Both the position numbers and the translations under genes were made by a program. A stretch of DNA of 64,000 nucleotides. Origin: an uncultured virus (IMG/VR IMGVR_UViG_3300010338_001863). Taxonomy: Duplodnaviria > Heunggongvirae > Uroviricota > Caudoviricetes. The stretch lies in the IMG/VR virus record IMGVR_UViG_3300010338_001863. The stretch is one strand, 5' to 3'. How positions within the stretch are numbered: position 1 is the stretch's first letter; each line of letters opens with the position of its first letter. The notes beneath the pieces are model-generated. The model saw nothing but the letters and a program-made list of their open reading frames with translations, was not told the origin of the DNA and did not search any database. This document shows positions 1 to 64,000 of the stretch, piece by piece.

Positions 1-885
1 ACTCAAATAGGTTCAGGTAAATGGATAGATATTAGTATAGGAGAAAGGCATTCTGCGGCTATTTCCGAGGAACGTAAATTATATACATGGGGAGATAATA
101 CTTATGGGCAATTAGGATTAGGAGACTTTTCTATTAGAAATGCTCCTACAATGACGTCTATTGATAGATGCTATAAAGTATCTTGTGGGACATATCACAC
201 ATTAATTACAAGAGTTGAATCTAAAGATTTTATGGGATGTGGACGTAATGATACATATCAATTAGGCCAAAATAATACTAATAATTACAATTCATTTGTT
301 GTTATTACTAATGGAGTTATAGAATTTTCTGCTGGAACTTATCATACTGTTTTTATAAAAAAGGATGGATCTTTATATGGTTGTGGTAGTAGGATGTTTG
401 GAGAATTAAAGCTTCCTACAAATCCAAGTTATGCAACTACTCCAATATTATTAGATTCATCTTATAAATGGAAAAAAATAATATGTAATGATAAAAGAAC
501 TGCTGGATTAAGAAAACAAAATGAAGATTATATTGTTTTAGAGTGGTTTGGCTATAATATAGGGGAAAATCCAGTTTTTTTGTCTGATTCTTGTTATGAT
601 TTTTGGTTTTCAATATCTGGTATTTGTTATATTGATTATAATGGGATGTTAAAAGGGAAAGGTAATGGATATTTCCTTGGATTAGATTCTCCTGACTATT
701 TTGATAACTTTGTAGAATTAGAGGTTTTGCCAATAAAAACAAGAGTCGGCTATAAAAATGATTGGGGATGGGATTATTTTAAAAAATATATGAATTATCC
801 AATAGGAACAAAAAATAATTGGGTATGGGGAAGAAGTGGTAATGCTTTTATTTTAAATAATAAAAAGGAATTTAAAATTTGTTAA
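1..885 (+). CDS. RCC1/BLIP-II repeat protein (5'-partial; frame is open from base 1)
   Basis: Frame 1 reads ...HSAAISEERKLYTWGDNTYGQLGLG...; further CGTYHT/AGTYHT and GRNDTYQLG RCC1-type repeats. Confidence 0.85.
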   Translation, partial: TQIGSGKWIDISIGERHSAAISEERKLYTWGDNTYGQLGLGDFSIRNAPTMTSIDRCYKVSCGTYHTLITRVESKDFMGCGRNDTYQLGQNNTNNYNSFVVITNGVIEFSAGTYHTVFIKKDGSLYGCGSRMFGELKLPTNPSYATTPILLDSSYKWKKIICNDKRTAGLRKQNEDYIVLEWFGYNIGENPVFLSDSCYDFWFSISGICYIDYNGMLKGKGNGYFLGLDSPDYFDNFVELEVLPIKTRVGYKNDWGWDYFKKYMNYPIGTKNNWVWGRSGNAFILNNKKEFKIC

Positions 886-889
886 TTTT

Positions 890-1915
890 ATGAATTTTGT
901 TGTTATAAATAATGGGAAATTGATGGCCGCTGGAAATGGATTAAAAATTGGTAAAAATAATAATATTTTATATTCTGAGTTTATAAGTGTACATGATGGA
1001 GTGGATAGTATTTCTATTGGAGCAAATTTTTGTTTTTTGTTAATGAGAAATGGAAGACTTAAATATATAGGGATGAATGATTATATATTAAGTAATCCTA
1101 TATTATCATTTACATATGCTGATACTTTAAATTATTTATCTGTATATTCTGGGTTTTATCATGCTATTGCAATCAGATCTGATTTTAGTTTATATTCTGT
1201 TGGAGATAATACTTATGGACAATTAGGTTTAGGAAATACAAATAATAATTATAATTTTCTCCAAAAAATAGGAACTAATTCATGGGTAAAAGCTAGTGCT
1301 GGACTTTTTCATTCTGCTGGGATAGATTATTTGGGGAATTTGTATACATGGGGTGGGAATTCTAGCGGGGAATTGGGTTTGGGAGATACTAATACTAGAT
1401 TATCTCCAACAATAGTCCCTGGTGGATATCGTTGGGTAGATGTCCATTGCGGGAATGGATTCACTATAGCTATAAAAGATGATCTATCTATTTGGGGCGC
1501 TGGTGTTTATAGTAGAATAGGCAGCGGTGCTCCAGGATATTCTACATCTTTCGTTCAATTAATATCTGGGAAATGGAAAGCTATATCTTGTGGTTTTAGT
1601 TATACTATTGGGATAAAAACAGATGGCACAATGTATTCTTGGGGTTCTACAAATCATAGAGGACAATTAGGTAATGGAACTTATGGGACATCTGGAAGTA
1701 CTTATCCAGTACAGATTGGAGTTAATAAAAAATGGGCAAATTGTTTAGCGACAAAATTACCCAATCCTTTTAGTTATGCTATAAGTGATGATGGAGAATT
1801 ATATGTATGGGGAGACAATCTTTACGGAGAATTGGGAATAAATTCATCAGATTCAATTATTACTTCTCCAACTTATGCAATGAGAGATTGTTTTGTTAAA
1901 AGAGGAATTGTATGA
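890..1915 (+). CDS. RCC1/BLIP-II repeat beta-propeller protein
   Basis: Repeated SAGxxHSxxI..G.LYxWGxNxxGQLGxG units. Confidence 0.9.
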   Translation: MNFVVINNGKLMAAGNGLKIGKNNNILYSEFISVHDGVDSISIGANFCFLLMRNGRLKYIGMNDYILSNPILSFTYADTLNYLSVYSGFYHAIAIRSDFSLYSVGDNTYGQLGLGNTNNNYNFLQKIGTNSWVKASAGLFHSAGIDYLGNLYTWGGNSSGELGLGDTNTRLSPTIVPGGYRWVDVHCGNGFTIAIKDDLSIWGAGVYSRIGSGAPGYSTSFVQLISGKWKAISCGFSYTIGIKTDGTMYSWGSTNHRGQLGNGTYGTSGSTYPVQIGVNKKWANCLATKLPNPFSYAISDDGELYVWGDNLYGELGINSSDSIITSPTYAMRDCFVKRGIV

Positions 1916-2739
1916 GTGCTAAATATACTAAAATAAAAGGGACATTAATAAAAGAAGATTCTATAACTACTCAAAATATAAAAGATTCAACTATTCTCCA
2001 AAATGATATAGCTTTAGGAACTATTACTGATAATGTATTTCAAGATTATTCTATACGAGATATTAAACTTTCTAATACTGTTACCAAACAAGGAAATGAT
2101 TTTAATTTACCCAACAAATTAGTTCAACTTAACTCTAATGGAAAAATTCCTAATAATCTTATAGATTTTAGTTCTTTATCGTTTGAAAATATATCTACAA
2201 TAAATTTGTCAGATGTTGAAGGAAATGTAAATTCTCCCTTTGGTTTATTAAAACTAAATGCTTCTGGTAAAATAGATAATTTTTTAATAGATGTTAATTC
2301 TCTTTTATATAAACAGATAGATTCATCCTTCTTAAGTGATTCAGATTTAATAGTTAAATATGATGCTAACAATAGCATAGATTCTAATTTTTTAAATATA
2401 AAAAGAACTACGAATGAGCCTGAAATTAAACCAAATTATGTTGCACTTTTCTTTGATGATGCAACTCAAAGGTTATTAGTAAAAACAGGAAATGGGATAC
2501 AAGAAATTGGGCAAAAAATCTTTTTTGTCTCGTCGGAAGTTCCTCAGGGGCAAATAGATGGAACTAATTATGAATTTATATTGCAACATATTCCGATACA
2601 AAATTCAGAAAGAGTATATATAAACGGGATAAGAGAAAAGAAAGGGAATTATAGCATTGTTAACAATGTTATAATATTTTCTGAACCGCCTTTTCTTGAA
2701 TCTGAAATAATAGTAGATTATTCATATATAGGAGGATAA
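1912..2739 (+). CDS. putative tail fibre/virion structural protein
   Basis: I-x-D-x-x-I-T fibre repeats, two LVQLNSNGKI-like repeats and a C-terminal PQGQIDGTNYEF..VYING module; virion gene context. Confidence 0.6.
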   Translation: MSAKYTKIKGTLIKEDSITTQNIKDSTILQNDIALGTITDNVFQDYSIRDIKLSNTVTKQGNDFNLPNKLVQLNSNGKIPNNLIDFSSLSFENISTINLSDVEGNVNSPFGLLKLNASGKIDNFLIDVNSLLYKQIDSSFLSDSDLIVKYDANNSIDSNFLNIKRTTNEPEIKPNYVALFFDDATQRLLVKTGNGIQEIGQKIFFVSSEVPQGQIDGTNYEFILQHIPIQNSERVYINGIREKKGNYSIVNNVIIFSEPPFLESEIIVDYSYIGG

Positions 2740-2745
2740 TAATAT

Positions 2746-4755
2746 ATGGCATTCACACAGATAGACTTAGAAAAACAAACGAAGGACCAATCTTTGGTTA
2801 CTTCTAAAATAAAAGATGGGGCAGTTGTTGATTCAAAAATATCATCTTCTGCTAATATAAGTATAAGCAAATTAAATACCACCGACGCTGATTTTGATAG
2901 TTCCGGTGTTATTAAAAATGGTAAAATTAATACTAATAAATTAGAAAATGGTGCTGTTACTTATGATAAACTCGCCGCTCAAGCTGTTCATACCGACAAT
3001 ATACAGGATGCGGCTGTTAGAGAATACAAGATAGGGAATGAGGCTGTTACTAATTCTAAAATAGCTAATTATGCTGTTGATGGAAAAAAAATAGCTTCCG
3101 AATCTATTACTGATGAAAAAGTTGCTTCTACTGCTAATATATCTATAAGCAAACTTAATACGACTAATGCTGACTTCGATAGCAGTGGTTTATTAAAAAA
3201 TAGTGTAGTAACATCTTCCAAAATAGTTTCTGGAAGCATCTCTAATACACATATTGCTTCTGATGCGGCTATAGCGTATAGTAAATTAAATATAGCAGAT
3301 GGAGATTTAACAATAGCCAAAACTAATGGGCTTCAATCAGCATTAGATTCTAAATTAGCGTTATCTGGTGGAACCATGTCAGGCGATTTAAATATGGCGC
3401 TGAATCCTATTTTAAATCTTCCGTACCCTACTAATGCTAATGATCCTGCTACGAAATCTTATGTGGATTCTTTGGTATCAGGAATAACTTGGAAAAAACC
3501 TGTTAAAGATGTTGTATCCACTTTGCCTTCTTCTCCTTCAACTGGAGATAGATATTTGATAAATAGTGGACAAGACATAAACAAAATAGCGGAATATAAC
3601 GGGTCTTCATGGACTTATGATATCCCTTCTGATAACTGGGCCGTGCTTGTATCCAATGGAGATTATGCTTTAACGTTTGATGCGGAAAGCACTGATTCTT
3701 TTAAATGGATACAATTTACTGGTGCTGGACAAATAAATGCTGGTGTTGGTTTAGAAAAGGTTGGGAATACTTTAAATATAAAACTTGGTGCTGGTATAAA
3801 AGAACTTCCTACTGACGAAGTTGGTTTGGATCTTTATGCTAATGGTGGTTTAGAATTGGTTGGGTCTCCTGAAAGCGATGCGCAGTTGAAAGTAAAAGTA
3901 GATAATACTACTATACAAATAGATGGTAATGGAGCTTTAAAGGTAGTAGCTGCTGGTGTTGGTGATAACCTCGGAAACCATACTGCTACCCAAAACTTAA
4001 ATATGAATGGATATGCTATAGATGGGGCTACTGATATAAATGCTTCTTCTTCGTATGTATTAAATAATGGTACTACTAATTATAAAATAGCATATGATAC
4101 TGAGAATAATTTATCGTTTAAAAAATATATGGGTAGTGCATATAAAAATTTTGCTGGAGTTGGGACGGAAATTGTTTCTGGTACCAAATATAGAGCATTA
4201 TTAGGATTAGGTGGAGAAGATACCCAAAATCCATCTATTGAGTCTATTTTAATGTTGACTTCTGAAACTGACGTGTTATATCATTCATTTGAAGACGAGT
4301 CTAATATAGATGAATTTAGTATAGTGAACGATTTCGCCAACCATAGATATACTATTTCATCTACAAAAGAGCTTAATGTGTCTTCTGACAATGTTTTAAA
4401 ACTATCAGCTACCAATGGGACTCAGATATCTGGGGCACTTAAAATAGTCGATGGGAATCAAGCATCTGGCAAAGTCTTAACGTCTGATGCCTCTGGAAAT
4501 GCTACTTGGCAAACACTACCAGCTGGTGAAAAGTTAACAAGGGAAAGATTCACTGCTGATGGCGATTCGGCATCCTTCCAATTATCTGGTACTCCTATAT
4601 CTAATAGAGAAATATTAGTTTATTTGAATGGTTTACTTGTATGGGAAGGATCTTCTGATGATTATACTTATGATTCAGGCGATAAGACGGTAACGTTTAA
4701 TTTTACTCCGGCGTCTGGAAGTAAAGTACAGGTTGTATATACAGTTAGTATATAA
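2746..4755 (+). CDS. tail fibre protein
   Basis: KIxDGAVTxxKI repeats, LALSGGTMSGDLNM..DPATKSYVD fibre motif, GKVLTSDASGNATWQ, C-terminal VYLNG domain; GGAGG RBS. Confidence 0.8.
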   Translation: MAFTQIDLEKQTKDQSLVTSKIKDGAVVDSKISSSANISISKLNTTDADFDSSGVIKNGKINTNKLENGAVTYDKLAAQAVHTDNIQDAAVREYKIGNEAVTNSKIANYAVDGKKIASESITDEKVASTANISISKLNTTNADFDSSGLLKNSVVTSSKIVSGSISNTHIASDAAIAYSKLNIADGDLTIAKTNGLQSALDSKLALSGGTMSGDLNMALNPILNLPYPTNANDPATKSYVDSLVSGITWKKPVKDVVSTLPSSPSTGDRYLINSGQDINKIAEYNGSSWTYDIPSDNWAVLVSNGDYALTFDAESTDSFKWIQFTGAGQINAGVGLEKVGNTLNIKLGAGIKELPTDEVGLDLYANGGLELVGSPESDAQLKVKVDNTTIQIDGNGALKVVAAGVGDNLGNHTATQNLNMNGYAIDGATDINASSSYVLNNGTTNYKIAYDTENNLSFKKYMGSAYKNFAGVGTEIVSGTKYRALLGLGGEDTQNPSIESILMLTSETDVLYHSFEDESNIDEFSIVNDFANHRYTISSTKELNVSSDNVLKLSATNGTQISGALKIVDGNQASGKVLTSDASGNATWQTLPAGEKLTRERFTADGDSASFQLSGTPISNREILVYLNGLLVWEGSSDDYTYDSGDKTVTFNFTPASGSKVQVVYTVSI

Positions 4756-4782
4756 CGTATAGGGTGAAAGCTTTATAAGCTT

Positions 4783-4808
4783 GCGGGGACAGAATATTCT
4801 GTCCCCGC
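4783..4808. terminator. perfect 26-bp GC-rich palindrome (terminator/processing hairpin)
   Basis: GCGGGGACAGAAT-ATTCTGTCCCCGC in the gap after the tail-fibre gene; no clear U-tract. Confidence 0.55.
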
Positions 4809-4830
4809 CATAAGCCCAAGGGAGAAATAG

Positions 4831-5439
4831 ATGGGAAGAACTCAAATTAATTCGGATTTAATCAAAAATGGTGATATCCAAACAGATGATTTGTCTAATA
4901 ATTCAGTTACTGTAGAGAAAATAAATATTAATGGCAACTTAAGTTTAAATGGCAATCAATTGAAGAATATAGGGAATCTATCTGAACAATATGATGGAGT
5001 AAATAAATCTTACGTTGATAGCAAATTTTTTGATTTAAAAGACTCTACCTATAGGAATGTTAATGGCATTTGGATAAATGGTTTAAATGCTGGAGAAACA
5101 CTTGTTAATTATGAATTAGTTTATTTTGATTATAATACTAATACTTGGAAGAAAGCTGATTATAGTAATATAAATACTATAGCGATAGGTATTAGCCCTA
5201 ACTATGTTACATCGGGTAATCAAGCGATTATTTTAACTTATGGGTTAATACAGATTAACATAAGCTATCCTCCGTTTACTGGGATGAGTCCTGGAGATTT
5301 ATTATATTTATCTAGTAATGGAGCATTCACGAATACCACCCCAAGTACTACTGGAAAGCAAGTACAAATTATAGGTAAAATATTGAGCTCAAAGATGGTA
5401 TTATTTAATCCATCGTTAGTAACTGCTGAGGTGGCTTAA
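4831..5439 (+). CDS. virion structural protein (fibre-like N-terminus)
   Basis: DGVNKSYVD fibre motif; C-terminal PGDLLYLS..GAFTNTTPS..G..VQ.IG motif typical of phage structural proteins. Confidence 0.6.
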   Translation: MGRTQINSDLIKNGDIQTDDLSNNSVTVEKININGNLSLNGNQLKNIGNLSEQYDGVNKSYVDSKFFDLKDSTYRNVNGIWINGLNAGETLVNYELVYFDYNTNTWKKADYSNINTIAIGISPNYVTSGNQAIILTYGLIQINISYPPFTGMSPGDLLYLSSNGAFTNTTPSTTGKQVQIIGKILSSKMVLFNPSLVTAEVA

Positions 5440-6425
5440 TGGGGATAAGTAAAATCTTTAATAAGGATATAAATTCTTTGTCTAAGATAATGAATATAAG
5501 TAAGAATAGTTTAAGCAAATTATATGGGATTACTTTATCAGAACAAATATTAGAATTTGCTTTTACTAATTCGACTTGGTATCCGCCTCAATATATTTAT
5601 TGGGATAGTTTAAATTCTGTATTGTGGGCTTCACAAGGGTTTTCTACTTCTGCGACTATGTTAAAAATAAATCCTAATACTATGACTTTAATATCAAGTG
5701 GAACATTTGATACTGGAACTTCAAGTTGGGGTATAACCAATAAGAGTATAAGAAATAATGGATATATTTATTTTGGAGTCCCTGGAAATTCGTGTGGAAG
5801 ATTTAATGTTAATACATTAGTAAGTCAAGAAACAAGTTGGTTTAATACTCCTAACGGAACCTTGAATTTAGGCTCAGATTGGTGGGTTGCAGCTAGTAGT
5901 TTATTTAGAATAAATCCTGATACATTGGCTAATAAAAATACTTATGAGATAGATGTTTATGGAGGTGGTATTTTAACTGACGGTGCTTATATTTATATGA
6001 TAAGGTCTAGTGGAAGATACGAATGTTATAAAATAAGTCCGTCGAATGGCAGTATAGTAGCAACTTATACTATGCCGTCAACAATAGTTGAGAGTGTTCA
6101 AGGAAGTTGTTTTACTCTTGATAGCAATGGATTTTTATGGTTGGTGTTCAATAATGGAACTATATCAAAAGTTAATACAAGTAATATGTCTCAGGTTAAT
6201 AATTATAGCGTGTCTGGATGTAAAGGGATAAATATAGTCGGGAATTATGCTTATATAGTGGCTGGAACTAAAGTTTTAAAGTATACAATATCTCCAAATT
6301 TTTCATATGTATCAGAGTGGAATTATGGAGTTAATTTAGTTTCTATTCAAAATAATGGACAATATATTTTCGTCGTATCAGATGATGGGACTAATAAAAA
6401 GATAATTAGAAAAAATATGTTTTAG
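5439..6425 (+). CDS. putative beta-propeller virion protein
   Basis: Beta-rich repeats (KINPNT, RINPDT, KISPSN; DSNGFLW); translationally coupled to the upstream gene. Confidence 0.5.
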   Translation: MGISKIFNKDINSLSKIMNISKNSLSKLYGITLSEQILEFAFTNSTWYPPQYIYWDSLNSVLWASQGFSTSATMLKINPNTMTLISSGTFDTGTSSWGITNKSIRNNGYIYFGVPGNSCGRFNVNTLVSQETSWFNTPNGTLNLGSDWWVAASSLFRINPDTLANKNTYEIDVYGGGILTDGAYIYMIRSSGRYECYKISPSNGSIVATYTMPSTIVESVQGSCFTLDSNGFLWLVFNNGTISKVNTSNMSQVNNYSVSGCKGINIVGNYAYIVAGTKVLKYTISPNFSYVSEWNYGVNLVSIQNNGQYIFVVSDDGTNKKIIRKNMF

Positions 6426-6433
6426 GAGGTCTA

Positions 6434-6886
6434 ATGAAAATAAAGGTTAAGGCAAATGGAAGAATAGAAACAGTAGTTAGGGATAATAATATAGAACTAG
6501 GAAATGGGATAATAATAGAAGATAATGAAGATGTTATATTAAACCCAGATAAATATTTATACTTAAATGGCAATTTGATTTTAAGACCTTATGTTGTTAT
6601 TGAAACGGATAAAGTTGATACTAACGGCAATGGAATACCTGATTCGGATTTAGAACATAATTTAACTATAAAATTTTATAATTCAGACGGTAGTATAGAC
6701 GAAAGTATAAATGGTAATTATATTTTGAGAATTTTCTATGGTCAGAATTCATTTAATGATTATAATATAAATATAATTAACGGAATAGGTTCTTATAATT
6801 TAACTAAAAATTTTATTGGGATTGCGTATGTTTGTGTTGTTAATTTTGATGGATATATCAACAGTTTAGTAATTGAATTTATATAA
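6434..6886 (+). CDS. hypothetical protein
   Basis: 150-aa ORF with AGGAGG RBS. Confidence 0.6.
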   Translation: MKIKVKANGRIETVVRDNNIELGNGIIIEDNEDVILNPDKYLYLNGNLILRPYVVIETDKVDTNGNGIPDSDLEHNLTIKFYNSDGSIDESINGNYILRIFYGQNSFNDYNINIINGIGSYNLTKNFIGIAYVCVVNFDGYINSLVIEFI

Positions 6887-6896
6887 GGAGACAAAA

Positions 6897-7181
6897 ATGA
6901 GACTAAAGAAGGAATTTAAAGATTTCGATAATAGAGAAATAGAAATAAAGCCTGCCCAAGAAGGGTTTATAGTTAGATATGTAGGCGATGTGGAAACTGT
7001 CGAAGGAATAGAACATTTAAACAAATATACGGTATTTAAAAATAATATTAATGATATAAAAGATTTATTATATGAAATAATAGAATATCTCGAAATAAGC
7101 AATGATCATATAGTAGAAATAAAAATCGATGAAGAGGTATATGATAATGATAATAAAGTACGAAATAGAACAAAAAAATGA
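6897..7181 (+). CDS. hypothetical protein
   Basis: AAGGAG RBS before ATG 6897. Confidence 0.6.
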   Translation: MRLKKEFKDFDNREIEIKPAQEGFIVRYVGDVETVEGIEHLNKYTVFKNNINDIKDLLYEIIEYLEISNDHIVEIKIDEEVYDNDNKVRNRTKK

Positions 7182-7329
7182 TTCGGTATTATTACGTAGG
7201 ATAGAGGATGATAAAATGATAGATGAAATAGAACTCCCAGTTTCTTGCTTTAATTTAATAAAATCATTATTTTTTGATACATATACCGAAATAGTATTAT
7301 TAAAAAGAAAAGATGAGACCAATAGATAA
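7129..7329 (+). CDS. hypothetical protein (start uncertain)
   Basis: Short ORF tiling between its neighbours. Confidence 0.45.
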   Translation: MKRYMIMIIKYEIEQKNDSVLLRRIEDDKMIDEIELPVSCFNLIKSLFFDTYTEIVLLKRKDETNR

Positions 7330-7498
7330 TATTAAAGATTTAAGGTTTTATGAAGATATTAATGGATATAGACTTGAATATATTACTAGTTTCTCTAAAA
7401 AATATATTTTTTATTTTAGCACTTTAGATGAAGCAATATCTTCTTTAAAGGAGTTAATAAATGAAAACGATTATTCAAAAACTCAATTCCTTAATTAG
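7313..7498 (+). CDS. hypothetical protein
   Basis: Short ORF tiling between its neighbours. Confidence 0.45.
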   Translation: MRPIDNIKDLRFYEDINGYRLEYITSFSKKYIFYFSTLDEAISSLKELINENDYSKTQFLN

Positions 7499-7730
7499 TC
7501 ATCATTTTAAGGATTTAAAAAGTATTAGGATATCTATGATTTGGATATACACTATAACGTATATATTTTTAATAATTTATTCTACCTTAAAATATGAATC
7601 TGTAGCTTCTACGGCTATAACTTCTACCGCTACCTTAGTAGGTATAATATTTTCTGGATATATATTTTCTAAAACTTTTAAAAAGGACCAAGCAAATGAA
7701 CAGAATACTGACAATAGTAATATTAATTAA
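7461..7730 (+). CDS. putative holin-like membrane protein
   Basis: 89 aa, two hydrophobic segments, charged C-terminal tail; AAGGAG RBS. Confidence 0.5.
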   Translation: MKTIIQKLNSLISHHFKDLKSIRISMIWIYTITYIFLIIYSTLKYESVASTAITSTATLVGIIFSGYIFSKTFKKDQANEQNTDNSNIN

Positions 7731-8226
7731 TATTGCAATATCTTTAGTTTTGTATAATTTATATAATAAACAAAGAGATATTATAGATACTTATGAATTT
7801 GGATCCAAGTTATTGGAGAAAGGGATAAATAAAAAGATAAAGATAAAAGGGAATAAGGTTACCGTATTGTATAAAGATAAAGAGATAGTTAAAGAAAAAA
7901 TAGTATATGTCCCAAAAGAGGGAACTATTACAATAATAGAAAAAGATAATGGATCTGTGGAGACGCAAATTAAAAATAAGGGGTTTACTTTAAGATATGG
8001 GTTTGGAATAGGATTCCAAGATAAACTTTATCCACAATTAGATTTAAAATTTTATTATTTTAATCAATATAGCCTAAATACTTTTATTTATCAGAAAGGT
8101 GCGGGGATATCTATATCTAGACACTTAGATGATTGGATTGGGGAAAATTTTTCTAATTCTGAGTTATTTTTGGGATATAATATTATAAACAAAAAATTTA
8201 TGGTTGGCATTCGAAGCAATTTTTAA
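7696..8226 (+). CDS. membrane-anchored protein (possible spanin-like/outer-membrane lysis accessory)
   Basis: N-terminal TM helix, beta-strand-rich C-terminus ending in F; follows the holin-like gene. Confidence 0.4.
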   Translation: MNRILTIVILINIAISLVLYNLYNKQRDIIDTYEFGSKLLEKGINKKIKIKGNKVTVLYKDKEIVKEKIVYVPKEGTITIIEKDNGSVETQIKNKGFTLRYGFGIGFQDKLYPQLDLKFYYFNQYSLNTFIYQKGAGISISRHLDDWIGENFSNSELFLGYNIINKKFMVGIRSNF

Positions 8227-8235
8227 GGAGGCGGA

Positions 8236-9210
8236 ATGCGAATAATTGATAAGCATATAACATTAAAAACTAATTCTGGTCTTAAAGAATATTCTATAGT
8301 TCCTATTGGAGATATTCATTTAAATAGTATATCATTCGATTATTCTGCTTGGGAAAATTTTTTGGAAAGAATAAAAGAAATTCCGAATCCTCTTTTTATA
8401 CTTTTGGGAGACATAACTGATGAAGACCGCCCTTCTACTAGAGATAGAAGAAAAATGATGTTTTTGGATAGGACTGATTCTTATAAACAATCTGATAAAA
8501 AATATATAACAGATTTTATAAAAGAGACGGCTCCTTGGTTATCTTTTTTAAATGAAGAAAATTGTCTTGGTATAATGGATGGAGATCATTATAGGATGTT
8601 TAGTAATGGCAAAACTTCCACAGAATTGTTGTGTAAATTTCTCAATGTCCCATATCTTGGGAGTGGTCAAGCTATTATAAGAGTTGTTTTTAAAATCCCG
8701 AATTCTAATTCTTCTAGAGTTTTTAATATACATGCGAGACATGGACGTGGATTTAATTTGACTACCGGGGCTAAAATAAATGCAAACAAAAGATTTTTGG
8801 ATGCTTGGGAGGGGATAGATTTATTCGTGAAAGGACATTCTCATTCTTCGTGGGAAGATGAAGTGGTTAGAAATATATTTACAAAAGATGGTTTTTTGTA
8901 TGAAAAGAAGATTGGAACTATCAATTGTGGGAGTTTTAAAAAAACATTTATAAATGATTCTGATAAAGAGGAATTCCTCAAAAAAATTGAATCAAGAATA
9001 AGCTCAATAAGAGATAATAATGAAAAGATGAAAGAATTATTAAAATTTGCTGGCATAGAAGAACAAGAGGCTGATTATGCTGAACTTAGGGAATATCCTC
9101 CAGTAAATAAATCTTTAATATATATGAAATTAAGATTTGTAAAAACAAGAAAAATAAAAGGATATCCAGATGTTCATATAAATAGGGATATCGTAAAATT
9201 GGATTTATAA
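8236..9210 (+). CDS. calcineurin-like metallophosphoesterase
   Basis: GDIH, LGD, GDH, HARHG and GHSH motifs. Confidence 0.85.
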   Translation: MRIIDKHITLKTNSGLKEYSIVPIGDIHLNSISFDYSAWENFLERIKEIPNPLFILLGDITDEDRPSTRDRRKMMFLDRTDSYKQSDKKYITDFIKETAPWLSFLNEENCLGIMDGDHYRMFSNGKTSTELLCKFLNVPYLGSGQAIIRVVFKIPNSNSSRVFNIHARHGRGFNLTTGAKINANKRFLDAWEGIDLFVKGHSHSSWEDEVVRNIFTKDGFLYEKKIGTINCGSFKKTFINDSDKEEFLKKIESRISSIRDNNEKMKELLKFAGIEEQEADYAELREYPPVNKSLIYMKLRFVKTRKIKGYPDVHINRDIVKLDL

Positions 9211-10571
9211 TGGCAAATTATTTTAATTATATCCAACCAGACCAATATTTACAATTAAATAATGGAGATGTATTGGCTGGGGATATAATTGTTGATAAAT
9301 TAATAGTTCCATCTAATTGTACAGTTATTGTTAGACCTTATTGGGAAATAATAAATAATGCTGGAGTATTTCATAATACCACAAATGATCCTGGTGGGTA
9401 TGTAAATATAAAAGCTAATGAAATAATTATAGATGGTACTATAGATGCTTCTGGTTCAGGATATCCTGGTGGCGGAGGAGGAGAGGGGGGATGTGGAGCT
9501 GATGATAGGGAAAATAAATCGCCTAATCATAATGGATCTGGAGTAGGTATAGGTGGTCAAAATGGAACTTATTCTAATTTTGATGTTGTTAGAGGGTCTT
9601 TTGAGTCTGCTGCTGGAGGTAATGGTGGGAAAGGGATGTCTAAGAATGGTTTTGATATAAATGGCGGGATGGGAGGGGCGAGAACTTCACAATATGGGCA
9701 AGGTAAAGCCGGAGGCAATGGGGATGATGGTATAGGAAATATTAATGATGAATTAAATATAAATTGTTATATGGGATCTGGTGGCGGTGGGGGAGGGGGA
9801 GCTTCTGGTGGCGGAGGGAATCAGGCAGATCATAAATGTGGCGGTGGCGGTGGAGGCGGAGGTGGTGGAGGCAATGGTGGCGGTATAATTAGAATTTTTG
9901 CTTTCAAAAAATTTTTATTAAGTTTAAGCGGGAAAATAGTATCTAATGGTGGTAGTGGATATGATGGTGAAAATGGATACCATGGTGGTGTTATAAGTAG
10001 CAATACTTCTATGCCTGGTTATTCTGGTAGGATAATATTAAATTGTTATGGTACTAATAAGAATTTTTTTGAGACAGCTTTCCGTAATACTCAAATAAAA
10101 TATTTTAATTGGGATAATAAGATATATCCATATGAAAGTATGGGACCTGGAGGAAGGGGAGGCTATGCTGGGAATAGCAATAAAAATGGAGTTGGTGGTT
10201 CTTATGGATTAATGGAGAATTATGAAGTATATAATCCTGGATTATCTGGGGCTGGAGGTGTGGGTGGTATGGGTGGTGGAGGGGCAGGAGGGGCTATAAT
10301 ATTATGTTTAGGTTTAGATTATAATTTAAATGAGAATAAATTTAAAGGATCTTGGAGAGGGCATAAGATAATCAAAAGATTTATTGTTAATGGCAGTTTA
10401 TCTTGTTTAGGTAAAAAAAATGATACTTCGAATAAAACTAAATATCTTACTAATATAAATGGTGGAACTATTAAGGTTTTTTATATAAATGAAAATAGGG
10501 ATTTTAATTATTCCAAGTCTAATTGTAAATTATTCATAGAAAAGGAGTTTAATAATATAGTTTTAATTTAA
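9210..10571 (+). CDS. glycine-rich virion protein
   Basis: Long GGGGG tracts and GGGAGG.I motifs typical of Gly-rich tail proteins. Confidence 0.7.
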   Translation: MANYFNYIQPDQYLQLNNGDVLAGDIIVDKLIVPSNCTVIVRPYWEIINNAGVFHNTTNDPGGYVNIKANEIIIDGTIDASGSGYPGGGGGEGGCGADDRENKSPNHNGSGVGIGGQNGTYSNFDVVRGSFESAAGGNGGKGMSKNGFDINGGMGGARTSQYGQGKAGGNGDDGIGNINDELNINCYMGSGGGGGGGASGGGGNQADHKCGGGGGGGGGGGNGGGIIRIFAFKKFLLSLSGKIVSNGGSGYDGENGYHGGVISSNTSMPGYSGRIILNCYGTNKNFFETAFRNTQIKYFNWDNKIYPYESMGPGGRGGYAGNSNKNGVGGSYGLMENYEVYNPGLSGAGGVGGMGGGGAGGAIILCLGLDYNLNENKFKGSWRGHKIIKRFIVNGSLSCLGKKNDTSNKTKYLTNINGGTIKVFYINENRDFNYSKSNCKLFIEKEFNNIVLI

Positions 10572-10584
10572 AAAAAATATAGTT
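10567..10584 (+). promoter_or_regulatory. conserved upstream motif TTTAAAAAAAATATAGTT (candidate phage late promoter)
   Basis: Identical 18-mer at 26672-26689; near-identical copies at 13328-13344 (+) and 42637-42654 (-); each lies just before a gene start. Confidence 0.5.
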
Positions 10585-10587
10585 TAT

Positions 10588-11616
10588 ATGATATATAATT
10601 CTTCACTTTATAACGATTCCTTGTATAATGGCTTATCTGATAATCAACAAAATGTATTTGTAGAAAGGATCTCTTGTAAATGTTATCAGAATAATGAAGA
10701 TAATATTATTATATATTGGAAGCATGTTCCTTTTAATGAGTTATTGTTTTCCTCAGATTATTTCATAGAGACAGACATAAATCCTCAATTTAATTCTCAA
10801 TATTATCAAATTAATAAGTTTTCTGAATTTACTGATAAGATTATAAATGAAGGTAATATTGGTGTTATTTTATATCCCAATAATAACAAAACTTTTGAAT
10901 ATGCATTAAATACAAATAAAGAAATATACATAAGAATTTCTATTGACAACATCTCTTTATCAATAGAGCCACATGTCATAAGATATAAAGTTATTCCAAA
11001 TAAGATGTTTTATTATATCAATATTATTAAAAAATTTTTGCCAGAAAATATTCTTAAACCTTTCAAAATATTAACTAGTCAGTTAGGATATAAATATTAC
11101 GATGTAAATTCCAATTTATCTATGATTATTTTTTATATTTTAAATGAAATCGACAAGACAAATGCTTATTTAGAATCTTTTAATAATAATATATTAAATT
11201 CAAGTGATTATCAAATAAATGATTTGGCTACGATATATGGCATAGAAAAAACAAATAATATAGGAATTTTAGATTTTAGAGATATTATAATAGGATATTC
11301 TGTTTCTTCTAGATTCTCTATTTCGTTTAAAAGTATAAATTCTTTTGTTTATAGTATTTATACTAATTATCCGATGTATAAGAAAATATACAATTCCGAA
11401 TTATATACTGTAAATAATGCACAACAAACAGAATTGTATTTTGTTGATAATGATTCTGATTTATATTTGATAAATGGATATATGTTTTTTGATGGTATAA
11501 AGATAATTATTAGAAGAAAAAATAAACTAAGTTTTTATGATAATTTTTGTAGGGACATAATAAATAAGTTTATCCCTTCTAATATTTATTATGAATTAGA
11601 ATTCGTGGAGGTTTAA
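10588..11616 (+). CDS. putative baseplate/tail protein
   Basis: 342-aa ORF; ends INKFIPSNI..ELEFV, resembling baseplate-wedge C-termini; context. Confidence 0.4.
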   Translation: MIYNSSLYNDSLYNGLSDNQQNVFVERISCKCYQNNEDNIIIYWKHVPFNELLFSSDYFIETDINPQFNSQYYQINKFSEFTDKIINEGNIGVILYPNNNKTFEYALNTNKEIYIRISIDNISLSIEPHVIRYKVIPNKMFYYINIIKKFLPENILKPFKILTSQLGYKYYDVNSNLSMIIFYILNEIDKTNAYLESFNNNILNSSDYQINDLATIYGIEKTNNIGILDFRDIIIGYSVSSRFSISFKSINSFVYSIYTNYPMYKKIYNSELYTVNNAQQTELYFVDNDSDLYLINGYMFFDGIKIIIRRKNKLSFYDNFCRDIINKFIPSNIYYELEFVEV

Positions 11617-13325
11617 TGAAAAGATTAACGTTTGAAAATGGCCAACCCGTATTTATTGCAGATGACTTTAATTATCTTGTTGATTCTATATGCTCTTCTA
11701 TAAAAGAAAGATTTGCCGATTTGATATCGCCAGGGATTGTCCCGAATTCTAATTTATTAAATCCAAACTCTTCTCCATTTAACATGAGTTTCGTTTATTC
11801 TAGCAACCCATTGAAAATAGACATTACAATAGAACCTGGTATAGTTTATTTTGATAATTCAAACCCTTCTATATTTGAGGAAAGTATTCCTCAAGATAAT
11901 ATTTATTGGGAAAGAGGTGTGCTGTCATCTCCATATGTTTTAAGTATTGTACATAATACCCAATTAGATACCGATTATTATATTTATTGTATATATGATA
12001 AAGATGCATATGATGAGAATTATTCTTTACCTAATAAGGTTAACCCTAATCTAACCATATTCCCAAGGAGAATAGATAAAATATCATTTGCCTATACTAG
12101 CAATATATCACAGATACCTTATGGAGCTATTCAATTGGGTATATTATCTATTACGTATTCTAGTAACTATAATATATCTTTATCGCAAACCAATAAAAAA
12201 TATATTAAATTTAGGAACTTTGATATTGAGTCTCAAATAAAATCAATATTTTCTAAGTTTTTTAGAAATGGGATATATTCTAACCAATTAAAAATATCTA
12301 ATACAAACAATGTTATTAAATTTATTAAACCATCTGGTAACGAGTTTTTTATAATTAATGGGGTCATTGGTAATGAAGTAAATTATCCAGTATCTATAGA
12401 GTCTGGTAGTGAGGTATACAATTACAATGTCGGAACATTATCGGATGGTAATTATTCTTTCTATATAAAATATGAATCAATAACTAACTCTTTTGTTTTT
12501 ACTACTATTTACGATCCTAATAATTCTAATTTATTCTTAAAATTATGTGATTTTACTATGTCAGGCAATATTATAACAAGCTTTATTCCTGATACGAGTA
12601 TCTTGGGTGTTATAGATAATGATTTGATAAAAAATTACATTATAAATGGGCAAGATAAAATTTTAGATTCGTCTATTAATATATCCAAAATAAAAATCCC
12701 CCAACCTTCTGAGACATCAGAAAAGCAAAAATTATCAATACTAATATCTAGTGCTAACCCGAATTCTATCTCAGGGAATATTATATCAGATATATCTATT
12801 GATGGTAGCAAGATAATAGATAATAGCTTAAATGGGGATAAGGTTATTGTATCTTCTTTGGATAGGCAAAAAATCAAGCAAATGTTTTTAACAAAGAAAT
12901 CTTTGTGGGTTGAAGGTGATATAGCTTCAAATCAGATTATAGGGAAAATATTTATAGAAAGTAATTTTATTTTACATGGTTTTTATTTCCTAACCGAGAC
13001 GGTTGGATCATCTGCCAATTTTACTATTAGTTTCTATAAATCTATAAATATGACACAAAATGACCTTTTATTTTCAATATCAGGAACTCCTCAAGCTGGG
13101 AATAATTTCTTTTTATATATGAAAAGGGATTATAATGGGGATGGGTATATCCCTAATATAACCAGTTATTTTACTGATTATACCTCTGTTAAAAATCTTT
13201 CAAGCGGAACTGTGTTATATATTAAAACTGGAACTATTCAAAATATAACAGATTGTTTTTTTGAATTCTATTTAACCCCAAATTATGGTCTTGACCAGAC
13301 ATATGATGGGGATAATTGGATGTAA
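11616..13325 (+). CDS. putative baseplate/tail fibre protein
   Basis: F.NGQ....DFN N-terminus and SIDGSKI repeats; context. Confidence 0.5.
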   Translation: MKRLTFENGQPVFIADDFNYLVDSICSSIKERFADLISPGIVPNSNLLNPNSSPFNMSFVYSSNPLKIDITIEPGIVYFDNSNPSIFEESIPQDNIYWERGVLSSPYVLSIVHNTQLDTDYYIYCIYDKDAYDENYSLPNKVNPNLTIFPRRIDKISFAYTSNISQIPYGAIQLGILSITYSSNYNISLSQTNKKYIKFRNFDIESQIKSIFSKFFRNGIYSNQLKISNTNNVIKFIKPSGNEFFIINGVIGNEVNYPVSIESGSEVYNYNVGTLSDGNYSFYIKYESITNSFVFTTIYDPNNSNLFLKLCDFTMSGNIITSFIPDTSILGVIDNDLIKNYIINGQDKILDSSINISKIKIPQPSETSEKQKLSILISSANPNSISGNIISDISIDGSKIIDNSLNGDKVIVSSLDRQKIKQMFLTKKSLWVEGDIASNQIIGKIFIESNFILHGFYFLTETVGSSANFTISFYKSINMTQNDLLFSISGTPQAGNNFFLYMKRDYNGDGYIPNITSYFTDYTSVKNLSSGTVLYIKTGTIQNITDCFFEFYLTPNYGLDQTYDGDNWM

Positions 13326-13362
13326 TATTTAAAAAAAACATAGTATTATTAAGGAGATATTT

Positions 13363-14790
13363 ATGGTAATAATAGAAAACGGAGAAATTAAAAAAGATAA
13401 TGGGTTAGTACAGATGCCAATAGACGTGTCTGGAAGACCGGCTTCTTTTATATCTGGGTTCGATAATTCTGAAAATATACAATTAGCAAAGGTTACTTCC
13501 GATGGTAAACTAATGGTGGATGCTAATATAAGCGTGGCACCAGAGGTTGAAATAAAAAATGATTCTGGTAATCCTGTCCCAATATCTGCATTATCTTTGC
13601 CTCTTCCAGATGGAGCTGCTACTGCAACTAAACAAGATACATCTAATAATTTATTGACTGGGATAAAAACTCAGACAGACAAGTTTTCTTTTACTGGTGA
13701 TAGATTAAAGGTTGATGCTGATATAACGATGGCTCCAGAAGTAGAAATAAAAAACGATTCTGGCAATCCAATTCCTGTTGCAGCAGTCACGTTGCCGCTC
13801 CCAACTGGCGCTGCAACAGCATTAAAACAGGATACTGCTAATACTTTATTGACTTCAATAAATGATAATACTAGCAAATTTGTTTTTAATGAAACAAGAG
13901 TTCTAACTGAAACCATCGTTACAAATTCGGTTGAAGTGGAAGTTAAAAACGATGTGGGGAATCCGATATCGTCCTCTGTTATAAGTTCTGTCCTCCCAAC
14001 CGGGGCAGCTACTTCAGCTAATCAGGATACTGCCAACAATTTATTAAATAGTATAAAAACGCAAACAGATAAACTTTCTTTTAATACAGACAAATTGAAG
14101 GTTGAAGCTAGTGTAATTTCAATTCCTGAAGTTGAAATAAAAAATGATTCTGGTAGCCCTATCCCAATTTCTGGGAGCGTATCTGCTTCTCAAAGTGGAC
14201 AATGGGATATCACTAATATTACGGGGACTGTATCGTTGCCAACTGGGGCTGCTACAGAAAATACTCTTTCTAATATAAATACAAAAATAGGCGAGGTTCA
14301 AACTAATCCAACTCCAAATACTATACTTGATAGAATAAAATCTATTTATACAGCTTTATATGACATTTTTAATGGTTTAAAAATATTAGGATGGGTTAAA
14401 AAGAGACCCGATTATACTAGATATTCTACCGATATCAGTGGGTTCGATACGTTAGTTTATGGTCCATATAATTTAGCGAATAATGCTTCAACTACAATAA
14501 ATATCACTATTCCTGATGGAGAAAAATGGCATATAGAATTAGTATCAGGATGTAGAAGAATAAATGGTGGTGGAGGAAAATTAACATCAGTATTTAATTT
14601 TATTTGGGATCCAACAGGTGAAAATAGACCAATACAAGTATTATATGCTAATGGAGTCACAAATTCTGTGCGTGTTGGGATTGCTTTAGTTGGAGATGGG
14701 GTTAAGGTATTGAGATGTATAATAACTAATGGTGACGCAGGAGCTTCTGACCATTATTTTAATATATTAGTTTATAGGGAGGTATTATAA
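13363..14790 (+). CDS. repeat-containing virion protein
   Basis: Four ~65-aa repeats EVEIKNDSGNP.PI...LPTGAAT..KQDT. Confidence 0.65.
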   Translation: MVIIENGEIKKDNGLVQMPIDVSGRPASFISGFDNSENIQLAKVTSDGKLMVDANISVAPEVEIKNDSGNPVPISALSLPLPDGAATATKQDTSNNLLTGIKTQTDKFSFTGDRLKVDADITMAPEVEIKNDSGNPIPVAAVTLPLPTGAATALKQDTANTLLTSINDNTSKFVFNETRVLTETIVTNSVEVEVKNDVGNPISSSVISSVLPTGAATSANQDTANNLLNSIKTQTDKLSFNTDKLKVEASVISIPEVEIKNDSGSPIPISGSVSASQSGQWDITNITGTVSLPTGAATENTLSNINTKIGEVQTNPTPNTILDRIKSIYTALYDIFNGLKILGWVKKRPDYTRYSTDISGFDTLVYGPYNLANNASTTINITIPDGEKWHIELVSGCRRINGGGGKLTSVFNFIWDPTGENRPIQVLYANGVTNSVRVGIALVGDGVKVLRCIITNGDAGASDHYFNILVYREVL

Positions 14791-15410
14791 TGGGAATTGA
14801 AGTAACTTGGGAAAAGTTAATAGAATTATCAAATTTAAAGAAAATTAGATTACAATATAATGAATTTGATGATAAATATTGTGTTTTTGCCGTTGATTTT
14901 AATACTATTTATAAAACTTGTATATTTAAAAATCCACAGGATATAATAGGTATTAATATCGAATTAGAACAACAAAGATTGCAAGATTTCGAACAAAATT
15001 ATAAAGATAAAGCTAATAGACCATTATTATTAAGTCCTATAGAAGCAGACTCTTTATTTTATTGTGCTTTAGTAGAGGTCCCAGAAGGACAACAAAGTGC
15101 GTATTATGAATGGGATTTCGAGGAAGATGTTGAATTAAGAAAGGTTAGGCCTAGGCCTAAACAATCTCAATTTGGAGATTCTTGCCATTTAGAAGTGTGG
15201 ACTAAGCCAGGAGTTTTGGGGCCAGATTCTATCAAAGTAAGAGAGTTTGGGCGTACATATTTAGAAGGTGGGGATGGGTGGTTTGGGATGTGGTATGAAG
15301 GAGTCGGTACTGGGAAAATCCCTGGATATTGCACATTAAGAATAGTTTATGAAAAAGGCCAAGATTTAGGATATAGAAGATTTTATATAGATATTGAAGT
15401 GGTAAAATAA
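14790..15410 (+). CDS. hypothetical protein (virion-associated context)
   Basis: 206-aa ORF, GGAGG RBS, coupled to the upstream stop. Confidence 0.6.
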   Translation: MGIEVTWEKLIELSNLKKIRLQYNEFDDKYCVFAVDFNTIYKTCIFKNPQDIIGINIELEQQRLQDFEQNYKDKANRPLLLSPIEADSLFYCALVEVPEGQQSAYYEWDFEEDVELRKVRPRPKQSQFGDSCHLEVWTKPGVLGPDSIKVREFGRTYLEGGDGWFGMWYEGVGTGKIPGYCTLRIVYEKGQDLGYRRFYIDIEVVK

Positions 15411-15576
15411 TGGAAATAAAAATTAATATATATAAAGATCCTATGCATGAAAAAGAGTTTATTTCTATTATTTGCAAAGAACATAATTTTAAATATATTT
15501 CTTTATTAAATCAAGAAAATATGTCTAAAGGTTTTGAGGAATTAAAAAATCTAATAAAAGAGAAAAGTGACATACA

Positions 15577-16029
15577 ATGAGGTTCTTAAAATTAAATAGA
15601 ATAAAACGGATTAATGCGTCTACCATAGGGGAGCTGTATTTGACCGACAGCTCTCCTTTATTCCTTTGCCATACATTAGAAGATGTTGTAAGAAAGCCTG
15701 GAGTTAAAATAGATGGAGAAACCGCTATCCCTGAGGGAGAGTATGCGGTTATAATAGATTATTCTTCTAGATTTAAAACAAATATGCCTCACATACTTAA
15801 GACAAATCTAAAAGAATTAGATACTTTTAAGGGAGTAAGAATACATCCAGGTAATTATAGCAAGGATACTGATGGATGTATATTGGTTGGAGAATGGGAC
15901 GGCAAAAGCGATTTTATAATAAAAAGTAGAGATACATATAAAAAGGTTTTCCCTATTTTCGATAATATAATAAAAGAACAAAACTTTATTAAATTGTTTA
16001 TAAAAAATGGGGAAGGAGTAATGATATGA
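15577..16029 (+). CDS. DUF5675-family protein (putative endolysin/peptidase)
   Basis: STIGELY..CHTLED..K..GETAIPEG.Y and GVRIHPGN...DTDGCILVG signature. Confidence 0.85.
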   Translation: MRFLKLNRIKRINASTIGELYLTDSSPLFLCHTLEDVVRKPGVKIDGETAIPEGEYAVIIDYSSRFKTNMPHILKTNLKELDTFKGVRIHPGNYSKDTDGCILVGEWDGKSDFIIKSRDTYKKVFPIFDNIIKEQNFIKLFIKNGEGVMI

Positions 16030-16559
16030 AAATAGAACTCGATACTAAATTGCTTATGCCTGGGGATTGCATATTGGTTTCTGGGAAGGGTTTTATTTCT
16101 AGAGGGATTAAATGGTTTACAAATAGTAAATATAGTCACGTAGCTTTATATGTTGGCGGTGGGGAAGGATATGTGATAGAAGCTACTGCGGCTGGGGTAG
16201 AAAAAAACAAATTTTCGTCATTACTCAAAGGAGCAGATGGGATATGCATAAGAAGGTACCCTGGATTGACCATTGAACAAGTTGAGCTTATAAAACAGAA
16301 AGCTTACGGCCTTTTATATGAAAACTATGATTTTTTGCAATTTTTAAGTATGGTTCCATATTTCTTATTAAGAAAAATAGGGATAACCTGGAATGCTTTG
16401 CTTTTTAATAGAAGAACTAAAATGATATGTTCTGAGCTTTTCGGAGTGTGTTATTATGCTGCTGGAATTCTTTTTAAAAGCAGTATGAAAAAACTTAAAT
16501 CCTTGACCCCTGAAGATTTATATTCTGATAAAAAACTAATAACAGTAATAGAAAAATGA
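16026..16559 (+). CDS. permuted papain-like (YiiX/YebB, NlpC/P60) amidase
   Basis: PGD.IL, YSHVALY, VIEA, YD, ICSEL, TPEDL motifs. Confidence 0.85.
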   Translation: MKIELDTKLLMPGDCILVSGKGFISRGIKWFTNSKYSHVALYVGGGEGYVIEATAAGVEKNKFSSLLKGADGICIRRYPGLTIEQVELIKQKAYGLLYENYDFLQFLSMVPYFLLRKIGITWNALLFNRRTKMICSELFGVCYYAAGILFKSSMKKLKSLTPEDLYSDKKLITVIEK

Positions 16560-16563
16560 ATAT

Positions 16564-19500
16564 ATGGAACAATATATTGATAAGGAAAATGAGTTATCTA
16601 AGTTAGCTAATCAATGGAAAAAAGATAGAAAATGGGAAAATATATCGATAGAAGAACTCCCTGATAAAGAATATGTTGTATCTTTAAAAATAGATGGGGA
16701 GTTAACAGCTTTTGAATATAAAAATGGGGATATTACATATTCTTCCAGACATGGTAAAATAAGGAAAAATTTACCATTTGATAAAGAATTAATTGAGTCA
16801 TTTAGGAAATACAAAAAAGTTATTGGCTTTGGGGAATTATATGCTGTTGATAAGAATGGATCTATACTCCCTTACACCCAAAGCATGAGTATATTGAGAA
16901 AACCTAATGAAGAAAATATAAATCAAATCAGATTCAAAATATTTGATATATATCAAATAAATGATAAGAAAATTGAAATGCCATATCTTAAAAGAGTTTC
17001 TTTGATAAAAAAAATTTTAAATAAAAAATTTGCTATTAATGCTATAAAATCAAGCAAAAATAAAATATCGGAAATATTTGATAAATATGTTAAATCTGGA
17101 AAATATGAGGGCTTGGTTATTTGGGATGACCAAAAGACGTATAAAATAAAAGAGTTTATTAATCTAGATGCTGTTGTGATATTTGTAGAAAAGTCCGATA
17201 AGCATCCAGATAGAATGGGAGCGCTTGGGCTTGCCTTGCTTGATAATAATAAATTTTATTATATAGGGAATGTTGGAACAGGGTTTACTGAAGACCAGAG
17301 GATTAAATGGTTGAGATATGCGTTAAAAAATAAAATAAAAGAAGATAATGGTAAAATATTTATAAGCCCTAAAATAATAGTAGAAGTTAATGCAAAAACT
17401 TTGAATTTTGGGACTAATATAATATATAACAAAAAGTATGATGTTATTGGACATTCCCAATTTGGCAGTTTAAGAGAACCTAAGTTTATAAGAATTAGAA
17501 AAGACAAAACAATATCTGATGATAATATCGGATTATCCCAAATTAAAAATTTCGTCAAAAGATCATTGTTTGATTATAAAAAAATATCTAATATTAATAA
17601 TAATTGGTTTATGTGTAATACTTTTAAAAAAATAGCTATTTCTTTGAATCAAATAGACATAGAAATTCCTCAAGATTTGAGTCAAGGGCATAAAATAGAA
17701 AAAATATTTAATATTGTATATATGGACCCTACATCTAAATTAGATAATCAAAAATTAGAATTTAAAAATTTAGAAGAATTTATAAATAAGTTTTTAATGG
17801 AATATAAAGGCAATAAATATCTAAATATTAAAAAAATGAAAATGATCACTGGAGATTATTTAGGGGTTATTAATAAATTTTACGAGAATCTTATCGAATA
17901 TGGCGCAATAAATATTAGAAATTCTATAATTAATTTAACTAGGAAAACAGAAAATAAGCCAAAATTAATTAATGTAAAATCTTTTGATGAATTAAAACAG
18001 TTGTTAGGTTTGCAACAAAATAAAGATATAAAAATAGAAAAACATTATGAAAAAATTGCTGCAAAACAAATAGGAAATATTTCATATGTTCTTTATAAAG
18101 CTTTAAGTCCTTTTGGGATTAAAAACTTGGCAAATAAAGGAGTATCTACTTGGTGCGTAAATAGTATAGAATATGCCAAAAGTTATTGGGATGCTAATGA
18201 AACAAAACAAAATGGCTTTTGGTATATATTTAGGAATGGGAAGCCATTTTTTTCAATAGGTGGGAATGATGGGATAAGCTCCATATTTAATGTATCATTG
18301 TCTTTGTATTCTATACACATTTATGAACCAGATTATCTAATATTAAAAGAATGGCAGAATATTTATAATTATCCATTAAAAGAACAGAAAGTTTTAAATG
18401 ATTTAGAATTCAATGAGAAAATAAAAAAAATAATTGAAAATATCAATTTAAAAGAATTTATCCCAGATTCAGATTATGAGTTCATTTTTAATTATTCGGA
18501 ATATTTTAAAGATAAGATAGACATTAATAAATTTTTAGAATATATTTTGGATATTAAAAAAAAGATTTTTTTGCAAAATTCGATTATTTTAGAGAAAAGC
18601 GACCTGCTATTAAATACAGCTAAATTTATTGTAAGAAGTCCTTTTGAAAAAAATCCGCAAATAAATAAAGATTTGTTGGAACGAATAGAAGAGATCTTGT
18701 CTTCCGATTATGAAAATTCAGTAGACTATTTAAGAACAATCGTAAAGGGATATAGTGAAAACTATAAATCATACATGCTGAAATTATTGAAGAATATATA
18801 TGAAAGTATTTCCAGTAAAGATGCTAATTCTGTAGATATCGAGGAAGGAAAACTCTCTAATATTATTGATTTATTTTATGATTCTAAACATGAGATAACA
18901 AACGATGAAAGGAAATATTTTGATTTACTAATTGAAAAAGTCCCTTATGTTTTTTTATTGGCATATGATAAATTAAAAGATATAGGGATAAATTATGAGA
19001 AAGATAAATTGTTTTCTGCGGTAGTTAATAATCCTATATATTCTTTTAAGTATGCAAAAGGCTTAGGTTTTACTGATGTCTCATTTAAAATTTTAGAATC
19101 TATATCTAAAAATGATATCTTGTCCTATAGATATGCTTTACACTTAAAGGGGAAAAAGGTTCCAGTAATAATTGAAAATGGGATAGCCAAGTCTCCTCGT
19201 CTTAGTTTTTTATATGCTTATAGAGTATTGAATTTCCAAAATGTCCCTCCAATAATAATAGACTCTATTGCAAAAGATTATAATGTTTCAATTTTATATG
19301 CTATTATAAACAAAGATAATATCCCCGGTCAGATAAAAAGGAAAATAATGTTAGAATCTGGCATTGATATTGAAAAGAATAAAAATAATTTTGAAAATTT
19401 TGTTTTTAGTTGTGCTTTAGGAAGCTCGGAACGGGCTTTTGAATTTGCAAAATCTCATAAATTTAAAGACATCCCATTAGAAATAATTAAAAAGATATCG

Positions 19501-21153
19501 GAATCTCCTTATTATTCTTGGGGATATGCCAGGGCCATAGGGTATCAGGGAGTTCCAAAAGAAATAATAGAAGGGATATCAAAAGATAATCATTTCTCTT
19601 TTCTTTATACAACAGAAGTAGATCCCCAAAATGTTCCAGAAGTTATATTTCTTTCTGCATTAAAAGACTCTAAAGATAATAGTATGGATTTTAAAATAAA
19701 AAATGCTTTAAGATTTATTAATGAAAATAGGTTAGATTTATTAAAAGAAGTCAATATTAAAAAATCGGATATCGAACCTTATTTAGGGTCAAACCCTAAT
19801 AAAGAAAATATATTAAAACATTTAGAATCGAGCAGTGAATGTTTTATAGCAAAAGAAGGCTTAAGATATAATTGGGGTTATGATATTGATGAAAAAGTTT
19901 ACGGCGATAATCGTGAAGCGCATGATAAGAATAGTTTTTTATTTAAAAAGGCTGCATTTGAAACTAATTCACTCCAATTAAGAATAGAAGGACAACTAAA
20001 AGATGATATAATAAGTTTTGCTAAAAGGAATTTTTTGCAAAAGTATTTATATTATAATACTAATTTATATATACTTGGAAGAGTATATAACCCTCATATA
20101 ATATTGATGTATTTTAAAAAAGATATATTTAAAGAGATAGTAAGACATTTAAAAGAAAAAGGTGTAGAATATATAGAATTTACATTAGGGAATATAAAAA
20201 AGTTTTCTTCAGATAAGGATGTTTTTTATATAGAAGTAAGAAGCGAGCAATTAGATAATTTAGTTAATGAACTTGCTGAAAGGTTTGACGAGCAGCAGCC
20301 ATTCAAATTCTTAGCACATATAACATTGGCATATGTTAAAAATGGAACACACGACTTCCTTTTAAATAATGCCCATTTCCAAGGGATCAAATATAAGACT
20401 TCAATTATAGAAGTTAGCTATTATGACAACAATAAAGGTGGAGAATATTATAATTTAAAGAATAATGATACTGGTAAGGTTGTTGATTTTTTGTATAAGC
20501 ATAATATAGATGTATCTAAAATAAAACCTGGGAATGTCGGTTTTGACTTCGATTATACGCTAACAATGAACCCTAACCAGTTCAAAAAAATCATAGATCA
20601 TATACATAGCAATGGACATAAGGTTTTCATAATAACTGGTAGGGGGCCATCTTTAACTAGCTATATAAATGAATTTTTAAATAAGAATAATATTAATGTA
20701 GATGGAGTATATAATTTTGAAAAAGAATTAACGGATGAGGATTTTGTTAACCCAGAAACTAAAAAACAAATTGCAAAATTTAAAAAAGATAAAATAAAAG
20801 AATTGGAGATATCTACTTTCTTTGATGATGATTTCTTTATTATATCCAACTTGCCTAATAATATAGATAAATATTTTGTCCCAGCTGGGGTTCAAAAGGT
20901 TAATAATGGGAAATTTATATACCCAGAAAAATCGCATAATAAATTCGAGCAAATTATAAATAAACTACTTTATGTAGCAAATAAATATGGTTATAAGATT
21001 TATGCTGCTGGTGGATATGTTAGGGATTTAATAATGGATAGAGATTCTAAAGATTTGGATATAATAGTTGTTAAAGATTCCGAGGGAGTTAATGCGCCGA
21101 TAGAGTTTGCTAAAAAAGTTAAGGAAGAATTTGGAGGTAATATATATGAATAA
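16564..21153 (+). CDS. multidomain protein A: ATP-dependent DNA ligase + unknown/helical-repeat domain + 2H phosphoesterase + HAD phosphatase + N-terminal fragment of CCA-adding enzyme
   Basis: KIDGE, EGLV, VGTGF, LREPKF.RIR.DK (ligase); PHIIL/AHITLAY (2H); FDFDYTL..ITGR..FFDD (HAD); YAAGGYVRDL..KDLDI (class II NTase motif A). Confidence 0.85.
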   Translation: MEQYIDKENELSKLANQWKKDRKWENISIEELPDKEYVVSLKIDGELTAFEYKNGDITYSSRHGKIRKNLPFDKELIESFRKYKKVIGFGELYAVDKNGSILPYTQSMSILRKPNEENINQIRFKIFDIYQINDKKIEMPYLKRVSLIKKILNKKFAINAIKSSKNKISEIFDKYVKSGKYEGLVIWDDQKTYKIKEFINLDAVVIFVEKSDKHPDRMGALGLALLDNNKFYYIGNVGTGFTEDQRIKWLRYALKNKIKEDNGKIFISPKIIVEVNAKTLNFGTNIIYNKKYDVIGHSQFGSLREPKFIRIRKDKTISDDNIGLSQIKNFVKRSLFDYKKISNINNNWFMCNTFKKIAISLNQIDIEIPQDLSQGHKIEKIFNIVYMDPTSKLDNQKLEFKNLEEFINKFLMEYKGNKYLNIKKMKMITGDYLGVINKFYENLIEYGAINIRNSIINLTRKTENKPKLINVKSFDELKQLLGLQQNKDIKIEKHYEKIAAKQIGNISYVLYKALSPFGIKNLANKGVSTWCVNSIEYAKSYWDANETKQNGFWYIFRNGKPFFSIGGNDGISSIFNVSLSLYSIHIYEPDYLILKEWQNIYNYPLKEQKVLNDLEFNEKIKKIIENINLKEFIPDSDYEFIFNYSEYFKDKIDINKFLEYILDIKKKIFLQNSIILEKSDLLLNTAKFIVRSPFEKNPQINKDLLERIEEILSSDYENSVDYLRTIVKGYSENYKSYMLKLLKNIYESISSKDANSVDIEEGKLSNIIDLFYDSKHEITNDERKYFDLLIEKVPYVFLLAYDKLKDIGINYEKDKLFSAVVNNPIYSFKYAKGLGFTDVSFKILESISKNDILSYRYALHLKGKKVPVIIENGIAKSPRLSFLYAYRVLNFQNVPPIIIDSIAKDYNVSILYAIINKDNIPGQIKRKIMLESGIDIEKNKNNFENFVFSCALGSSERAFEFAKSHKFKDIPLEIIKKISESPYYSWGYARAIGYQGVPKEIIEGISKDNHFSFLYTTEVDPQNVPEVIFLSALKDSKDNSMDFKIKNALRFINENRLDLLKEVNIKKSDIEPYLGSNPNKENILKHLESSSECFIAKEGLRYNWGYDIDEKVYGDNREAHDKNSFLFKKAAFETNSLQLRIEGQLKDDIISFAKRNFLQKYLYYNTNLYILGRVYNPHIILMYFKKDIFKEIVRHLKEKGVEYIEFTLGNIKKFSSDKDVFYIEVRSEQLDNLVNELAERFDEQQPFKFLAHITLAYVKNGTHDFLLNNAHFQGIKYKTSIIEVSYYDNNKGGEYYNLKNNDTGKVVDFLYKHNIDVSKIKPGNVGFDFDYTLTMNPNQFKKIIDHIHSNGHKVFIITGRGPSLTSYINEFLNKNNINVDGVYNFEKELTDEDFVNPETKKQIAKFKKDKIKELEISTFFDDDFFIISNLPNNIDKYFVPAGVQKVNNGKFIYPEKSHNKFEQIINKLLYVANKYGYKIYAAGGYVRDLIMDRDSKDLDIIVVKDSEGVNAPIEFAKKVKEEFGGNIYE

Positions 21154-24100
21154 TTGGTTCATTAAACAAGCAGATTTAAATTATAGGAAGCCTAAAATAT
21201 TAGAATTTTTAAAAGGGAAAGGTATCCCCGAAGAAAAGGCATCTGAAATGATAGATACATTTGGGAAAGCAGATCCTACAAAAGATACTACTGCTGAATA
21301 TATTAACTGGATAATTAGGATGGTTTTAACAAATAAAATGAAAGAAGAGGATATAGATAAGGTTAGGGAATATCTAGAAGTATTTTCTAAACTAAAGAAA
21401 TCAAACAAGTTAAAGGAATTAAAGGTTAGCAGTGATATCAATTCGTATAAAGATGTAGTAGATTTATATAAAATTGTAAAAGATTATTTAGGAGGTAAAC
21501 CAGTAACAAAACAGGAATCAGAGAGAAACACTTCTTATGGGTTAAATAAAATATATGATAAAAATGGGATAAAAGTATATAAAATAACAGAGCCGGGAGT
21601 AGCTTCTTATATAGCTAAGGATACTAATTGGTGTGTTAAATCACATGATACTGCAAAGTATTATCTTTCTTTTGGGCCTTTATATTTATTAGAAACTATT
21701 GGAGAAAGATATTTAATATCTGAGGGAACTGACCAATTTAAAAATGTAGATGATGAAGAGGTTGAAGAAGATTTTTTTAATGAAATGTTGCCAGTACTAA
21801 GTGAATTAAATATAATTTTAAGGCCTAATTATTTGATTGAAAATAATTTGGATGAGAAATACTATCCAGGCCAAAGAGAAGAAATAAAAAAATATGCTGA
21901 TATTAATAAGGCTTTATATGATAAAGAATATGAAAAAGCAAAAGGGATCATTGGTCAATTAAAAGATGAAAATAGAATAAAAAGTTATAAATCAATATTG
22001 CCAAATAAAATGATATACGATGGGGATATAGAAGGAGGGATAAAGCTTGCAAAAGAGTTTGGGTCTTTGGATGAACAAATGATTGTAAATGCACATAGAA
22101 CCCAAGTACTAAATGATGAGCCTTTAACATATCATATAAAACCCAAAAAAAGTTTAAGACTTGCAAAAGAAGATTTGTTGTATTTGGATAAAATGATTGA
22201 TTCTTATGCTGGTACAGAGATTAAAGATGGAGGATTTTTGGGATTGTTTGGTTCTAGATATCCTTCAAAAGAAGAATATTTAAAAGTTTTTGATGATTCT
22301 ATAGATAATTATGTTAATACAAATTCGCGAAATGAACTAGAAGATTTTATTGAAAAACACAAAGAGATAATAACCCCTGAAATTATGGATAAAGTTGTGG
22401 ATTGTTATATTAGAAAGGGATTCAATTTGTATTATTTAATCCGATATAACCCTGAATACTTTACTCCAGAAATTATGAATAAAATTGTGGATGGTTATAT
22501 TAGAAAGGGATTCAATTTGGATGATTTAATCCAACATAACCCTGAATACTTTACTCCAGAAATTATGAATAAAGTTGTGGATTATTATATTAGAGAGGGA
22601 TTCAATTTGAATTATTTAATCCAATATAACCCTGAATACTTTACTCCAGAAATTATGAATAAAGTTGTGGATTATTATATTAGAGAGGGATTCAATTTGG
22701 ATTATTTAATCCGATATAAACCTAAATACTTTACTCCAGAAATTATGAATAAAGTTGTGGATTATTATATTAAAAAATGGTTTTCTGTTTATAATTTAAT
22801 CCGATATGAACCTAAATGCTTTACCCCTGAAATTATGGATAAAGTTCTGGATTATTATATTAGAGAGGGATTCAATTTGGATGATTTAATCCAACATAAA
22901 CCTGAATACTTTACTCCAGAAATTATGAATAAAGTTGTGGATTATTATATTAGAAAGGGATTCAATTTGGATGATTTAATCCAACGTAAACCTGAATACT
23001 TTACTCCAGAAATTATGAATAAAGTTGTGGATTATTATATTAGAAAGGGATTCAAATTTGATTCTTTAATCCAACATAAACCTGAATATTTTACTCCAGA
23101 AATTATGAATAAAGTTGTGGATTATTATATTAGAGAGGGAATTAAATTGGATTCTTTAATCAAATATAAACCTGAATACTTTACCCCTGAAATTATGGAT
23201 AAAGTTCTGGATTATTATATTAGAGAGGGATTCAATTTGGATGATTTAATCCAACGTAAACCTGAATACTTTACTCCAGAAATTATGAATAAAGTTGTGG
23301 ATTATTATATTAAAACTGGATTTCATTTTAATTATTTGATTCCCTATAAACCTGAATACTTTACTCCAGAAATTATGAATAAAGTTGTGGATTATTATAT
23401 TAGAAAGGGATTTGAATTGGATTATTTAATCCGATATGAACCTAAATGCTTTACTCCAGAAATTATGAATAAAGTTGTGGATTATTATATTAGAAAGGGA
23501 TTTGAATTGGATTATTTAATCCGATATAACCCTAAATGCTTTACTCCAGAAATTATGAATAAAGTTGTGGATTATTATATTAGAGAGGGATTCAAATTTG
23601 ATTCTTTAATCCAACATAAACCTGAATATTTTACTCATGAAAATTTAGAAAATTTAATTCTTAAAAATATATTTAACACTAAATATTATAATGCTTTTAA
23701 AAGATTTGTAGATATAAAAAAAATAATATCCAAATTTATTAAAAATAATATCAACAATACTGATGGGATAAAAAAGGTTTTGAAATTGTATTCAATAAAT
23801 AAAGACATAGCAAGAGAAATTTTAAAAGAAAATAATATATATAGTGAAGATTTTTTGGATTCTTTATATAAAGAATCACTATTGAATCCTAAATGGTTTA
23901 TAGTTAAGACAGCAGAAAAAGTTTCATATATAGATTACGCTAAATTTGGAACAGTTAAGCTTATTGTAGATGATTTTGAGATAGACCTTGTCCCCCCAAG
24001 AAAAGAGGTATACCAAGACCAGGAATCAAGGAATCCCACTGTTTCTTATGGAACTCTACAAGACGATGCATTAAGAAGAGATTTCACTATAAATTCTATG

Positions 24101-26692
24101 TATTTAGACCTATCTTCTAATAGGATTATAGATCCGACTGGGAATGGGATAAATGACATTAAAAATAAAATAATAAGAACTACTGATGAAAATCCAGATA
24201 AAATATTTTCTGAAGATCCTTTAAGAATGCTTAGAGCTATTAGACAAGCTTATTCTTTTGGATTCTCTATACCTGATTATGTAAAAGAGTCAATTAAAAG
24301 AAATGCTTATAGACTTTCAATTTTAACTGAAGAAAGATTTAGAGATGAGTTTGTTAAAATATTGCAATTAAGAAATGCAAAACAGGCTATAAAAGATTTA
24401 AAAGAATTGGGATTATTGAATTATTTTTTACCAGAATTAGAACAGACATTCGGGGTATCGCATGATTCTCCATATCATAAAGAAACGATAGAAGAACATA
24501 TTTTAGACACTGTAGAAAAATATGGAGGGAATTTGGCAGATAAACTGGTTGCTTTATTCCATGATATAGGGAAGCCTGCAGCCAAAAAACTTGCCGATGG
24601 TATCGCTCATTTTTATGATCACGAGAAAATAAGCGCGGAATTAGCGGAAAAGATAATGAGGAAATTAAAATTCCCATCTGATTTAATAAAAGAGGTGTCT
24701 AATAGGATTAGACTTCATATGAGGCCACATCAATATTCTAAAGATTGGAACGATAAAACTATAAGGAAATTTATTAAAGATATGGGGGAATATTTGGATA
24801 AAGTAATAGAATTCGCAGAAATAGATACTAAATCTAGCCAAAGTGAAAAGACAGAAGAAAATCTAAGATTATTGAATGAATTTAAAGATAGGATTAACAA
24901 ACTTAAAAATGATGTTAATAAGGCAAGTCAGAAACTTTATAATGGTAATGAGTTGATGCAATTATTGAATTTAAAACCAGGGCCGGATCTTAAAAAAGTT
25001 ATTGAATATTTATCAGAATTGCAATTAGAAAATCCAAATATAACAAAAGATGAAGCTTTAGTAAAATTAAAAGAATTCGTTGGAAATGGGTTTATGCCAA
25101 AAGGGGAGCGTATGAAATGGTTTAAAAAAACATCTAATATTGATATTAAAAAAATGCTTTTTAAATTTATAAAAGACAATTTTGGAAGCATAGATAAAGC
25201 TTTATTAGAATTTAATGAATATAAAGAAAATGTTAACAAAAAGGCTATTGATAACAAAAAAATAATGATGTTAATTTATTTATTATCTCTTGTTTTTGGA
25301 GTTCCTCAAAAAGATATATTGGCTATGTCCTCAGATGAAATAAGAGCTAAAATGGAATCGATAACAAAAGAAATGAACAAATTTAGCGATGAAACTGAAA
25401 AGAAGTTTACAGCTAAAGAAATAAAATCCATGAAATTTGAAGATTTTGATAAATTATCTGTAGGTGAAGCATGTTCTATTGCGCAATTTATTTTGGATAC
25501 AAATTCTAGTGGATTTGAAATTAGTGATGGTAGTAAGATATATGGTGGATATAAAGAAATAAAAGAAGATTATTATGGGTCAAATATTGATTCAAATAGA
25601 AGGTATGAAGGTGATAAGGAAATAATAACATATAAAGGTATCGTGAATAAAAAAGTATTTAAATTAGAAGTTGTTCGTCAATCCGATAAAACTCTTAAAG
25701 AAATTAAATACGATAATAATAATATAGATGTAAATAATTTAACTTTTGAATCTTTTGAGGATATTTCTGAAGAAAAAATGAAGGAAATCATAGAAAAGTA
25801 TGGCCCTGGAACGCATAAATTAAAAGATAAAAGTGTAATGGAAATATCTAAACCAAGACCAACTACGGAGTATTTTAAGGGAGTAGAGGTTTTGTATAAT
25901 AATGGAGATAAAAGAATAATTATAGATTTTAAGATACGCCCAGGATTAGGACATAAGATAATAATAGACAAAAAAGGATCCATGAATAAGAAATCAAGCT
26001 TCCCCTCCAATCCTCTTAAAAAAGTAGGCGATACTGGTTTAACAGAAAAAGAAGTATGGGAATATTATGACAAAATGAAATATAAGATATTTCCATATCT
26101 TAAAGGACATAATGTCCTTTTAAAGATATTTACTGATGATGGGGTTATTATAAAAAGGAAGGATTCAGACGGAAAGTATCTTCAAATTAATACTATAGAA
26201 GATTATGATAGGTGGAATGGTGGAAGACAGGAATTTCATATAACGCTTAATTCTGAAGAATCAGATATTGCTTGGATAGACATAGACCCCAAAATTGATA
26301 AATCTGTAGATAAGAAAAAGATAAAAAACACCTGTAAGGAATTAATAAAAAAAATATTAAAAAATATATATAATTTGACAAAAGATGATAAATCTATATT
26401 TTCTCAATTATTAAATGTTCAGGTGTTCTATTCTGGCGGAAGAGGGTATCATATATTTTTAAAATTTAAACAAAAGATGGATATAAATAAAGTTAAAGAA
26501 ACTCTCAAAAAATGCTTTGAAAATAATATTATTCCTAATTTTGATAATGTTAAAATGGGAATAACTAAACCTGGAGAGATAAGATTGGATCTTACAACTC
26601 TTCATAATTTGGGTAGCATAAGAGTTCCATATAGTTACAATCTGTCTACTGGGAAGAGATCCAAGTTATTATTTAAAAAAAATATAGTTTAA
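21146..26692 (+). CDS. multidomain protein B: unknown N-domain + 14x30-aa repeats + CCA-adding enzyme body/HD domain + unknown domain + LigD-type AEP primase-polymerase
   Basis: GGAGG at 21133-21137 supports ATG 21146; FGT, RKE, DALRRDFTINSM, EDPLRMLRA, ERFRDE, LFHDIGKP, HEKISA, HMRPH; WIDIDP, SGGRGYH, RVPYS. Confidence 0.85.
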   Translation: MNNWFIKQADLNYRKPKILEFLKGKGIPEEKASEMIDTFGKADPTKDTTAEYINWIIRMVLTNKMKEEDIDKVREYLEVFSKLKKSNKLKELKVSSDINSYKDVVDLYKIVKDYLGGKPVTKQESERNTSYGLNKIYDKNGIKVYKITEPGVASYIAKDTNWCVKSHDTAKYYLSFGPLYLLETIGERYLISEGTDQFKNVDDEEVEEDFFNEMLPVLSELNIILRPNYLIENNLDEKYYPGQREEIKKYADINKALYDKEYEKAKGIIGQLKDENRIKSYKSILPNKMIYDGDIEGGIKLAKEFGSLDEQMIVNAHRTQVLNDEPLTYHIKPKKSLRLAKEDLLYLDKMIDSYAGTEIKDGGFLGLFGSRYPSKEEYLKVFDDSIDNYVNTNSRNELEDFIEKHKEIITPEIMDKVVDCYIRKGFNLYYLIRYNPEYFTPEIMNKIVDGYIRKGFNLDDLIQHNPEYFTPEIMNKVVDYYIREGFNLNYLIQYNPEYFTPEIMNKVVDYYIREGFNLDYLIRYKPKYFTPEIMNKVVDYYIKKWFSVYNLIRYEPKCFTPEIMDKVLDYYIREGFNLDDLIQHKPEYFTPEIMNKVVDYYIRKGFNLDDLIQRKPEYFTPEIMNKVVDYYIRKGFKFDSLIQHKPEYFTPEIMNKVVDYYIREGIKLDSLIKYKPEYFTPEIMDKVLDYYIREGFNLDDLIQRKPEYFTPEIMNKVVDYYIKTGFHFNYLIPYKPEYFTPEIMNKVVDYYIRKGFELDYLIRYEPKCFTPEIMNKVVDYYIRKGFELDYLIRYNPKCFTPEIMNKVVDYYIREGFKFDSLIQHKPEYFTHENLENLILKNIFNTKYYNAFKRFVDIKKIISKFIKNNINNTDGIKKVLKLYSINKDIAREILKENNIYSEDFLDSLYKESLLNPKWFIVKTAEKVSYIDYAKFGTVKLIVDDFEIDLVPPRKEVYQDQESRNPTVSYGTLQDDALRRDFTINSMYLDLSSNRIIDPTGNGINDIKNKIIRTTDENPDKIFSEDPLRMLRAIRQAYSFGFSIPDYVKESIKRNAYRLSILTEERFRDEFVKILQLRNAKQAIKDLKELGLLNYFLPELEQTFGVSHDSPYHKETIEEHILDTVEKYGGNLADKLVALFHDIGKPAAKKLADGIAHFYDHEKISAELAEKIMRKLKFPSDLIKEVSNRIRLHMRPHQYSKDWNDKTIRKFIKDMGEYLDKVIEFAEIDTKSSQSEKTEENLRLLNEFKDRINKLKNDVNKASQKLYNGNELMQLLNLKPGPDLKKVIEYLSELQLENPNITKDEALVKLKEFVGNGFMPKGERMKWFKKTSNIDIKKMLFKFIKDNFGSIDKALLEFNEYKENVNKKAIDNKKIMMLIYLLSLVFGVPQKDILAMSSDEIRAKMESITKEMNKFSDETEKKFTAKEIKSMKFEDFDKLSVGEACSIAQFILDTNSSGFEISDGSKIYGGYKEIKEDYYGSNIDSNRRYEGDKEIITYKGIVNKKVFKLEVVRQSDKTLKEIKYDNNNIDVNNLTFESFEDISEEKMKEIIEKYGPGTHKLKDKSVMEISKPRPTTEYFKGVEVLYNNGDKRIIIDFKIRPGLGHKIIIDKKGSMNKKSSFPSNPLKKVGDTGLTEKEVWEYYDKMKYKIFPYLKGHNVLLKIFTDDGVIIKRKDSDGKYLQINTIEDYDRWNGGRQEFHITLNSEESDIAWIDIDPKIDKSVDKKKIKNTCKELIKKILKNIYNLTKDDKSIFSQLLNVQVFYSGGRGYHIFLKFKQKMDINKVKETLKKCFENNIIPNFDNVKMGITKPGEIRLDLTTLHNLGSIRVPYSYNLSTGKRSKLLFKKNIV
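22370..23629 (+). repeat. 14 tandem 90-bp coding repeats (30-aa unit FTPEIMNKVVDYYIRxGFxxxxLIxxxPxY)
   Basis: AATTATG(A/G)ATAAA recurs every 90 bp from 22381 to 23551. Confidence 0.95.
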
Positions 26693-26709
26693 TGTAAGGA
26701 GATTTATTT

Positions 26710-28593
26710 ATGAAGAATCCTAATAAATGGCACATAGAATATTGGAAGAAAAATAAAACTAATGATGTTTTAGAACCTTTTGTCGTTGTTGATGAAGATG
26801 GGAATAAAGTTGAATCTTTTGAGGAAAAAAATGGAGCAAAGGATTATATAGAAAGAAAGAAAAAAGAATATACTGAGTATTTGGAATACTTATCAATTAA
26901 AGAAATGGAAGAAGAGAGGGAAATTGATGCTTATGATGAGAACGAGGAAATAACTACAAAATCTTCTTTTAATGTGATATCGTATATAGTTTATATTAAA
27001 AATCACAAAAATAGCGAAGGAGAATTGGCTCCTTGGGTTATCAAATCCCATGAAGATGGGCATATAATTTCAAGTCATAAAACAAGAGCAGAAGCTAAAA
27101 AACATCTTAAAAGAATGCAATATTTTAAGCACAAAAAAGCTTTAATGGGTGATTTCGGGGTAAATATAAAAGATATAAATAACTTAGATTTGCAAGCTAT
27201 TAGAAAATCAATAATAGCCGAATATGATGCCGTAAATTTATATGAACAATTAGCTGAAAAAGTATCTGATGAACTAAAAGAAGTTTTTCTTGATATAGCT
27301 AATGAAGAGAAGGTTCATATAAAAGAATTTGAATATTTATTAAAAGAATTAGATCCAGAGCAGAATACCTCTGAAATAGAAGCTATTAAAGAAGTAAATA
27401 CTATTAAATCTGAAGCATCAAATAGAAAGCCATTAAAAGAAAGTATTGATTATGGAGAATTTAAGTTTGATCCTAATTCTACAAAAAACGAGGGCAGGTT
27501 TAGATTAAGAGACCCGAAAGAATTCAAAAAAGATACATTTAAAAGATGGACTTCTTGGGCCGGGATAGAGGCCCCAGAAGGAGTTTCTTTTATAGTTGGA
27601 GAATTAAAAAATGGCAAAAAGGCTTTGCAGGCTATTAGGTTTAATTTAGAGATGTGGGATGAAAATAAGGCTAAAGCTCTTTGGGATGACCTAAAGGATG
27701 AACCTGGGTTCCAAAAATATTGGGAATGGCCAAAAGAAAAAGTAGCTATAAGCTTTTATTGTCCGATGTTTAAAATAGCTAATTCTTATAATGAAAAGGT
27801 TGATATCATATATATGGATGATATCCCAGAAAGCTTTGAATATAAAGATATAGGCAAATATGTTATAGTTAATATGGATAAGTTTAATACTAAAGAAGCT
27901 ATATCAAAAAATGCCTCTTATATCAACCAATTCCTTGATTGGCTTAATTCTAACCTTGGGGATAGATTTATAGGGGTTATAAGTAAAATATCGTCTGTAA
28001 GCGATTTGGAGGCCCATATAAACAATATTAAAAAATATACTTTGTTTGATATAGAAAACCAGGACCTCTATACGCCAGAGGTATTAGAAAAGATAGAGGC
28101 TTCCAATAATTCTATTTTAAAGAAAGAATTAGATCATGGGGCTGTCCCTGGTAGGGTAGAATATGTGGATTTTGAGGTAAAAGACAAGAAAGATATAGAA
28201 AATTTGAAAGCTTATCTTGATACGATTGAACAAAGCGAGCCAAAGAATAAAGTAATAAATATAGAATACAGAGGTGTGGATAAGTCTATTTTAAATGATT
28301 TAAACAATATAATGAAGGATTATATTAATACTAATTATTATTCATTTAATAAAATGTATGGGCCTTCTCAGCCTACTGAAACTCCTATTAATGGAGATAA
28401 GCCCAGTACTCAAGAAATGGATGATTTTGAGGATTATAGGGATAATACTCCTAGGGAAGCTTTTGGGGAAGATTATATTACTACATTTTATCCTACAAGA
28501 CAGGATTACACAAATAGCGGTAAAACGGATGTAGATAGTGTGGTAGATAAATCAACTGATTATTCTTATTATAAAGAAGAAGATAGATTCTAA
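26710..28593 (+). CDS. multidomain protein C with ferritin-like (rubrerythrin/encapsulin-cargo type) domain
   Basis: AIRKSIIAEYDAVNLYEQ...DIANEEKVHIKEF (ExxAxxxY / EExxH); also HKTRAEAKKHLKRMQYFKH and NEGRFRLRDP..QAIRF modules resembling those of phage head-associated proteins. Confidence 0.7.
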   Translation: MKNPNKWHIEYWKKNKTNDVLEPFVVVDEDGNKVESFEEKNGAKDYIERKKKEYTEYLEYLSIKEMEEEREIDAYDENEEITTKSSFNVISYIVYIKNHKNSEGELAPWVIKSHEDGHIISSHKTRAEAKKHLKRMQYFKHKKALMGDFGVNIKDINNLDLQAIRKSIIAEYDAVNLYEQLAEKVSDELKEVFLDIANEEKVHIKEFEYLLKELDPEQNTSEIEAIKEVNTIKSEASNRKPLKESIDYGEFKFDPNSTKNEGRFRLRDPKEFKKDTFKRWTSWAGIEAPEGVSFIVGELKNGKKALQAIRFNLEMWDENKAKALWDDLKDEPGFQKYWEWPKEKVAISFYCPMFKIANSYNEKVDIIYMDDIPESFEYKDIGKYVIVNMDKFNTKEAISKNASYINQFLDWLNSNLGDRFIGVISKISSVSDLEAHINNIKKYTLFDIENQDLYTPEVLEKIEASNNSILKKELDHGAVPGRVEYVDFEVKDKKDIENLKAYLDTIEQSEPKNKVINIEYRGVDKSILNDLNNIMKDYINTNYYSFNKMYGPSQPTETPINGDKPSTQEMDDFEDYRDNTPREAFGEDYITTFYPTRQDYTNSGKTDVDSVVDKSTDYSYYKEEDRF

Positions 28594-28638
28594 ATCCAAT
28601 ACACGAACCGAATTGATTTTTAATATATTGGAGGGATA

Positions 28639-29235
28639 ATGATAGATTACGTTAATATCTCTGGCAATTCGGTTTTTGTAAACTTTGCCTTATGTAATAT
28701 TTTTTGTAGGAATTGCTATAAAAGATATATATTTGTTAATACAGATGTAAAGAATGTATTAAATTTAATTAAAGACAAAAAAATAAAAAACGTACATTTT
28801 TGTGGTGGGGAACCATTAATAAATTCGGAGTTTATGGATTTATTAAATGATACGTATTGCTATTATGATGTATATGTAACAACTAATGGTATGGATTTGG
28901 ATAAAATTAAAAGCGTAATATCTGTTTATCCAGATATAAATTGGATAATAAAAATTAAAGTTATAGATAAAAATATGCATGAAAAAATTGGGTATAGTAT
29001 CTCCAAATTAAATAAAACAATAGAATATTTTAACCTTAATAACATTGATTTCAGTTGTTATTTAGATCTTGAATATTCTGTATTAATTGACGAGTTGTAT
29101 GATTATGATTTTGTCTTAAATTCTTGTCAAAAGATGTATGTACGATCTAATTCGTTATGCAATATTTTGAAACAAAAGAAAATCGAAGTTATACGTTTAG
29201 ATGATAATCAAGATGACATCCATCACATATATTGA
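28639..29235 (+). CDS. radical SAM protein (NrdG/PflA activase-like)
   Basis: CNIFCRNC (CxxxCxxC), GGEP and TNG motifs. Confidence 0.8.
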   Translation: MIDYVNISGNSVFVNFALCNIFCRNCYKRYIFVNTDVKNVLNLIKDKKIKNVHFCGGEPLINSEFMDLLNDTYCYYDVYVTTNGMDLDKIKSVISVYPDINWIIKIKVIDKNMHEKIGYSISKLNKTIEYFNLNNIDFSCYLDLEYSVLIDELYDYDFVLNSCQKMYVRSNSLCNILKQKKIEVIRLDDNQDDIHHIY

Positions 29236-29497
29236 TTTTTTTGCATTTACCATTATTGTCGTAAAACATATGCTTTCTTATTTTTACTCTAAATTGAATA
29301 ATCGTATTTAATTTAGTTGTAATTTTAAGTGTATAAAAATCCCCCTTACTTCTTCCACAAATCTCGCATTTAGCATTTTTTAATTCTTTACTGTCATCTT
29401 CCTTGGTTTCTTTTTTTAATTCTCTTAATAAATTACTTATAAATTTTGTTGGGATGTATCTATTGTTTATTTTCATTTTTATTAAAATACCTCTCAA
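29189..29497 (-). CDS. small zinc-finger protein
   Basis: CEICG ... ICDGCH; first gene of the convergent minus-strand block; start uncertain. Confidence 0.55.
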   Translation of the reverse strand: MRGILIKMKINNRYIPTKFISNLLRELKKETKEDDSKELKNAKCEICGRSKGDFYTLKITTKLNTIIQFRVKIRKHMFYDNNGKCKKINICDGCHLDYHLNV

Positions 29498-29852
29498 ATA
29501 TTTCTTTATAATCAGTTTCGTTTATAATTTTCATTATATTTTGTGTCGCAAGTTTAAGATTCATAAAGTTGCCTTGTAGAGTTTTATCTGATCCAATAAA
29601 TTTCTTTTCCCCTTTGTCTATAGCCCAATATTTTATAAATATTTTCCTTTGTTCTTCAGGCAAATGTTTGTCCGCTAATTTTATTATAAATATAAATAAC
29701 TTTAATATTTTGGTATTGTATATCTTTTTTTCTTCTTCAGAATAACTATGTTCCGAATTTTTAAACAATAGATATTCTAAATAATTATCGTCGACAGCTA
29801 TTATTTTTCTATGTAATTTATGGGCGCAACTCTTTATTTTCCTGTATCTCAT
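29460..29852 (-). CDS. hypothetical protein
   Basis: 130-aa ORF, coupled overlaps. Confidence 0.55.
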   Translation of the reverse strand: MRYRKIKSCAHKLHRKIIAVDDNYLEYLLFKNSEHSYSEEEKKIYNTKILKLFIFIIKLADKHLPEEQRKIFIKYWAIDKGEKKFIGSDKTLQGNFMNLKLATQNIMKIINETDYKEIFERYFNKNENKQ

Positions 29853-30124
29853 ATGACCTGGTCAAGTATTAACAAATATATATCTCTAAGTGTATAATTA
29901 TAAGAGCAAAAAGGACAAAGCAAATTCCCTTCTTTATTTATAAATTTATGTTTTTTATCAAAAGCTTTAATGTTTTCTTTTTTTACTTCAGATTCCCAGT
30001 CGAAACTCATCTCTCCCCATTTTTGTTTACAGTGAGGGCAAATTAGTGTTATTTTGTTTTGCAATTTCTTTAAGTTTTTGGAATTCTTCTTTGAGGTTGA
30101 TTTTTCTTTCTTTGTGCTTTTCAT
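29849..30124 (-). CDS. small zinc-ribbon protein
   Basis: CPHC and CPFC pairs; AGGAGG RBS. Confidence 0.6.
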   Translation of the reverse strand: MKSTKKEKSTSKKNSKNLKKLQNKITLICPHCKQKWGEMSFDWESEVKKENIKAFDKKHKFINKEGNLLCPFCSYNYTLRDIYLLILDQVI

Positions 30125-30749
30125 AATCTTCTATCCTCCTAAATAGTTTATATTTCGATAAATATTTATCAAAAACTTTTTCTATTATTAAATTGTCTAG
30201 ATTATCTCCGACATCTTTTCTTATTTGGTATATTATAGCTTCCCCAAGTTTGGTAAGTTTATAGCCATCAGAATTGGAAGTTATTATTTTATATTCCTTT
30301 AATGTCTTTATGGCAGATTTTATTATTTTGATTGATATGTTTATCTTTATATCTTTTAGGAGTATTATTTTGTTTTTATTTAAAAATAAGTTTGATATAT
30401 ATAGTAATATAATGATATCTAACCCATCTAATGGCACTTGAATGTAGTTCCCATTTATTTTAAATTTAAATATATTTGCTACAGAAAAAGCGCATATTGG
30501 GCATGGGAATACATATCCGTTTTTTATCGCCAAATCCTTTGTTTCAAACTGTTCTATTTCGTATATTGGGAAGTCTAATTCTTTTATTTCTTTATTTTTT
30601 TTTATTATTGATAAATATTTTTTAAATATTTTACATTTTGGAGTTGTATGATAAAATCTTATGGGTCTATATATTCCATAAAATAAAACGTCATTTTCAT
30701 TATTTATTTCAGAATCGATCATATCTATTTTAATTTTTTCTAAAGACAT
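30027..30749 (-). CDS. zinc-ribbon + winged-helix protein
   Basis: H..PKC / PCPICA, then IKSAIKTLKEYKII...GYKLTKLG wHTH-like motif. Confidence 0.5.
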   Translation of the reverse strand: MSLEKIKIDMIDSEINNENDVLFYGIYRPIRFYHTTPKCKIFKKYLSIIKKNKEIKELDFPIYEIEQFETKDLAIKNGYVFPCPICAFSVANIFKFKINGNYIQVPLDGLDIIILLYISNLFLNKNKIILLKDIKINISIKIIKSAIKTLKEYKIITSNSDGYKLTKLGEAIIYQIRKDVGDNLDNLIIEKVFDKYLSKYKLFRRIEDYEKHKERKINLKEEFQKLKEIAKQNNTNLPSL

Positions 30750-31333
30750 ATTATATTGAACTCATCTTTAAATTCCATTTCATTTATATCTAAATGTGTT
30801 ATGAAAAATACTTGTATATTTAATTGTTTGCATAAATTATGTATAAATTTTAAAGCTTTATGAGATCTTTCCTTGTCTAAATGTTTGAGGTTTTCGTCTA
30901 AAAAAATTATTCTTGATTTATTATTCCTGTCTAATATTAAATATATTATTCTAAATAAAACAGATATAAAATCTTTTATTCCCCCTCCCTCTCCCTCATT
31001 TAAAATTATTTTTTTGTTCCCGATATTTATATAAAATTCCGCAGAAACATTATTGTTTTCTTTTTTAAACTCTATCTCAAATTTGCAATCAGAATCAAAT
31101 ACCTCTTTTATTCCTTCTGTTATAAGATTTTCGAATTTAAAAACTACATCGGTTTGTAGATTTGAATAAAATTCTTGCATTACGTTTATCGACTTTACTA
31201 TCATTTCAACATCGGATTCTTTTGATTTAATTAAATTCTTTATATCAACTATATTTCTTGATAACATATCTCTATATATTTTTTTTGCTTTTATATCTTC
31301 TTCTATCTTTGCTATTTCTTTATCAAATTGCAT
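30740..31333 (-). CDS. SbcC/Rad50-like ATPase, C-terminal half
   Basis: Coiled coil, signature-like EGGG, Walker B IIFLDE, D-loop HLD, H-loop ITH. Confidence 0.8.
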   Translation of the reverse strand: MQFDKEIAKIEEDIKAKKIYRDMLSRNIVDIKNLIKSKESDVEMIVKSINVMQEFYSNLQTDVVFKFENLITEGIKEVFDSDCKFEIEFKKENNNVSAEFYINIGNKKIILNEGEGGGIKDFISVLFRIIYLILDRNNKSRIIFLDENLKHLDKERSHKALKFIHNLCKQLNIQVFFITHLDINEMEFKDEFNIICL

Positions 31334-31553
31334 TTTTTAATTCCTTTATTGTTTCTATTATATTCTTAATTTCTTCTTCCATATTTACAATGGTAGTTTC
31401 TATGTTATTTATATCTATATCTTTTAAATTTTTTAATTCTTCTAGTATTTTTTCTTTTTCTTTTGCCAATTCTTTTATCTGGAATTCTAATTCTAATTTC
31501 TTTTTCTGTATTTCGTATATATCGTTTAGCACATTGTTTATATCTTTAATCAT
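31323..31553 (-). CDS. short coiled-coil protein
   Basis: Heptad-rich 76-aa ORF between sbcD and sbcC-C. Confidence 0.6.
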   Translation of the reverse strand: MIKDINNVLNDIYEIQKKKLELEFQIKELAKEKEKILEELKNLKDIDINNIETTIVNMEEEIKNIIETIKELKNAI

Positions 31554-32451
31554 CTAACCCCTCCTCTGCAGAGGTTTGCAAATAGTATTTTATATTTTCT
31601 ATTATCTTTTTGTCAATATTGTTTTCTTGTAAATAATTAATAAGTATTTCTTCTATGGTTTTAGAAGATTTCTTGATATCATATATATTGGTTACGAATA
31701 TGTCCATAAAGTTTGGAGAGATTACATCTATTATTTTTTGATTTTGCTCATCAAATACATTTTTTTGATGTGGGATTTCTACAAACTTATAGGAATTATC
31801 TTTTGTATCTATTATCACCATTTGAGGTGTTCTATCTTTTTCTACTATTGATGCTCTCAATATGGCTCCTGGATTTAAGAATAATATATTATTTTCTTTT
31901 TCTATATGTCCTATATGTATATCGCCAGATAGTACCATATTATAATTACAATTATTAGATATCTTTTTAATGTTTATGCCATTGGGGATAGATAGATTGG
32001 TTATCGGTTTATGGCATATTAATATATTGTTTTTCCCTGGTATGGCATCATTAAAAATGTTGTTGCTATAACAATGCATTCCTTTTATTATAAGGTCGTT
32101 AAATTCTAGTGTGTCTAATTTCTGTATAACTTCAGATTCTAATAATACTCCAATACTAGATTTGTTTATAGAGTTTTCTTGATATCCATATATATCATGG
32201 TTACCTATTATTGTATACATTGGGATTTGAACTTTTTTTAATTCTTTTAATATTGTAATTGTTAATGAATATACCGTATCTGGCTTATCAAATATATCTC
32301 CTCCAAATATTAATATATCTGCATTGTTGTTAGAATAATCTATTATAAAATTGATTTTTCTTATTAACGAATCTAAAAATGTCTCTTTATCTAATCTGGA
32401 CGATGGAGGTGAATACTTAATATGTAGATCTGTTGCAAAAGCTATTTTCAT
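31546..32451 (-). CDS. sbcD: SbcD/Mre11-like nuclease
   Basis: TDLH, GGDIFD, GNHD, H, SGDIH, NPG motifs. Confidence 0.9.
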   Translation of the reverse strand: MKIAFATDLHIKYSPPSSRLDKETFLDSLIRKINFIIDYSNNNADILIFGGDIFDKPDTVYSLTITILKELKKVQIPMYTIIGNHDIYGYQENSINKSSIGVLLESEVIQKLDTLEFNDLIIKGMHCYSNNIFNDAIPGKNNILICHKPITNLSIPNGINIKKISNNCNYNMVLSGDIHIGHIEKENNILFLNPGAILRASIVEKDRTPQMVIIDTKDNSYKFVEIPHQKNVFDEQNQKIIDVISPNFMDIFVTNIYDIKKSSKTIEEILINYLQENNIDKKIIENIKYYLQTSAEEGLDD

Positions 32452-33536
32452 ATTTTTAATTTACCTATATTATTAATAACCTTATCTCTGTTTATTGATT
32501 TTATTTCCGAATCGCATAACGGACATTTACCATTAAGTATTTCATCAAAGAGTATTGTTTTTTTATTTTTTAAGGTAGATATTGTAATATTAATTATTGA
32601 TTTCTTTTCTTCTATTTCTTTGTCAATTTGTTTCAATCTATTCTTGCTTTTTAAAATTAATATGTATTTTTTAAATTTTTCTATATTAATAGATATATTA
32701 TTACCTTCTATTAAATTTATATTTTTTTTAATTAAATTTATTTTTTCATTTATATTTTTTAGTTTTATTAATAAAGAATATATTTTTAATTTTTTTTCTG
32801 CTTTTTTTACATCAAATTCTATTATCCTTTTATTTTTCTTTATTTCATTTAGATTGTTATTATACTCTGATATTTTGTTCCTTATTTGTATTAACTTATT
32901 CAAAGTTTCGTTTTTGTCTTTCAGTATTAATAGCATTTTCTCTATTTTGTCTATGTTATTATATTTTTCTAATTCTTTCTCTAATTTTTTGATATTATTT
33001 TCCTCTTCAGATATTCCCGATAATATTTGTTTTTTATGCTTATTCATCAAATTTAATGTGTTATTTATTATATTTGCGCCATACAATCTTCCTAGCCATT
33101 TTGCTTTTATGCCTTTTGTTTCGTTTATTATAAATATTTTATCATCTTGATTAGAGAAATTGAGATTTATTTTTTTGCCTATATCTATTGGGGATATATC
33201 AAGGAATCTTTCTATACCGGGTATTATATCGCCAAATGATTCTAGTTTAAATTCTTCCTTATTGTCCTTTATTATTGCTTCATTTTTTCTAGTCTTATCA
33301 TTTTTTATTCTTTTTATAGATAATCCGTTATCTAATACTATCTCAACTATGGTATCTTTATTTTCATCGTTAGGATAAGTTTTGTCCCATTCTCCATAAA
33401 ATAAAAATCTTAATGCTCTAAATATAGCAGTTTTCCCCGTCCTTGATTTACCTATTATTACATTAAAATCTTTAATATTTAAATCAAGGACGGAGTGCTT
33501 CTGGAAGTTCTCTATATATATCCTAGATATGTTCAT
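32448..33536 (-). CDS. SbcC/Rad50-like ATPase, N-terminal half
   Basis: IENFQKH, Walker A GKSRTGKT, Q-loop, coiled coil ending at zinc-hook CPLC. Confidence 0.85.
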   Translation of the reverse strand: MNISRIYIENFQKHSVLDLNIKDFNVIIGKSRTGKTAIFRALRFLFYGEWDKTYPNDENKDTIVEIVLDNGLSIKRIKNDKTRKNEAIIKDNKEEFKLESFGDIIPGIERFLDISPIDIGKKINLNFSNQDDKIFIINETKGIKAKWLGRLYGANIINNTLNLMNKHKKQILSGISEEENNIKKLEKELEKYNNIDKIEKMLLILKDKNETLNKLIQIRNKISEYNNNLNEIKKNKRIIEFDVKKAEKKLKIYSLLIKLKNINEKINLIKKNINLIEGNNISINIEKFKKYILILKSKNRLKQIDKEIEEKKSIINITISTLKNKKTILFDEILNGKCPLCDSEIKSINRDKVINNIGKLKI

Positions 33537-34612
33537 ACATCCATATCTTCAATATTGATTTTTTCTACGCTGTTTGTTATGGATTCTTCTATCATATTCT
33601 CTTCTGTTAATCCAAATACATTGCTATTTGTTGATTTTATCTTATTTAGAATATCATCTATTTTGGTATTTTTATCTTTTAACATTTCTATTAATCCATC
33701 TATACCATGATATTTATTTCCTTCATATTCTATCCATCCGCCTTTTTTATTTGCTATTTTTGATGATATCATTATTTCGGCTATTTCTTGTAATCTATTT
33801 ACTCCAGAGTAATAGTTAATCTCAAATTCGGCAGTTTTGAATGGAGCGGCCACTTTATTCTTTACAATTTTAACATTAACTCTGTGTGATACAGGTATGT
33901 TATTAACAACTTTTGTACTTTTGTTTATCTTCTTCACATGCATTCTTATAGTAGCATGATGTCTTAAAGCAAATATTGATGTCTCTTTTTCTTGTGGGCC
34001 ATAGAAACCTCCGTTAATATTTGCTCTCATTTGGTTTATGGTCATTAATGTTGTATTATATTCATCACACAAAGAAACAAGTCTTGGCAATACGTTAGTT
34101 AGCAGAGATGCTCTTGCTCCTAGTTTTTGGCTTTCCTGTATTTCTTTTTTTAACATTTCAGAAGGTACAAGAGAAGGGATAGAATCTATTACTATTAGAT
34201 CGGCGGCTTGTTCTTTTATTATTTTTTCTATAGTATCAAATCCTATTTCAGCTCCTTGATCTGGATTTAGCTTTAAGAATCTTAATTTATCTGTCTTAAC
34301 TCCATTAATTTTCATCCACTCTAGATTTTTACTATACGACCTTTCCGCATCCCATACTACTACAGCACCTCCATTCTTTTGTACTTCCGCCATAGCCATT
34401 ATAGAAAGAAGAGATTTCCCGCTTGATTCTTCTCCGAATATGTCTATAATAGAACCAGATGGGTATCCTCCTATTCCTAAAGCGAAATCAAGAGATAAGC
34501 TTCCAGATTTTATAGGTAAAGTATTTCTCTTGTAGTCTGTATCTTTCACTATAGGCAGTCCTTCTAAAGAATCCAATATTTCTAATTTAGTTATTTCTTT
34601 TTCTTTTTTCAT
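33533..34612 (-). CDS. recA: RecA recombinase
   Basis: SGSLSLDFALGIGGYP, GEESSGKS, DAE, IVIDS, INQMR, KNKVAAPFK. Confidence 0.95.
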   Translation of the reverse strand: MKKEKEITKLEILDSLEGLPIVKDTDYKRNTLPIKSGSLSLDFALGIGGYPSGSIIDIFGEESSGKSLLSIMAMAEVQKNGGAVVVWDAERSYSKNLEWMKINGVKTDKLRFLKLNPDQGAEIGFDTIEKIIKEQAADLIVIDSIPSLVPSEMLKKEIQESQKLGARASLLTNVLPRLVSLCDEYNTTLMTINQMRANINGGFYGPQEKETSIFALRHHATIRMHVKKINKSTKVVNNIPVSHRVNVKIVKNKVAAPFKTAEFEINYYSGVNRLQEIAEIMISSKIANKKGGWIEYEGNKYHGIDGLIEMLKDKNTKIDDILNKIKSTNSNVFGLTEENMIEESITNSVEKINIEDMDV

Positions 34613-35244
34613 ATATTTCCTCCGCCTAATTTATTTTTTGATTCGTTTATTTTCTCCATCGCTTCTATATCTTTTAGTATCTTTTGCTTTTTTTCTAGAG
34701 AATCTAAAAGCGGGTCTATTAGCGGTTTATGTCCTTTTTTAGTAGAGAATTCTTCTTCTTTTCCAAATTTGGCTGTTACATGGAATTCATTCCCTTTTTC
34801 ATCAGTTGTAAATTTAGATAAATCTGGAGATTTAAAAGTCAAGTCTATTAGCTTGTGGTCTTTCTCTATTTCTTCCTTATCTCTAAAATCAAAGTGTTCT
34901 TTACATGGGATTATTATAGTTTTAAATTCATTTGTTAAAAAATTTTTACCATGTATTATTATGCTTTTTTCTTTGATTATTGGTTGTCCATCCGCTCCTA
35001 TTACTCCAGATCTCTTAACTCCCATCCTGCCTATTATAACGCATTTTATAGTATCGTTTTTTGTAGCTTTGCTTAGATATTCTGCAACGGCATCATCTGG
35101 ATATTTCCCATCTATTATCCTAACTCCATTTTTTTTGGTATCGAATACTACGACGGGGAATATCCATAAGACATTAGGTCGCGACAGATATTCTTTCTTT
35201 AAGTCATCCTTTAATTTATCAAATAATTTATAAAATATATCCAT
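34609..35244 (-). CDS. hypothetical protein
   Basis: 211-aa ORF with AAGGAG RBS. Confidence 0.65.
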   Translation of the reverse strand: MDIFYKLFDKLKDDLKKEYLSRPNVLWIFPVVVFDTKKNGVRIIDGKYPDDAVAEYLSKATKNDTIKCVIIGRMGVKRSGVIGADGQPIIKEKSIIIHGKNFLTNEFKTIIIPCKEHFDFRDKEEIEKDHKLIDLTFKSPDLSKFTTDEKGNEFHVTAKFGKEEEFSTKKGHKPLIDPLLDSLEKKQKILKDIEAMEKINESKNKLGGGNI

Positions 35245-35257
35245 TTTATTTACTCCT

Positions 35258-35779
35258 TTAAAGATTTATTGAATTAGTTATATCCACATTCTTATCATTA
35301 TTTGTTTTATTTAATATTCCTATAGCCATCATCATATCGGATATAACCGTTAATGCCATCTTAGATTCGGTATATAAAGAATCGGCATCTATATAATTAG
35401 AATTAAGGTTTGACATTTTAACATGGAAAGGATTTCCTTCAAATATAGTTTCCGATATTATCTCTTCTGCCTTACTTTCAGCATAAGATTTCCTTATATC
35501 CGTGCTCATTTTTTCGTCTGTATTTGGGGCATATTTTAATTTATTCATTATAGAATCTTTTTGTATATTAATTTTATCTATTATTTTTTTCCAATGGTTT
35601 TTGTTTAATAAGGCATGGGATGTTATGTTAGAAATCTCTAATTTATATAGTGTTGATTTTTTTATAAATTCTTTTATGTCTATTGGATCTTGTTTTAATA
35701 GTTCAGATAGCTCAGAATTTATATCTTTGATTCTTATTCTATATTTTTCCATTTCTTCTTTTTTTATAGGAATTTCCAT
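35258..35779 (-). CDS. hypothetical helical protein (possible recombination mediator)
   Basis: 173-aa helical ORF between SSB-like gene and recA; function from context only. Confidence 0.45.
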   Translation of the reverse strand: MEIPIKKEEMEKYRIRIKDINSELSELLKQDPIDIKEFIKKSTLYKLEISNITSHALLNKNHWKKIIDKINIQKDSIMNKLKYAPNTDEKMSTDIRKSYAESKAEEIISETIFEGNPFHVKMSNLNSNYIDADSLYTESKMALTVISDMMMAIGILNKTNNDKNVDITNSINL

Positions 35780-35808
35780 AATTATTGCCTCTTTTTATAA
35801 GATAATGA

Positions 35809-35831
35809 CTTGGGGGAGAATACTCCCCCAA
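35809..35831. terminator. intergenic hairpin
   Basis: TTGGGGGAG-AATA-CTCCCCCAA. Confidence 0.5.
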
Positions 35832-35837
35832 AATTAT

Positions 35838-36344
35838 TTATATATCTAAATCATCTATAGATAATTTTTTTTCTATCTCGTTTATCTCTTCAATTTTTTT
35901 CTCTATAGATTTTTGCGGTATTTGTTGTTGCGGTTGGGATGTGGTTGTTTTTACTACTTTGCTTGTTCTTTCGGGGTGTTGCATTATGTTGACTATATTG
36001 GTGTATGTTTTCCCGCTTTTCTCTTGATTTTCTAATTTAAGGAAAACTTTATTACCTATATCCTCATCGGATATTTCATATTTTCCTGTTATTTCATATA
36101 TAGCTTTACCTAATGCGCTACCTTTTGTTACAATAGGACTCCCATTTATTACCGGCCAGAAGTAAGTTTTAGATATTTTGTTGTTATCAAACGGCTTTTG
36201 TGTTATATTAAACCTTAGTGTGGTATAGTTTCTTCTGCCAAATTTAGTGTCCTTTTCTCCGCTTTCTCCACCTATAAACTCAGCTTCATAAGTTCCATTA
36301 GGAAGGTTAGAGAAGTTATTAATTTCATTGACTACTATTTTCAT
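35838..36344 (-). CDS. putative ssDNA-binding protein (OB-fold, DUF669-like)
   Basis: LPNGTYEAEF N-terminus, IGNKVFLKL..KTYTNIVNI, low-complexity linker and acidic tail DDLDI. Confidence 0.6.
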   Translation of the reverse strand: MKIVVNEINNFSNLPNGTYEAEFIGGESGEKDTKFGRRNYTTLRFNITQKPFDNNKISKTYFWPVINGSPIVTKGSALGKAIYEITGKYEISDEDIGNKVFLKLENQEKSGKTYTNIVNIMQHPERTSKVVKTTTSQPQQQIPQKSIEKKIEEINEIEKKLSIDDLDI

Positions 36345-36354
36345 TGATTCCTCC

Positions 36355-36543
36355 TTAATATTTATTTTTTGTTAATAATAACAAAAGCTGGCCATCTATT
36401 CTTTTCTTACCGCCGTTATGAGTATTTAAGGTCATATTCACTAACTCAAATACTATCCTATTTAATTCCATCAAGAAGCTTTTTGATACTTGTTTGTTTT
36501 TTTCTTTTGCTAATTTTTTTATTTTTGATATGTTTATATACAT
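36355..36543 (-). CDS. histone-fold-like protein
   Basis: INISKIKKLAKEK..QVS..FLMELNRIVFELV....HNGGKKRI resembles bacterial histone folds (SKVKKLIKEK...GRKTV). Confidence 0.6.
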   Translation of the reverse strand: MYINISKIKKLAKEKNKQVSKSFLMELNRIVFELVNMTLNTHNGGKKRIDGQLLLLLTKNKY

Positions 36544-36550
36544 AAATTTA

Positions 36551-36579
36551 ATTATACAATATTTTTGATTAATTGTCAA
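36551..36579 (-). promoter_or_regulatory. sigma70-type promoter, likely giving a leaderless transcript
   Basis: TTGACA-17 nt-TATAAT ending 7 nt before ATG 36543. Confidence 0.8.
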
Positions 36580-36880
36580 TTTCGTGATAATTTTTTATTA
36601 TCTTTATATTTTCTTTTTTTATTTTTTCGTCTAGATATCCATCAATTATTATTAAGTCAATTTTTTCTTTATATTCTAAATGGTCATATTTTTCTATTAT
36701 TTCATTTAATTCTTCATATTGAATATTTTCTATTTGAGATATAACTTTATTAATCAAATATTCTTTGCCAAATATTTTTTTTATCAAAGAAAATTCTTCT
36801 TTTATTCTTCTTATGTGAGAATTGATTCTAGTTTTGTTTTCTTGATTAACAAATAGACTGTTTTGTGTATATTTACTCAT
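36569..36880 (-). CDS. hypothetical protein
   Basis: 103-aa ORF overlapping the primase stop. Confidence 0.55.
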   Translation of the reverse strand: MSKYTQNSLFVNQENKTRINSHIRRIKEEFSLIKKIFGKEYLINKVISQIENIQYEELNEIIEKYDHLEYKEKIDLIIIDGYLDEKIKKENIKIIKNYHEIDN

Positions 36881-37760
36881 ATTTTATTTTAATATTAACA
36901 ATATTGGAAAATTCCTCTTTTGTTAAATCATTTATATCTTTGTCCAATGGTAATGGGAGATAATATACATCCCAGAAATCTTTTAGCATCATAGCTAGTT
37001 TTTGAGAAGCTTTATTTCCAGCAGCATTAGAATCATTATCAAATCCTATTATTATTTCTGTTGGGTTTAAAGATGTAATTAACTTTATTTGATCCGCCGA
37101 TACTGATGTCCCAAATGTGGCTGTAGCATTTTTAAACCCTTTTTCCCAAGCAGACATACAATTAAAAGCTCCTTCGCAAATAAGTAATGGTTTATTTCTT
37201 TCAAGATTATCATAATTAAATATGTATTTTTTAATGTCTGTTTCGCTATTTAAATATTTAGGGATCTGATTTACATCTAATGCTCTTGCGTTAAAACCAA
37301 CAAATCTCTTGTTATAAAATATAGGAATTATTATTCTGTTTGAGTATTTTGGGATTGTTGTATATCCCAATTTAAATCTTTGTATCGTATCTATTTCTAA
37401 TCTATTCAATAAATAATTGGGAATGTTATTCAGTTTATATGTATAATAAAAAAAGTCATTTATTTTTTTCTCTTTTTTAGAGTTATTATTATTGTTATCT
37501 GAAAGCATTAAATCTATCAATTTAATATTATCTAAAAAATCTGCTTCTGAATATCCTAATATCTTTATTAATTTGTTAATATTACCTTTTTCTAAACAAG
37601 AAAAACATATCCATAATCCTTTTTTGGAAATCGAAAAAGATGGATTTTTATCTTCGTGAAAGGGACAAGATGCAGTATATCCATTAGAGGTTTTCTTTAT
37701 TTTTTTTAGCCCCAATTTAACTAATATTTGATATACTATATCATAATCCATGGTGATCAT
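36873..37760 (-). CDS. dnaG: DnaG-like DNA primase
   Basis: CPFH..PSF..CFSC zinc finger, RIIIPI..GFNAR, PKYLNS, Toprim ICEG, FDND..G, KDIND. Confidence 0.9.
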   Translation of the reverse strand: MITMDYDIVYQILVKLGLKKIKKTSNGYTASCPFHEDKNPSFSISKKGLWICFSCLEKGNINKLIKILGYSEADFLDNIKLIDLMLSDNNNNNSKKEKKINDFFYYTYKLNNIPNYLLNRLEIDTIQRFKLGYTTIPKYSNRIIIPIFYNKRFVGFNARALDVNQIPKYLNSETDIKKYIFNYDNLERNKPLLICEGAFNCMSAWEKGFKNATATFGTSVSADQIKLITSLNPTEIIIGFDNDSNAAGNKASQKLAMMLKDFWDVYYLPLPLDKDINDLTKEEFSNIVNIKIKYE

Positions 37761-39438
37761 CGTCTACGTTTGACTCCTTAAAAAATTGCTTTTCTGTTTC
37801 TGTTGATAATCTTATCTTTGTCTCTGGGAATATTTCTTTTAATTTGTTTAACATTGCTATATCATCTATTTCTTCTTTTGGCTCTTCTTTTGTCGCTAAA
37901 CTCTTAGGGTCTATTTCATTTATTAGGTTTTCATATTCTGATAATAATGATGGACAATATTCATTTGATTCTGGATTTTGGTTTGTATAGTATTCGTATT
38001 TTGAGCCATCTTTGTCGTATCCAGTTGGGATATTAGATTTTTCATCAAACCCTAAGTCTTTAACTTGCATATTAGAAAAGTCAAAATTTAATAATGCTAT
38101 ACAAGAAGAAGAATGTCTATGTTTTACTAAATGGAGTTTAAGTAAATTTAACATTTTATCTTCTTCTGTTCTATTGAAAGCTATTACCCAGTCGGAATTT
38201 TCTGATATTGCTTTAGAGTATTTTATCGAATCTGTTGAAAGTCCATTTTCTTTTAACCCAGCGGTATTTAATTGCGCGGCGGTAAATAAAACAACATTCA
38301 ATCTTTTTGCCAACATTTTTAATTCTCTTGCTATTATCCCAAGCTCTCTTACTCTGTCTTTGTTTGGTATGTCTGATTCTAAAACATTTATAAAATCTAT
38401 AAATAATACCTTTACATCAATCCCATTGTTTTTTAATTTTTTTATTTCTTGTTCTATTTTGTTAGGTGTTGCATGAGCCATGTCTATAATATTAAATTTG
38501 CTTGTTCTATTTTTATATTTACTAGCTATTTTAAGTATTCTATCTTTATCTGGGTTTATATGTAATTTATTTATTAAACACTCTCTTATTAAAGCTTTCC
38601 TTGCTGAAGGTTCTTTCGAAGATGCCACAAGCTTTATAAGATATTCTCCTAATATTTTATTTGGTATTCTTTTTCTGGATATATCTGTTACATTAGCCCC
38701 AGTTTGTATGGCATTATATCTGTTCATTATTTCTTCGTATGACATTTCTAATGTTATATATGCCGTATTATATCCATTTTCTACATATCTTTCTGCCCAC
38801 CATAGTAATAAATTGGATTTACCCTGTCCTGTTCCTGCGGCTACTGTTATCATTTCTGATGGGGCATATCCTCCAGATACTATATCAAATGCTTTGATAA
38901 AGGTTGGGATACGCTCATTTTTGTTGTCAAAATATAATTGTATTCTTTCCTCTAGCTGGTCATGAACTTCTTTTACTTTTGACATCTCTAGCATGGTGGA
39001 AGAGTGTGATGTGAAGTTAAGTAGTTCTTTTACTAAAAATTCATACGCATCATATATTTTGTCTGGTTTAATTAACGGCAAAGAATTCTTTATTATCCCA
39101 GATAATTCATCACACATTCTGTAAGACCTAAGTTCTTTTATAAGAATGTCTAGATCCTGTGTCTCTATTCCTGAATTAGCTATAGAGGAAAGCTGTGCTG
39201 CTATTATATCTCGTTCCTCTTGGATTGGGAACTGTTTTCTTAAAAGAATATCAAAATATTCTTTTGATTGAGTTAAATTAGGAAGTATATCATAATTTTC
39301 AACAAATGCTTTTAGTATTTTTCTATATACTACATTTGAGAAATCGTGTTCCGAAATAGAATATAGTTTCTTTTGCAATATCTGTGATGATGATAATAAC
39401 TTCCTAAATATAACTTTTTCTATTTTTTTTCTATCCAT
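37741..39438 (-). CDS. dnaB: DnaB-like replicative helicase
   Basis: Walker A AGTGQGKS, TLEMS, FIDF, ELKMLAK..AAQLN, K.R motifs. Confidence 0.9.
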   Translation of the reverse strand: MDRKKIEKVIFRKLLSSSQILQKKLYSISEHDFSNVVYRKILKAFVENYDILPNLTQSKEYFDILLRKQFPIQEERDIIAAQLSSIANSGIETQDLDILIKELRSYRMCDELSGIIKNSLPLIKPDKIYDAYEFLVKELLNFTSHSSTMLEMSKVKEVHDQLEERIQLYFDNKNERIPTFIKAFDIVSGGYAPSEMITVAAGTGQGKSNLLLWWAERYVENGYNTAYITLEMSYEEIMNRYNAIQTGANVTDISRKRIPNKILGEYLIKLVASSKEPSARKALIRECLINKLHINPDKDRILKIASKYKNRTSKFNIIDMAHATPNKIEQEIKKLKNNGIDVKVLFIDFINVLESDIPNKDRVRELGIIARELKMLAKRLNVVLFTAAQLNTAGLKENGLSTDSIKYSKAISENSDWVIAFNRTEEDKMLNLLKLHLVKHRHSSSCIALLNFDFSNMQVKDLGFDEKSNIPTGYDKDGSKYEYYTNQNPESNEYCPSLLSEYENLINEIDPKSLATKEEPKEEIDDIAMLNKLKEIFPETKIRLSTETEKQFFKESNVDDDHHGL

Positions 39439-39687
39439 TTATTCGGATTTACCTTCTAACTCCGTTATTTTCCTTTCTGCTAAATTATTAGCGACAATTT
39501 CTATGTTAGGGATTATCTTATCTAATATATTCATTTTGTATTCTATTGGAGCAGTCCCTAATTGTTTTTCTACGATATCGATATAACTACTATATTTTTT
39601 AATTATTGCCATTCTTAATTTTTCTAATTCCTCTTCTTCTATCTTTATGCGATACCATTTATCTCCTCTTTTTTTATTGAAGTACAT
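39439..39687 (-). CDS. hypothetical protein
   Basis: AAGGAGG RBS; directly downstream of a consensus promoter. Confidence 0.65.
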   Translation of the reverse strand: MYFNKKRGDKWYRIKIEEEELEKLRMAIIKKYSSYIDIVEKQLGTAPIEYKMNILDKIIPNIEIVANNLAERKITELEGKSE

Positions 39688-39714
39688 GTTCGCCTCCTTT
39701 TCGTATATTATACT

Positions 39715-39743
39715 ATTATATAAAATATTTGCCGATTTGTCAA
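39715..39743 (-). promoter_or_regulatory. sigma70-type promoter
   Basis: TTGACA-17 nt-TATAAT. Confidence 0.8.
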
Positions 39744-39747
39744 AGTT

Positions 39748-40086
39748 TTATATATTAATTTTTACTGATTCTTTGGATATAATATCATCCAATTCTTTTT
39801 TATTCATTATGTAGTATTTATGTAGATACCCCAAAAATCTTTCGTATTTTTTAAGATCGTTTCTAATATTAGTCGAATTTATAGATTTGTTTATTATCTG
39901 CTTCTCTATTTCTATAAACTCATAAAACATGTGTTTGTTTTTTATTTTTATAGCTATCATTATGTTAAAAGGAATTTCCTTTAATTCCTGTTTTGAATCT
40001 AATAATTTGTTAATAGAATCTTTATCTTTTTGAGATATTAGTTGATTATTAAATTTATATAATTTTCTATGTTCTAAAAAGTTCAT
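39748..40086 (-). CDS. hypothetical protein
   Basis: 112-aa ORF, ATGA-coupled. Confidence 0.55.
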   Translation of the reverse strand: MNFLEHRKLYKFNNQLISQKDKDSINKLLDSKQELKEIPFNIMIAIKIKNKHMFYEFIEIEKQIINKSINSTNIRNDLKKYERFLGYLHKYYIMNKKELDDIISKESVKINI

Positions 40087-40418
40087 AAATTTTTATTTTT
40101 AAAATCTTTTAATGCGTATGCTATTGCTTGTGTAATAGATTCGATGTTTGTAGTATCGTCTAATATTACTTTTTTGCTTCCTTTGACAGAATTTAAATGT
40201 TTTAATATGTTCTCTAATTCTCCTCCCAACTGGAAGTATTTTGATAGCAATATTCCTATAAACGAAGTCATATTGCTAAGTGTAGTTCCAAGTGGAGGCA
40301 AGCTGAGAAATATATTTTTTATTTTTTTCTCTTTTTCATCAAAATCTATATGTATATGTAATCTTCCTTCTGGCACCTCAAGGTCATAATATCTTGAAGA
40401 AAACGTTTTTATATTCAT
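40083..40418 (-). CDS. stand-alone TSCPD-domain protein (class II RNR C-terminal-like)
   Basis: G.LHIHI...IF...G.......IGILLS..FQ.G..LE.I.K.L..VKG...SI.QAIAYAL pattern. Confidence 0.65.
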   Translation of the reverse strand: MNIKTFSSRYYDLEVPEGRLHIHIDFDEKEKKIKNIFLSLPPLGTTLSNMTSFIGILLSKYFQLGGELENILKHLNSVKGSKKVILDDTTNIESITQAIAYALKDFKNKNL

Positions 40419-40428
40419 TTAAACCCTC

Positions 40429-40857
40429 CTAATTTTTTTTATTGCTGCTTCCAAATCCTTTAGCCCCTCTTTGAGTATTATTATTTACTTTCCCTTCTTT
40501 GATAGGATAATGTTTGAAATCTAATACCAATAATTGTGCTATTTTTTCATTTTTTTTGATATAGATAGTTACACGTGATGTGTTTAAAAGTACTGCAATT
40601 ATTTCTCCTCTATATCCATTATCTATTATCCCTCCCATTACTTTTAACCCATTTGTTCCCAAAGAACTCCTATCTGCTATAATACCGAATGTGCCTTTAG
40701 GTAATCGTACTTTTATCCCGGTTTTTATTCTTACTATATCTCCTGGGTGTATTATAAAATCTTCATAGCAATACAAATCATACCCAACATCCCCTTCGTA
40801 TGCTTTTGTTAATATGTTTGCTTTTTCATTTATTTTTTCAACTATTATGTTTTCCAT
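40429..40857 (-). CDS. dut: trimeric dUTPase
   Basis: GYDL, RSSL, GIID.GYRGE, IAQL, RG.KGFGSS. Confidence 0.95.
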   Translation of the reverse strand: MENIIVEKINEKANILTKAYEGDVGYDLYCYEDFIIHPGDIVRIKTGIKVRLPKGTFGIIADRSSLGTNGLKVMGGIIDNGYRGEIIAVLLNTSRVTIYIKKNEKIAQLLVLDFKHYPIKEGKVNNNTQRGAKGFGSSNKKN

Positions 40858-40902
40858 TTTTCCTCCTATTTTCTATTTCTATTCGTATTGAATATTTTTT
40901 TG

Positions 40903-41005
40903 GTGAACTACCCCACTTATAGAAGTGGTGGCTTCGTGGTCAAGGTAACTTCTGTTACCAGGTTACCCACGCTCAAAGGGCTGTTCCTTCCCCGCAATAT
41001 ACCAT
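40903..41005 (-). ncRNA. IS200/IS605 tnpB right end / omegaRNA scaffold
   Basis: Structured 3' segment ending ...GAAGCCACCACTTCTATAAGTGGGGTAGTTCAC (subterminal hairpin + TTCAC end). Confidence 0.75.
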
Positions 41006-42076
41006 TTACATGGCTAACTTTAGCAAGTTCTTTGCTGCATTTATATCTCTATCATGGATAGCACCACAAATTGAACATTTCCATTGCCTTAATGCTAAAT
41101 TCTTTACTTCAGCATTCTTATATCCACATTCACTGCATATTTGACTTGATGCATAATTTTGTGGTGCTATTATTATTTCTCTTCCATACCAATTAGCTTT
41201 GTATTCTAACATTCTTCTAAATTCTGACCATGATACTTCACTTATTGCTTTTGCTAAATAATGATTTCCTTGCATATTTTTTATCTTCAAATCCTCTAAA
41301 ATTATAACTTGGTTTTCGTATATAATTTTAGAGGATAATTTGTGAAGAAAATCTTTTCTTTGATTTGTAATTCTCTCATGCAATTTTGCCAGTTTTAATC
41401 TTGTTTTTTCATAGTTTTTACTACCTTTTTGTTTCCTTGATAAATCTCTTTGAACCTTCTTTATTCTTTTTTCTGTTTTTCTTAACCACTTTGGATTTTC
41501 TATTTTTATCCCATCTGAAAATATGGCAAATTCTTTTAATCCTAAATCTATTCCAACTTTTTTATCTACTTTTGGTAACTCCTTTATCTCTGTTTCTACT
41601 AATATCGAAGCATAATATTTTTCTGTTGGTGTTTTAGATATTGTTACCGATTTAATAATTCCTTCAAATTGCCTATGTTGTTTTATTTTTATCTTTGTTT
41701 TTAGCTTTGGTATTTTCAAATAACCATTTTCTATATTTACTGTCCCATTTTGATTATTTGTTGTATAGGATTGATATCCTTTTTTCTTCTTGAATTTAGG
41801 AAAACCTATACTTTTATCCCTAAAAAAATTGTTATATGCTTTTTCTAAATTTATTTGTGCATTAGCAAGAGCAAGACTATCTACTTCCTTTAGAAAAGGA
41901 AACTCTTTTTTATACTGTGCAGGTGTGTTTTTAAGCATTTTTCCTGTTTGTTTATAATATTCTATCTTATCAGCAAGCATTTTATTGTAGATAAATCTTA
42001 CACATCCAAATACTTTAGTAAAGTATTCTTCTTGTTCTTTTGTTGGATATATTCTGTATTTATATGCTTTTAGCAA
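41006..42076 (-). mobile_element. tnpB: IS200/IS605-family (IS1341-type) TnpB RNA-guided nuclease
   Basis: [17 protein letters not shown] (RuvC-I), LEDL (RuvC-II), CSECG/CSICG zinc finger, DRDINAA (RuvC-III); TTG start with AGGAGG; no tnpA. Confidence 0.95.
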
Positions 42077-42210
42077 GGTTACACCTCCTTTCCTTGAGAT
42101 TAAATCTTCTTAATAGGTTTTGTAATTTTTTGATTCTTTTTAAAGAATTGAATCCATACTTATTAATCATATAATTAAGTATTAATTCTAAAGCTTTGCT
42201 TTTATCTATT

Positions 42211-42426
42211 TTAATTAGATTTTCCTTTTTCATATCCAGCTAAAATTATTCCTCTTATATTATTTTCTAGTTTTTTTATATTATTTATTTTTATATTTTT
42301 AATATAAATTAATTCATTTACTATTGAATTGGTTAAAGATTCTATGCCGATAAACAGTAATTTTTTTTCATTTATAAGGTCTTTATGCTTTCTTAAGCAG
42401 GATACTATCTTTGAATTCTTGTTCAT
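42211..42426 (-). CDS. hypothetical protein
   Basis: AAGGAG RBS before ATG 42426; promoter upstream. Confidence 0.5.
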   Translation of the reverse strand: MNKNSKIVSCLRKHKDLINEKKLLFIGIESLTNSIVNELIYIKNIKINNIKKLENNIRGIILAGYEKGKSN

Positions 42427-42463
42427 TTTTTCTCCTTTTGTAGCCAAATTTTTGTATTTAAAA

Positions 42464-42492
42464 ATTTTACTATTTTTAAAATTATTTGTCAA
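42464..42492 (-). promoter_or_regulatory. sigma70-type promoter
   Basis: TTGACA-17 nt-TAAAAT. Confidence 0.6.
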
Positions 42493-42654
42493 TTTCCATG
42501 TATGATTCGGTACAGAATTTAATAACTTCTTCTATCAATTCAATCATTTTTTTTCTAAGTATTTGTTTTTCCAAGTCGGATAAATTTGACTCTTGTATCA
42601 GTTTTAATATTTCTTCTATTTTAGTTTTCATATAATAACTATGATTTTTTTAAA

Positions 42655-44457
42655 TTATATTAGATTTATTATTTGTTCGTATGATAGTTTTTTAAAGACC
42701 TCATCATCGTTTATAAGGTCTGATGATATTAATTCTTTATTCGCCCATATCTTTTCTATATGTTCTTCTATTGTATCTTTACATCTTAGTATTATAACTT
42801 CTATTGGTCTTTCTTGCCCCATTCTAAAAGACCTTGATATGGCTTGATTATTCAATGCGGCGGAATACCATCTATCATATAATATCATTGTTATATCATT
42901 TTTATCCCCAACTGTGAGGTTTATCCCTACTCCTCCGGCGGCAAGTGTGCTAATAAACAATCTCCTTTCTGGGTTATTTCTAAATTCATCTATTGCTTTT
43001 TGCCTATCTATATCTTTAACATCCCCATGAATAATCAAAGGTTTATATTTAGCGAGTTCTCTTTCTATGATATGTAGCATTTTTCTGAATTTTGTGAATA
43101 TAACTACTTTATTTTCTTCTATATTGTCGTTAACTGTCTTAATTAATTCCTCTAATTTAGAGGATTTTTTTATGTTAGATTCTTCAACAAGCTCCATAGA
43201 ATCGCATATAAGCTGTGCTTTCATAAACCAATTAAGGATCTCTGGTGTTATCTTATTCCCAAGTAAAGAGCTGGCTCTAAAGCTATTTTTATAATCTTGT
43301 TTAAGTTTGTCGTAGTATTCCCTTTCTTCTTTACTTAACTCAATTTCTAATGTTTTAATTGTTACTTTGGGTAATTCCGATATTATTTCGTCTTTAGTCC
43401 TTCTTATCATAAACGGTTTAAGCCTTTTTTTTATCTCATCGGTATTTTTATATCCTAATATTAACGGGAATTTAATAATTTTACCGTTAATACTTTTCTT
43501 ACATTCTTTGACTTTCATATATCTTTCTCTAAATCCTATCACATCGTACATTGTAGGGTCTATTATCTTAATTAATGGGTACAAATCTTCTATTTTATTT
43601 ACTATTGGGGTACCAGTTAAAAGATATATTGAGTGTATAGTTTGGCAAGCTGTGAGGAAGCTTTTTCTTAATCCTTTTCCTCCTATCATTATTTTAGTTA
43701 TTCTGTTTGATCTATTAGAAAGCCTATGTGCTTCGTCCAGGATGAGTATATTAGGGTGGAAAAAAGAGATTAATTCTTCCCAATCTGCCATAAAAGAGTC
43801 ATATGACATGATATACATGTCGGAATTTCCCATATCTTCTTCATACTGTCTATGTCTTTTGATGCCGTTGCTGTCGAGCACTATTGCCTTTAGGTCGCAT
43901 GTTTTATCTACTTCTGCCTTCCAGTTCCATTTGACGGAGTTAGGGACGACGACGAGTGTTTTGTGTCCATTCCCTGCGTTTTTATTTAGCACGACGGCTG
44001 CGATGGACTGAATTGTTTTTCCTGATCCTGGAGCATCTGCATTTAAACATCTTTTTGCGTAGTACATGAACTGGCTTCCGAGGATTTGGTATCCTCTCAT
44101 TTTAATTTTGATTCCTTCAGGCTCTAGTACTTGCTTAGATTTAGCCTCGTCGGACAGGAATTTGAGGTTAGATTTGAGTTCTGAGACCTTGGCGATTGAG
44201 CCCTCCTCGAATCTGACGTCGAGTGCGAAGCTTCTAGCCAGGTCGAAGAAAGCCGGGAAGTCGAACAAGTTGATCAAGTAAGCTCGTTCTTGGGCGATCC
44301 ACTTAGCGGAAGGGATTTGTCGGACGGCCTGGACGAGGTCTGGGTTGTATTTGACTCTGAGTAGGAACCCGTTGCCGAACCAATGGCTGAGCACTGCGAC
44401 GTTTGCATCTGAATTTAGCAAGCTTTTTGCTGCTTCTTTAGAGATTTCAAACGACAT
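42655..44457 (-). CDS. SNF2-family helicase with HARP-like N-terminus
   Basis: RGYQ, DAPGSGKT, LDEAH, LTGTP, GGVGINL, QAISR..R.GQ; N-terminal KYNPDLVQAVRQIP..KW. Confidence 0.9.
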   Translation of the reverse strand: MSFEISKEAAKSLLNSDANVAVLSHWFGNGFLLRVKYNPDLVQAVRQIPSAKWIAQERAYLINLFDFPAFFDLARSFALDVRFEEGSIAKVSELKSNLKFLSDEAKSKQVLEPEGIKIKMRGYQILGSQFMYYAKRCLNADAPGSGKTIQSIAAVVLNKNAGNGHKTLVVVPNSVKWNWKAEVDKTCDLKAIVLDSNGIKRHRQYEEDMGNSDMYIMSYDSFMADWEELISFFHPNILILDEAHRLSNRSNRITKIMIGGKGLRKSFLTACQTIHSIYLLTGTPIVNKIEDLYPLIKIIDPTMYDVIGFRERYMKVKECKKSINGKIIKFPLILGYKNTDEIKKRLKPFMIRRTKDEIISELPKVTIKTLEIELSKEEREYYDKLKQDYKNSFRASSLLGNKITPEILNWFMKAQLICDSMELVEESNIKKSSKLEELIKTVNDNIEENKVVIFTKFRKMLHIIERELAKYKPLIIHGDVKDIDRQKAIDEFRNNPERRLFISTLAAGGVGINLTVGDKNDITMILYDRWYSAALNNQAISRSFRMGQERPIEVIILRCKDTIEEHIEKIWANKELISSDLINDDEVFKKLSYEQIINLI

Positions 44458-44474
44458 TTGCCCCTCCTCTTTTT

Positions 44475-44891
44475 TCAGAACGAGAGAACTCTTCGCATCG
44501 ACTCAAACGCCCATGCGGCGATTCCGAATTGGGCTAAGACAGCGATTCCACCTGCGACAGCTGCCGACAGGGAAGAGACGTTTTCTAGGGCCAGGTTTAA
44601 GTTTGGGAAGGCCGACCCGCAACTTTTGCAGTGGATTCCAGAGTTCTTGGACAGCTTGCAAGCTGGACATCTTTCCTTTTTCCTGATGTGTGTCCCTATG
44701 AAGTATAGAGGCAGCCAGAATGAGAGCAGGAGGACGACGACTCCGAGTAGCATTTTTAGGAGTGCCAGTAATTCTCCCTCGCTGATCCTACCTATCGAGT
44801 GGGCGATCAGGATTAGGGAGGGTAGGACGCAAGCTCCTCCGACGAACCCGACGACTGCGAACTGAAGTGTGAGCGATGCTAACTTTTTCAT
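44475..44891 (-). CDS. membrane protein with CxxC pairs
   Basis: Hydrophobic helices, CPAC/CKSC; GGAGG RBS. Confidence 0.6.
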   Translation of the reverse strand: MKKLASLTLQFAVVGFVGGACVLPSLILIAHSIGRISEGELLALLKMLLGVVVLLLSFWLPLYFIGTHIRKKERCPACKLSKNSGIHCKSCGSAFPNLNLALENVSSLSAAVAGGIAVLAQFGIAAWAFESMRRVLSF

Positions 44892-45289
44892 ACCCTACCT
44901 CCTCCGACCCTCTTCCACTTTCCAAGCCCTCTTCTAAGCTCCTCTGAAGCTTTCCTAGTGCCTGCTAGAGCTAGCAGCAAGTTTTTGACTTCCGGGTCCT
45001 GCGCTGCTGCGACCAGATGCTCAATTGAGCTGAACCCAAGCATGCTGACAGCCTCTTCCTCTGCGACCCCAATTTCCCTGAAGATAGCCCTCAACCCTGC
45101 CTCGTCGCCCTCTTTAGCAAGCTCCCAGATCTGATTCCTCTTGGCGTTCAGAGCCTTTTCAACCGTCCCGCTCCTCGCCAGCTCAATCCCCCTGAATGCG
45201 ACAAAAACAAGCCAAACCAAAGCAGCAACCATCCAGACGGACAATGCAACTAACCCAAAAAAAGAAACGAATTTGAATACGTAGTCCAT
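44888..45289 (-). CDS. membrane-anchored hypothetical protein
   Basis: N-terminal TM segment; GAGGAGG RBS. Confidence 0.65.
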   Translation of the reverse strand: MDYVFKFVSFFGLVALSVWMVAALVWLVFVAFRGIELARSGTVEKALNAKRNQIWELAKEGDEAGLRAIFREIGVAEEEAVSMLGFSSIEHLVAAAQDPEVKNLLLALAGTRKASEELRRGLGKWKRVGGGRV

Positions 45290-45304
45290 AGTCTTTTACC
45301 TCCT

Positions 45305-45583
45305 CTACTTAATTAAACCCAAAGCACTCCCAACAATCGTCCCAAGGCGGACGTTTGAGTCACTTGTCAACTTCAAAACCCCCCAAAATCCACACCCCAA
45401 CCCAACCACGTAAAAAAATGAATAAATCAAAAAATACCCAAACCCAACCACAAACCCAATCAGCCACCCACTAACATAACTAAACCATAACTTCAGCTTA
45501 TATATGGGAGCATATTCATACCGATATTTGCCCCCATCAACACTCAATACCTTTTCACCCTCTAATTCATCTTTCCTTTTCAT
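45305..45583 (-). CDS. small membrane protein
   Basis: Gly/aromatic TM segments; AAGGAGGT RBS; promoter upstream. Confidence 0.6.
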   Translation of the reverse strand: MKRKDELEGEKVLSVDGGKYRYEYAPIYKLKLWFSYVSGWLIGFVVGFGYFLIYSFFYVVGLGCGFWGVLKLTSDSNVRLGTIVGSALGLIK

Positions 45584-45601
45584 AATCCATACCTCCTTTT
45601 A

Positions 45602-45630
45602 ATTGTATACCATTTATTCTAAATTGTCAA
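45602..45630 (-). promoter_or_regulatory. sigma70-type promoter
   Basis: TTGACA-17 nt-TACAAT. Confidence 0.7.
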
Positions 45631-45789
45631 TATATATGCCACAAAACTCATACACTTTATATAATGTACATAACCTCATTAACATAATAAATTAATACCT
45701 TATACTCATTAATCAGAAAGGAGAAACGTAAAAATAATAATAACCACCCTACCCTAAATCAAAATAATAGACTATATAAACCACAAATT

Positions 45790-46236
45790 AACCTTTTACC
45801 TTAATACATCAGCAAAAGAAAGAATATGTATAAAATTAATAACTTCTGACAAATATATCAGAAAGGAGGAGAAATATATAAGCCAAAATACCCTTTTTAA
45901 ACTAAGTATATCTGTAAGGAAGAATATATAAACTAATAACTTTTAACTAATACATCAGTAAGGAATAGAATTAAAACCAATGAGTTTGGATAATTCACCA
46001 GCAAGGAGGAGAATTAAAACTAATGACTTTTTGGCTAATACATCAGTAAGGAGGGAGATTAGAACTAAGACTTTTGGCTAATACATCAGTAAGGAGGAGA
46101 ATTAAAACTAATGACTTTTTGGCTAATACATCAGTAAGGAGGGGGGATTAGAACTAATGACTTTTGGCTAATACATCAGTAAGGAGGGGGGATTAGAACT
46201 AATGACTTTTGGCTAATACATCAGTAAGGAGGGGGG
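45790..46236. repeat. ~10 tandem ~43-52-bp non-coding repeats (core TAATACATCAGTAAGGAG), iteron-like
   Basis: Core at ~45802, 45851, 45903, 45948, 45991, 46036, 46079, 46124, 46169, 46214; degenerate on the left, near-perfect on the right. Confidence 0.9.
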
Positions 46237-46559
46237 AGGGATAATTCCCCCCATCCCTCCTTTCCTCCTGCCCAAGAGAATAGGCGTGAGTAAAAAAACT
46301 TGGGGGATTGTGGTGTTAGATGCCCTCCTTACTTCCTAACTGATGTTACGTTCCCTCCTGCCTATGTGTGGAAGGTAGTTATCCTTCCAGTACTTCCTGT
46401 ATAGTTAGTGGTATCTAGCTACTTAAGTATCTTTTTTGGGGGGTGAGGGTTGCTAGATACCTCCTACCTGATAGAATGTGTATTTGTTTAATATAAGCAG
46501 GTAGTGGTTGAGATGGATATATGTGGGAGTTATATATTGTTTTAGTTAAGGATTTTTTG

Positions 46560-46748
46560 CTAATCTTTCTTGAAGTAGTGGAACATGTATTTAGAGAATA
46601 GTGGGACTGATACTGTTTGGTTTAATTGGAACTCCTGAAATGAGTAGAAGGACTGGAGTTGGCCTGAATCAGAGTCTTTGAGTACATACATGAACTTATT
46701 TTTGGCTTTTCTTTTGGCGACTATAGTACCTGATACTGAGAAGATCAT
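46560..46748 (-). CDS. small beta-rich hypothetical protein
   Basis: AAGGAGG RBS; ATGA-coupled. Confidence 0.55.
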   Translation of the reverse strand: MIFSVSGTIVAKRKAKNKFMYVLKDSDSGQLQSFYSFQEFQLNQTVSVPLFSKYMFHYFKKD

Positions 46749-46942
46749 AGAACCTCCTTTTTTTGGGAGTCTAACTTGTCGTTGATGACTGATTCTAGGG
46801 TAGAGGAAGCTGAGGATAGGACTGAATTGTAGTATTCTAATAGCTCAGAGATTTCCTTAATTAATTGTGAGCGTTGGGCTTCTGGGATTTTAAGGGAGTT
46901 AATTAAGTCGAACAATCTTTCTACTGAAGGATATTTATCCAT
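46745..46942 (-). CDS. small helical hypothetical protein
   Basis: AGGAGG RBS. Confidence 0.6.
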   Translation of the reverse strand: MDKYPSVERLFDLINSLKIPEAQRSQLIKEISELLEYYNSVLSSASSTLESVINDKLDSQKKEVL

Positions 46943-46968
46943 AATATATACCTCCTATTTTTAAGGTT

Positions 46969-47613
46969 TTAATTTTCTAAGTATTCGTCTATTTTTTGGA
47001 AGATGAGAGAAACTTCTAGGTCTGAGAGGTTGTAGGCGTGGATATATTTCCTCATTTCTTCCGCTATCTTTTGTGGGAGGAGAGGGCTTTCCTTGTCTAA
47101 GTGGTGTATTTTTTGGGCTATTTTCTTAGAGATCAAGTCCAGGAAGATGCTGGTTGCTGTTGCCAGGACATTCACCAAGGTGGAGAATTGGGGTTTGGAG
47201 TAGGCCCTGACTATCTTCTTGTTCAGTTTTATGCAGGACTGCTTATCAGAAATATGGACTGAGATTGTGGCTTCTATCTTCCCCTTCCTCTTCTTGGACA
47301 GGGAGATTGTGGGGAAAGATTTAGTTAGGTTGTAGAAGAGATGTGCGTCAAAAGAAACCTCATCCAAAAACAAATCCTGGACGTCAAGCTTTGAGAGTGA
47401 AGCGGAGAGGGAACTTATGCTGACCAACCAAAAATCTAGAGCATCCAACACCTGGGCCGGAGGAAATCCAACAACATAGAACGTCCTATATATATGCTTA
47501 AACCTGATCGAAACCTTCGTACACTCCATAATAATATTATCTTTTTTTAAAATAAAAATCAGCTTCTTAGCCAAGTTCCGTTCCGTTCTCCAATACCTAC
47601 CAGAATCTACCAT
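46969..47613 (-). pseudogene. 3' part of a gene interrupted by the IS607-derived element (new in-frame ATG supplied by the element end)
   Basis: Removing 47583-48515 fuses 48690-48516 in frame (..AVSR|ERNLAKK..). Confidence 0.7.
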
Positions 47614-47729
47614 GAGATTCTGCGCTTGGTTCCTGCTTCAAAGAGGCTGCCGACGATACTGCTGTTGGTCTTATATCACTCTCCACAGGCGTTCGAGTAT
47701 CAACTCCGGTTTCGGTAGAACTTACCGTA
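47583..47729 (-). ncRNA. IS607-type TnpB omegaRNA-like scaffold
   Basis: CGGTA-AGTTC-TACCG hairpin, GCCTGTGGAGA...GAAGCAGGAA, CAGAATCT-6 nt-AGATTCTG terminal hairpin, AACGG end. Confidence 0.7.
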
Positions 47730-48277
47730 CCATTTCTATATTCAATAACGCGATTATACAACTCTATAAATTCTTGTGGTGTAAGATCGCGCTTTGCGTA
47801 ATTGACTCTTTCGCTCACCCACTCAACGTTGTCAATATCATGTCTCTTTTCGGGAAATCTTGATGTAGGCAAAATGTGGTCGAGATGGCAATTCAACCCA
47901 GGAACAAGTTTCTCACCGGTATAAGGGCAAGTATAATTTTGTGATTCCAACTTATCCTTCAATAGTCTTGCCACTTCCACGGTTCCGGCGCCTAAATTCT
48001 CCGTAGCGATTTCGACATACCAATGCTTTTCACAAAGACGGTTGCTGTGAGGCATTTGAGGATTTGTGCAAAATTTACAAAGACCTCGTGATACTCTATC
48101 ATTGTAACCAGCGATTTGATTTGCTCTGTCTCGTTCCCTGTTATTAGACTTCCATAAATTTGCCTTAGCGTTTACACAATCCTTGCATACGGCCATTGTC
48201 CCATCTTTCCTTCTGGAATTCCTGCCGAACTGCGTTGCGTCAAGAACACGATCACACTTCCTACATATCTTTTTCAT
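47597..48277 (-). CDS. HNH endonuclease with N-terminal zinc fingers
   Basis: CRKC..F....RKDG..VCKDC, CKFC..CEKH, CPYTG..HLDHILP...NVEWV...VNYAK. Confidence 0.85.
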   Translation of the reverse strand: MKKICRKCDRVLDATQFGRNSRRKDGTMAVCKDCVNAKANLWKSNNRERDRANQIAGYNDRVSRGLCKFCTNPQMPHSNRLCEKHWYVEIATENLGAGTVEVARLLKDKLESQNYTCPYTGEKLVPGLNCHLDHILPTSRFPEKRHDIDNVEWVSERVNYAKRDLTPQEFIELYNRVIEYRNGTVSSTETGVDTRTPVESDIRPTAVSSAASLKQEPSAESHGRFW

Positions 48278-48283
48278 GATAAC

Positions 48284-48418
48284 TTACTCCTTTTCCTGCT
48301 TTCGTCTTGCAAGTCCCCAGTTCCAAACAAAGCGAGCAGCGCCAGCGTGTTTCAACAGCGTAGTTCGTTGAGCGTTGTTTGGATCGAGTTCGGCTCGGTA
48401 CGCTCTAAGAATTTCCAT
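48284..48418 (-). pseudogene. tnpB: truncated tnpB (44-aa N-terminal HTH only)
   Basis: Translated by hand: MEILRAYRAELDPNNAQRTTLLKHAGAARFVWNWGLARRKQEKE*; absent from the ORF track because of its size. Confidence 0.8.
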
Positions 48419-48507
48419 CAGCTTTCTGCTTCCTGCGCTCGGCTGAACGCTTACCCCTCGTGGGAATTATACAACTCGTGCAGCAGGTATTCCATGAACA
48501 TCTAAGT

Positions 48508-48690
48508 TCATCGGTCCCTCGACACAGCCGACGAGATTGCGAGAATCATCGTCAAGACTACAATGGCGACGACGAAGGACGCCGCCAGGACCCCGGACGC
48601 AAACGCCCCAAGCCAGCCAGCATCCCAAAAGAACAAGGTTGCCGCCCCACAAATGAACCCTCCAACAAAGCTAAGTATAAAGTTTATCAT
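48508..48690 (-). pseudogene. 5' (transmembrane) part of the interrupted gene
   Basis: Two TM helices, AGGAGG RBS; stop lies just inside the element. Confidence 0.7.
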
Positions 48691-48715
48691 CTCTTCCTCC
48701 TGCGTCTAAAGAAAA

Positions 48716-48744
48716 ATTATACAAAACATTCGCAGATTAGTCAA
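48716..48744 (-). promoter_or_regulatory. sigma70-type promoter
   Basis: TTGACT-17 nt-TATAAT. Confidence 0.7.
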
Positions 48745-48749
48745 GTCTT

Positions 48750-49031
48750 CTACTCAGTTATCCATTTTTTCAGGTTGTCCACAATGTCGGCCGGAAGGTA
48801 TGGGATTGTCGACTTGAGGACTATCTTCAGGTACAACATGTCGTCGTAGGTAAGGAAGATGGAGTTTCTCTTGCTAGCTAGGTATAGACAAACCCCTATC
48901 CTCGCATCCGAAAACTTAGGGTTGCTAAGTCCAGCAGCCCTGATCCTCCTAACCATCCCGCAAGAGCAGACATCCCCTTCCTCATGTGAGTCGTACTCCT
49001 CGTGCATCCTATACTCAACAAACTTATCCAT
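48750..49031 (-). CDS. HxxYxxH-CxC module protein
   Basis: MHEEYDSHEEGDVCSCG. Confidence 0.7.
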   Translation of the reverse strand: MDKFVEYRMHEEYDSHEEGDVCSCGMVRRIRAAGLSNPKFSDARIGVCLYLASKRNSIFLTYDDMLYLKIVLKSTIPYLPADIVDNLKKWITE

Positions 49032-49034
49032 ACA

Positions 49035-49373
49035 TCACCTCTTCTTAAGCGAATCGCCTACTATCTTGATTGTCTCAGATAGCTTGTCTTTCAGCTGGTC
49101 TGGGATGTCTGTCGCCTGCCCGGATAGGCAGTACCTTACTATCCTCAGCGGGATGGAATTGTCGGCTAATGCCAATTTCTGGAAAAACTCGACATACTTA
49201 GTCTGAAAGTATTTGCTTCCCAAGAACATCAACATCCCCGGCAACAGCTCCTCCTTAACTATGCCGACAAAGAAATCCATCCTCATCCCGCAAGAGCATA
49301 TATAATTAGTGTCGTGCGTCCCGTATTGTCCATGTAGCAAATATGCTGTATAGTCATACTTAATTTTATCCAT
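49035..49373 (-). CDS. HxxYxxH-CxC module protein
   Basis: LHGQYGTHDTNYICSCG; AAGGAGG RBS. Confidence 0.7.
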   Translation of the reverse strand: MDKIKYDYTAYLLHGQYGTHDTNYICSCGMRMDFFVGIVKEELLPGMLMFLGSKYFQTKYVEFFQKLALADNSIPLRIVRYCLSGQATDIPDQLKDKLSETIKIVGDSLKKR

Positions 49374-49399
49374 ACATTCCTCCTTGTTTTAAAAAAAAG

Positions 49400-49664
49400 T
49401 TATCCACAGGTTCCACATATCCCCCTTAAGAATCCCCCTAGTATTATTATTAATATAATATATATCTTTCTTTCTTTGGTTACTTTCTTTCTTTCTGTTG
49501 TTGATATGTTGATAAGTCTGTTGATAACTTTTTTTCTGCTTATTTTTTAAGGAGAATTTAGTCATAAAGTTATCCACAAGTTATCCACAGGTTATCAACA
49601 TTATCCACAGGATTTGGTGTTATCAACAGGTTTCAACAAGTTATCCACAGGAGGCTGTGGATAA
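49400..49664. promoter_or_regulatory. DnaA-box cluster
   Basis: TTATCCACA at 49400, 49570, 49581, 49601, 49641; reverse copy at 49656; TTATCAACA variants at 49592, 49620 and reverse at 49507, 49519; AT-rich tract 49441-49470. Confidence 0.8.
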
Positions 49665-49933
49665 GTGTTGTTAGGATTTAGGATGAATTCTTTAGTGGGT
49701 GTAAACTCTCGCTTCTTGTATTTTATATATCTGAGCATGAACTCAGGCATGTCGGTCCCCAGGATCCTAGCTTTATATATGCCTTTGCTTATATTTATTG
49801 AACCGAATGGGGTGGATAGGATACAATCGTTGTCGCAATAGACTATATGACCGTCTACGCGGCCTTTAGATATCGACATGTTGTATGCGAACGGTCTCGG
49901 ATTCTGCTTCCTTTTTGAAGTGATTTTAATCAA
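49601..49933 (-). CDS. paralog of the C-terminal third of 52053-53075 (possibly a fragment)
   Basis: Shared YN.SI..G......C....ILSTPFGSI...KGIYKA...G...P.F...Y..Y....FTPTKE.......YP..PVDN. Confidence 0.55.
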   Translation of the reverse strand: MIKITSKRKQNPRPFAYNMSISKGRVDGHIVYCDNDCILSTPFGSINISKGIYKARILGTDMPEFMLRYIKYKKREFTPTKEFILNPNNTYPQPPVDNLLKPVDNTKSCG

Positions 49934-50069
49934 TGTAATTGGTCCTATCTGGTATTCTGAGTTCTCTAATCCAACATAATCCTTAAATTTATTTATTATG
50001 TGGTCGTCAGTTTCTCATAGTCGGCGAGAAGAGAGAGCAGTACCTGTTCTATCGTGTCTTGATTTCTAT

Positions 50070-50594
50070 TCATACTTTCCTCCTTAAATCATAATAATAT
50101 ATTTTGTTTTTGTCATACCAAATATTGGTGTCTATTTTAAAAAACCCTAATATATTTTTAGGCAAATTATCAATGCAACAAGGCATAACAAATAAGTAAT
50201 CAAAAACATTAATTGCTGGTGCGTGACTATGTATATATATCCCAATCTTTGTTCTATTAGTGTATTTTGAAAAGTCAAATTCTTCAACTTTACATTTATA
50301 ACAACTTAATCTTTCAGTTCTATAATCCTTTATTTCTAAATTTGGGTCTATTGCTACAAATTCCCAATTCTTTATAAAATGTGCTACCATTAGGGAAAAA
50401 GTCGGTCTTTTGCCACATCCGACATCAAAAACAACAACATTATCTTTATTACTATAAACTGGCATATTCCTTAAAAAACCAAACATAGAATAACACTCGT
50501 TTATTTCTTTTAAATCAACTTTACCTAACTTACTTACTATGTCTAATGCTGATTTGTATTTAAAAAATCTTTCTATATACTTAAAACTTTTCAT
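50070..50594 (-). CDS. putative SAM-dependent methyltransferase-fold protein
   Basis: VFDVGCG motif I, VAIDP, H.H, MPCC. Confidence 0.65.
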   Translation of the reverse strand: MKSFKYIERFFKYKSALDIVSKLGKVDLKEINECYSMFGFLRNMPVYSNKDNVVVFDVGCGKRPTFSLMVAHFIKNWEFVAIDPNLEIKDYRTERLSCYKCKVEEFDFSKYTNRTKIGIYIHSHAPAINVFDYLFVMPCCIDNLPKNILGFFKIDTNIWYDKNKIYYYDLRRKV

Positions 50595-51358
50595 TTTCCC
50601 TCCTTTTTTATTTGTTCTTCTAAATATTTAACAACTTCCAGATGTCCATTTTCTCTTGCCTGTCGTAAAGCATAATAATTATCTGCGTGAATGTTAGCGC
50701 CTTTTTCAATTAAATATTTAACAATTTCCAAATGACCATTTCCGCTTGCCAAGTAGAGCGCCTCGTCAGCTTTTGCGTGGATATTGGCGCCCTGTTCTAC
50801 CAGATACTCCACAACATCCAGATAACCATTTCTACTCGCCCATCGGAGAGCATAGTCATCGTAAGCGTGGATATTCGCACCTTGCTCCACAAGATACTTT
50901 ACTACTTTCAAATGTCCATTTCTACTTGCTAAATTTAGAGAATATTCATTTAGTGTGTGTATATCCGCACCTTGCTTCACCAGATACTTCACAACATCAA
51001 GATGACCATTTCCACTCGCCCATCGGAGAGCAAAGTCATCGCCAGCGTGTATATTGGCGCCCTCTTCTACCAACATCTTTATTGTATTAAAATTAATTTT
51101 TCCAACATATTTCAAGTTTACAGCCCGTGCTTTGTATTTTTTAGGTAATGATGGATTTTCATATACTTCGCTAATAGGTTCTACTTCGTATAATTTTGTC
51201 CCATAGTTAAGAAACGCTAATATATCCTCTCTGGCAAAGTATATTCCACCGGGTGTACAATCTCCAGACGGATTGAAAGGTCTAAAATCCACATTATATC
51301 CTTCCTTGTAAACTATTCCTCTGTGACCTGCTGGATTAACTATCTTGTAAAATTTCAT
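50591..51358 (-). CDS. ankyrin-repeat protein
   Basis: Five 30-aa GANIHA.DD.AL..AS.NGHL.VVKYLVE repeats. Confidence 0.95.
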   Translation of the reverse strand: MKFYKIVNPAGHRGIVYKEGYNVDFRPFNPSGDCTPGGIYFAREDILAFLNYGTKLYEVEPISEVYENPSLPKKYKARAVNLKYVGKINFNTIKMLVEEGANIHAGDDFALRWASGNGHLDVVKYLVKQGADIHTLNEYSLNLASRNGHLKVVKYLVEQGANIHAYDDYALRWASRNGYLDVVEYLVEQGANIHAKADEALYLASGNGHLEIVKYLIEKGANIHADNYYALRQARENGHLEVVKYLEEQIKKEGK

Positions 51359-51380
51359 TTTTCCTCCTTAAATCATATAA

Positions 51381-51611
51381 TTATCTTAAACCATAAATAG
51401 ATAAATCTAAAAATCTATTCGTTTCATAAGCTTTTCTAATTTCATCTATAATCTCTTCATACGATTTGCTACTTTTATTCTTTTCAAAATCTATAAAATC
51501 AAATCTCAAATCATCAATTCTTAAATAATACCTCCAATTATCCGCATCAAAATCCACACATATAACCTTTACATTACTAACAAGTATTAAACTATTACCT
51601 ATTCTAATCAT
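51381..51611 (-). CDS. hypothetical protein
   Basis: AGGAGG RBS, ATGA coupling. Confidence 0.6.
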   Translation of the reverse strand: MIRIGNSLILVSNVKVICVDFDADNWRYYLRIDDLRFDFIDFEKNKSSKSYEEIIDEIRKAYETNRFLDLSIYGLR

Positions 51612-52060
51612 ACTTTCCTCCTTTTTGATTCTATGTATTCTTTCAAATTTTTAGGGATAATAGTTAAGAATGGAGGCTCCCAATCTTTATCTAGCTGTTT
51701 ACATTGATTTATGTAATCTTGTTTGTTTTTAAATAAATCAAATATTAGATAGGGATCTACTTCTAAGTAATATTGGTTTATTTGTACATTTGATACATAT
51801 AATATTTTCTTTTTGTAAGCATATAGGCTGATTAGCAATATTTTTTTTGCATTAGGGTATTTGTGGATTCCTTCTTTAAAGACGTATCTTAAGACATTTA
51901 TATTTTTGCAAAACCCACACTCACATACTCCAGATGTATCATGTATATGGGAGTTGTAAGCTTGATGCATTTTGAATTGATTAAAAGCTTGTTTTATCCC
52001 CATTTTAGATCTCTGTAATATCGAGATCTTTTTAAGTTCTTTTAATTTCTTCTCATTCAT
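51608..52060 (-). CDS. HxxYxxH-CxC module protein
   Basis: MHQAYNSHIHDTSGVCECG. Confidence 0.7.
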   Translation of the reverse strand: MNEKKLKELKKISILQRSKMGIKQAFNQFKMHQAYNSHIHDTSGVCECGFCKNINVLRYVFKEGIHKYPNAKKILLISLYAYKKKILYVSNVQINQYYLEVDPYLIFDLFKNKQDYINQCKQLDKDWEPPFLTIIPKNLKEYIESKRRKV

Positions 52061-53075
52061 ATTTCCTTTCCTTTTTCAAAAAGTTATCCACAGGATTATG
52101 TGGATAACTGCTGGACTGATCTACCCACAATTCTTTGGTCGGGGTGAATTTGTGTTTCCTGTATGCCATATATTTGTGGATGAATTTAGGGATTGGGATC
52201 CCTACTACGAATGCTTTATATATCCCTTTCGGGAGTATTATAGATCCGAATGGGGTAGAGAGTATGCTTCTTTTGTCGCAGAATATTATGTTGTCCTCTA
52301 TCTTCCCGTACTGGATGGATATGTTGTATGGGATAGGTTTGCGTTTGACCATTTTTAGATTATGTATTTCTTTCAAAGTAATCCTTCCAACCTGAAAGGA
52401 TGAACAAAGTACTTCTTTGTATATGTTAGGCTCATATATCCTTTTGTCCTTGCTGAAGGACACAGGGATCATATATTCGGTCCCCTCCCTGGTTCGGTTG
52501 TATGTAAAAGTTAGCTTGGCCCATTTGACGCTGAATATGTATACGCTAAAGTTTTCATCGTATTTTCTTCTAACGGATAAATTAAACCCATCCTTCTCAT
52601 CCATTATCCCTGAGTCTCTTAAGATCTGGTATCCTCTTTCTGTGCTATGTGGAGGTAGGATTATCTTGAAAGCCTTAGCCATTGAATAGGTTTTGTTTAA
52701 TCCGGCATATGTTTTCTTTAAAATCTTAGTTCTTATTTTTAGGGGTAGTTTAGCCAGGGCCTGGAGGATCTTCCCTTTAGTGGAGGAAAGGGATATTGAT
52801 TCTCTGGTTATAATGAATTCTATATATTTCCTGTCTTGACAGTTCTTCCCGTTTATTTCCCATACTATAGGCATTTTGTTGTTTTTTATTAAGTCTCTGA
52901 GCGTTGAAACTTCTAAGTTATACGGTGTATAAACATATTTATCTATGTTCATATCTGTAGAATTAAGCAGGTTTATCTGTCTTTTAGAAAGAGAAAGTTT
53001 GGCCCCACACTCACATTTGAAATCTTTTTCAAATACATGGGAATGATATATATCATGTAATTTATATATTTCCAT
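52053..53075 (-). CDS. HxxYxxH-CxC module protein
   Basis: LHDIYHSHVFEKDFKCECG; AAGGAG RBS. Confidence 0.75.
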   Translation of the reverse strand: MEIYKLHDIYHSHVFEKDFKCECGAKLSLSKRQINLLNSTDMNIDKYVYTPYNLEVSTLRDLIKNNKMPIVWEINGKNCQDRKYIEFIITRESISLSSTKGKILQALAKLPLKIRTKILKKTYAGLNKTYSMAKAFKIILPPHSTERGYQILRDSGIMDEKDGFNLSVRRKYDENFSVYIFSVKWAKLTFTYNRTREGTEYMIPVSFSKDKRIYEPNIYKEVLCSSFQVGRITLKEIHNLKMVKRKPIPYNISIQYGKIEDNIIFCDKRSILSTPFGSIILPKGIYKAFVVGIPIPKFIHKYMAYRKHKFTPTKELWVDQSSSYPHNPVDNFLKKERKYE

Positions 53076-53120
53076 AACGGGTCTCCTTTTTGGGAAAGTA
53101 TTTTATTGGGGAGTAGTTCG

Positions 53121-53282
53121 GGCGCAGGAGATATATATGTTGAATGGTTTTTTGTATTAGGAGGTACAGAACCATTATTAAGGAGTATCTCCTGCGCCAA
53201 ACAGAGAACAAATTCTCCTTATTTGCTAAGTGGCCGGCCCGGGTAAGGGGGATATGGGATTAAGGGGTTCCCGGGCCGGTCA
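53121..53282. other. two GC-rich intergenic inverted repeats
   Basis: GGCGCAGGAGATA (53121)/TATCTCCTGCGCC (53186) and TGGCCGGCCCGGG (53231)/CCCGGGCCGGTCA (~53270). Confidence 0.75.
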
Positions 53283-53287
53283 ACAGG

Positions 53288-53629
53288 TCACAACGAAGTG
53301 TTTCTTGCTTCTAGGAGCCTCTTGTACACAGAGATCTTTTTAGCAATCAGTTCTAGTTGCATCCCTATGTTGAAAGACTCTCGTCTAGCTAGCCACAGCT
53401 GTTCGATCTTGTTGAATAACTTAGAATCCAGATAGGCTGACCTGGTTTCCGAATTCTTCTGGGCCGCATAATCTGGATCGCTAAGTATTATCTCGGTCTT
53501 AGCTTGAGTAACAATTTTCTCAAGCCTAAGCTCCTCGTTGGCTGCTTCGATCTTCTTTGCCGTCAGTTTCTCATAGTCGGCAAGAAGAGAGAGCAGTACC
53601 TGCTCTATCGCGTCTTGACTTCTATTCAT
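53288..53629 (-). CDS. coiled-coil hypothetical protein
   Basis: GGAGG RBS before ATG 53629; KNSETRSAYL motif. Confidence 0.65.
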   Translation of the reverse strand: MNRSQDAIEQVLLSLLADYEKLTAKKIEAANEELRLEKIVTQAKTEIILSDPDYAAQKNSETRSAYLDSKLFNKIEQLWLARRESFNIGMQLELIAKKISVYKRLLEARNTSL

Positions 53630-53661
53630 ACATTCCTCCTTTGTTTTTGGATAGATATATA

Positions 53662-54477
53662 TCATCTATCCTTTTTTTTAATTCTAACAAACCTATTTTT
53701 ATATTTTTCATATATATACCTATTAAAAGCAAAATCATAGTTTGGGAGCTTATTAGTTTTTCTTAAATAAGATAACAAGTAATTTTCCAAATCTGTTAAT
53801 GTTTGTATGTTATCTTCATAAAAAGATTTCATATCATCGTCGTCTTCTTCTTCGAATTTAATTAGCCCACAAGAACATACATTCCCAACGAAATCATGTG
53901 AATCATATTGGTCGTGGAGACTCATTAGGTTTACTTTGTCATCCAGGTCTTTTTCTACTTTTTTACATAAATATTCTAGGAAATCCAAAACCTTTTCTTC
54001 GTTGTATTCTTTGGTTTCGATTACATATTTTTTCGCATATAAAATATCTTCATCATACAACAGATTGTCTTTATTCAGAAGATAAAATGTTTTTTGGGGG
54101 GAAATGTTTTTTGTCTTTCTTTTTTCAAAATAATCGCAATTTTCTTTGGAATCTAAATATAAATCATTTTTATAATTAAAAACAGTATCCGATATATGTA
54201 AATAAATTTTTGGAGTTATCCCGCAATCTATTGCTCTTTCTATTATATCTTTTTGCGCTAACTCTAATGGAAGCTGGATATTATTTAAAAACATATGCAT
54301 AACAGCTTCCGGCTTACTGAAAAACTTAAAATGTTCCAAATATATTTCCATTGCATTAGGAGGATAATATGGAGAAAGGGCTCCACATTCACATATCCCT
54401 CTATTGTAATTGTGGGATTTGTGAGAATCGTGGAGCCTCCTCTTTGCTAATATAGCTTTAATATCATTTCTGTCCAT
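53662..54477 (-). CDS. protein with two HxxYxxH-CxC modules
   Basis: LHDSHKSHNYNRGICECG and LHDQYDSHDFVGNVCSCG. Confidence 0.75.
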   Translation of the reverse strand: MDRNDIKAILAKRRLHDSHKSHNYNRGICECGALSPYYPPNAMEIYLEHFKFFSKPEAVMHMFLNNIQLPLELAQKDIIERAIDCGITPKIYLHISDTVFNYKNDLYLDSKENCDYFEKRKTKNISPQKTFYLLNKDNLLYDEDILYAKKYVIETKEYNEEKVLDFLEYLCKKVEKDLDDKVNLMSLHDQYDSHDFVGNVCSCGLIKFEEEDDDDMKSFYEDNIQTLTDLENYLLSYLRKTNKLPNYDFAFNRYIYEKYKNRFVRIKKKDR

Positions 54478-54778
54478 TATAAGTTTTCTTTCTTTCCTTC
54501 ATCCTTTTTTCGTATTTTTTGATCAACTCATAGAGCTTCTTTGTGGGATAGATTTTATAAATATGCCCATTTGCTCTAGGGTCATTATATCTAATCATTC
54601 CCATTTTTCTCATGAATCTTAGGTATCTGGATACGGAGATCGAGCCCGGGCCGAGAGGGATCAGATTCCTTTCTATGTGATAGGTATGGATTGTTATCGG
54701 CCCCCTCTTCTTCGGCGCTCTATGTTCCAATATTCTATTAGCAACCATATAAGCCACATGGCTTCTTATCATTTTCAT
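54464..54778 (-). CDS. putative winged-helix DNA-binding protein
   Basis: PGSISVSRYLRFMRKMGMIRY...YKI pattern; basic. Confidence 0.5.
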   Translation of the reverse strand: MKMIRSHVAYMVANRILEHRAPKKRGPITIHTYHIERNLIPLGPGSISVSRYLRFMRKMGMIRYNDPRANGHIYKIYPTKKLYELIKKYEKRMKERKKTYNGQK

Positions 54779-55077
54779 GTTCGTCCTCCTTTTTGATTAT
54801 TATACTTTTTTTTGATGTATTTGTCAATATAGTATTTGAATTTCTTTTTCTTCGACTTTATGTATACATCAAATTGTTGTGCTATGGTTTTGTTCCCCAT
54901 CTTGATGTTGAAGATCAGCAATCTGTCAAACTCGGATGTATAGTCCTTGTTTGACATTATGCTGAACATTAGGCCGGGGATCTTCCCGCAAGAGCACACT
55001 TTGAATAGCTCCTTGTCGTGGGAATTGTAAGCCTGATGCATCTTGTAGAGGTTGGGGTCCATGTTGTATTTCTTCAT
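54775..55077 (-). CDS. HxxYxxH-CxC module protein
   Basis: MHQAYNSHDKELFKVCSCG. Confidence 0.7.
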   Translation of the reverse strand: MKKYNMDPNLYKMHQAYNSHDKELFKVCSCGKIPGLMFSIMSNKDYTSEFDRLLIFNIKMGNKTIAQQFDVYIKSKKKKFKYYIDKYIKKKYNNQKGGRT

Positions 55078-55092
55078 AATCTCCCCCTTCTT

Positions 55093-55707
55093 TTAGTGAG
55101 CTTTGAACAAGACTCCTTTCTTCTCGGCCGATTTGCTGAAGCAGATCTTACATGGATTGTTGCAAGTTATTTTCTCTTTTGTTAAGTTGGCTGGGCAGAC
55201 GAAAGCCCCGGTCTTCTGCTGGACTTCCCTCAATACCTTCATGTCCTTGTAGTAATTGGGCTTCCCGTCTATGATGGAATTGATCAGGATGAAGTTCGGG
55301 AGGGATCGGAGCTTATCCAATTCCTTGCTCAATTTTTTATCTAGTACTCTTTTGGTGTAAGCATATCCGATCACATCCGGCGTGTCCTTGAATACCTGAT
55401 ATATCTTATCGATGTATTCTTTACTGTAGAAGTCGCCGCTGTCGTGGATCCTTACATATTTGACTCCTTTCTTTGTCTTCAGGTATTCTATTTCCTCTTT
55501 GAGCTTGTTGATGAAGTCCGGCTTCTGGGATGCTGCATAGTTCTCAGCTCTTTTTTCCTTGACTACATCCAGCCTATATTTCCCTTTGCTGGCGTAGCAG
55601 CCGGCGCATCTGAAGAGACAAGTCTCCCCGGCCGGCAGACCGAATGACGGGATATTCCCGCCTTTCAGCTTGGTGTTGTTGTCGTAGGACAACAGTTTTA
55701 GTTTCAT
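55093..55707 (-). CDS. phage Gp88-like protein (Fe-S/radical SAM-related)
   Basis: N.KL, F.LPA..TC...C..CYA, VRIHDSGDFYS, YAYTK, VCPA..C..C..C. Confidence 0.75.
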   Translation of the reverse strand: MKLKLLSYDNNTKLKGGNIPSFGLPAGETCLFRCAGCYASKGKYRLDVVKEKRAENYAASQKPDFINKLKEEIEYLKTKKGVKYVRIHDSGDFYSKEYIDKIYQVFKDTPDVIGYAYTKRVLDKKLSKELDKLRSLPNFILINSIIDGKPNYYKDMKVLREVQQKTGAFVCPANLTKEKITCNNPCKICFSKSAEKKGVLFKAH

Positions 55708-55744
55708 TGATACCTCCTATTTTTTTGTTTTAATTTTTTAAATT

Positions 55745-56002
55745 CTATTTCTCCCTATTTTTACCATATTCTCTCCTTTTTCTAGGGATTTTGCAGCCGT
55801 TGGCCTTCATCCCTCCCGGGAGTATATGCCCTGTATTTACATGAAAGCTATATCTTTTGACGAACAACTCGTCCTTTTCGAATAGCCCCCGGCATTTGTC
55901 ACACTCGTATAACCCACTTCTTATCTGACAAACATTGTCGCAGAAGCATTCGGGACATACATATCTGGTATCCGATATGGACTCTTGTTTTCTTCTTCCC
56001 AT
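55745..56002 (-). CDS. small zinc-ribbon protein
   Basis: CPEC ... CDKC. Confidence 0.6.
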   Translation of the reverse strand: MGRRKQESISDTRYVCPECFCDNVCQIRSGLYECDKCRGLFEKDELFVKRYSFHVNTGHILPGGMKANGCKIPRKRREYGKNREK

Positions 56003-56014
56003 AATATCCCCCTT

Positions 56015-56353
56015 TTAATCTACTTTGATTTCTTCAGAATACATCAACATATCCAGGACCCTGAGGAATTGGGTTTTGGATATCCGATAAAACTTGAGTT
56101 CCTTTTCAGGGATCCCCATCTCAACAAGCTCATCCTCAACCTCCTTTCTGGTAGGGAATCCTTTGTTGCTATAAGCTCTTATGACCGCCTGGATCTCCTT
56201 CTTAGATAATACCCCTCCATTGTTATAGGATAGTTTTTCAAACTTATCTTTGGTAATAATGTTTGGGGCGATCTTCCTGAGGGTGGCCAGGATTACCCTC
56301 CAGGAGAAGTAAGGTACAGTTAGGTTATACTTAGCTTTTAATACTACTGACAT
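56015..56353 (-). CDS. hypothetical protein
   Basis: GGAGG RBS before ATG 56353. Confidence 0.6.
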   Translation of the reverse strand: MSVVLKAKYNLTVPYFSWRVILATLRKIAPNIITKDKFEKLSYNNGGVLSKKEIQAVIRAYSNKGFPTRKEVEDELVEMGIPEKELKFYRISKTQFLRVLDMLMYSEEIKVD

Positions 56354-56364
56354 GTTTTCCTCCT

Positions 56365-56841
56365 TTATAATATTGGGGATAAGTCTATCCCTTTGTCCCA
56401 GCATACTGATTCGCATCCTGTCTTAATGGCGGCGTATATTATACTCATTTTATTCCTGGGTTTGCGTATTGTATATTGGCTATTGATTCTGATTTCCACC
56501 TCATCCCTGTATTGATCATATATAGCTTCCAGGACAAACAATCTATTCTTGTGCCAGATAGCTCTTTTGGTCTTGTCGTAGATGTTGAAGGCTATGTTCA
56601 AGATGTTGAAGGTTATGTCCAAACACCCCTCCAAAGTACGGCCGGATGCGGCAAGACGATTGTGTATCTGTTTAATTATATACAATAGATGCGGGGAGTC
56701 ATATATTTTGGCCAAGTATTCCGAATAAGACATGTGTTTAGTAGGCATCAAACACTCCCCGCATATTCCATCCCCTCTGTCTATGTGGGAGCCATAACCT
56801 TCGTGGAGGGTTTGGATTTTTTGTAATTCCTTTTCGGTCAT
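56365..56841 (-). CDS. HxxYxxH-CxxC module protein
   Basis: LHEGYGSHIDRGDGICGEC. Confidence 0.7.
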   Translation of the reverse strand: MTEKELQKIQTLHEGYGSHIDRGDGICGECLMPTKHMSYSEYLAKIYDSPHLLYIIKQIHNRLAASGRTLEGCLDITFNILNIAFNIYDKTKRAIWHKNRLFVLEAIYDQYRDEVEIRINSQYTIRKPRNKMSIIYAAIKTGCESVCWDKGIDLSPIL

Positions 56842-56845
56842 AACA

Positions 56846-57004
56846 TTACTCCCTTTCTTCTAATATCAGGATGTTGTATACCCCATCGTCGCATTTATGG
56901 ACAAATCCTTCTATATCTTCCATGTACTTTGTGTCATCCAGGAATTTGTCCCAGTCTTTTATCCCATAGCATAAATCTCCTATGTAGCAATCCCCTTCTT
57001 TCAT
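56846..57004 (-). CDS. small hypothetical protein (52 aa)
   Basis: Hand-translated MKEGDCYIGDLCYGIKDW...LEERE*; GGAGG RBS, ATGA-coupled. Confidence 0.5.
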   Translation of the reverse strand: MKEGDCYIGDLCYGIKDWDKFLDDTKYMEDIEGFVHKCDDGVYNILILEERE

Positions 57005-57252
57005 TTTGCCACCTCCCTTACGTTTTCTATTATTTCTTTTATTAAGGGATGGTTTTTGTTGGTTGTTCTTATGGTCGCTTTGCTCCTTTCAGTTTCGATG
57101 CTCACTTCTTCTCCATCCAACATTATAGCATATTCTCCGTCGATTTCTTCGTATTCCATCCCGGCTTCCACAAACTCCTCTGTGTCATGGAGTTTCTGGA
57201 GTAAGTATTCTAGGTCCTCTTCGAATTTCCTGTTCTTTATTTTGATTACCAT
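57001..57252 (-). CDS. acidic hypothetical protein, copy 1
   Basis: AAGGAGGT RBS, MVIKIKNRKFEED... Confidence 0.7.
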   Translation of the reverse strand: MVIKIKNRKFEEDLEYLLQKLHDTEEFVEAGMEYEEIDGEYAIMLDGEEVSIETERSKATIRTTNKNHPLIKEIIENVREVAK

Positions 57253-57322
57253 TTTACCTCCTTTAATTCTTCCCAAGTTAAGATTACATAGCATAAATCT
57301 CCTATGTAGTAATCCCCTTCTT

Positions 57323-57574
57323 TCATTTTGCCACCTCCTTTACGTTTTCTATTATTTCTTTTATTAAGGGATGGTTTTTGTTGGTTGTTCTTATGGTCGC
57401 TCTGCTCCTTTCAGTTTCGATACTCACTTCTTCTCCATCCAACATTATAGCATATTCTCCATCGATTTCTTCGTATTCCATCCCGGCCTCCACAAACTCC
57501 TCTGTGTCATGGAGTTTCTGGAGTAAGTATTCTAGGTCCTCTTCGAATTTCCTGTTCTTTATTTTGATTACCAT
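57323..57574 (-). CDS. acidic hypothetical protein, copy 2
   Basis: As copy 1, with two amino-acid differences. Confidence 0.7.
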   Translation of the reverse strand: MVIKIKNRKFEEDLEYLLQKLHDTEEFVEAGMEYEEIDGEYAIMLDGEEVSIETERSRATIRTTNKNHPLIKEIIENVKEVAK

Positions 57575-57644
57575 TTTACCTCCTTTAATTCTTCCCAAGT
57601 TAAGATTACATAGCATAAATCTCCTATGTAGTAATCCCCTTCTT

Positions 57645-57896
57645 TCATTTTGCCACCTCCTTTACGTTTTCTATTATTTCTTTTATTAAGGGATGGTTTT
57701 TGTTGGTTGTTCTTATGGTCGCTCTGCTCCTTTCAGTTTCGATACTCACTTCTTCTCCATCCAACATTATAGCATATTCTCCATCGATTTCTTCGTATTC
57801 CATCCCGGCCTCCACAAACTCCTCTGTGTCATGGAGTTTCTGGAGTAAGTATTCTAGGTCCTCTTCGAATTTCCTGTTCTTTATTTTGATTACCAT
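57645..57896 (-). CDS. acidic hypothetical protein, copy 3
   Basis: Apparently identical to copy 2. Confidence 0.7.
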   Translation of the reverse strand: MVIKIKNRKFEEDLEYLLQKLHDTEEFVEAGMEYEEIDGEYAIMLDGEEVSIETERSRATIRTTNKNHPLIKEIIENVKEVAK

Positions 57897-58081
57897 TTTA
57901 CCTCCTTTAATTCTTCCCAAGTTAAGATTACAAAGTTGTCTTTGTATTTCTTTTTCATTTGTTTCCTATAATCCATTTCCAGGTCGAAGCATTCCTTACA
58001 TATATATATCCCAGCTCCACCGCCTAATTCTAACCGTTTTACCTCTCTTTCTTGGATACACTTTTCACAATATCCTTTCAT
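57890..58081 (-). CDS. small zinc-finger protein
   Basis: CEKC ... ICKEC; AAGGAGG RBS. Confidence 0.6.
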   Translation of the reverse strand: MKGYCEKCIQEREVKRLELGGGAGIYICKECFDLEMDYRKQMKKKYKDNFVILTWEELKEVKW

Positions 58082-58094
58082 ATTCTACCTCCTT

Positions 58095-58529
58095 TTATCT
58101 ATGAAAATCGAATGAGGCAACCCAGGCTTTACCTATCAAATCTTTTGTTATCTCATCCCCTTCCAAATATACATATCCATCCCCTTTCCTTAGGTCGTCG
58201 GGGGCATCTACCCAGCTATGCAATTTTCTTTTTATGTATTTATATATTTTCTCAGTCATGAGATGGACGTCTCCTTTATATGTTGGGCCTAAGTATCGAT
58301 CTTTTCTTATTTTGTAATCAGGATATACCATCATCGTCTGATGGTTCTTGCTCCATTCGACCCAAGTAGGGTCACACATAAACCCGTCTGTTGTCAGCGG
58401 ATTATCATTGCCTTCATCATCATAGAAGCATGCTACGTTTTTAGATAGGTAATCTTCCATCCTATCTAAAACATGTTCTACCATGTCGTCTTTTTTCTTT
58501 TTACTTATTACAATTACTCTTACGTGCAT
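58095..58529 (-). CDS. hypothetical protein
   Basis: AAGGAGG RBS; MH..V N-terminus and DFH C-terminus. Confidence 0.65.
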   Translation of the reverse strand: MHVRVIVISKKKKDDMVEHVLDRMEDYLSKNVACFYDDEGNDNPLTTDGFMCDPTWVEWSKNHQTMMVYPDYKIRKDRYLGPTYKGDVHLMTEKIYKYIKRKLHSWVDAPDDLRKGDGYVYLEGDEITKDLIGKAWVASFDFHR

Positions 58530-58956
58530 TTTCCCTCCTTATTTTTTCACATTCTTCTTTTACTATCTTCTCAAATTTCTCTATACATATCCACTCTCTT
58601 TCATATTCTTTCCCATTTATCCTTATCGCTTTATTTTCTCCAATTATATCTTTTATATGTATGTGGTATATTTCCCCTTTGTAATAGAAAAGCCTTTCCC
58701 CTGTTACTGGTATTATGTTTATCTTGGATAGTTCTTTTAACACTTTCTCTTTTTTAATTTTGTTGGTTTTGCATATAAATTCCAGCATCTCGTTGAATAA
58801 ACCTTTCTTATATGCTACAGCCAAATATTCCTCAATCCCAAACTTCCTTTCTATCTTAAGACACTCCTTACAACAAAGCCCATATCTTTCTACATTGTGG
58901 GCATTGTATAAATCGTGTAGTTTCTGGAGAGTAAGTAGTTCTTTTAATTTATTCAT
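58501..58956 (-). CDS. HxxYxxH-CxxC module protein (alternative start 59028)
   Basis: LHDLYNAHNVERYGLCCKEC; duplicated RBS+ATG. Confidence 0.7.
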   Translation of the reverse strand: MNKLKELLTLQKLHDLYNAHNVERYGLCCKECLKIERKFGIEEYLAVAYKKGLFNEMLEFICKTNKIKKEKVLKELSKINIIPVTGERLFYYKGEIYHIHIKDIIGENKAIRINGKEYEREWICIEKFEKIVKEECEKIRRENARKSNCNK

Positions 58957-59059
58957 TTTGTCCTCCTTTGTCTGTTGATTCTTAACCATCACGCGCTTGA
59001 TTACGACGTAGACGAGGCATATATTCATTTTGTCCTCCTTTGTCTGTTGATTCTTAACC
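58950..59059. repeat. 38-bp direct repeat x2 separated by 34 nt
   Basis: TATTCATTTTGTCCTCCTTTGTCTGTTGATTCTTAACC at 58950 and 59022. Confidence 0.9.
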
Positions 59060-59699
59060 TGTATATGTATGACCCAAGCTCTATGAAGCATCTTTGTTCT
59101 TCGGCTTCTACCTTCAGCAATATATTTATCCCCGTATGTATCCCTTTCTTTTTAACGAGATGATACAGATATCTCATGGGATATTTGTTTAATATTTTTA
59201 TTAAATGTCCTGGTGTTTTTCTGTTCATACGATAGTCCCATACTATTTTTTTGTTCCCGTAGAAGTTAGCCATTTTAGCCGTATGGTCAATCTTGTGGAA
59301 TTCCCTATATTTGAATTGTTCCTGAGGCCAGGCCATTAATAATATCCTACATCTCTTTGTTAGTCCTAATACGCATTTGTTAAACGGGGCATCTTTTATA
59401 GCTTGGTCTATGATAGGATGTTCCCCCACAATCTCTTTCAATTTCTTTATTTTGTTGGGGTATTTAGCTGCGACAAATCCGAAGACCAAAGCTTGCATTT
59501 GCTTATTCTCCGACAGAGCTAACCCTACCAGATTGTTGACGGGAAGTTTTAACATCTTCGAGAAGCCGAAAACATTTTGGGTTATATCCCCACATTCGCA
59601 AACAATATGTTTGGAATGTATCCTATATCTGTCGTGGATGTTCTTTAATATTTTTATCTTATCCGTTTCTTTAGTAATATCTTTCATAATCCCATCCAT
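59025..59699 (-). CDS. HxxYxxH-CxC module protein (paralog of 59671-60399)
   Basis: IHDRYRIHSKHIVCECG; shares LVFG and PII.QA.KDAP.NK with its neighbour. Confidence 0.75.
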   Translation of the reverse strand: MDGIMKDITKETDKIKILKNIHDRYRIHSKHIVCECGDITQNVFGFSKMLKLPVNNLVGLALSENKQMQALVFGFVAAKYPNKIKKLKEIVGEHPIIDQAIKDAPFNKCVLGLTKRCRILLMAWPQEQFKYREFHKIDHTAKMANFYGNKKIVWDYRMNRKTPGHLIKILNKYPMRYLYHLVKKKGIHTGINILLKVEAEEQRCFIELGSYIYRLRINRQRRTK

Positions 59700-60399
59700 A
59701 TGCTCCTCTAATATTTGCTTGGTCTCTTAATTTATCGATGATTTCGGAAGGTTTTTTCCCATATTTTATTAAATCAATTATATTTCTTATTTGTCTAGGG
59801 ATAGTTATCCATCTAATCACCCCATCCCTCAAGTTTTTAAAAGCAACCAACCAGCCAGTTTTGACTCCCTTTTTCTTTAGGTAGTAATAAAATACATCGA
59901 ATGAATATTTGTTTGTTATTCTATATACCCAGTTGTTCCCGCTGTAATACCCATACCCATAATACCATTTAATATATCCACCCCAGAATACGGGCATGGT
60001 TTTCCTTTCCCATCCTTTCTTTTTAGAGATGCCGTTATATGGATTTATAGGTTCAGTTATTTTGAAGGTATTCCTAGATTTAGTAACATACTCAGCTATA
60101 TCTTTGTTTATCGGAGCGTCCTTCTTTGCTTGGGCTATTATTGGGTTCTTGGTTTCCAAAACAGACTCAAGCTTTTCTAGTTTGCTTGGGCTGCTGTAAG
60201 CCAAAATCCCAAACACTAAACTCTGCAATTGCTTGCTCCCCTCCAAAGCTATAGCTTTGAGGCTTGGTAAAGGAAGGTCTTTTATCTCTGATAAAGAAAA
60301 GTCTTCCCTTATTATCTTGCCACACTCGCAGATAAATCTGCCGGAGTGGGTATCGTATTGGTCGTGCATTTGTCTCAGTGTTTTCAAGTCAATGTTCAT
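59671..60399 (-). CDS. HxxYxxH-CxC module protein
   Basis: MHDQYDTHSGRFICECG. Confidence 0.75.
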   Translation of the reverse strand: MNIDLKTLRQMHDQYDTHSGRFICECGKIIREDFSLSEIKDLPLPSLKAIALEGSKQLQSLVFGILAYSSPSKLEKLESVLETKNPIIAQAKKDAPINKDIAEYVTKSRNTFKITEPINPYNGISKKKGWERKTMPVFWGGYIKWYYGYGYYSGNNWVYRITNKYSFDVFYYYLKKKGVKTGWLVAFKNLRDGVIRWITIPRQIRNIIDLIKYGKKPSEIIDKLRDQANIRGAYGWDYERYY

Positions 60400-60413
60400 T
60401 TTATCCTCCTTTT

Positions 60414-61103
60414 TTAATTAACATGTTCCCCATTCCAGTTAATCCCTTTTACAATATCCTTTCTTAATTTATTGATATATATACTAGGGGAAGAAGTATA
60501 TTTTAGGAATTCGGCTACTCTCCTTATTCTTGGTCTTACCACAATATATCTATATGGTTTAGTTATGCTAGGTTTTATATATTTAAACACTCCAAATATC
60601 CCGCTATGCATATTCTTTATTTTGTTTATTGTCAAATATATATCTGAAACCCAATATCTAAATAGGTATTTAGGTTTATATCCCAATTTTTTAAATATTT
60701 TTTCTTTTGGTTCATCCCCTAGGTAAAGAGATATATCCCATTTTCTTGTTTTTTTTTGGGAACTATATGGATTTAATTGTGTGAATTTTATAGATATTCC
60801 GCCCATACTTAATATGTCTTCGTTCTCTTCTTTTTCTTTTTCTACTATTTTCAGCAAGATATTTTCGGGATTTTCCTCTATCAACCTTTTTACCTTTGCG
60901 TGACATCTGTATCTCATAATCCCTAAAATAATTAGCTTGAAGCTGGCTGGTTCATCCGAATTTAACAACATCTCTAATCCTTTAAAAGAGATGTTGTCGC
61001 ATTCCGACATCGTGAAATATGTTTTAATTCTCCCACACTCACATATAGGAGCTTTGTCATGGGTGTGGTATTGTTCGTGTAGAGTATACATCATATTATT
61101 CAT
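60414..61103 (-). CDS. HxxYxxH-CxC module protein
   Basis: LHEQYHTHDKAPICECG. Confidence 0.75.
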   Translation of the reverse strand: MNNMMYTLHEQYHTHDKAPICECGRIKTYFTMSECDNISFKGLEMLLNSDEPASFKLIILGIMRYRCHAKVKRLIEENPENILLKIVEKEKEENEDILSMGGISIKFTQLNPYSSQKKTRKWDISLYLGDEPKEKIFKKLGYKPKYLFRYWVSDIYLTINKIKNMHSGIFGVFKYIKPSITKPYRYIVVRPRIRRVAEFLKYTSSPSIYINKLRKDIVKGINWNGEHVN

Positions 61104-61840
61104 TTTATCCTCCTTATATTATAAACCCCAGGTAATAATTTCCTAGGATAAAAATTCTTTGGCTGGATATATTGTTCTTCCTCTATTTTAATTAAATCAG
61201 TATTCAGTATTTTCATCCTGTTCTTTTTAGAGAATTTTATATCTTTCAAATTGTATTTAGGCAATTCTACTCCACTCCAATTCTTCTCAAACACTACTAA
61301 GTCTCCTATTATTGTGAAACATAATTGAGATAGTTCTGGGGAGAATTCAAATTTTTCATATATCCCATCCATCCTTTTGGCGTATAGAGTATATCTTAAA
61401 CTAATGTTTTGGGGGTTATAATTTCTTATTACGCTGTTGTATTTATTGAATTCAAGTATCCCTTCGCCTACACATTTAACTTTAAAAGGGATAAGATTAG
61501 GAGTAAATATTAGAGACATATCCTTAACTTTTTGGTGAAGCCATGGAGCCCATTCCCAATCTACTATTCCTTCACATATCTTATTAAGTAAACCTAATGT
61601 ATCTGAGTTTATTTTTATGTTCTTTAGTTTCTGTAAAGCTTTCTTTTCTGTTTCTGTATCTTTGACCCCATTTATTATTCCCATGTTAGTTATAAGTTCT
61701 TTAGCGCTAATCTCTTCCAGGTCATGATAGTCCAACATCCCATTCTTTATAACAGCTCGACAGGATTTACAGAAGCAGTTCCCAGCTATGTCGTGAGAAT
61801 CATATAGGTCATGCAATATTCTTAATTGCCTTTTGTTCAT
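61100..61840 (-). CDS. HxxYxxH-CxCxxC module protein (paralog of the next gene)
   Basis: LHDLYDSHDIAGNCFCKSC; shared PNLIPFKVK, IGD, KFS.K. Confidence 0.75.
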   Translation of the reverse strand: MNKRQLRILHDLYDSHDIAGNCFCKSCRAVIKNGMLDYHDLEEISAKELITNMGIINGVKDTETEKKALQKLKNIKINSDTLGLLNKICEGIVDWEWAPWLHQKVKDMSLIFTPNLIPFKVKCVGEGILEFNKYNSVIRNYNPQNISLRYTLYAKRMDGIYEKFEFSPELSQLCFTIIGDLVVFEKNWSGVELPKYNLKDIKFSKKNRMKILNTDLIKIEEEQYIQPKNFYPRKLLPGVYNIRRIK

Positions 61841-61851
61841 AGCATCTCCTT

Positions 61852-62610
61852 TTATATTTGTTTTGCTCTGTAGGAACCTATATAAAGAACACCTGGCGAG
61901 TATCTTGGAATTTCAACCTTCTGAGTTTCAAGTACCTCAATTTCAGATTTGTTTTTAAATATTACTTTGTCCTTATTGGAGAATTTGGCATACTTAAGTT
62001 CATAATCGTTCAATTTACAATTCTTCCCAGCAGGGATAAGCAGCATATCTCCTATCACATCAACAGCCAAATTGGCCGCAGACGGAGGGATTTTGTTTTC
62101 AGTATACCTATTGTTGTCGAGCTTAGAATAAACATAATATTTTTCATAATATTTTTCATAAGAAAATTTTCTATATATTATGCGTTTTATAGTTAAATAA
62201 CTATTCATATTGTATTCTCTTACCCCTCTTACCCCTCTTGCTTTGACTTTGAAGGGGATTAAATTAGGATAATTTTTCAGGGATATTTTTTCTAAAGTTG
62301 GGGATAGATATTCGCCCATATAATAATCTACCTCTCTATCCTCTATACATTTGTTTAATAGCATCAGGAGATTGTCGGAGATAGGCTCTTTCTCCATCCT
62401 GCGAAACAAGTTCTCTAAAACTTGCGATGTGCTTACCCCAGAGATAAGTTCAGCGTTTTCCAACAATTCCTGATTAGTCATTGCTTGGAGGTCTTTAGCG
62501 TATAGAATACGATGTCCTACCAAGCTTCTGCATGTCTTGCAGAAACACCTGCCTACTAATTCGTGAGCGTCGTATTGGTCATGCAATATCTTTAATTGTT
62601 CTTTGGTCAT
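61852..62610 (-). CDS. HxxYxxH-CxCxxC module protein
   Basis: LHDQYDAHELVGRCFCKTC; GGAG RBS before ATG 62610. Confidence 0.75.
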   Translation of the reverse strand: MTKEQLKILHDQYDAHELVGRCFCKTCRSLVGHRILYAKDLQAMTNQELLENAELISGVSTSQVLENLFRRMEKEPISDNLLMLLNKCIEDREVDYYMGEYLSPTLEKISLKNYPNLIPFKVKARGVRGVREYNMNSYLTIKRIIYRKFSYEKYYEKYYVYSKLDNNRYTENKIPPSAANLAVDVIGDMLLIPAGKNCKLNDYELKYAKFSNKDKVIFKNKSEIEVLETQKVEIPRYSPGVLYIGSYRAKQI

Positions 62611-63290
62611 GCTTCCTCCCATTGGACTTTAGTGCGTTCCATAAGTATCTTACTAAATCCACCATATGAGATTATTTCTTTTACTTTGTCTATATTGTTG
62701 TTGGTATAATTCAAATATAGAGGGCTATTTTTTGCATCCCTAATTTTATCTTGCATGTAGTCCAAAATTTCCTTTACATCGTTAATGTTTCCTTTTATGT
62801 TAGAGATTATCCTACACATTTGACTTATATATCTCAATCTCTCCCTTTCTTTATCTATAAAATAGCATATGATTTGTTTTGGTATTTGTATCCCATAGTA
62901 ATCTATTTGGGAAAGAATCGCACAATCAAAATTGTCTTTGTAAATTCTTTCTAATTCCTCTTTTGTGGTAATTATCCCTTTGGCTAACTTTAATGCTATA
63001 TTATATGTCTTCTCCTTAATCAATTTATCTATTTCTTCTGAGGTCACATTCTTTTTCAGAAGGAGAGCTTCAAATAAAACATATTGTTCGTTAGCCTTGT
63101 TCTTTATTATCTTTTCTAAGATAAGATTAAAGTCCCCAATCTGTTCAAGAGTTTTCTTGGGAAGGTATTTGGGAGGGATTAGGTTTTTAGCAAATCCACA
63201 ATCCTTACACACCAAATCCCTCGTCCTTGCCTTTATGAAGTCGTGGGAATTATATATTTCATGTAAATTATGTATTTTATTTATATCCAT
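62607..63290 (-). CDS. HxxYxxH-CxxC module protein
   Basis: LHEIYNSHDFIKARTRDLVCKDCG. Confidence 0.75.
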   Translation of the reverse strand: MDINKIHNLHEIYNSHDFIKARTRDLVCKDCGFAKNLIPPKYLPKKTLEQIGDFNLILEKIIKNKANEQYVLFEALLLKKNVTSEEIDKLIKEKTYNIALKLAKGIITTKEELERIYKDNFDCAILSQIDYYGIQIPKQIICYFIDKERERLRYISQMCRIISNIKGNINDVKEILDYMQDKIRDAKNSPLYLNYTNNNIDKVKEIISYGGFSKILMERTKVQWEEA

Positions 63291-63291
63291 A

Positions 63292-63537
63292 TTATCCTCC
63301 TTTATCTTCCATTATTTTTTTGTGGAAGATGCTCATTTCTGCGGCTTCTATCTCGCCTTTAGTGTATCCTTTCTTCAGCGTTTTAGATATCATAGTCATA
63401 AACATCCCTGCTTCCTCAGCGGTTATCTTCCCCGATATTGCTAATACTCTGAATATCCCAGCCAGAATTAGTATGTCTTCTTTAGCATTTTTTATTTTTT
63501 TAGTTTTATTATCTATTATTTCTTTTATTTCTTTCAT
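63292..63537 (-). CDS. hypothetical protein
   Basis: AGGAGG RBS; 81 aa. Confidence 0.6.
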   Translation of the reverse strand: MKEIKEIIDNKTKKIKNAKEDILILAGIFRVLAISGKITAEEAGMFMTMISKTLKKGYTKGEIEAAEMSIFHKKIMEDKGG

Positions 63538-64000
63538 TTCTTCCTCCTTTCCCGAACACGTCGGACAACCCTAAGAATTTCTTCTCTCCCATATCGCTAA
63601 TAGTCAGGAATTCACCAAACTCCTGCTTCATGTAGCTATATAACTTATTACCTCTTACTCTTCTTATTATATGTAGCAAAGAATAAGAAAAGCTTTTCCT
63701 CATACGATTTATCTCTTCGGGGTTAGCTTCTAAGAGGTCGATTATCATTTGCTGGTCTATCTTGTCGATTATGTTTTCTTTGATTATAAAGCTCCACAAG
63801 TCATGCAATTGGGCATATCTCAATATTGGAGTAGTATATATCTTCCTCGTCAAAAATATGCTTACCAGCAATACCCTGTATAGATATATATAATTAGTCC
63901 TGTCGCATTCTTTTATTAGCTCTTCTTGATTGAATGGGATTTTGGAATACAACAGGCTATATAATCTAACAATTAAATTGTTGTCCTTGTTGTTATATAT
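63509..64000 (-). CDS. hypothetical protein (5'-partial; frame is open to the window end)
   Basis: No stop between 63952 and 64000 in this frame. Confidence 0.55.
   Translation of the reverse strand: MYNNKDNNLIVRLYSLLYSKIPFNQEELIKECDRTNYIYLYRVLLVSIFLTRKIYTTPILRYAQLHDLWSFIIKENIIDKIDQQMIIDLLEANPEEINRMRKSFSYSLLHIIRRVRGNKLYSYMKQEFGEFLTISDMGEKKFLGLSDVFGKGGRNERNKRNNR

Follow-up and report, generated by a model that had tools for sequence, protein, structure and literature searches.

A class II tRNA nucleotidyltransferase gene cut in two by an inserted protein module in a phage locus encoding giant multi-domain proteins

The stretch of DNA analysed here (hereafter the window, 64 kb) comes from a phage of ~125 kb in which a class II tRNA nucleotidyltransferase (CCA enzyme) is one module in a pair of giant polyvalent-type proteins. 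The first of these, ORF A (16564..21153, + strand, 1529 aa), was delimited from the ORF list and Pfam matches as a multi-domain phage protein comprising a ligase (aa 35-315; Pfam RNA_ligase and DNA_ligase_A_C), a variable middle module (aa ~335-1127) that resembles the domain termed X below and is represented in the relative P0002 by a different module of 230 aa, a 2H phosphoesterase (aa 1177-1263; Pfam 2_5_RNA_ligase2), a HAD-like hydrolase (Hydrolase_3) and a stub of the CCA enzyme (PolyA_pol). The second, ORF B (21146..26692, + strand, 1848 aa from its ATG; ORF list and Pfam), consists of an insert, the remainder of the CCA enzyme (C-fragment), a module of unknown function and a PrimPol-like domain. 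The nucleotidyltransferase gene is thus cut in two by an inserted protein module of 925 residues, and the outcome of the insertion is two translationally coupled ORFs, with the insert fused in frame to the enzyme remainder in B.

ORF A terminates in ...YAAGGYVRDLIMDRDSKDLDIIVVKDSEGVNAPIEFAKKVKEEFGGNIYE, followed by a TAA stop codon at 21151-21153, and its final part is the beginning (~70 residues) of a class II tRNA nucleotidyltransferase head. This N-fragment or stub (20926..21150, + strand; A aa 1455-1529) contains motif A (GG..RD, then DxD) and the next helix, and matches positions 1-40 of the head family PF01743 (PolyA_pol; A aa 1479-1520). The enzyme picks up again at ...NPKWFIVKTAEKVSYIDYAKFGTVKL, which is residue ~926-928 of B if numbering starts at the ATG and ~939-941 if it starts at an upstream TTG. 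From there the C-fragment (23921..25105, + strand; B aa 926-1320; Pfam) supplies what is missing from the head (aa 928-1011) and, beyond it, the RNA-binding, HD and tail domains, with matches to PF01743 (positions 43-126), PF12627 (E 2.8e-15), PF13735 (1.5e-08) and PF01966 (4.4e-06), the last three above the Pfam cut-offs. Since the PF01743 matches cover positions 1-40 and 43-126, the two pieces are exactly complementary and no enzyme residues have been lost; the head does not form one continuous polypeptide, as its halves lie 2.8 kb apart in different frames. The same division is seen with PHROG 2244 (tRNA nucleotidyltransferase), which matches with positions 3-32 in A and 47-375 in B, and with tblastn of the intact homologue P0170 against the window, in which query residues 15-79 align at 20941-21135 (frame +1) and 70-468 at 23897-25081 (frame +2). 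These two pieces are the only CCA enzyme sequence within the window. The first-pass annotation, made from the letters and their translated reading frames, had described a CCA-adding enzyme divided over two genes, with motif A ending protein A and the rest resuming ~930 aa into B after a KWFIVKTA tag, and the family matches and the sequence itself confirm this. Its statement that joining GGNIYE to YAKFGT restores normal head spacing also holds, as the two follow each other in register in an alignment with 12 intact homologues. In this alignment the split point is clean and lies between secondary-structure elements, the cut site being the loop between the helix after motif A and the next beta-strand.

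Conservation is high in both pieces. Identity to intact homologues is 55% for the stub, compared with their start, and 50-51% for the C-fragment; in comparison with 15 intact homologues, 6/6 invariant residues of the stub (G29, G30, R33, D34, D43 and D45) and 38/38 invariant columns of the C-fragment (including R52, R53, D54, D99, P100, L101 and R102) are intact, in line with the earlier observation that both halves keep their catalytic motifs. The remaining head motifs that define the class (RRD, DPLRMLRA and others) are present in B, as is an HD domain with its invariant His and Asp residues. The third carboxylate is presumably the acidic residue on the next strand of the head, in the part encoded by B. 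The domain order (head, RNA-binding, HD, tail) is that of class II CCA-adding enzymes with an HD domain, and the nearest solved chains by sequence are 3wfo_A, 9ns2_A, 6ibp_A, 1miv_A and 3h37_A. The class II enzymes examined are single chains, whereas here the head is divided after ~70 residues over two ORFs. By family the enzyme is of the CCA-adding type, and the nearest proteins are named 'poly(A) polymerase' in some cases and 'tRNA nucleotidyltransferase' in others; CCA-adding specificity, as distinct from CC-, A- or poly(A)-adding, is a putative assignment.

The junction between the two ORFs (21133..21153, + strand, read from the sequence) brings together a GGAGG at 21133-21137, the ATG of B at 21146-21148 and the TAA of A at 21151-21153. 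The frame of ORF B is open from a TTG at 21107, and its ATG lies 8 nt 3' of the GGAGG; the ATG and the stop codon of A overlap as ATGAATAA. As previously noted, this ribosome-binding site is also the GGA GGT Gly-Gly codon pair of ORF A. No terminator-like site was found on the + strand between the ORFs, in a promoter and terminator scan whose count of promoter-like sites (76, fewer than the mean of 95.8 in shuffled sequences) is uninformative. The GGAGG/ATG spacing, the overlap and the lack of a terminator between A and B together form an arrangement that fits coupled expression.

The insert begins with its own GGAGG and ATG and comprises, in order, a phage domain of unknown function (X), 14 tandem 30-residue repeats and a short tail. 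The first part (21146..22378, + strand, identified by library matches) carries at its N-terminus the tag MNNWFIKQADL, followed by the X domain, which has a conserved core at aa ~30-225 with an invariant W-C and Y. X is widespread in phages, with 1222 library proteins matching at E<=0.001, either stand-alone or within giant proteins, and X-domain proteins also carry ART-PolyVal and PcfJ domains. It matches no Pfam family. An AF2 model of the domain (pLDDT 88.6) found no PDB match at E<=0.001 with Foldseek; its best match in VIA-align is a GNAT-like transacylase (Z 6.2 over 110 residues, in a range common for this tool), and its atlas neighbours are viral clusters without names, PcfJ being only a lead at 0.89. 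The second part (22379..23636, + strand) consists of 14 tandem copies of a 90-bp (30-aa) repeat (Tandem Repeats Finder: period 90, 14.0 copies, 89% matches), of which the relative P0011 has one copy. The third (23637..23920, + strand, defined by alignment with P0011) is a tail that closes with the tag NPKWFIVKTAEK (23888-23920) and is the last stretch common to B and this relative, which lacks the C-fragment, up to ...KWFIVKTAEK. The ~2.8 kb between the halves had been described as unrelated coding sequence: it is coding, but it is not foreign to such genes, as the nearest relatives carry a module of the same kind directly upstream of the intact enzyme.

Several classes of mobile or self-splicing element were sought within and around the insert. 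No homing-endonuclease domain was found in A or B, and B aa 1-925 gave no match to HNH, GIY-YIG or LAGLIDADG. No intein or Hint domain was detected in either protein (Pfam, E<=0.01), and the junctions (...NIYE* and ...AEK/VSYID) do not present a Cys/Ser/Thr nucleophile with an HN pair. No Rfam family, intron models included, scores at or above its gathering cut-off anywhere in the 64-kb window, and the sequence between the halves is an open frame conserved as protein in relatives, which sets it apart from an intron. The initial impression that neither an intein nor an intron was involved is thus upheld. The suggestion of activation by proteolytic maturation did not fare as well: Pfam shows no peptidase or protease domain in A or B, and the sole pointer is the recurrence of KWF tags at module borders. 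KWF-type tags stand at the N-terminus of 0/148 X-family and 2/120 CCA-family proteins, and are thus not general to either family. BLAST carries the C-fragment match into KWFIVKTAEK, with 6/15 residues identical, and this segment was considered as a duplicated piece of a CCA enzyme helix; it was read instead as a tag, since it also ends the module of the relative without a C-fragment and since similar tags start other modules. A 4-5 residue overlap at the junctions (NIYE vs SYID) could reflect target duplication or chance in AT-rich DNA.

Downstream of the C-fragment, B continues with a module (25106..25987, + strand) that opens with the tag MKWFKKTS and has no Pfam match; it is missing from P0011, and in sequencing run X11 other sequence takes its place. 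The C-terminus of B is the PrimPol-like domain (25988..26692, + strand), with DNA_primase_S and LigD_Prim-Pol matches below Pfam cut-offs, which is 99% identical in P0011 (BLASTP, 232/234).

The nearest intact homologues of the enzyme are contiguous and ~51-55% identical to it, and a contiguous head is found at 82/82 other phage and metagenome loci, which marks the split as a rare event and no established design. Single-protein scans of IMG/VR returned no loci of close relatives. The 5' junction recurs in six proteins, which form two clusters on different contigs (P0001/P0167/P0168 and P0002/P0160/P0161). The 3' junction (23921) is bridged by contigs of 17,355, 3,216 and 1,403 bases in three of four runs from different studies (X1, X4 and X5, each of a separate study); the contig of X11 breaks there, branching exactly at 23895-23924, and in this run the C-fragment is present although the module behind it differs. 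Samples with the C-fragment segment derive from activated sludge, hot spring, sediment and oil field. Intact genes in close relatives, combined with relaxed selection on the halves, and misassembly had been named in advance as grounds for abandoning a natural split; the close relatives compared share the 5' junction, in both protein clusters, and the junctions recur across independent metagenome assemblies.

A sister lineage bears directly on the role of the two pieces. Its counterpart of ORF A (A', P0161) has an identical stub (0/75 residues differ). In its counterpart of ORF B (B', P0011/P0162), a linker of 31 residues joins ...KWFIVKTAEK directly to the PrimPol-like domain, and the C-fragment is missing. 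The contigs that carry P0161 and P0162 are both 32,282 bases long and are probably one and the same. As this lineage has the stub but no C-fragment in B', conservation of the stub is no evidence of its use, and the C-fragment is dispensable. Window-type proteins are close to identical and differ by 1 residue each. Of the 15 differences on the X11 contig in 23895-25104, the two listed are a conservative T965S and a synonymous change at P1297, and among the 40 listed of 48 differences overall the PrimPol-like part has 13 synonymous and 7 replacing changes. Window-type copies differ too little for a measure of selection since the split.

We favour the view, with a probability of about 0.45, that the two pieces form a working split enzyme whose halves re-join in trans. 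Both polypeptides would be made from one transcript, and the stub at the C-terminus of A would complete the beta-sheet of the head inside B non-covalently. The active site would be rebuilt with the DxD from A and the third carboxylate, the RRD and the nucleotide-templating motif from B; in this form the enzyme would repair the 3' ends of tRNAs next to the ligase, 2H and HAD-like domains of A, and would link the giant proteins to each other. Complex prediction of the two fragments, one of the checks proposed at the outset, puts the stub at its position in the undivided fold with a score of 0.80 (best control 0.00), a pass to be expected from likeness to single-chain CCA enzymes of solved structure, on which the predictor can draw. 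At least 94% of contacts are common to the runs, and the partner has a pLDDT of at least 86; the mark reached here was also reached by 116/157 solved complexes and 2/215 mismatched pairs, and full-length homologue alignments were supplied for both chains. Embedding of the fragments in proteins of 1529 and 1848 residues may hinder docking. A bolder extension, which we hold to be rather unlikely, is that the divided head is a working non-covalent clasp that turns CCA repair on only when A and B meet, tying ligase, 2H and phosphatase to CCA, HD and PrimPol domains in one RNA/DNA-repair machine; lineage-specific 'KW[F/L].K' tags would mark the borders of module exchange between phages and perhaps serve as cutting or addressing sites, and the locus would be a natural cassette-shuffling system for counter-defence enzymes.

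A serious competing explanation, which we regard as quite possible though on balance doubtful, is that the insertion inactivated the nucleotidyltransferase recently, and that the pieces look perfect only owing to the short time elapsed and to B being kept open for its PrimPol-like domain, which in any case maintains the frame through the C-fragment. The C-fragment would then be heading for deletion, as in the sister lineage with its stub and its B' devoid of this segment; the X11 branches are consistent with both forms coexisting in one sample, window-type copies have diverged too little for a dead gene to show erosion, and the uniformly contiguous head at other loci points the same way. Against a relic stand the spread of a 'dead' segment of 1.2 kb over sludge, hot spring, sediment and oil field with very few changes, the 0/44 invariant residues altered and the placement of the break between structural elements, together with the fact that other phage enzymes cut in this manner work (passages of PMC2988022). 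Less probable still, and unlikely in our judgement, is a function of the C-fragment without the stub, in which the polymerase has been lost, the HD phosphohydrolase and the tRNA-binding body and tail serve RNA end-healing or tRNA binding in B, and the stub is a leftover that provides the ribosome-binding site of B. HD domains of bacterial CCA enzymes have phosphatase and phosphodiesterase activity. The invariant His and Asp are retained here, the ligase, 2H and HAD-like domains nearby point to RNA end repair, and the sister lineage demonstrates that the stub can exist without the C-fragment; the head residues (RRD, DPLRMLRA and others) are nevertheless kept as fully as the HD residues, which says little at such low divergence.

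Two further explanations concern the expression and the assembly of the locus and are far less probable. The frame of B is open from 21107, 44 nt before the stop codon of A, and loss of one A from the A6 run at 21112-21117 would join the frames, so that frameshifting or transcriptional slippage near this run might yield a single A-B chain with a giant loop insertion; such fusion is very improbable given that no recognisable +1 slippery site is present, that the 8-nt distance from GGAGG to ATG is that of usual coupled initiation and that A6 runs are common in DNA of 27% G+C. An assembly chimera, with the module wrongly joined into the gene, is barely credible. Tandem repeats do break assemblies, and P0163 and P0164 both begin inside the one described here, but a chimera would have to account for the six proteins with the same 5' junction on different contigs and for the bridging of the 3' junction in three separate studies.

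The split enzyme invites comparison with phage 'genes in pieces', for which passages of PMC2988022 describe nrdA of the Aeromonas phage Aeh1 split by mobE, a T4 topoisomerase subunit gene split by mobA and the gene 43A/43B pair of phage 25, with Aeh1 NrdA and the gp43A/B pair of phage 25 as split enzymes that work. In the cases covered there the halves are separated either by a homing endonuclease gene that stands alone, as in the mobE/nrdA type, or by a spacer that is not translated. At the locus studied here the intruder is instead a non-endonuclease module of 925 residues, translated as one protein with the downstream half, and joint activity of the halves is hypothetical. CCA building is likewise shared by two gene products in collaborating CC-adding and A-adding enzymes (abstract of PMC7014341), but these are two complete paralogues that each have a whole active site, whereas here one active site is spread over two polypeptides. 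Split inteins also have two ORFs coding for the halves of one protein; they differ from the present case in their Hint/intein domain, and the N-fragment of the enzyme ends exactly at the break with no intein half attached. A literature search found no report of a tRNA nucleotidyltransferase split into two polypeptides, and among the matches listed 'split' was used in other senses (CC/A-adding pairs, split tRNA genes). Should the halves complement each other, the pair would represent, within the limits of that search, the first class II CCA-adding enzyme found in nature in two pieces. It would then identify a permissive site in a Pol-beta-type head, provide a 'genes in pieces' case with a protein module rather than a homing endonuclease as intruder, and show that multi-domain repair or counter-defence proteins of phages are rebuilt by module swaps at short conserved tags. 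If the pieces are a relic, they would represent an unremarkable stage in the decay of a gene within a mosaic phage locus.

Both A and B correspond to polyvalent proteins, as defined and placed in a phage and conjugative-element setting in passages of Iyer et al. 2017 (PMC5512222), in that each chain combines unrelated effector or enzyme domains, within the range of 2-15, in a phage context. Passages of that paper describe many enzymatic domains per giant phage protein, including 2H, Pol-beta nucleotidyltransferase and PrimPol domains, as found here; these passages contain no domain split across two such proteins, and 'CCA' does not occur as a term in the main text. That study reports that its 2H domains were never found combined with RNA ligases; in ORF A, by contrast, a 2H domain and a ligase share one chain.

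A class II tRNA nucleotidyltransferase (CCA enzyme) is encoded in two pieces by adjacent giant ORFs: ORF A (16564–21153; 1529 aa), which ends ...KYGYKIYAAGGYVRDLIMDRDSKDLDIIVVKDSEGVNAPIEFAKKVKEEFGGNIYE followed by TAA and carries the N-terminal part (stub), and ORF B, which carries the remainder (C-fragment), is open in frame from 21107 and comprises 1848 residues counted from the ATG at 21146. The start of B and the stop of A overlap as ATGAATAA, and the GGAGG at 21133–21137, 8 nt ahead of this ATG, coincides with two consecutive glycine codons of A, GGA GGT. Pfam analysis placed positions 1–40 of the PF01743 (PolyA_pol head) profile on A residues 1479–1520 and positions 43–126 on B residues 928–1011, followed in B by an RNA-binding domain (PF12627), an HD domain and a tail domain (PF13735), with the same complementarity between A and B for PHROG 2244 (tRNA nucleotidyltransferase). 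A tblastn search with an intact homologue as query returned exactly two pieces in different frames, query residues 15–79 at 20941–21135 and 70–468 at 23897–25081. In alignments with homologues, A ends opposite their ...G-L-K-D-Y-V, and the continuation in B opens with Y-A-K-F-G-T where they have F-E-E-F-G-T; the cut, located between a helix and the following strand, loses no enzyme residues and leaves an overlap of at most 4–5 residues. The split proposed by the first-pass annotation at 20930–25080 was therefore correct in every particular, including the joining of GGNIYE to YAKFGT in register and the dual use of the GGAGG as ribosome-binding site of B.

The two halves are well preserved, again as first proposed, with the stub retaining 6/6 invariant residues (G, G, R, D, D, D of motif A) and the C-fragment 38/38 invariant columns (including the RRD, DPLRMLR and HD residues) in alignment with 15 intact homologues. 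Complex prediction, for which alignments of full-length homologues were supplied for the halves, scored 0.80 in each of three runs (contact agreement ≥94%, partner pLDDT ≥86), whereas the highest score among three controls was 0.00; of 157 solved complexes 116 attained the 0.80 mark, as did 2 of 215 mismatched pairs. The suggested structural check on the two fragments thus gave a positive docking score, but this pass is expected, as the intact fold has many solved single-chain structures; the model speaks to the continued fit of the pieces to the family fold rather than to binding between them.

The intervening sequence (B residues 1–925) is a four-part module comprising an N-terminal peptide (MNNWFIKQADL), a domain designated X (conserved core at residues ~30–225, with invariant W-C and Y), a 90-bp (30-residue) unit repeated 14 times in tandem with copies 89% alike (22379–23636), and a tail ending NPKWFIVKTAEK. 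It contained no endonuclease signature and, in agreement with the first reading, no intein or intron signature. X matched 1222 library proteins at E ≤ 0.001 (190 at E ≤ 1e-10), which are either stand-alone proteins of 250–450 residues or segments of giant proteins. Among 21 X proteins scanned, some carried ART-PolyVal, PcfJ, DUF4116 or 2H/Acb1 domains and none had a Pfam family over X itself; its AlphaFold model was confident (pLDDT 88.6), with no convincingly related solved structure found. The repeat array is present as one copy in a close relative (P0011), and other assemblies break inside it, P0163 and P0164 both beginning there; copy number is evidently unstable.

The window, part of a contig of 124,853 bases, is phage DNA encoding tail-fibre and virion proteins, a DnaB-type helicase, a primase, a UvsX-like recombinase, an SbcD-like nuclease and endonuclease VII. 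ORF A additionally encodes a 2H phosphoesterase, a HAD-like hydrolase and a ligase that combines RNA_ligase with the OB domain of ATP-dependent ligases, as well as a weak X-like stretch in its middle (54 columns; hhalign probability 86%, E 5e-6). B ends in a PrimPol-like domain scoring below Pfam cut-offs. Both belong to the ‘polyvalent’ type of multi-domain protein described by Iyer et al. 2017 (PMC5512222). The combination of ligase, 2H and phosphatase-like domains with a CCA enzyme suggests a role in repairing RNA ends, probably those of tRNA. In P0002, P0160 and P0161 an unrelated 230-residue module takes the place of the middle module of A (17566–19944; residues ~335–1127), which comprises the X-like WCV stretch and ~30-residue repeats. 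The flanks are 83% (ligase) and 97% (2H/HAD) identical, and the swap represents another exchange of cassettes at this locus.

A short peptide specific to this lineage, [N/K/D][N/K]W[F/L/I].K..[A/S] (the tag), is found at the module borders of A, B and their relatives. It begins each module in A and B and the next gene (MKNPNKWHIEYWKK), and stand-alone CCA proteins from related phages (P0170, P0171) also start with it. Tag sites lie at 17596–17640, 21149–21180, 23888–23920, 25112–25140 and 26710–26760, and at 5567–9831 of the related locus L001, and module swaps between the window and relatives have tags as their boundaries on both sides. One L001 ORF ends in ...KWLL* and overlaps the start of the next, which is followed by another NKWLKRSS. 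The gene after B (26710–28593, +; 627 aa) has a tag-like N-terminus followed by a rubrerythrin/ferritin-like domain (PF02915, E 6.9e-11). The nearest intact enzymes (P0004, P0169–P0171, L001) are only ~51–55% identical, and in P0004 and L001 the enzyme is the final module of a 1100-residue protein ordered tag-X-repeats-tag-CCA, so that a module of the type inserted into the split gene stands just upstream of the intact one. From these comparisons, the split probably arose by tag-border exchange, in which whole modules would recombine at or near tags and, on one occasion, a tag-X-repeat-tag cassette would have landed inside the CCA module rather than in front of it. At the protein level, the tag may mark a site of cleavage, act as an address signal or simply form a linker helix. 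A search of literature available without subscription turned up no natural two-piece CCA-adding enzyme; among the matches listed, ‘split’ denotes CC/A-adding enzyme pairs or split tRNA genes. The split gene belongs to a known class, phage genes in pieces, to which it adds a new enzyme and a new kind of intruder.

Near-identical A- and B-type proteins occur on other contigs (a single residue difference each), and Logan contigs from three runs cross the 3′ junction at 23921, differing from the window over their aligned lengths at 0 (activated sludge), 10 (hot spring) and 4 (sediment) positions. Part of the stretch is present in at least 17 runs from 10 studies, of which the best-matching run may be the window's own source. 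In oil field run X11 a contig break falls exactly at 23895–23924, and the C-fragment contig departs from the window at 25104 into other sequence reading ...NNLWFKKS. Three X11 contigs begin or end inside these 30 bases, which encode the KWFIVKTAEK tag, as expected if forms with and without the C-fragment coexist in the sample. In a sister lineage, the A counterparts (A′: P0002, P0160, P0161; 968–969 aa), with their different 230-residue middle module, share the last 402 residues of A (10–11 differences, 0–1 within the 75-residue stub) and likewise terminate in ...NIYE. The B counterparts (B′: P0011, P0162; 799 aa) have an X 92% identical to that of B, carry a single repeat in place of 14, and share the tail of the module as far as KWFIVKTAEK; there follow 31 other residues and a PrimPol-like domain 99% identical to that of B, with no C-fragment and no following module. 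P0161 and P0162, each on a 32,282-base contig, are probably neighbours on a single contig.

We tentatively favour a working split enzyme (probability roughly 0.45), given the clean cut without residue loss, the intact motifs, the coupling of the stop of A to the start of B without an intervening terminator, the persistence of the arrangement across samples of several habitats and years, and the retention of the C-fragment beside a swapped neighbour module in X11; phage enzymes that work while split provide precedent (PMC2988022). This reading is weakened by the sister lineage, where the stub is unchanged though B′ lacks the C-fragment, by the PrimPol-like end, which requires an open frame through the C-fragment anyway, by copies too alike for any selection test, by the attachment of both pieces to very large proteins, and by the search for the same split in related phages, as the head was contiguous in 82/82 other loci (L001, L002 and 80 more IMG/VR loci carrying a CCA-type gene), making the split unique among 83. 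A recent relic of a CCA enzyme is somewhat less probable than a working split. That the C-fragment functions on its own, by way of its HD domain and the parts that bind tRNA, seems unlikely, and frameshift fusion and assembly error are two further readings of very low probability.

Elsewhere in the window, G+C climbs from about 0.27 to 0.40–0.44 across 44000–50000, a region including a stretch (45290–46968) with no ORF ≥100 aa, tRNA or Rfam match. Among the phage replication genes, a 356-aa ORF (41006–42076, −) matches PHROG 506 ‘transposase’ (E 1.2e-135) and looks like an insertion-sequence-type gene.

Follow-up and report, generated by a model that had tools for sequence, protein, structure and literature searches.

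Non-autonomous relatives of IS200/IS605/IS607 that arose by deletion keep only their ends and guide RNA. For IS607, the published TAMs are AGGAG or GAGGG, and 36% of RAGATH-18 RNAs do not adjoin TnpB (Ren et al. 2024, PMC11061315); the main text of that paper has 0 occurrences of HNH. In IS605 and IS607, TnpB is established as a driver of restorative homing (PMC13565253). No description of an HNH gene nested in a TnpB element was found in the literature searched.

The window analysed here is the whole 64-kb stretch of DNA from an uncultured virus. A preliminary description had presented one of its loci as an IS607-derived element in which TnpB is replaced by an HNH endonuclease and the omegaRNA is retained. 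Our reading, to which we give a probability of about 65%, is that this element is a non-autonomous deletion derivative of IS607, which before its decay had acquired a free-standing HNH homing-endonuclease cassette.

Organization of the element

Read along the minus strand, the locus starts with the tail of tnpA and an N-terminal TnpB fragment of 44 aa; an intact HNH gene of 226 aa and an IS607 right end with an omegaRNA of the RAGATH-18 type follow. The features are as follows:

48508..48690, minus strand: upstream phage ORF, 60 aa, hydrophobic, with its own promoter-like site at 48744..48716
48456..48515, minus strand: 60-bp spacer of uncertain origin that separates the IS-derived DNA from the upstream phage ORF, without left-end similarity beyond chance
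48455..47583, minus strand: IS607 remnant with HNH gene, 873 bp (possibly 933 bp if the 60-bp spacer is included)
48455..48405, minus strand: tnpA 3' remnant, last 16 codons and stop (GKRSAERRKQKADGNS + stop), 51 nt, 100% DNA identity to tnpA of the related copy L001
48418..48284, minus strand: TnpB N-terminal stump, 44 codons (HTH) with a stop supplied by the HNH cassette; PF12323 HTH_OrfB_IS605, E 7.5e-17
48277..47597, minus strand: HNH endonuclease gene, 226 aa; PHROG 1035 'endonuclease VII', E 3.8e-28
47583..47731, minus strand: IS607 right end, the omegaRNA (reRNA) scaffold, 99.3% identity over 149 nt to L001 and L002
46969..47529, minus strand: downstream phage gene, 186 aa, of unknown function, with homologues P0017 and P0018

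The IS607 derivation is borne out by the tnpA tail, whose DNA is 100% identical to full IS607 copies, by the TnpB fragment and by a right end that matches IS607 copies. Full-length TnpA of the relatives matches the NF033518 IS607 transposase (177 bits, cut-off 110), and their TnpB, of 396-413 aa, matches NF040570 at 334 bits. In the window, only the last 16 codons of the serine-recombinase TnpA gene are left, together with codons 1-44 and the tail frame of the TnpB (RuvC) gene. The 44-aa TnpB HTH with its clean stop, as described before, was confirmed by the ORF and the PF12323 match; the stump DNA is 96% identical to codons 1-44 of L001 tnpB, and its last codons, AAG GAG TAA, double as the RBS of the HNH gene. 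Neither a second IS607 copy nor an IS607-type TnpB is present in the 64-kb window, the sole TnpB of which (42076..41006) shares 41% identity, differs in its right end and has no Rfam family around it. A group I intron or IStron identity was rejected, as no intron family matched.

The window aligns to L001 in two blocks, L001 1104-1275 (97%) and L001 2315-3025 (99.6%). Comparison with L001 places a deletion junction, CAGGAA/AAGGAG, at 48293/48292, and contigs break at 48293. By these alignments, the window copy is a full IS607 + HNH element after two deletions, and the 44-aa 'mini-TnpB' a stump from a deletion of ~1040 bp, which also took the cassette's own promoter.

This bears on the proposal, made in the preliminary description, of a new HNH + mini-TnpB + omegaRNA system with a guide. 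In its favour, the HNH gene, the 44-aa TnpB HTH and the RNA lie side by side, and the reading frame of HNH crosses the RNA, as it does in the homologues P0002, P0020 and P0011; however, the stump is a deletion product, and TnpB is intact in the parents. A search for copies with the same HTH-HNH-omegaRNA layout at different sites, which had been put forward as a check, returned one site only, with identical flanks in the window, L020 and L021. Such a system is extremely improbable.

Left boundary and insertion site

The preliminary description had placed a left end, with a hairpin and TGTATAAT, in the 60-bp spacer, which contains:

48511..48494, minus strand: hairpin ATGAAC/GTTCAT
48510..48508, minus strand: stop codon of the 60-aa ORF
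48473..48466, minus strand: extended -10-like TGTATAAT

When the spacer was aligned to the left end of the IS family, the local alignment score was 16, a value reached by 331 of 2000 shuffles and by 527 of 1968 window tiles; the proposed left end thus has no family resemblance above chance. A tblastn TnpA match extending into the 60 bp (48509..48408) was rejected, 3 of its 18 residues upstream of 48455 being identical. The spacer was seen adjoining the IS in no other run or locus, an exact 27-mer of it was not found in viral contigs, and contigs in other runs break at 48455. By these sequence comparisons, IS derivation of the leftmost 60 bp cannot be shown.

The spacer ends CACGAGG, and together with the GG at 48455..48454 this makes a G-rich TAM-like flank, to which the tnpA remnant is joined directly at an internal GG of tnpA. 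At all junctions seen, including that of the window, left flanks end AAGGG, TAGGG, AGGGG or GAGGG.

Removal of the 933 bp was said to restore a gene. A 262-codon open frame does result, but the restored gene is unsupported: homologues of the downstream gene (P0017 and P0018, 78% and 59% identity) begin MECTKV/MDCVKV, which corresponds to the ATG at 47529, downstream of the element. The element thus lies in the intergenic region upstream of this gene, whose apparent restoration is a chance effect of an open frame. Neither an empty-site allele nor a relative of the host gene was found in viral contigs, searched with protein and with alignment, and megablast of positions 46000-50000 against the phage collection gave no match. 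Among the contigs of four runs, none joins across the element or covers its flanks, a hole in contig cover that proves nothing.

Right end and omegaRNA

The right end comprises the following parts:

47726..47714, minus strand: 5' hairpin of the omegaRNA, GGTA-AGTTC-TACC
47689..47630, minus strand: RAGATH-18 core (Rfam RF03064, 28.8 bits, E 0.013)
47629..47583, minus strand: 3' flank of the omegaRNA, ending GAGAACGG
47582..47563, minus strand: guide part of the omegaRNA, 20 nt (AACGGAACTTGGCTAAGAAG), in the flank directly 3' of the right end; position and length taken from Ren 2024 (PMC11061315)

The GAGAACGG finish at 47583 is the limit of homology in all 21 of the related loci carrying a right end. 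In these 21 loci and in the window, the right end terminates in GG (...GGTAGGTATTGGAGAACGG), after which the flanks are unrelated. As for the covariance model, RAGATH-18 was matched, but its 28.8 bits lie under the gathering score of 44.9, as do the practically equal 29.3-30.3 bits that the family's intact IS607 copies reach in nine of the ten loci scanned. The conserved 5' and 3' strands match in the alignment and the apical part is shorter. In the 5' hairpin, the AGUUC loop is kept through compensatory stem changes in two of seven sequences. The window omegaRNA has one private U-to-C change that breaks an A-U pair in the apical stem, and its single-sequence fold does not exceed shuffles in stability (z -0.57), an uninformative result. 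The omegaRNA scaffold and its 20-nt guide are retained, beside a G-rich TAM-like left flank.

A mini element of this kind may still work in a non-autonomous manner, its omegaRNA being loaded in trans into an IS607 TnpB that the host or a co-infecting phage provides. The RNA would then direct cutting of insert-less phage genomes (G-rich TAM + AACGGAACTTGGCTAAGAAG), the insert would be copied in, and the HNH gene would be a passenger. The scaffold, 99.3% identical to intact copies with an equal Rfam score, the guide and the G-rich TAM-like left flank are in place; comparable samples commonly contain intact TnpB copies of the family; and restorative homing driven by TnpB has its precedent in IS605/IS607 (PMC13565253). 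Against these points stand the 64-kb window without an IS607-type TnpB, the private change that disrupts a stem pair, the occurrence of the layout at one site, and the search of viral contigs and contigs of four runs, in which no empty-site allele was found. We regard a still working mini element of this kind as unlikely.

HNH gene and predicted product

The 226-aa zinc-finger/HNH gene of the preliminary description was borne out by the PHROG 1035 match, by N-terminal Cys4 zinc fingers and by a His-Me nuclease core with the predicted beta-beta-alpha-metal fold and a catalytic D-H...N...N motif (D133, H134, N150 and N159), the four residues of which are invariant across 11 HNH sequences. The Pfam HNH_4 match reached 19.6 bits, below the cut-off of 22. 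The ORF is unbroken in nine of nine full copies compared, and the core has 5 changes at 113 synonymous sites and 6 at 436 non-synonymous sites (dN/dS ~0.3). RNA-library contigs span the HNH gene and the right end, which is not proof of transcription.

In the AF2 model, pLDDT is 84-97 for residues 1-183, the predicted folded part, and below 50 for residues 187-226. Residues 184-226 are a read-through into the omegaRNA, the last 31-43 codons crossing the right end. This RNA-encoded tail is predicted to be disordered (pLDDT 31-34) and is simply a frame kept open by L003-type TnpB, which speaks further against a new RNA-guided system, as do the private, damaging-looking changes of the window copy.

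The nearest solved folds were Cas9 HNH domains, matched weakly (E 5e-4, TM 0.45), and also the Gme HNH nickase; the Cas9 resemblance is weak evidence because the PDB is dominated by Cas9 structures. A PDB sequence search with the HNH protein returned nothing below E 0.17, and PADLOC gave weak PtuB/Cas9 HNH-domain matches only, with no defence system.

IS607 copies with and without the HNH cassette

In the parent form (L001 and L022), the order is left end, 65-aa ORF, tnpA, tnpB, HNH cassette and omegaRNA/right end. The parent cassette bears its own TTGACA-17-TATACT promoter and an AAGGAG RBS. It lies just past the conserved tnpB end and just 5' of the omegaRNA 5' hairpin, so the RNA scaffold remains whole; at the omegaRNA border, the HNH frame lacks a stop of its own and continues through the RNA. 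TnpB is intact (396-397 aa) in all four HNH-bearing loci that hold the whole tnpB region (L001, L022, L023 and L027). The HNH gene is therefore an addition and not a replacement, and the 'nuclease swap' proposed before was not borne out.

The HNH-bearing copies have 8 distinct right flanks among 10 compared, and HNH-less copies occur at 6 further sites. HNH-less alleles at the same precise site are of the L003 type or that of L002, which has the same 5' hairpin variant, as compared with L001, L022 and L023. Between copies whose tnpB bodies are 86-88% and tnpA genes 79% identical, the cassette shows 98.7-99.7% identity. In L001, tnpB has a B1-type haplotype up to ~475-478 nt from the cassette and then, for the last 46 variable sites, the B2 haplotype, which is that of the other HNH-bearing copies.

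To judge from these comparisons, the conserved cassette, the donor-type tract and the HNH-less alleles make up the pattern expected of a homing endonuclease gene. However, the IS607 copies are mosaic throughout, with all four combinations of tnpA and tnpB alleles and with left and right ends also 99-100% conserved, and therefore ordinary recombination could yield the conserved cassette and the L001 tract without nuclease drive.

The HNH protein is probably a protein-guided homing endonuclease that would cut HNH-less IS607 copies. As judged from the insertion borders only, the cut would fall near the DNA encoding the tnpB C-terminus and the 5' part of the omegaRNA. The cassette would then be copied in by recombinational repair, and could spread by transposition of its host IS as well as by its own homing. 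The earlier idea of a protein-guided homing IS comes close to this as regards homing, but the likely target would be HNH-less IS607 copies and not the empty site of the IS.

Related HNH genes in other TnpB lineages

Distant HNH relatives, facing one way or the other, occupy the tnpB/omegaRNA boundary of at least four further TnpB lineages. In a Nostoc genome, an HNH gene lies between tnpB and the right end, and in another copy of the element from that genome (contig C86 vs C68, 86% identical) 42 nt replace the 657 nt that hold it. HNH genes of this family were found in 3 of 401 genomes of the phylum of Nostoc, and in all three they abut the 3' end of a tnpB; one cyanobacterial copy carries an in-frame TGA. 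The loci L036/L037/L062, L061 and L038 also have tnpB, then HNH, then a right-end motif, in varying orientation. In an Rfam scan of 17 distant HNH loci, no RAGATH-18 was found, and their TnpBs belong to other clades.

Closer to the window gene, the best two full-length matches among 1.8 billion proteins (P0020 and P0002, 45-48% identity) read into a RAGATH-18-like VESD/VESG stretch, and the HNH lineages at 40-48% identity (the window group, P0002, P0020 and P0011) all appear directly 5' of RAGATH-18. Relatives of P0011 and P0002 in viral contigs were only distant loci without TnpB. Most of the best 150 family representatives end at ~180 aa and have no RNA-encoded tail, 5 of the 150 extending past residue 190. 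Among the loci with at least 1 kb on both sides, TnpB is absent near HNH in L034, L039 and L041.

Selection on the IS could have kept the HNH gene as useful cargo or as a partner of the OMEGA machinery, for example as a second nuclease that would aid the making or processing of TnpB-omegaRNA breaks, or attack competing elements. As far as the sequences go, the long persistence of HNH lineages 5' of RAGATH-18 would fit useful cargo as well as a parasite. The recurrence of the position in at least four other TnpB lineages, the intact TnpB beside HNH, a cassette promoter that would drive the omegaRNA too and a nuclease core closest to Cas9-type HNH domains point the same way. However, the Cas9 resemblance is weak as given above, one copy has an in-frame TGA, and most HNH family members are not beside TnpB. 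Moreover, HNH is in the sense orientation in two lineages and antisense in three, which argues, on the evidence of gene order, against a need for co-transcription or for an RNA-encoded tail, and also counts against the new RNA-guided system. A cargo or partner role is, in our view, improbable. We give still less credence to the stronger proposal that a free-standing Cas9-like HNH clade is a dedicated companion of TnpB-omegaRNA transposons, sited where tnpB meets the omegaRNA in IS607 and several IS605-like lineages and acting with the RuvC nuclease or its RNA; if true, this would be a two-gene RuvC + HNH OMEGA element, a living picture of HNH capture from IsrB towards IscB/Cas9.

Proposed history of the window copy

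For the preferred reading, a deletion derivative of IS607 with a homing cassette, the following history may be proposed. An IS607 insertion would first have acquired the HNH cassette between tnpB and omegaRNA, and then decayed. The window copy has lost its left end and tnpA, so that the G-rich flank directly meets the internal GG, as well as the cassette promoter and tnpB from codon 45 onwards. As it stands in this phage, it can no longer move or cut alone, TnpA, TnpB and a recognisable left end all being missing. Its remaining output would at most be the HNH protein, with reading from a phage promoter upstream and across the 44-codon stump, and an omegaRNA loadable by a TnpB supplied in trans.

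The window HNH gene has 3 private non-synonymous changes against 1 synonymous change, including C174Y and A158V at family-conserved columns. That the element is decaying is nevertheless not proven, since the HNH ORF is still whole.

Phage HNH genes with roles in exclusion or DNA processing are well known. The HNH gene might likewise have been taken over by the phage, for instance for exclusion of co-infecting phages or DNA processing, leaving the IS remains as irrelevant scaffolding. Its ORF is intact despite the loss of tnpA and tnpB, and could be read from upstream phage promoters. A take-over of this kind is nonetheless very unlikely: the 3:1 private non-synonymous excess hits conserved columns, the gene's own promoter is lost, and beyond the identical L020 and L021 no conserved phage lineage with the insert was found.

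Comparison with known systems

The window element is a relic, yet it led to a recurrent pattern, HNH genes of one family between tnpB and guide RNA, that was not found in print and that extends from IS607 of sludge phages to cyanobacteria and soil bacteria, where at least four unrelated TnpB lineages show it. Should HNH home on the conserved DNA for the omegaRNA start, it would be a parasite of a parasite, and OMEGA elements would be hosts of nested selfish genes. As regards annotation, RAGATH-18 RNAs without TnpB may partly be invaded or decayed copies. The pattern also provides a case from nature in which an HNH nuclease gene has landed in a RuvC locus guided by RNA. Genome editing gains nothing directly usable from it unless the HNH target proves long and well-defined.

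With the IS607 elements whose reRNA derives from RAGATH-18 (Ren et al. 2024, PMC11061315), the window copy shares the GG right end, the RAGATH-18 core with its 5' and 3' flanking motifs, the 20-nt flank guide and the G-rich TAM-like left flank. Full relatives encode NF033518 TnpA and TnpB, whereas the window copy is without tnpA, the tnpB body and a recognisable left end; it and its parents differ from IS607 in the extra HNH gene between tnpB and reRNA. The non-autonomous relatives of IS200/IS605/IS607 have similarly lost transposase and nuclease genes and kept the right end and guide, but the window element differs from them by an intact passenger nuclease gene and by having no demonstrable left end.

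The IStrons, in which a group I intron is combined with IS605/IS607 TnpB (PMC13565253, PMC10690162), resemble the parent form in that an OMEGA transposon is joined by a second selfish element and both share DNA around the transposon's RNA-coding end. Here, the second element would be a protein-coding homing cassette and not a ribozyme, and splicing is not involved. In IscB and Cas9, an HNH domain is inserted in a RuvC nuclease; a Cas9-like (HNH_4) HNH likewise occurs here at an omegaRNA-guided RuvC locus, but as a separate gene of varying orientation.

The HNH/endonuclease VII-like homing genes of phages (PHROG 1035; Pfam HNH_4) are likewise small zinc-finger and His-Me nuclease genes with their own promoter and RBS, and the likeness extends to presence or absence at one site, near-identity on diverged hosts and a donor-type tract in one copy. 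What differs here is that the host is itself a mobile element, the cassette sitting at the tnpB/omegaRNA boundary of IS607 and IS605-like elements, and that the ORF enters a structured RNA.

Organization of the element in the phage window

The window is phage DNA, with PHROG matches to structural proteins, a DnaB-like helicase and a DNA helicase, and no near relative of it was found in the phage collection. The element occupies 48455..47583 on the minus strand, or extends up to 48515 if a 60-bp left spacer is counted. Its parts and neighbours are:

48690..48508, minus strand: upstream ORF (60 aa, hydrophobic), the left neighbour
48455..48405, minus strand: tnpA tail, 16 codons
48418..48284, minus strand: 44-aa ORF, the TnpB N-terminal HTH (PF12323, E 7.5e-17)
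48277..47597, minus strand: 226-aa HNH ORF
stopping at 47583, minus strand: IS607 right end, terminating GAGAACGG
47529..46969, minus strand: downstream gene (186 aa), the right neighbour

The preliminary description of the sequence itself was thus largely accurate, as the tnpA tail, HTH, HNH ORF and right end were all found. No TnpA, IS607-type TnpB or further IS607 copy was present in the 64-kb window. Its sole TnpB is a stand-alone, full-length protein of 356 aa (42076..41006, minus strand; PF12323, PF01385 and PF07282), with a low, phage-like G+C content and no neighbouring tnpA; it shares 41% identity with the IS607-family TnpB, and its right end differs. A hairpin-rich, right-end-like stretch follows it to about 40880, ending ...GGGGTAGTTCACC, where no Rfam family was found. 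The adjacent ORF (40857..40429, minus strand) is presumably dUTPase-like, judging from its GYDLY... and RSS motifs.

The 60 bp at 48515..48456 had been taken as the left end of the IS. Their best local match to the family left end was the 8-mer GGGACCGA, with a score of 16 that was equalled by 331 of 2000 shuffles and by 527 of 1968 window tiles, a similarity no greater than chance. The stop codon of the upstream ORF falls within this spacer, which was not found beside the IS at any other locus or run compared, and we think that it is phage intergenic DNA. Removal of 933 bp had also been said to restore an in-frame gene. An open frame of 262 codons is indeed left by the excision, but a restored gene is not, since homologues of the downstream gene (78% and 59% identity) start at MECTKV. 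The 53-nt spacer is open in only one of its three frames, which makes the open frame an accident, and a modestly improbable one. The empty-site allele was not found in viral contigs or in contigs of other runs.

IS607 elements with and without the HNH gene

Scanning the viral contigs with the HNH protein yielded 13 loci, 11 of which (L002-L012) match only its last 31-44 residues. These are ordinary IS607 elements of about 2.1 kb, encoding a 208-aa serine recombinase TnpA (NF033518, 177 bits against a cut-off of 110) and a TnpB of 379-413 aa; in HNH-less copies of the L003 type, the C-terminal tail of TnpB uses the same frame as the HNH ORF of the window. Locus L001 bears tnpA, a 397-aa tnpB, the same HNH gene (99%) and then the right end. 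Eight more loci, with HNH proteins 96-100% identical, came from the metagenome scan and were classed by BLAST against L001. L022 is complete and L001-like, L023 and L027 keep the whole tnpB and HNH but have lost the left end and most of tnpA, L024, L025 and L026 are incomplete at contig ends, and L020 and L021 match the window exactly, including the flanks. L045, from the genome-contig scan, is truncated within tnpB on a phage-like contig. Runs with the HNH and right-end part of the element stem from many studies and are mainly metagenomes of sludge, digesters and bioreactors; the contigs of four of them (X4, X19-X21) that were compared with the window cover the IS-derived 48455..47583 and not the flanks.

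TnpB is intact in all four HNH-bearing loci that hold the whole tnpB region. Moreover, eight different right flanks were counted among ten HNH-bearing copies compared, and HNH-less copies contribute six further ones. Intact TnpB and the many different flanks indicate that an active IS607 lineage gained the HNH gene in addition to TnpB and not in its place, so the nuclease swap proposed earlier is not supported. The HTH-HNH-omegaRNA layout was seen at one site only (the window, L020 and L021). The window layout is a derivative of an L001-type element, and the window element is probably a decayed IS607 relic with its HNH gene.

Several further features of these loci were recorded. In the full IS607 copies (L001:371-568; L002, L003, L006, L010, L022), a conserved 65-aa ORF (MKRAMVTRV...) lies between the left end and tnpA, preceded by a consensus TTGACA-17-TATAAT promoter and a GGAGG RBS. 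The 230-nt block containing it varies little (98.7-100% identity) even between copies with tnpA genes that share just 79%, and no family for it was found in NCBIfam or PADLOC. L023 and L027 share the left flank and the truncated element and have unrelated right flanks, a sign either of rearrangement or that IS copies of related phages have recombined. On the L045 contig, from a MAG labelled Methanotrichaceae, a 908-aa tail-fibre-like protein adjoins the truncated element; this looks like phage DNA, either a provirus or virus of a Methanotrichaceae archaeon or a binning artefact.

Cassette, deletion junctions and omegaRNA scaffold

In L003-type copies, tnpB reads ...ACTACCGAGAGTT-CCTCGGAAAGTTACG-CCTGTGGAG..., with RAGATH-18 starting at CCTGTGGAG. 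In HNH-bearing copies, the parts after ...ACTACCGAGAGTT are, in this order, a consensus-like promoter (TTGACA, 17 nt, TATACT), an AAGGAG RBS, the HNH ORF and GGTACGGTAAGTTCTACC...CGAACG-CCTGTGGAG. In the window, about 1040 bp including the cassette promoter were lost, and tnpB codon 44 is fused to the cassette RBS (CAGGAA|AAGGAG, 48293/48292). At the left junction, flank ...CACGAGG meets the tnpA-internal GGTAAGCG at a GG (48456/48455). Contigs from other runs are interrupted precisely at positions 48293 and 48455. The HNH gene of the window could be expressed from upstream phage promoters, reading through the 44-codon stump.

The 5' truncations of L023/L027 (TTAAGGG|AACTGG; L023:~1718, L027:~964) and of L045 (GTTAGGG|CTCTGAATTG; L045:~2752) are independent of that in the window, and in both an AGGG-ending flank is fused to the sequence immediately following an internal GG of tnpA or tnpB. 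The three independent truncated copies have one junction grammar, a (A/G)GGG flank directly after an internal GG. According to the literature, IS607 elements recombine at GG and insert beside G-rich sequence (PMC13565253), and their published TAMs are AGGAG or GAGGG (Ren 2024, PMC11061315). The junction sequences suggest that the truncations may be recombinase-type events at internal GG pseudo-sites.

RAGATH-18, described by Ren et al. 2024 (PMC11061315) as the core of the IS607 TnpB reRNA/omegaRNA, was matched at 47689..47630 with 28.8 bits (E 0.013; gathering score 44.9). This sub-threshold score is not a sign of decay, because intact copies of the family score 29.3-30.3 bits in nine of the ten loci scanned. 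The RNA 5' hairpin downstream of the HNH gene is a variant that keeps the AGUUC loop and differs in the stem by compensatory changes, both sides being changed in two of seven sequences, at six pairs. Its presence after the HNH gene means that the RNA scaffold is complete downstream of the cassette. L002 is HNH-less and has the same hairpin variant. In the window, one private change breaks an A-U pair of the apical stem, a position with the family base in all four other runs compared (X4, X19-X21). Loading of this RNA by TnpB in trans is still conceivable.

The HNH protein and the RNA-guided alternative

The 226-aa protein matches PHROG 1035 'endonuclease VII' (E 3.8e-28) and scores 19.6 bits against Pfam HNH_4, below the cut-off of 22; its D133-H134...N150...N159 motif is invariant across 11 relatives. 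AlphaFold2, run on an 11-sequence alignment, gave pLDDT values of 84-97 for residues 1-183 and of 31-34 for residues 187-226. The core differs by five synonymous and six non-synonymous changes (dN/dS about 0.3, small numbers), which would fit mild purifying selection, on small counts. The window copy has three private non-synonymous changes against one synonymous; among its private changes, C174Y and A158V fall at conserved columns.

The preliminary description had also considered a new RNA-guided HNH system. Among solved folds, those of Cas9 HNH domains and of the Gme HNH nickase come closest to the HNH model, each as a weak match (best E 4.9e-4, TM 0.45-0.54), and PADLOC and NCBIfam likewise gave weak Cas9/PtuB HNH resemblance. 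The RNA-encoded HNH tail merely follows the frame kept open by L003-type TnpB, and antisense arrangements in three lineages mean that co-translation or co-transcription of the HNH with the RNA is not required. Given the tail of low predicted confidence, these antisense lineages, the private changes of the window and the weak Cas9 likeness, such a system is very improbable, at about one chance in fifty.

Recurrent insertion at the tnpB/omegaRNA boundary

Across a 1.8-billion-protein library, the HNH family comprises 910 clusters (E <= 1e-10). Its members are mostly about 180 aa and tail-less, and five of the best 150 alignments extend past residue 190. In the best two full-length matches, P0020 and P0002 (45-48% identity), the C-terminus reads VESDI / TPVESG, which is the translation of the RAGATH-18 5' strand, and P0011 has an Endonuclease_7-type core with the same tail. 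From these protein tails we infer that the three HNH genes are placed before RAGATH-18. In P0019 (437 aa), the best representative-library match, the HNH module is in tandem duplicate, with two matched stretches.

Distant relatives (27-54% identity) were found at 17 metagenome and two genome loci. RAGATH-18 was absent from all 17 distant metagenome loci in an Rfam scan, and their TnpBs therefore belong to other clades. A TnpB profile search of 27 distant, related and genome loci (L013-L019, L028-L047) gave six matches (L036, L037, L038, L045, and L046 with two TnpBs); by the same profile, TnpB was absent from L034, L039 and L041, all of which have 1 kb or more of sequence on either side. In L038, the HNH gene comes after tnpB, in the same direction, and a right-end motif comes next. 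In L036/L037 and L046, the HNH gene is antisense and separates the 3' end of tnpB from the right end. The genome of L046, a Nostoc MAG, has a second, 86% identical copy of the element, with 42 nt in place of the HNH-containing 657 nt, followed by the downstream 165 nt of the right end; the two copies are an independent filled/empty pair. Within the phylum, the HNH gene occurs in 3 of 401 genomes, and in all three it abuts and converges on the 3' end of a tnpB; an in-frame TGA was seen in one copy.

The insert is found in every lineage immediately 5' of a conserved ...ACGC(C/T)TGT... stretch, where the omegaRNA scaffold begins, and we suggest this stretch as a candidate HNH recognition region. 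The worthwhile result is this recurrent HNH insertion at the tnpB/omegaRNA boundary.

Two side observations concern the cyanobacterial loci. L061 (G069:C7:145479-145856), an HNH gene convergent with tnpB, has an in-frame TGA and seems to be decaying. The stretch L046:2686-2736, directly before the second tnpB, is a repeat of about 50 nt, present at more than 30 sites of the Nostoc genome G001 (30 other places; 81-100% identity); it probably marks an end of a different IS or belongs to a small family of repeats.

A putative homing endonuclease gene

The presence or absence of the HNH gene at one precise site among IS607 copies counts for homing. The cassette is 98.7-99.7% identical, against 86-88% for the tnpB bodies of the backbones and 79% for the tnpA genes. 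The dN/dS of the HNH core counts for homing as well. In L001, tnpB is of the B1 haplotype at each of the 56 variable sites between 700 and 478 nt upstream of the cassette; of the other 46 sites, which are nearer to it, almost all have the B2 haplotype of the other HNH-bearing copies. This switch resembles a co-conversion tract. Mosaicism is general among the IS copies (L001, L002, L003, L006, L010, L022): two tnpA alleles (79%) and two tnpB-body alleles (86-88%) occur in all four combinations, and both ends are 99-100% conserved. This implies frequent recombination between copies, and such mosaicism is neutral for the homing reading or counts against it. Taken together, the comparisons are consistent with the window cassette being a putative homing endonuclease gene nested in an OMEGA transposon.

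No free-standing HNH gene nested in a TnpB element was found in the literature searched, and none is described in the portions consulted of a 2026 OMEGA review (PMC13565253), Ren 2024 (PMC11061315) and a cyanophage paper (PMC6293099); the supplementary tables of Ren 2024 on RAGATH-18 neighbours might list some.

Follow-up and report, generated by a model that had tools for sequence, protein, structure and literature searches.

The proteins of at least 17 genes lying close together in a large uncultured tailed phage share a short N-terminal module of two His and two Cys residues, present in at least 18 copies. On balance, and with modest confidence, the array is best explained by the multiplication, within this lineage, of a structural His2Cys2 zinc knuckle in an accessory region that rearranges rapidly. 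The family is genuine and, judged by sequence comparison, new, being a domain with neither a curated family nor a solved relative.

The window (the whole stretch of DNA analysed, 64 kb in length) was searched in six-frame translation with the pattern H..[YHFW]..H.{3,12}C.{1,2}C. All 15 matches lie on the minus strand, in 14 ORFs at 48.7–63.3 kb, one of which (53662–54477) contains two, and there are none elsewhere in the window. Shuffling the DNA in 2-kb blocks gave a mean of 0.08 matches (200 shuffles, maximum 2), and shuffling the residues of the 14 proteins a mean of 0.002 (500 shuffles). The 15 copies in 14 ORFs described in an earlier note on this DNA are thus reproduced, against 0.08 expected by chance. 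An HMM search of the genome, as that note had proposed, used a model built from the 15 copies to scan 1224 stop-to-stop segments of the window and of 6.5 kb of L011, a metagenomic contig that belongs to this phage and reaches past the window end. It recovered all 15 copies, at 40–57 bits each, and added three beyond the window end (28.2, 18.1 and 13.2 bits), the next segment scoring 6.0 bits. The array does not stop at 63290, where it had been taken to end, as three module genes lie beyond; one of them is the ORF cut at 64000 by the window end (63509..64000, minus strand; the C-terminal 163 aa of a 222-aa protein), whose full gene (L011 6208-6876) carries an N-terminal module with 28.2 bits (E 6e-8).

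The module is about 30 residues long with a spacing of H-x5-H-x4-11-C-x1-2-C, and its first His falls at residue 7–32 of the 17 proteins. Among 25 copies, seven of them from divergent relatives, the two His and two Cys are unchanged in 25/25 and a Tyr is present in 24/25. Apart from the ligands, this Tyr, a Gly and a hydrophobic residue ahead of the Tyr are conserved; next to the ligands, in H-[DE], Y-[DN] and [ST]-H, the residues are semi-conserved and polar or acidic. Most copies have C-x-C, with variants C-x2-C, CC-x2-C and C-x-C-x2-C. Different copies encode the conserved residues with different codons, a sign that selection acts on the module as protein, and as a discrete unit. Four invariant Cys/His ligands in every copy are what a structural zinc site generally displays, and on this ligand set a single zinc ion is most likely bound by both His and both Cys, in line with the zinc-binding tag that the earlier note proposed.

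In AlphaFold2 models of two proteins, of the kind the earlier note had suggested, the module folds both times into a helix and a loop, with bridged strands where the Cys pair lies. For the 93-aa protein (pLDDT 79.4, pTM 0.71) a helix at residues 3–13 is followed by the knuckle at 21–27 and three more helices, and the module blocks score 84–88, equal to the best body blocks. The model of the 150-aa protein is poor (pLDDT 54.4), its module blocks reaching 67–83 against 37–63 elsewhere. One feature counts against a zinc site, namely that His residues at i and i+6 would lie on different faces of a regular helix; the model, built from a shallow alignment, places the second His after the helix. The domain would then consist of an alpha-helix ending in [LM]-H-[DEQ]-x-Y-[DN]-[ST]-H, the loop, and a beta knuckle of the form hydrophobic-C-x(1-2)-C-G, with the Tyr, the preceding Leu or Met and the Gly forming a mini-core and turn.

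Such a domain could serve as a docking or addressing tag that brings many payloads to one hub, such as the host RNA polymerase, a protease, the capsid or another phage machine, but this is rather unlikely. The module does stand at the very start of 17 proteins and precedes 15 unrelated body families, the semi-conserved residues beside the ligands could form a small shared surface, and genes for a MoxR-like AAA ATPase and for a DUF2201 protein (with HExxH and VWA) lie within the array (L011 3869-6157). Against it, positions outside the ligands and core residues are not conserved and the loop can be anywhere between 4 and 11 residues long. Across 13 orthologue pairs there are no substitutions at the H, Y, H, C or C positions, whereas the remaining module positions changed at 12 of 248 sites and the bodies at 138 of 2500; non-ligand module positions are therefore as free to change as the bodies, and the surface of the module changes as fast as they do. 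A variable surface and a variable loop argue against one conserved docking surface. In the specific form of a zinc-dependent handle recruiting at least 15 structurally different payloads to one machine, the idea seems improbable. It would imply a modular effector array, with a logic like that of the shared adaptor domains in poxvirus and giant-virus host-range families. Candidate machines for such a handle are the MoxR-like AAA ATPase with the VWA/metallopeptidase protein as a pair, or a host hub, e.g. RNA polymerase. Under the preferred explanation, the module would act as a nucleus for folding and not as a conserved surface for docking.

The earlier note had not recognised the module as a named family, and it is without a match in the collections searched. 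The 14 full proteins gave nothing relevant in Pfam-A or PHROGs v4 at E<=0.1, or in NCBIfam 20 at E<=0.05. When 25 isolated module segments were used, no family was matched by more than 1/25 (best E 0.03 in Pfam, 0.08 in PHROGs), and a profile search of the PDB gave no family match for the module. Run against 1.84 billion proteins (representatives), the module profile had 29 matches, including 15 orthologues or fragments of window genes, 7 divergent relatives and 6 bacterial repeat lipoproteins; 22/29 belong to this phage group. No module copies were found in IMG/VR or in cultured phages. The distribution is that of a lineage-specific expansion, with many copies in one lineage and few or none outside. 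The run labels for the phage group are hot springs, oil field, subsurface and sludge.

The bacterial matches (P0017, P0021, P0022, P0026, P0028 and P0030; E 5e-6 to 8e-4) are secreted proteins or lipoproteins of Oscillospiraceae and others. Their repeat, H-x-H-x-[FY]-[VI]-x-G-x-C-x-C-G-x-x-D-P-x-Y, shares the half of the module from the second His to C-x-C-G (hhalign probability 95.6% over 19 columns), but it lacks the L-H-D-x-Y helix and is tandem and extracellular rather than single and N-terminal. These repeats likewise have no curated family. Two N-terminal sites, each placed before other domains, share the order His, His, Cys, Cys: that of retroviral integrases, a three-helix bundle with H-x3-7-H-x23-32-C-x2-C, and the ZAS/ChrR anti-sigma site (zf-HC2), of the form H...H-x3-C-x2-C, in which a further His or Cys stands some 25 residues upstream of H-x3-C-x2-C. 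The module is not of the integrase type, given its H-x5-H-x4-11-C-x1-2-C spacing, a model with one helix and a knuckle, and no Pfam match. Nor is it zf-HC2, the gap between second His and first Cys being 4–11 and never 3, most copies having C-x-C, and Pfam again being unmatched.

A precedent for such a site is found in the solved DYW deaminase domain of the plant protein OTP86, whose structural zinc (Zn2) is held by H924, H947, C954 and C956, H947 standing six residues ahead of C954 and C956 (PMC7611903). Both have His2Cys2 ligands and a C-x-C with a His a few residues upstream, but in DYW the first His precedes the second by 23 residues, and in the module by 6. A profile match to a synthetic PPR-DYW protein in the PDB has E 2.6, and the related bacterial repeats match the C-end of DYW_deaminase at E 0.006–0.09. 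Membership of the DYW deaminase domain, which is marked by a cytidine deaminase fold with catalytic HxE and CxxC motifs and by C-x-C-x-DYW at the C-terminus, was rejected, as window proteins do not match Pfam DYW_deaminase and the module is N-terminal, about 30 residues long and without a deaminase fold. The similarity is a resemblance of site, not membership. The expansion itself has a counterpart in Bacillus phage G, for which Iyer et al. (2021, Viruses 13:63, PMC7824862) describe a zinc ribbon in about 35 copies, likewise a small zinc-binding unit multiplied in one large phage genome. Compared with that description, the module differs in its His-His-Cys-Cys order with C-x-C, and in that the unit is always N-terminal and ahead of unrelated bodies instead of forming whole-protein paralogues. 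In a BFVD fold search, phage G Gp327 appeared at no better than E 2.1.

Nucleic-acid binding is frequent among small zinc knuckles, and 13/15 window body segments have a pI of 8.9–10.1. The module might be a nucleic-acid-binding knuckle and the family a set of transcription factors, nucleoid proteins or RNA-associated proteins, but the reading appears doubtful. A high pI is usual in Lys-rich, AT-rich genomes, the distant orthologues P0019, P0024 and P0025 have acidic bodies (pI 5.0–5.4), the module around its ligands is acidic to neutral, and neither HTH nor another nucleic-acid-binding family was found in Pfam, PHROGs or NCBIfam. In its favour, Iyer et al. propose that the phage G expansion serves as transcription factors or in structural DNA binding (PMC7824862).

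With the module removed, the bodies, 33–316 aa in length, fall into 15 sequence families without cross-similarity, the best probability among 105 profile pairs being 9.7%. At the level of sequence the body families are unrelated to one another; two bodies were folded, one of them poorly, and deep divergence from one ancestral fold might lie behind the differences. They had been called mostly unrelated, which stands for the families; 5/14 genes, though, are full-length paralogues, and for these the plain paralogue expansion that the earlier note set against portability does hold. The genes at 59025..59699 (224 aa, module 59592-59636), 59671..60399 (242 aa, module 60322-60366) and 60414..61103 (229 aa, module 61035-61079) form one group (E 6e-30 for 59025 with 59671, 1e-16 for 60414 with 59671), all on the minus strand, as are all the features below. 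The genes at 61100..61840 (246 aa, module 61769-61813, C-x-C-x2-C form) and 61852..62622 (256 aa as listed, module 62539-62583) form the other (E 3e-41). A search of 5.8 billion clusters yielded just three orthologues of 59671, 84–90% identical.

If the whole array were such an expansion, one ancestral whole protein would have diverged past recognition and the module would not be portable. This is quite improbable for the array, even though similarity is graded through groups of three and two genes and, with the module included, BLAST between groups gives alignments of 98–234 aa at 20–27% identity (E 1e-3 to 1e-5). The families of the genes at 48750..49031 (93 aa, module 48960-49004) and 49035..49373 (112 aa, module 49290-49334) also align for about 25 residues past the module (47 columns with the module included, 97.6% probability). 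The cross-family signal, however, is gone from the 105 profile pairs without the module, body lengths differ widely, and the body of the 48750 model is all-helical while the model of 51608..52060 (150 aa, module 51917-51967) has strands, the latter at low confidence. In addition, one gene has two modules, and another has an extra C-terminal domain that also occurs alone. Three subfamilies retain both module and body in relatives at 29–38% identity; distant orthologues are P0019 and P0025 for 48750 (34–38% identical), P0024, P0039 and P0029 for 49035, and P0018 and P0023 for 51608 (29–31%, with the body retained too).

Returning to the expansion of a zinc knuckle, the array bears several marks of rearrangement. 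The gene at 52053..53075 (340 aa, module 53007-53057) ends in 90 aa that resemble a module-less ORF of 110 aa at 49601..49933 (49% identity over 89 aa, E 4e-31); a search with its body recovered its own orthologue P0012 alone. An 81-bp repeat at 50005..50085, 94% identical to 53561-53641, consists of the ribosome-binding site and first 25 codons of 53288-53665, followed by a stop. Together, these indicate a segmental duplication inside the array with loss of an internal stretch from the copy. The two-module gene (53662..54477, 271 aa; modules 54385-54432 and 53869-53916, 48.5 and 49.6 bits) looks like a fusion, as had been suggested: an internal Met lies three residues before the second module, and in one relative the second unit is called as a separate 85-aa protein (P0013). 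The gene at 56365..56841 (158 aa, module 56752-56805, C-x2-C form) is truncated in a relative by a 579-bp deletion (56086>56666), P0011 being the 72-aa form. A 72-bp tandem duplication of the ribosome-binding site and start region (58947-59059) of the gene at 58501..58956 (151 aa, module 58861-58917, CC-x2-C form) is absent in relatives X4 and X9, and contig joins in relatives X9 and X13 span most of 59025. With deletions or replacements in relatives as well, the accessory region rearranges visibly between close ones.

The remaining window genes are 54775..55077 (100 aa, module 54988-55038), whose orthologue cluster is located on a 124,853-bp contig, and 62607..63290 (227 aa, module 63198-63263, C-x2-C), which has the longest loop, of 11 residues. 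An AGGAGG-like ribosome-binding site precedes the ATG in most of the 14 genes. The ORFs stand, but two starts probably differ from those listed: 58501 likely begins with MNKLKELL at 58956, matching orthologue P0016, and 61852 with MTKEQ at 62610 (252 aa), agreeing with P0015 and supported by a ribosome-binding site before this second ATG.

Helicase, primase and recombinase genes lie downstream of the array on the same strand, a gene order from which early expression of the module genes is inferred. The family would have expanded in a long leftward operon ahead of the replication genes, by tandem duplication, unequal recombination, fusion and deletion, with the C-terminal bodies of the 15 sequence families supplying specific functions. 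These functions, as in variable accessory regions, are most likely host interaction, take-over or counter-defence.

As an example of a single N-terminal unit attached to a large number of unrelated bodies within a phage accessory region, the array is unusually clear-cut. Should the module prove to be a handle by which all members bind one partner, a route would open to the targets of an entire set of orphan phage proteins together. If it is a fold nucleus only, it would still be a marker for this uncultured phage group, and would show that metal ligands can outlast all other similarity in fast-evolving phage genes.

The module examined here is an N-terminal unit of about 30 residues, H-x2-Y-x2-H-x(4-11)-C-x(1-2)-C, predicted to form a zinc knuckle. 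The proteins that carry it are named by the left coordinate of their ORFs, and the rest of each protein is called its body. The earlier note had counted 15 copies in 14 ORFs between 48750 and 63290, and this count was reproduced by a six-frame search of the full 64 kb with the pattern H-x2-[YHFW]-x2-H-x(3-12)-C-x(1-2)-C, which gave 15 matches, on the minus strand only and in the same 14 ORFs, against a mean of 0.08 (maximum 2) in 200 shuffles of 2-kb blocks. When residues were shuffled within the 14 proteins, the mean was 0.002 matches. The module array is real and statistically secure. Codon choice at the conserved residues differs among the copies, and most module genes have an AGGAGG-like site 5' of the ATG; conservation is therefore at the protein level, and the genes are real. 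Since many adjacent genes overlap by a few bases, the array is suggested to be a single long operon. Module-less small genes, about equal in number to the module genes, are interspersed in it. Promoter and terminator scans of the region did no better than shuffles (66 vs 60.5 and 15 vs 12.7).

The 14 ORFs stand, but the array extends further than first described. Contig L011, a metagenome contig of the same phage (99.9% identity across the common 13.7 kb), runs 6.4 kb beyond the window end; in it the ORF truncated at 64000 is a 222-aa module gene, followed by two more module genes, one of them divergent. An HMM built from the 15 copies, as the earlier note had proposed, gave these three genes 28.2, 18.1 and 13.2 bits; of the 1224 segments scanned, the one ranked next had 6.0. 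The array thus comprises no fewer than 17 module genes, with 18 or more copies of the module, in a stretch of about 21 kb. Also inside the array, at 3869-6157 of L011 (about 0.2-2.5 kb past the window end), are a MoxR-like AAA ATPase and a DUF2201 protein, the latter with a metallopeptidase-like HExxH and a VWA domain. Zinc-ribbon patterns of the ordinary CxxC...CxxC kind also occur in two small array genes, at 55745-56002 and 57890-58081, which makes the region generally rich in small proteins predicted to bind metal.

The window belongs to a large tailed dsDNA phage without a cultured relative; the best cultured-phage match of the helicase has 24% identity, that of the recombinase 37%. Genes between 1 and 29 kb are directed rightward and include RCC1-repeat proteins, virion or tail-fibre proteins and two giant RNA-repair-type ORFs. 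The latter (16564-26692; 1529 and 1861 aa) carry RNA or DNA ligase, 2'-5' RNA ligase, CCA-adding or poly(A) polymerase, HD and primase-small-subunit domains, and resemble an RNA-repair toolkit in fused form. Leftward genes occupy the stretch from 29 kb to beyond 64 kb and include an SNF2-type helicase, a DnaB-type helicase, a primase, a UvsX-like recombinase, a dUTPase and an endonuclease VII-like HNH protein. A search of the window for tRNA genes was negative. The accessory region is compositionally unlike the remaining phage, because GC is higher at 44-64 kb (0.32-0.44) than at 1-44 kb (0.24-0.33). An ORF-poor, GC-richer gap at 45.6-47.0 kb, with the module array on one side and the replication genes on the other, contains six 45-nt tandem repeats (45941-46251), each with an AAGGAGG-like core, which are candidates for iterons or a regulatory region. 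The replication genes share their strand with the array and have it upstream of them, where early or take-over genes are usually found; from this position we infer that the array genes are early.

Across 25 copies, seven of them from divergent relatives, the two His and two Cys are invariant and the Tyr is present in 24. Neighbouring positions are also often shared: the first His is commonly preceded by Leu, Met or Ile and followed by Asp, Glu or Gln, the second His is preceded by Ser or Thr, the first Cys by a hydrophobic residue, and C-x-C is followed by Gly. The loop from the second His to the first Cys (4-11 residues) is variable in sequence. In the AlphaFold2 model of the 93-aa member (48750-49031; pLDDT 79.4, pTM 0.71), the first His and the Tyr lie at the end of a helix spanning residues 3-13, the second His is in the next loop and both Cys are in a bridged hairpin, after which come three more helices. 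The strongly conserved positions can all be read as ligand, mini-core residue or turn. In the AlphaFold2 model of the 150-aa member (51608-52060), the module takes the same shape at pLDDT 67-83; the model of that protein (overall pLDDT 54.4) is too poor for comparison of body folds.

No family in Pfam, PHROGs or NCBIfam matches the module proteins, nor does any in Pfam or PHROGs match the module segments alone. Profile search of PDB by sequence gave nothing significant (best E 0.89), with a weak echo (E 2.6) of the C-terminal zinc site of a PPR-DYW protein. The structural zinc of the solved DYW domain is bound by H924, H947, C954 and C956, an H-x6-C-x-C pattern with one further, distant His (PMC7611903); the likeness serves as a precedent for such a site, not as a sign of relationship. 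The 93-aa model had no meaningful Foldseek match in PDB (best E 1.5) or match in BFVD (best E 0.84), and its best Z in a wide VIA-align search, 5.7, is within noise for helical proteins. Two members gave no usable lead in the ESM Atlas, where their models are poor (pLDDT 0.46 and 0.38), and literature searches found no published description of the motif.

The module profile was searched against 1.84 billion representative proteins, with public genomes covered, and the 29 matches at E<=0.001 were read individually. Fifteen are near-identical orthologues or fragments of window genes, and seven are divergent module proteins, orthologues of specific window genes (29-38% identity) with module and body both kept. 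Six are secreted or lipoproteins with tandem H-x-H-x-F-V-x-G-x-C-x-C-G repeats, whose resemblance to the module is confined to its second half (95.6% by hhalign over 19 columns), and one has repeats but no Cys. Among 5.8 billion clusters, a word-indexed search gave 19 matches, all from the same phage group and none named. Three protein-based scans of IMG/VR and one degenerate DNA pattern, whose 10 matches are at chance level, found no related phage there, and cultured phages showed neither DNA nor protein matches to the region or module. Matching sequences occur in 20 sequencing runs from 13 studies (two possibly the window's own source), labelled as activated sludge, hot springs, oil field, subsurface and sediment, with no RNA run listed among them; in three of four runs examined there are long stretches with about 98% identity to the window. 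One orthologue of a module gene lies on a contig of 124,853 bp. The module is a new small domain of a narrow, uncultured phage lineage.

The six secreted or lipoproteins (P0017, P0021, P0022, P0026, P0028 and P0030) have up to six or more tandem copies of H-x-H-x-[FY]-[VI]-x-G-x-C-x-C-G-x-x-D-P-x-Y, a repeat found in no curated family and with a weak DYW C-end echo only; one is source-labelled Ruminococcaceae or Oscillospiraceae. The Cys-less protein (P0020, 1246 aa) has at least 11 repeats with KRQLHDQYDR, like the helix half of the module only, and weakly matches a minor-capsid-protein family. A 92-aa phage protein on IMG/VR contig L002 (2970-3248; also on L008) has H-D-x-Y-x2-H-x5-C-x-C-G-L at its C-terminus rather than its N-terminus, which could be chance or a distant cousin.

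The bodies had been described as mostly unrelated, and at the sequence level this holds, because BLAST, hhalign and profile-profile comparison link few of them, though the bodies may share a fold. The exceptions are two paralogue groups found by BLAST (59025, 59671 and 60414; 61100 and 61852) and the C-terminus of 52053, which corresponds to the module-less ORF 49601. Single-sequence hhalign with the modules removed linked only orthologues and known paralogues, and the top probability among 105 profile-profile pairs of 15 body families was 9.7%; when the module is kept, alignment of the 48750 and 49035 families continues for about 25 residues past it. Body searches found no homologues elsewhere, that of 52053 retrieving its own orthologue only.

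The locus has been rearranged. The start of gene 53288 recurs as an 81-bp copy upstream of ORF 49601, which points to duplication of the 53288-52053 block, the 52053 copy of which would then have lost its module and middle. The start region of 58501 has a 72-bp tandem duplication that is absent in two relatives, and relatives' contigs join across a methylase and ankyrin block, part of 56365, a triplicated 97-aa gene and 59025. In that triplication (56943-57886), a 322-bp unit occurs three times in tandem, the copies being 95-100% identical and each coding for a protein of 91-97 aa; L011 has two copies where the window has three. One relative's 66-aa module protein (P0027) is not among the window's module genes; the longest contig for it and for the 59671 orthologue (P0003) is the same length, 15,193 bp. 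The two-module gene has a Met just 5' of its second module, and one relative encodes that unit on its own, as an 85-aa protein. The modules of 51608 and 54775 are very similar, but recent gene conversion between them was rejected, as just 4 of 8 synonymous third positions agree.

Among described phenomena, the closest is the zinc-ribbon expansion of Bacillus phage G, of roughly 35 copies (PMC7824862); the present array differs in its His-His-Cys-Cys order with C-x-C, its fixed N-terminal position and its unrelated bodies. Among 13 close orthologue pairs, substitutions are similarly frequent in modules (12/248) and bodies (138/2500), with none at H, Y, H, C or C. For this reason the sequences fit better with a structural zinc knuckle, which would have been inherited and shuffled within a fast-evolving accessory operon, than with a conserved docking surface.
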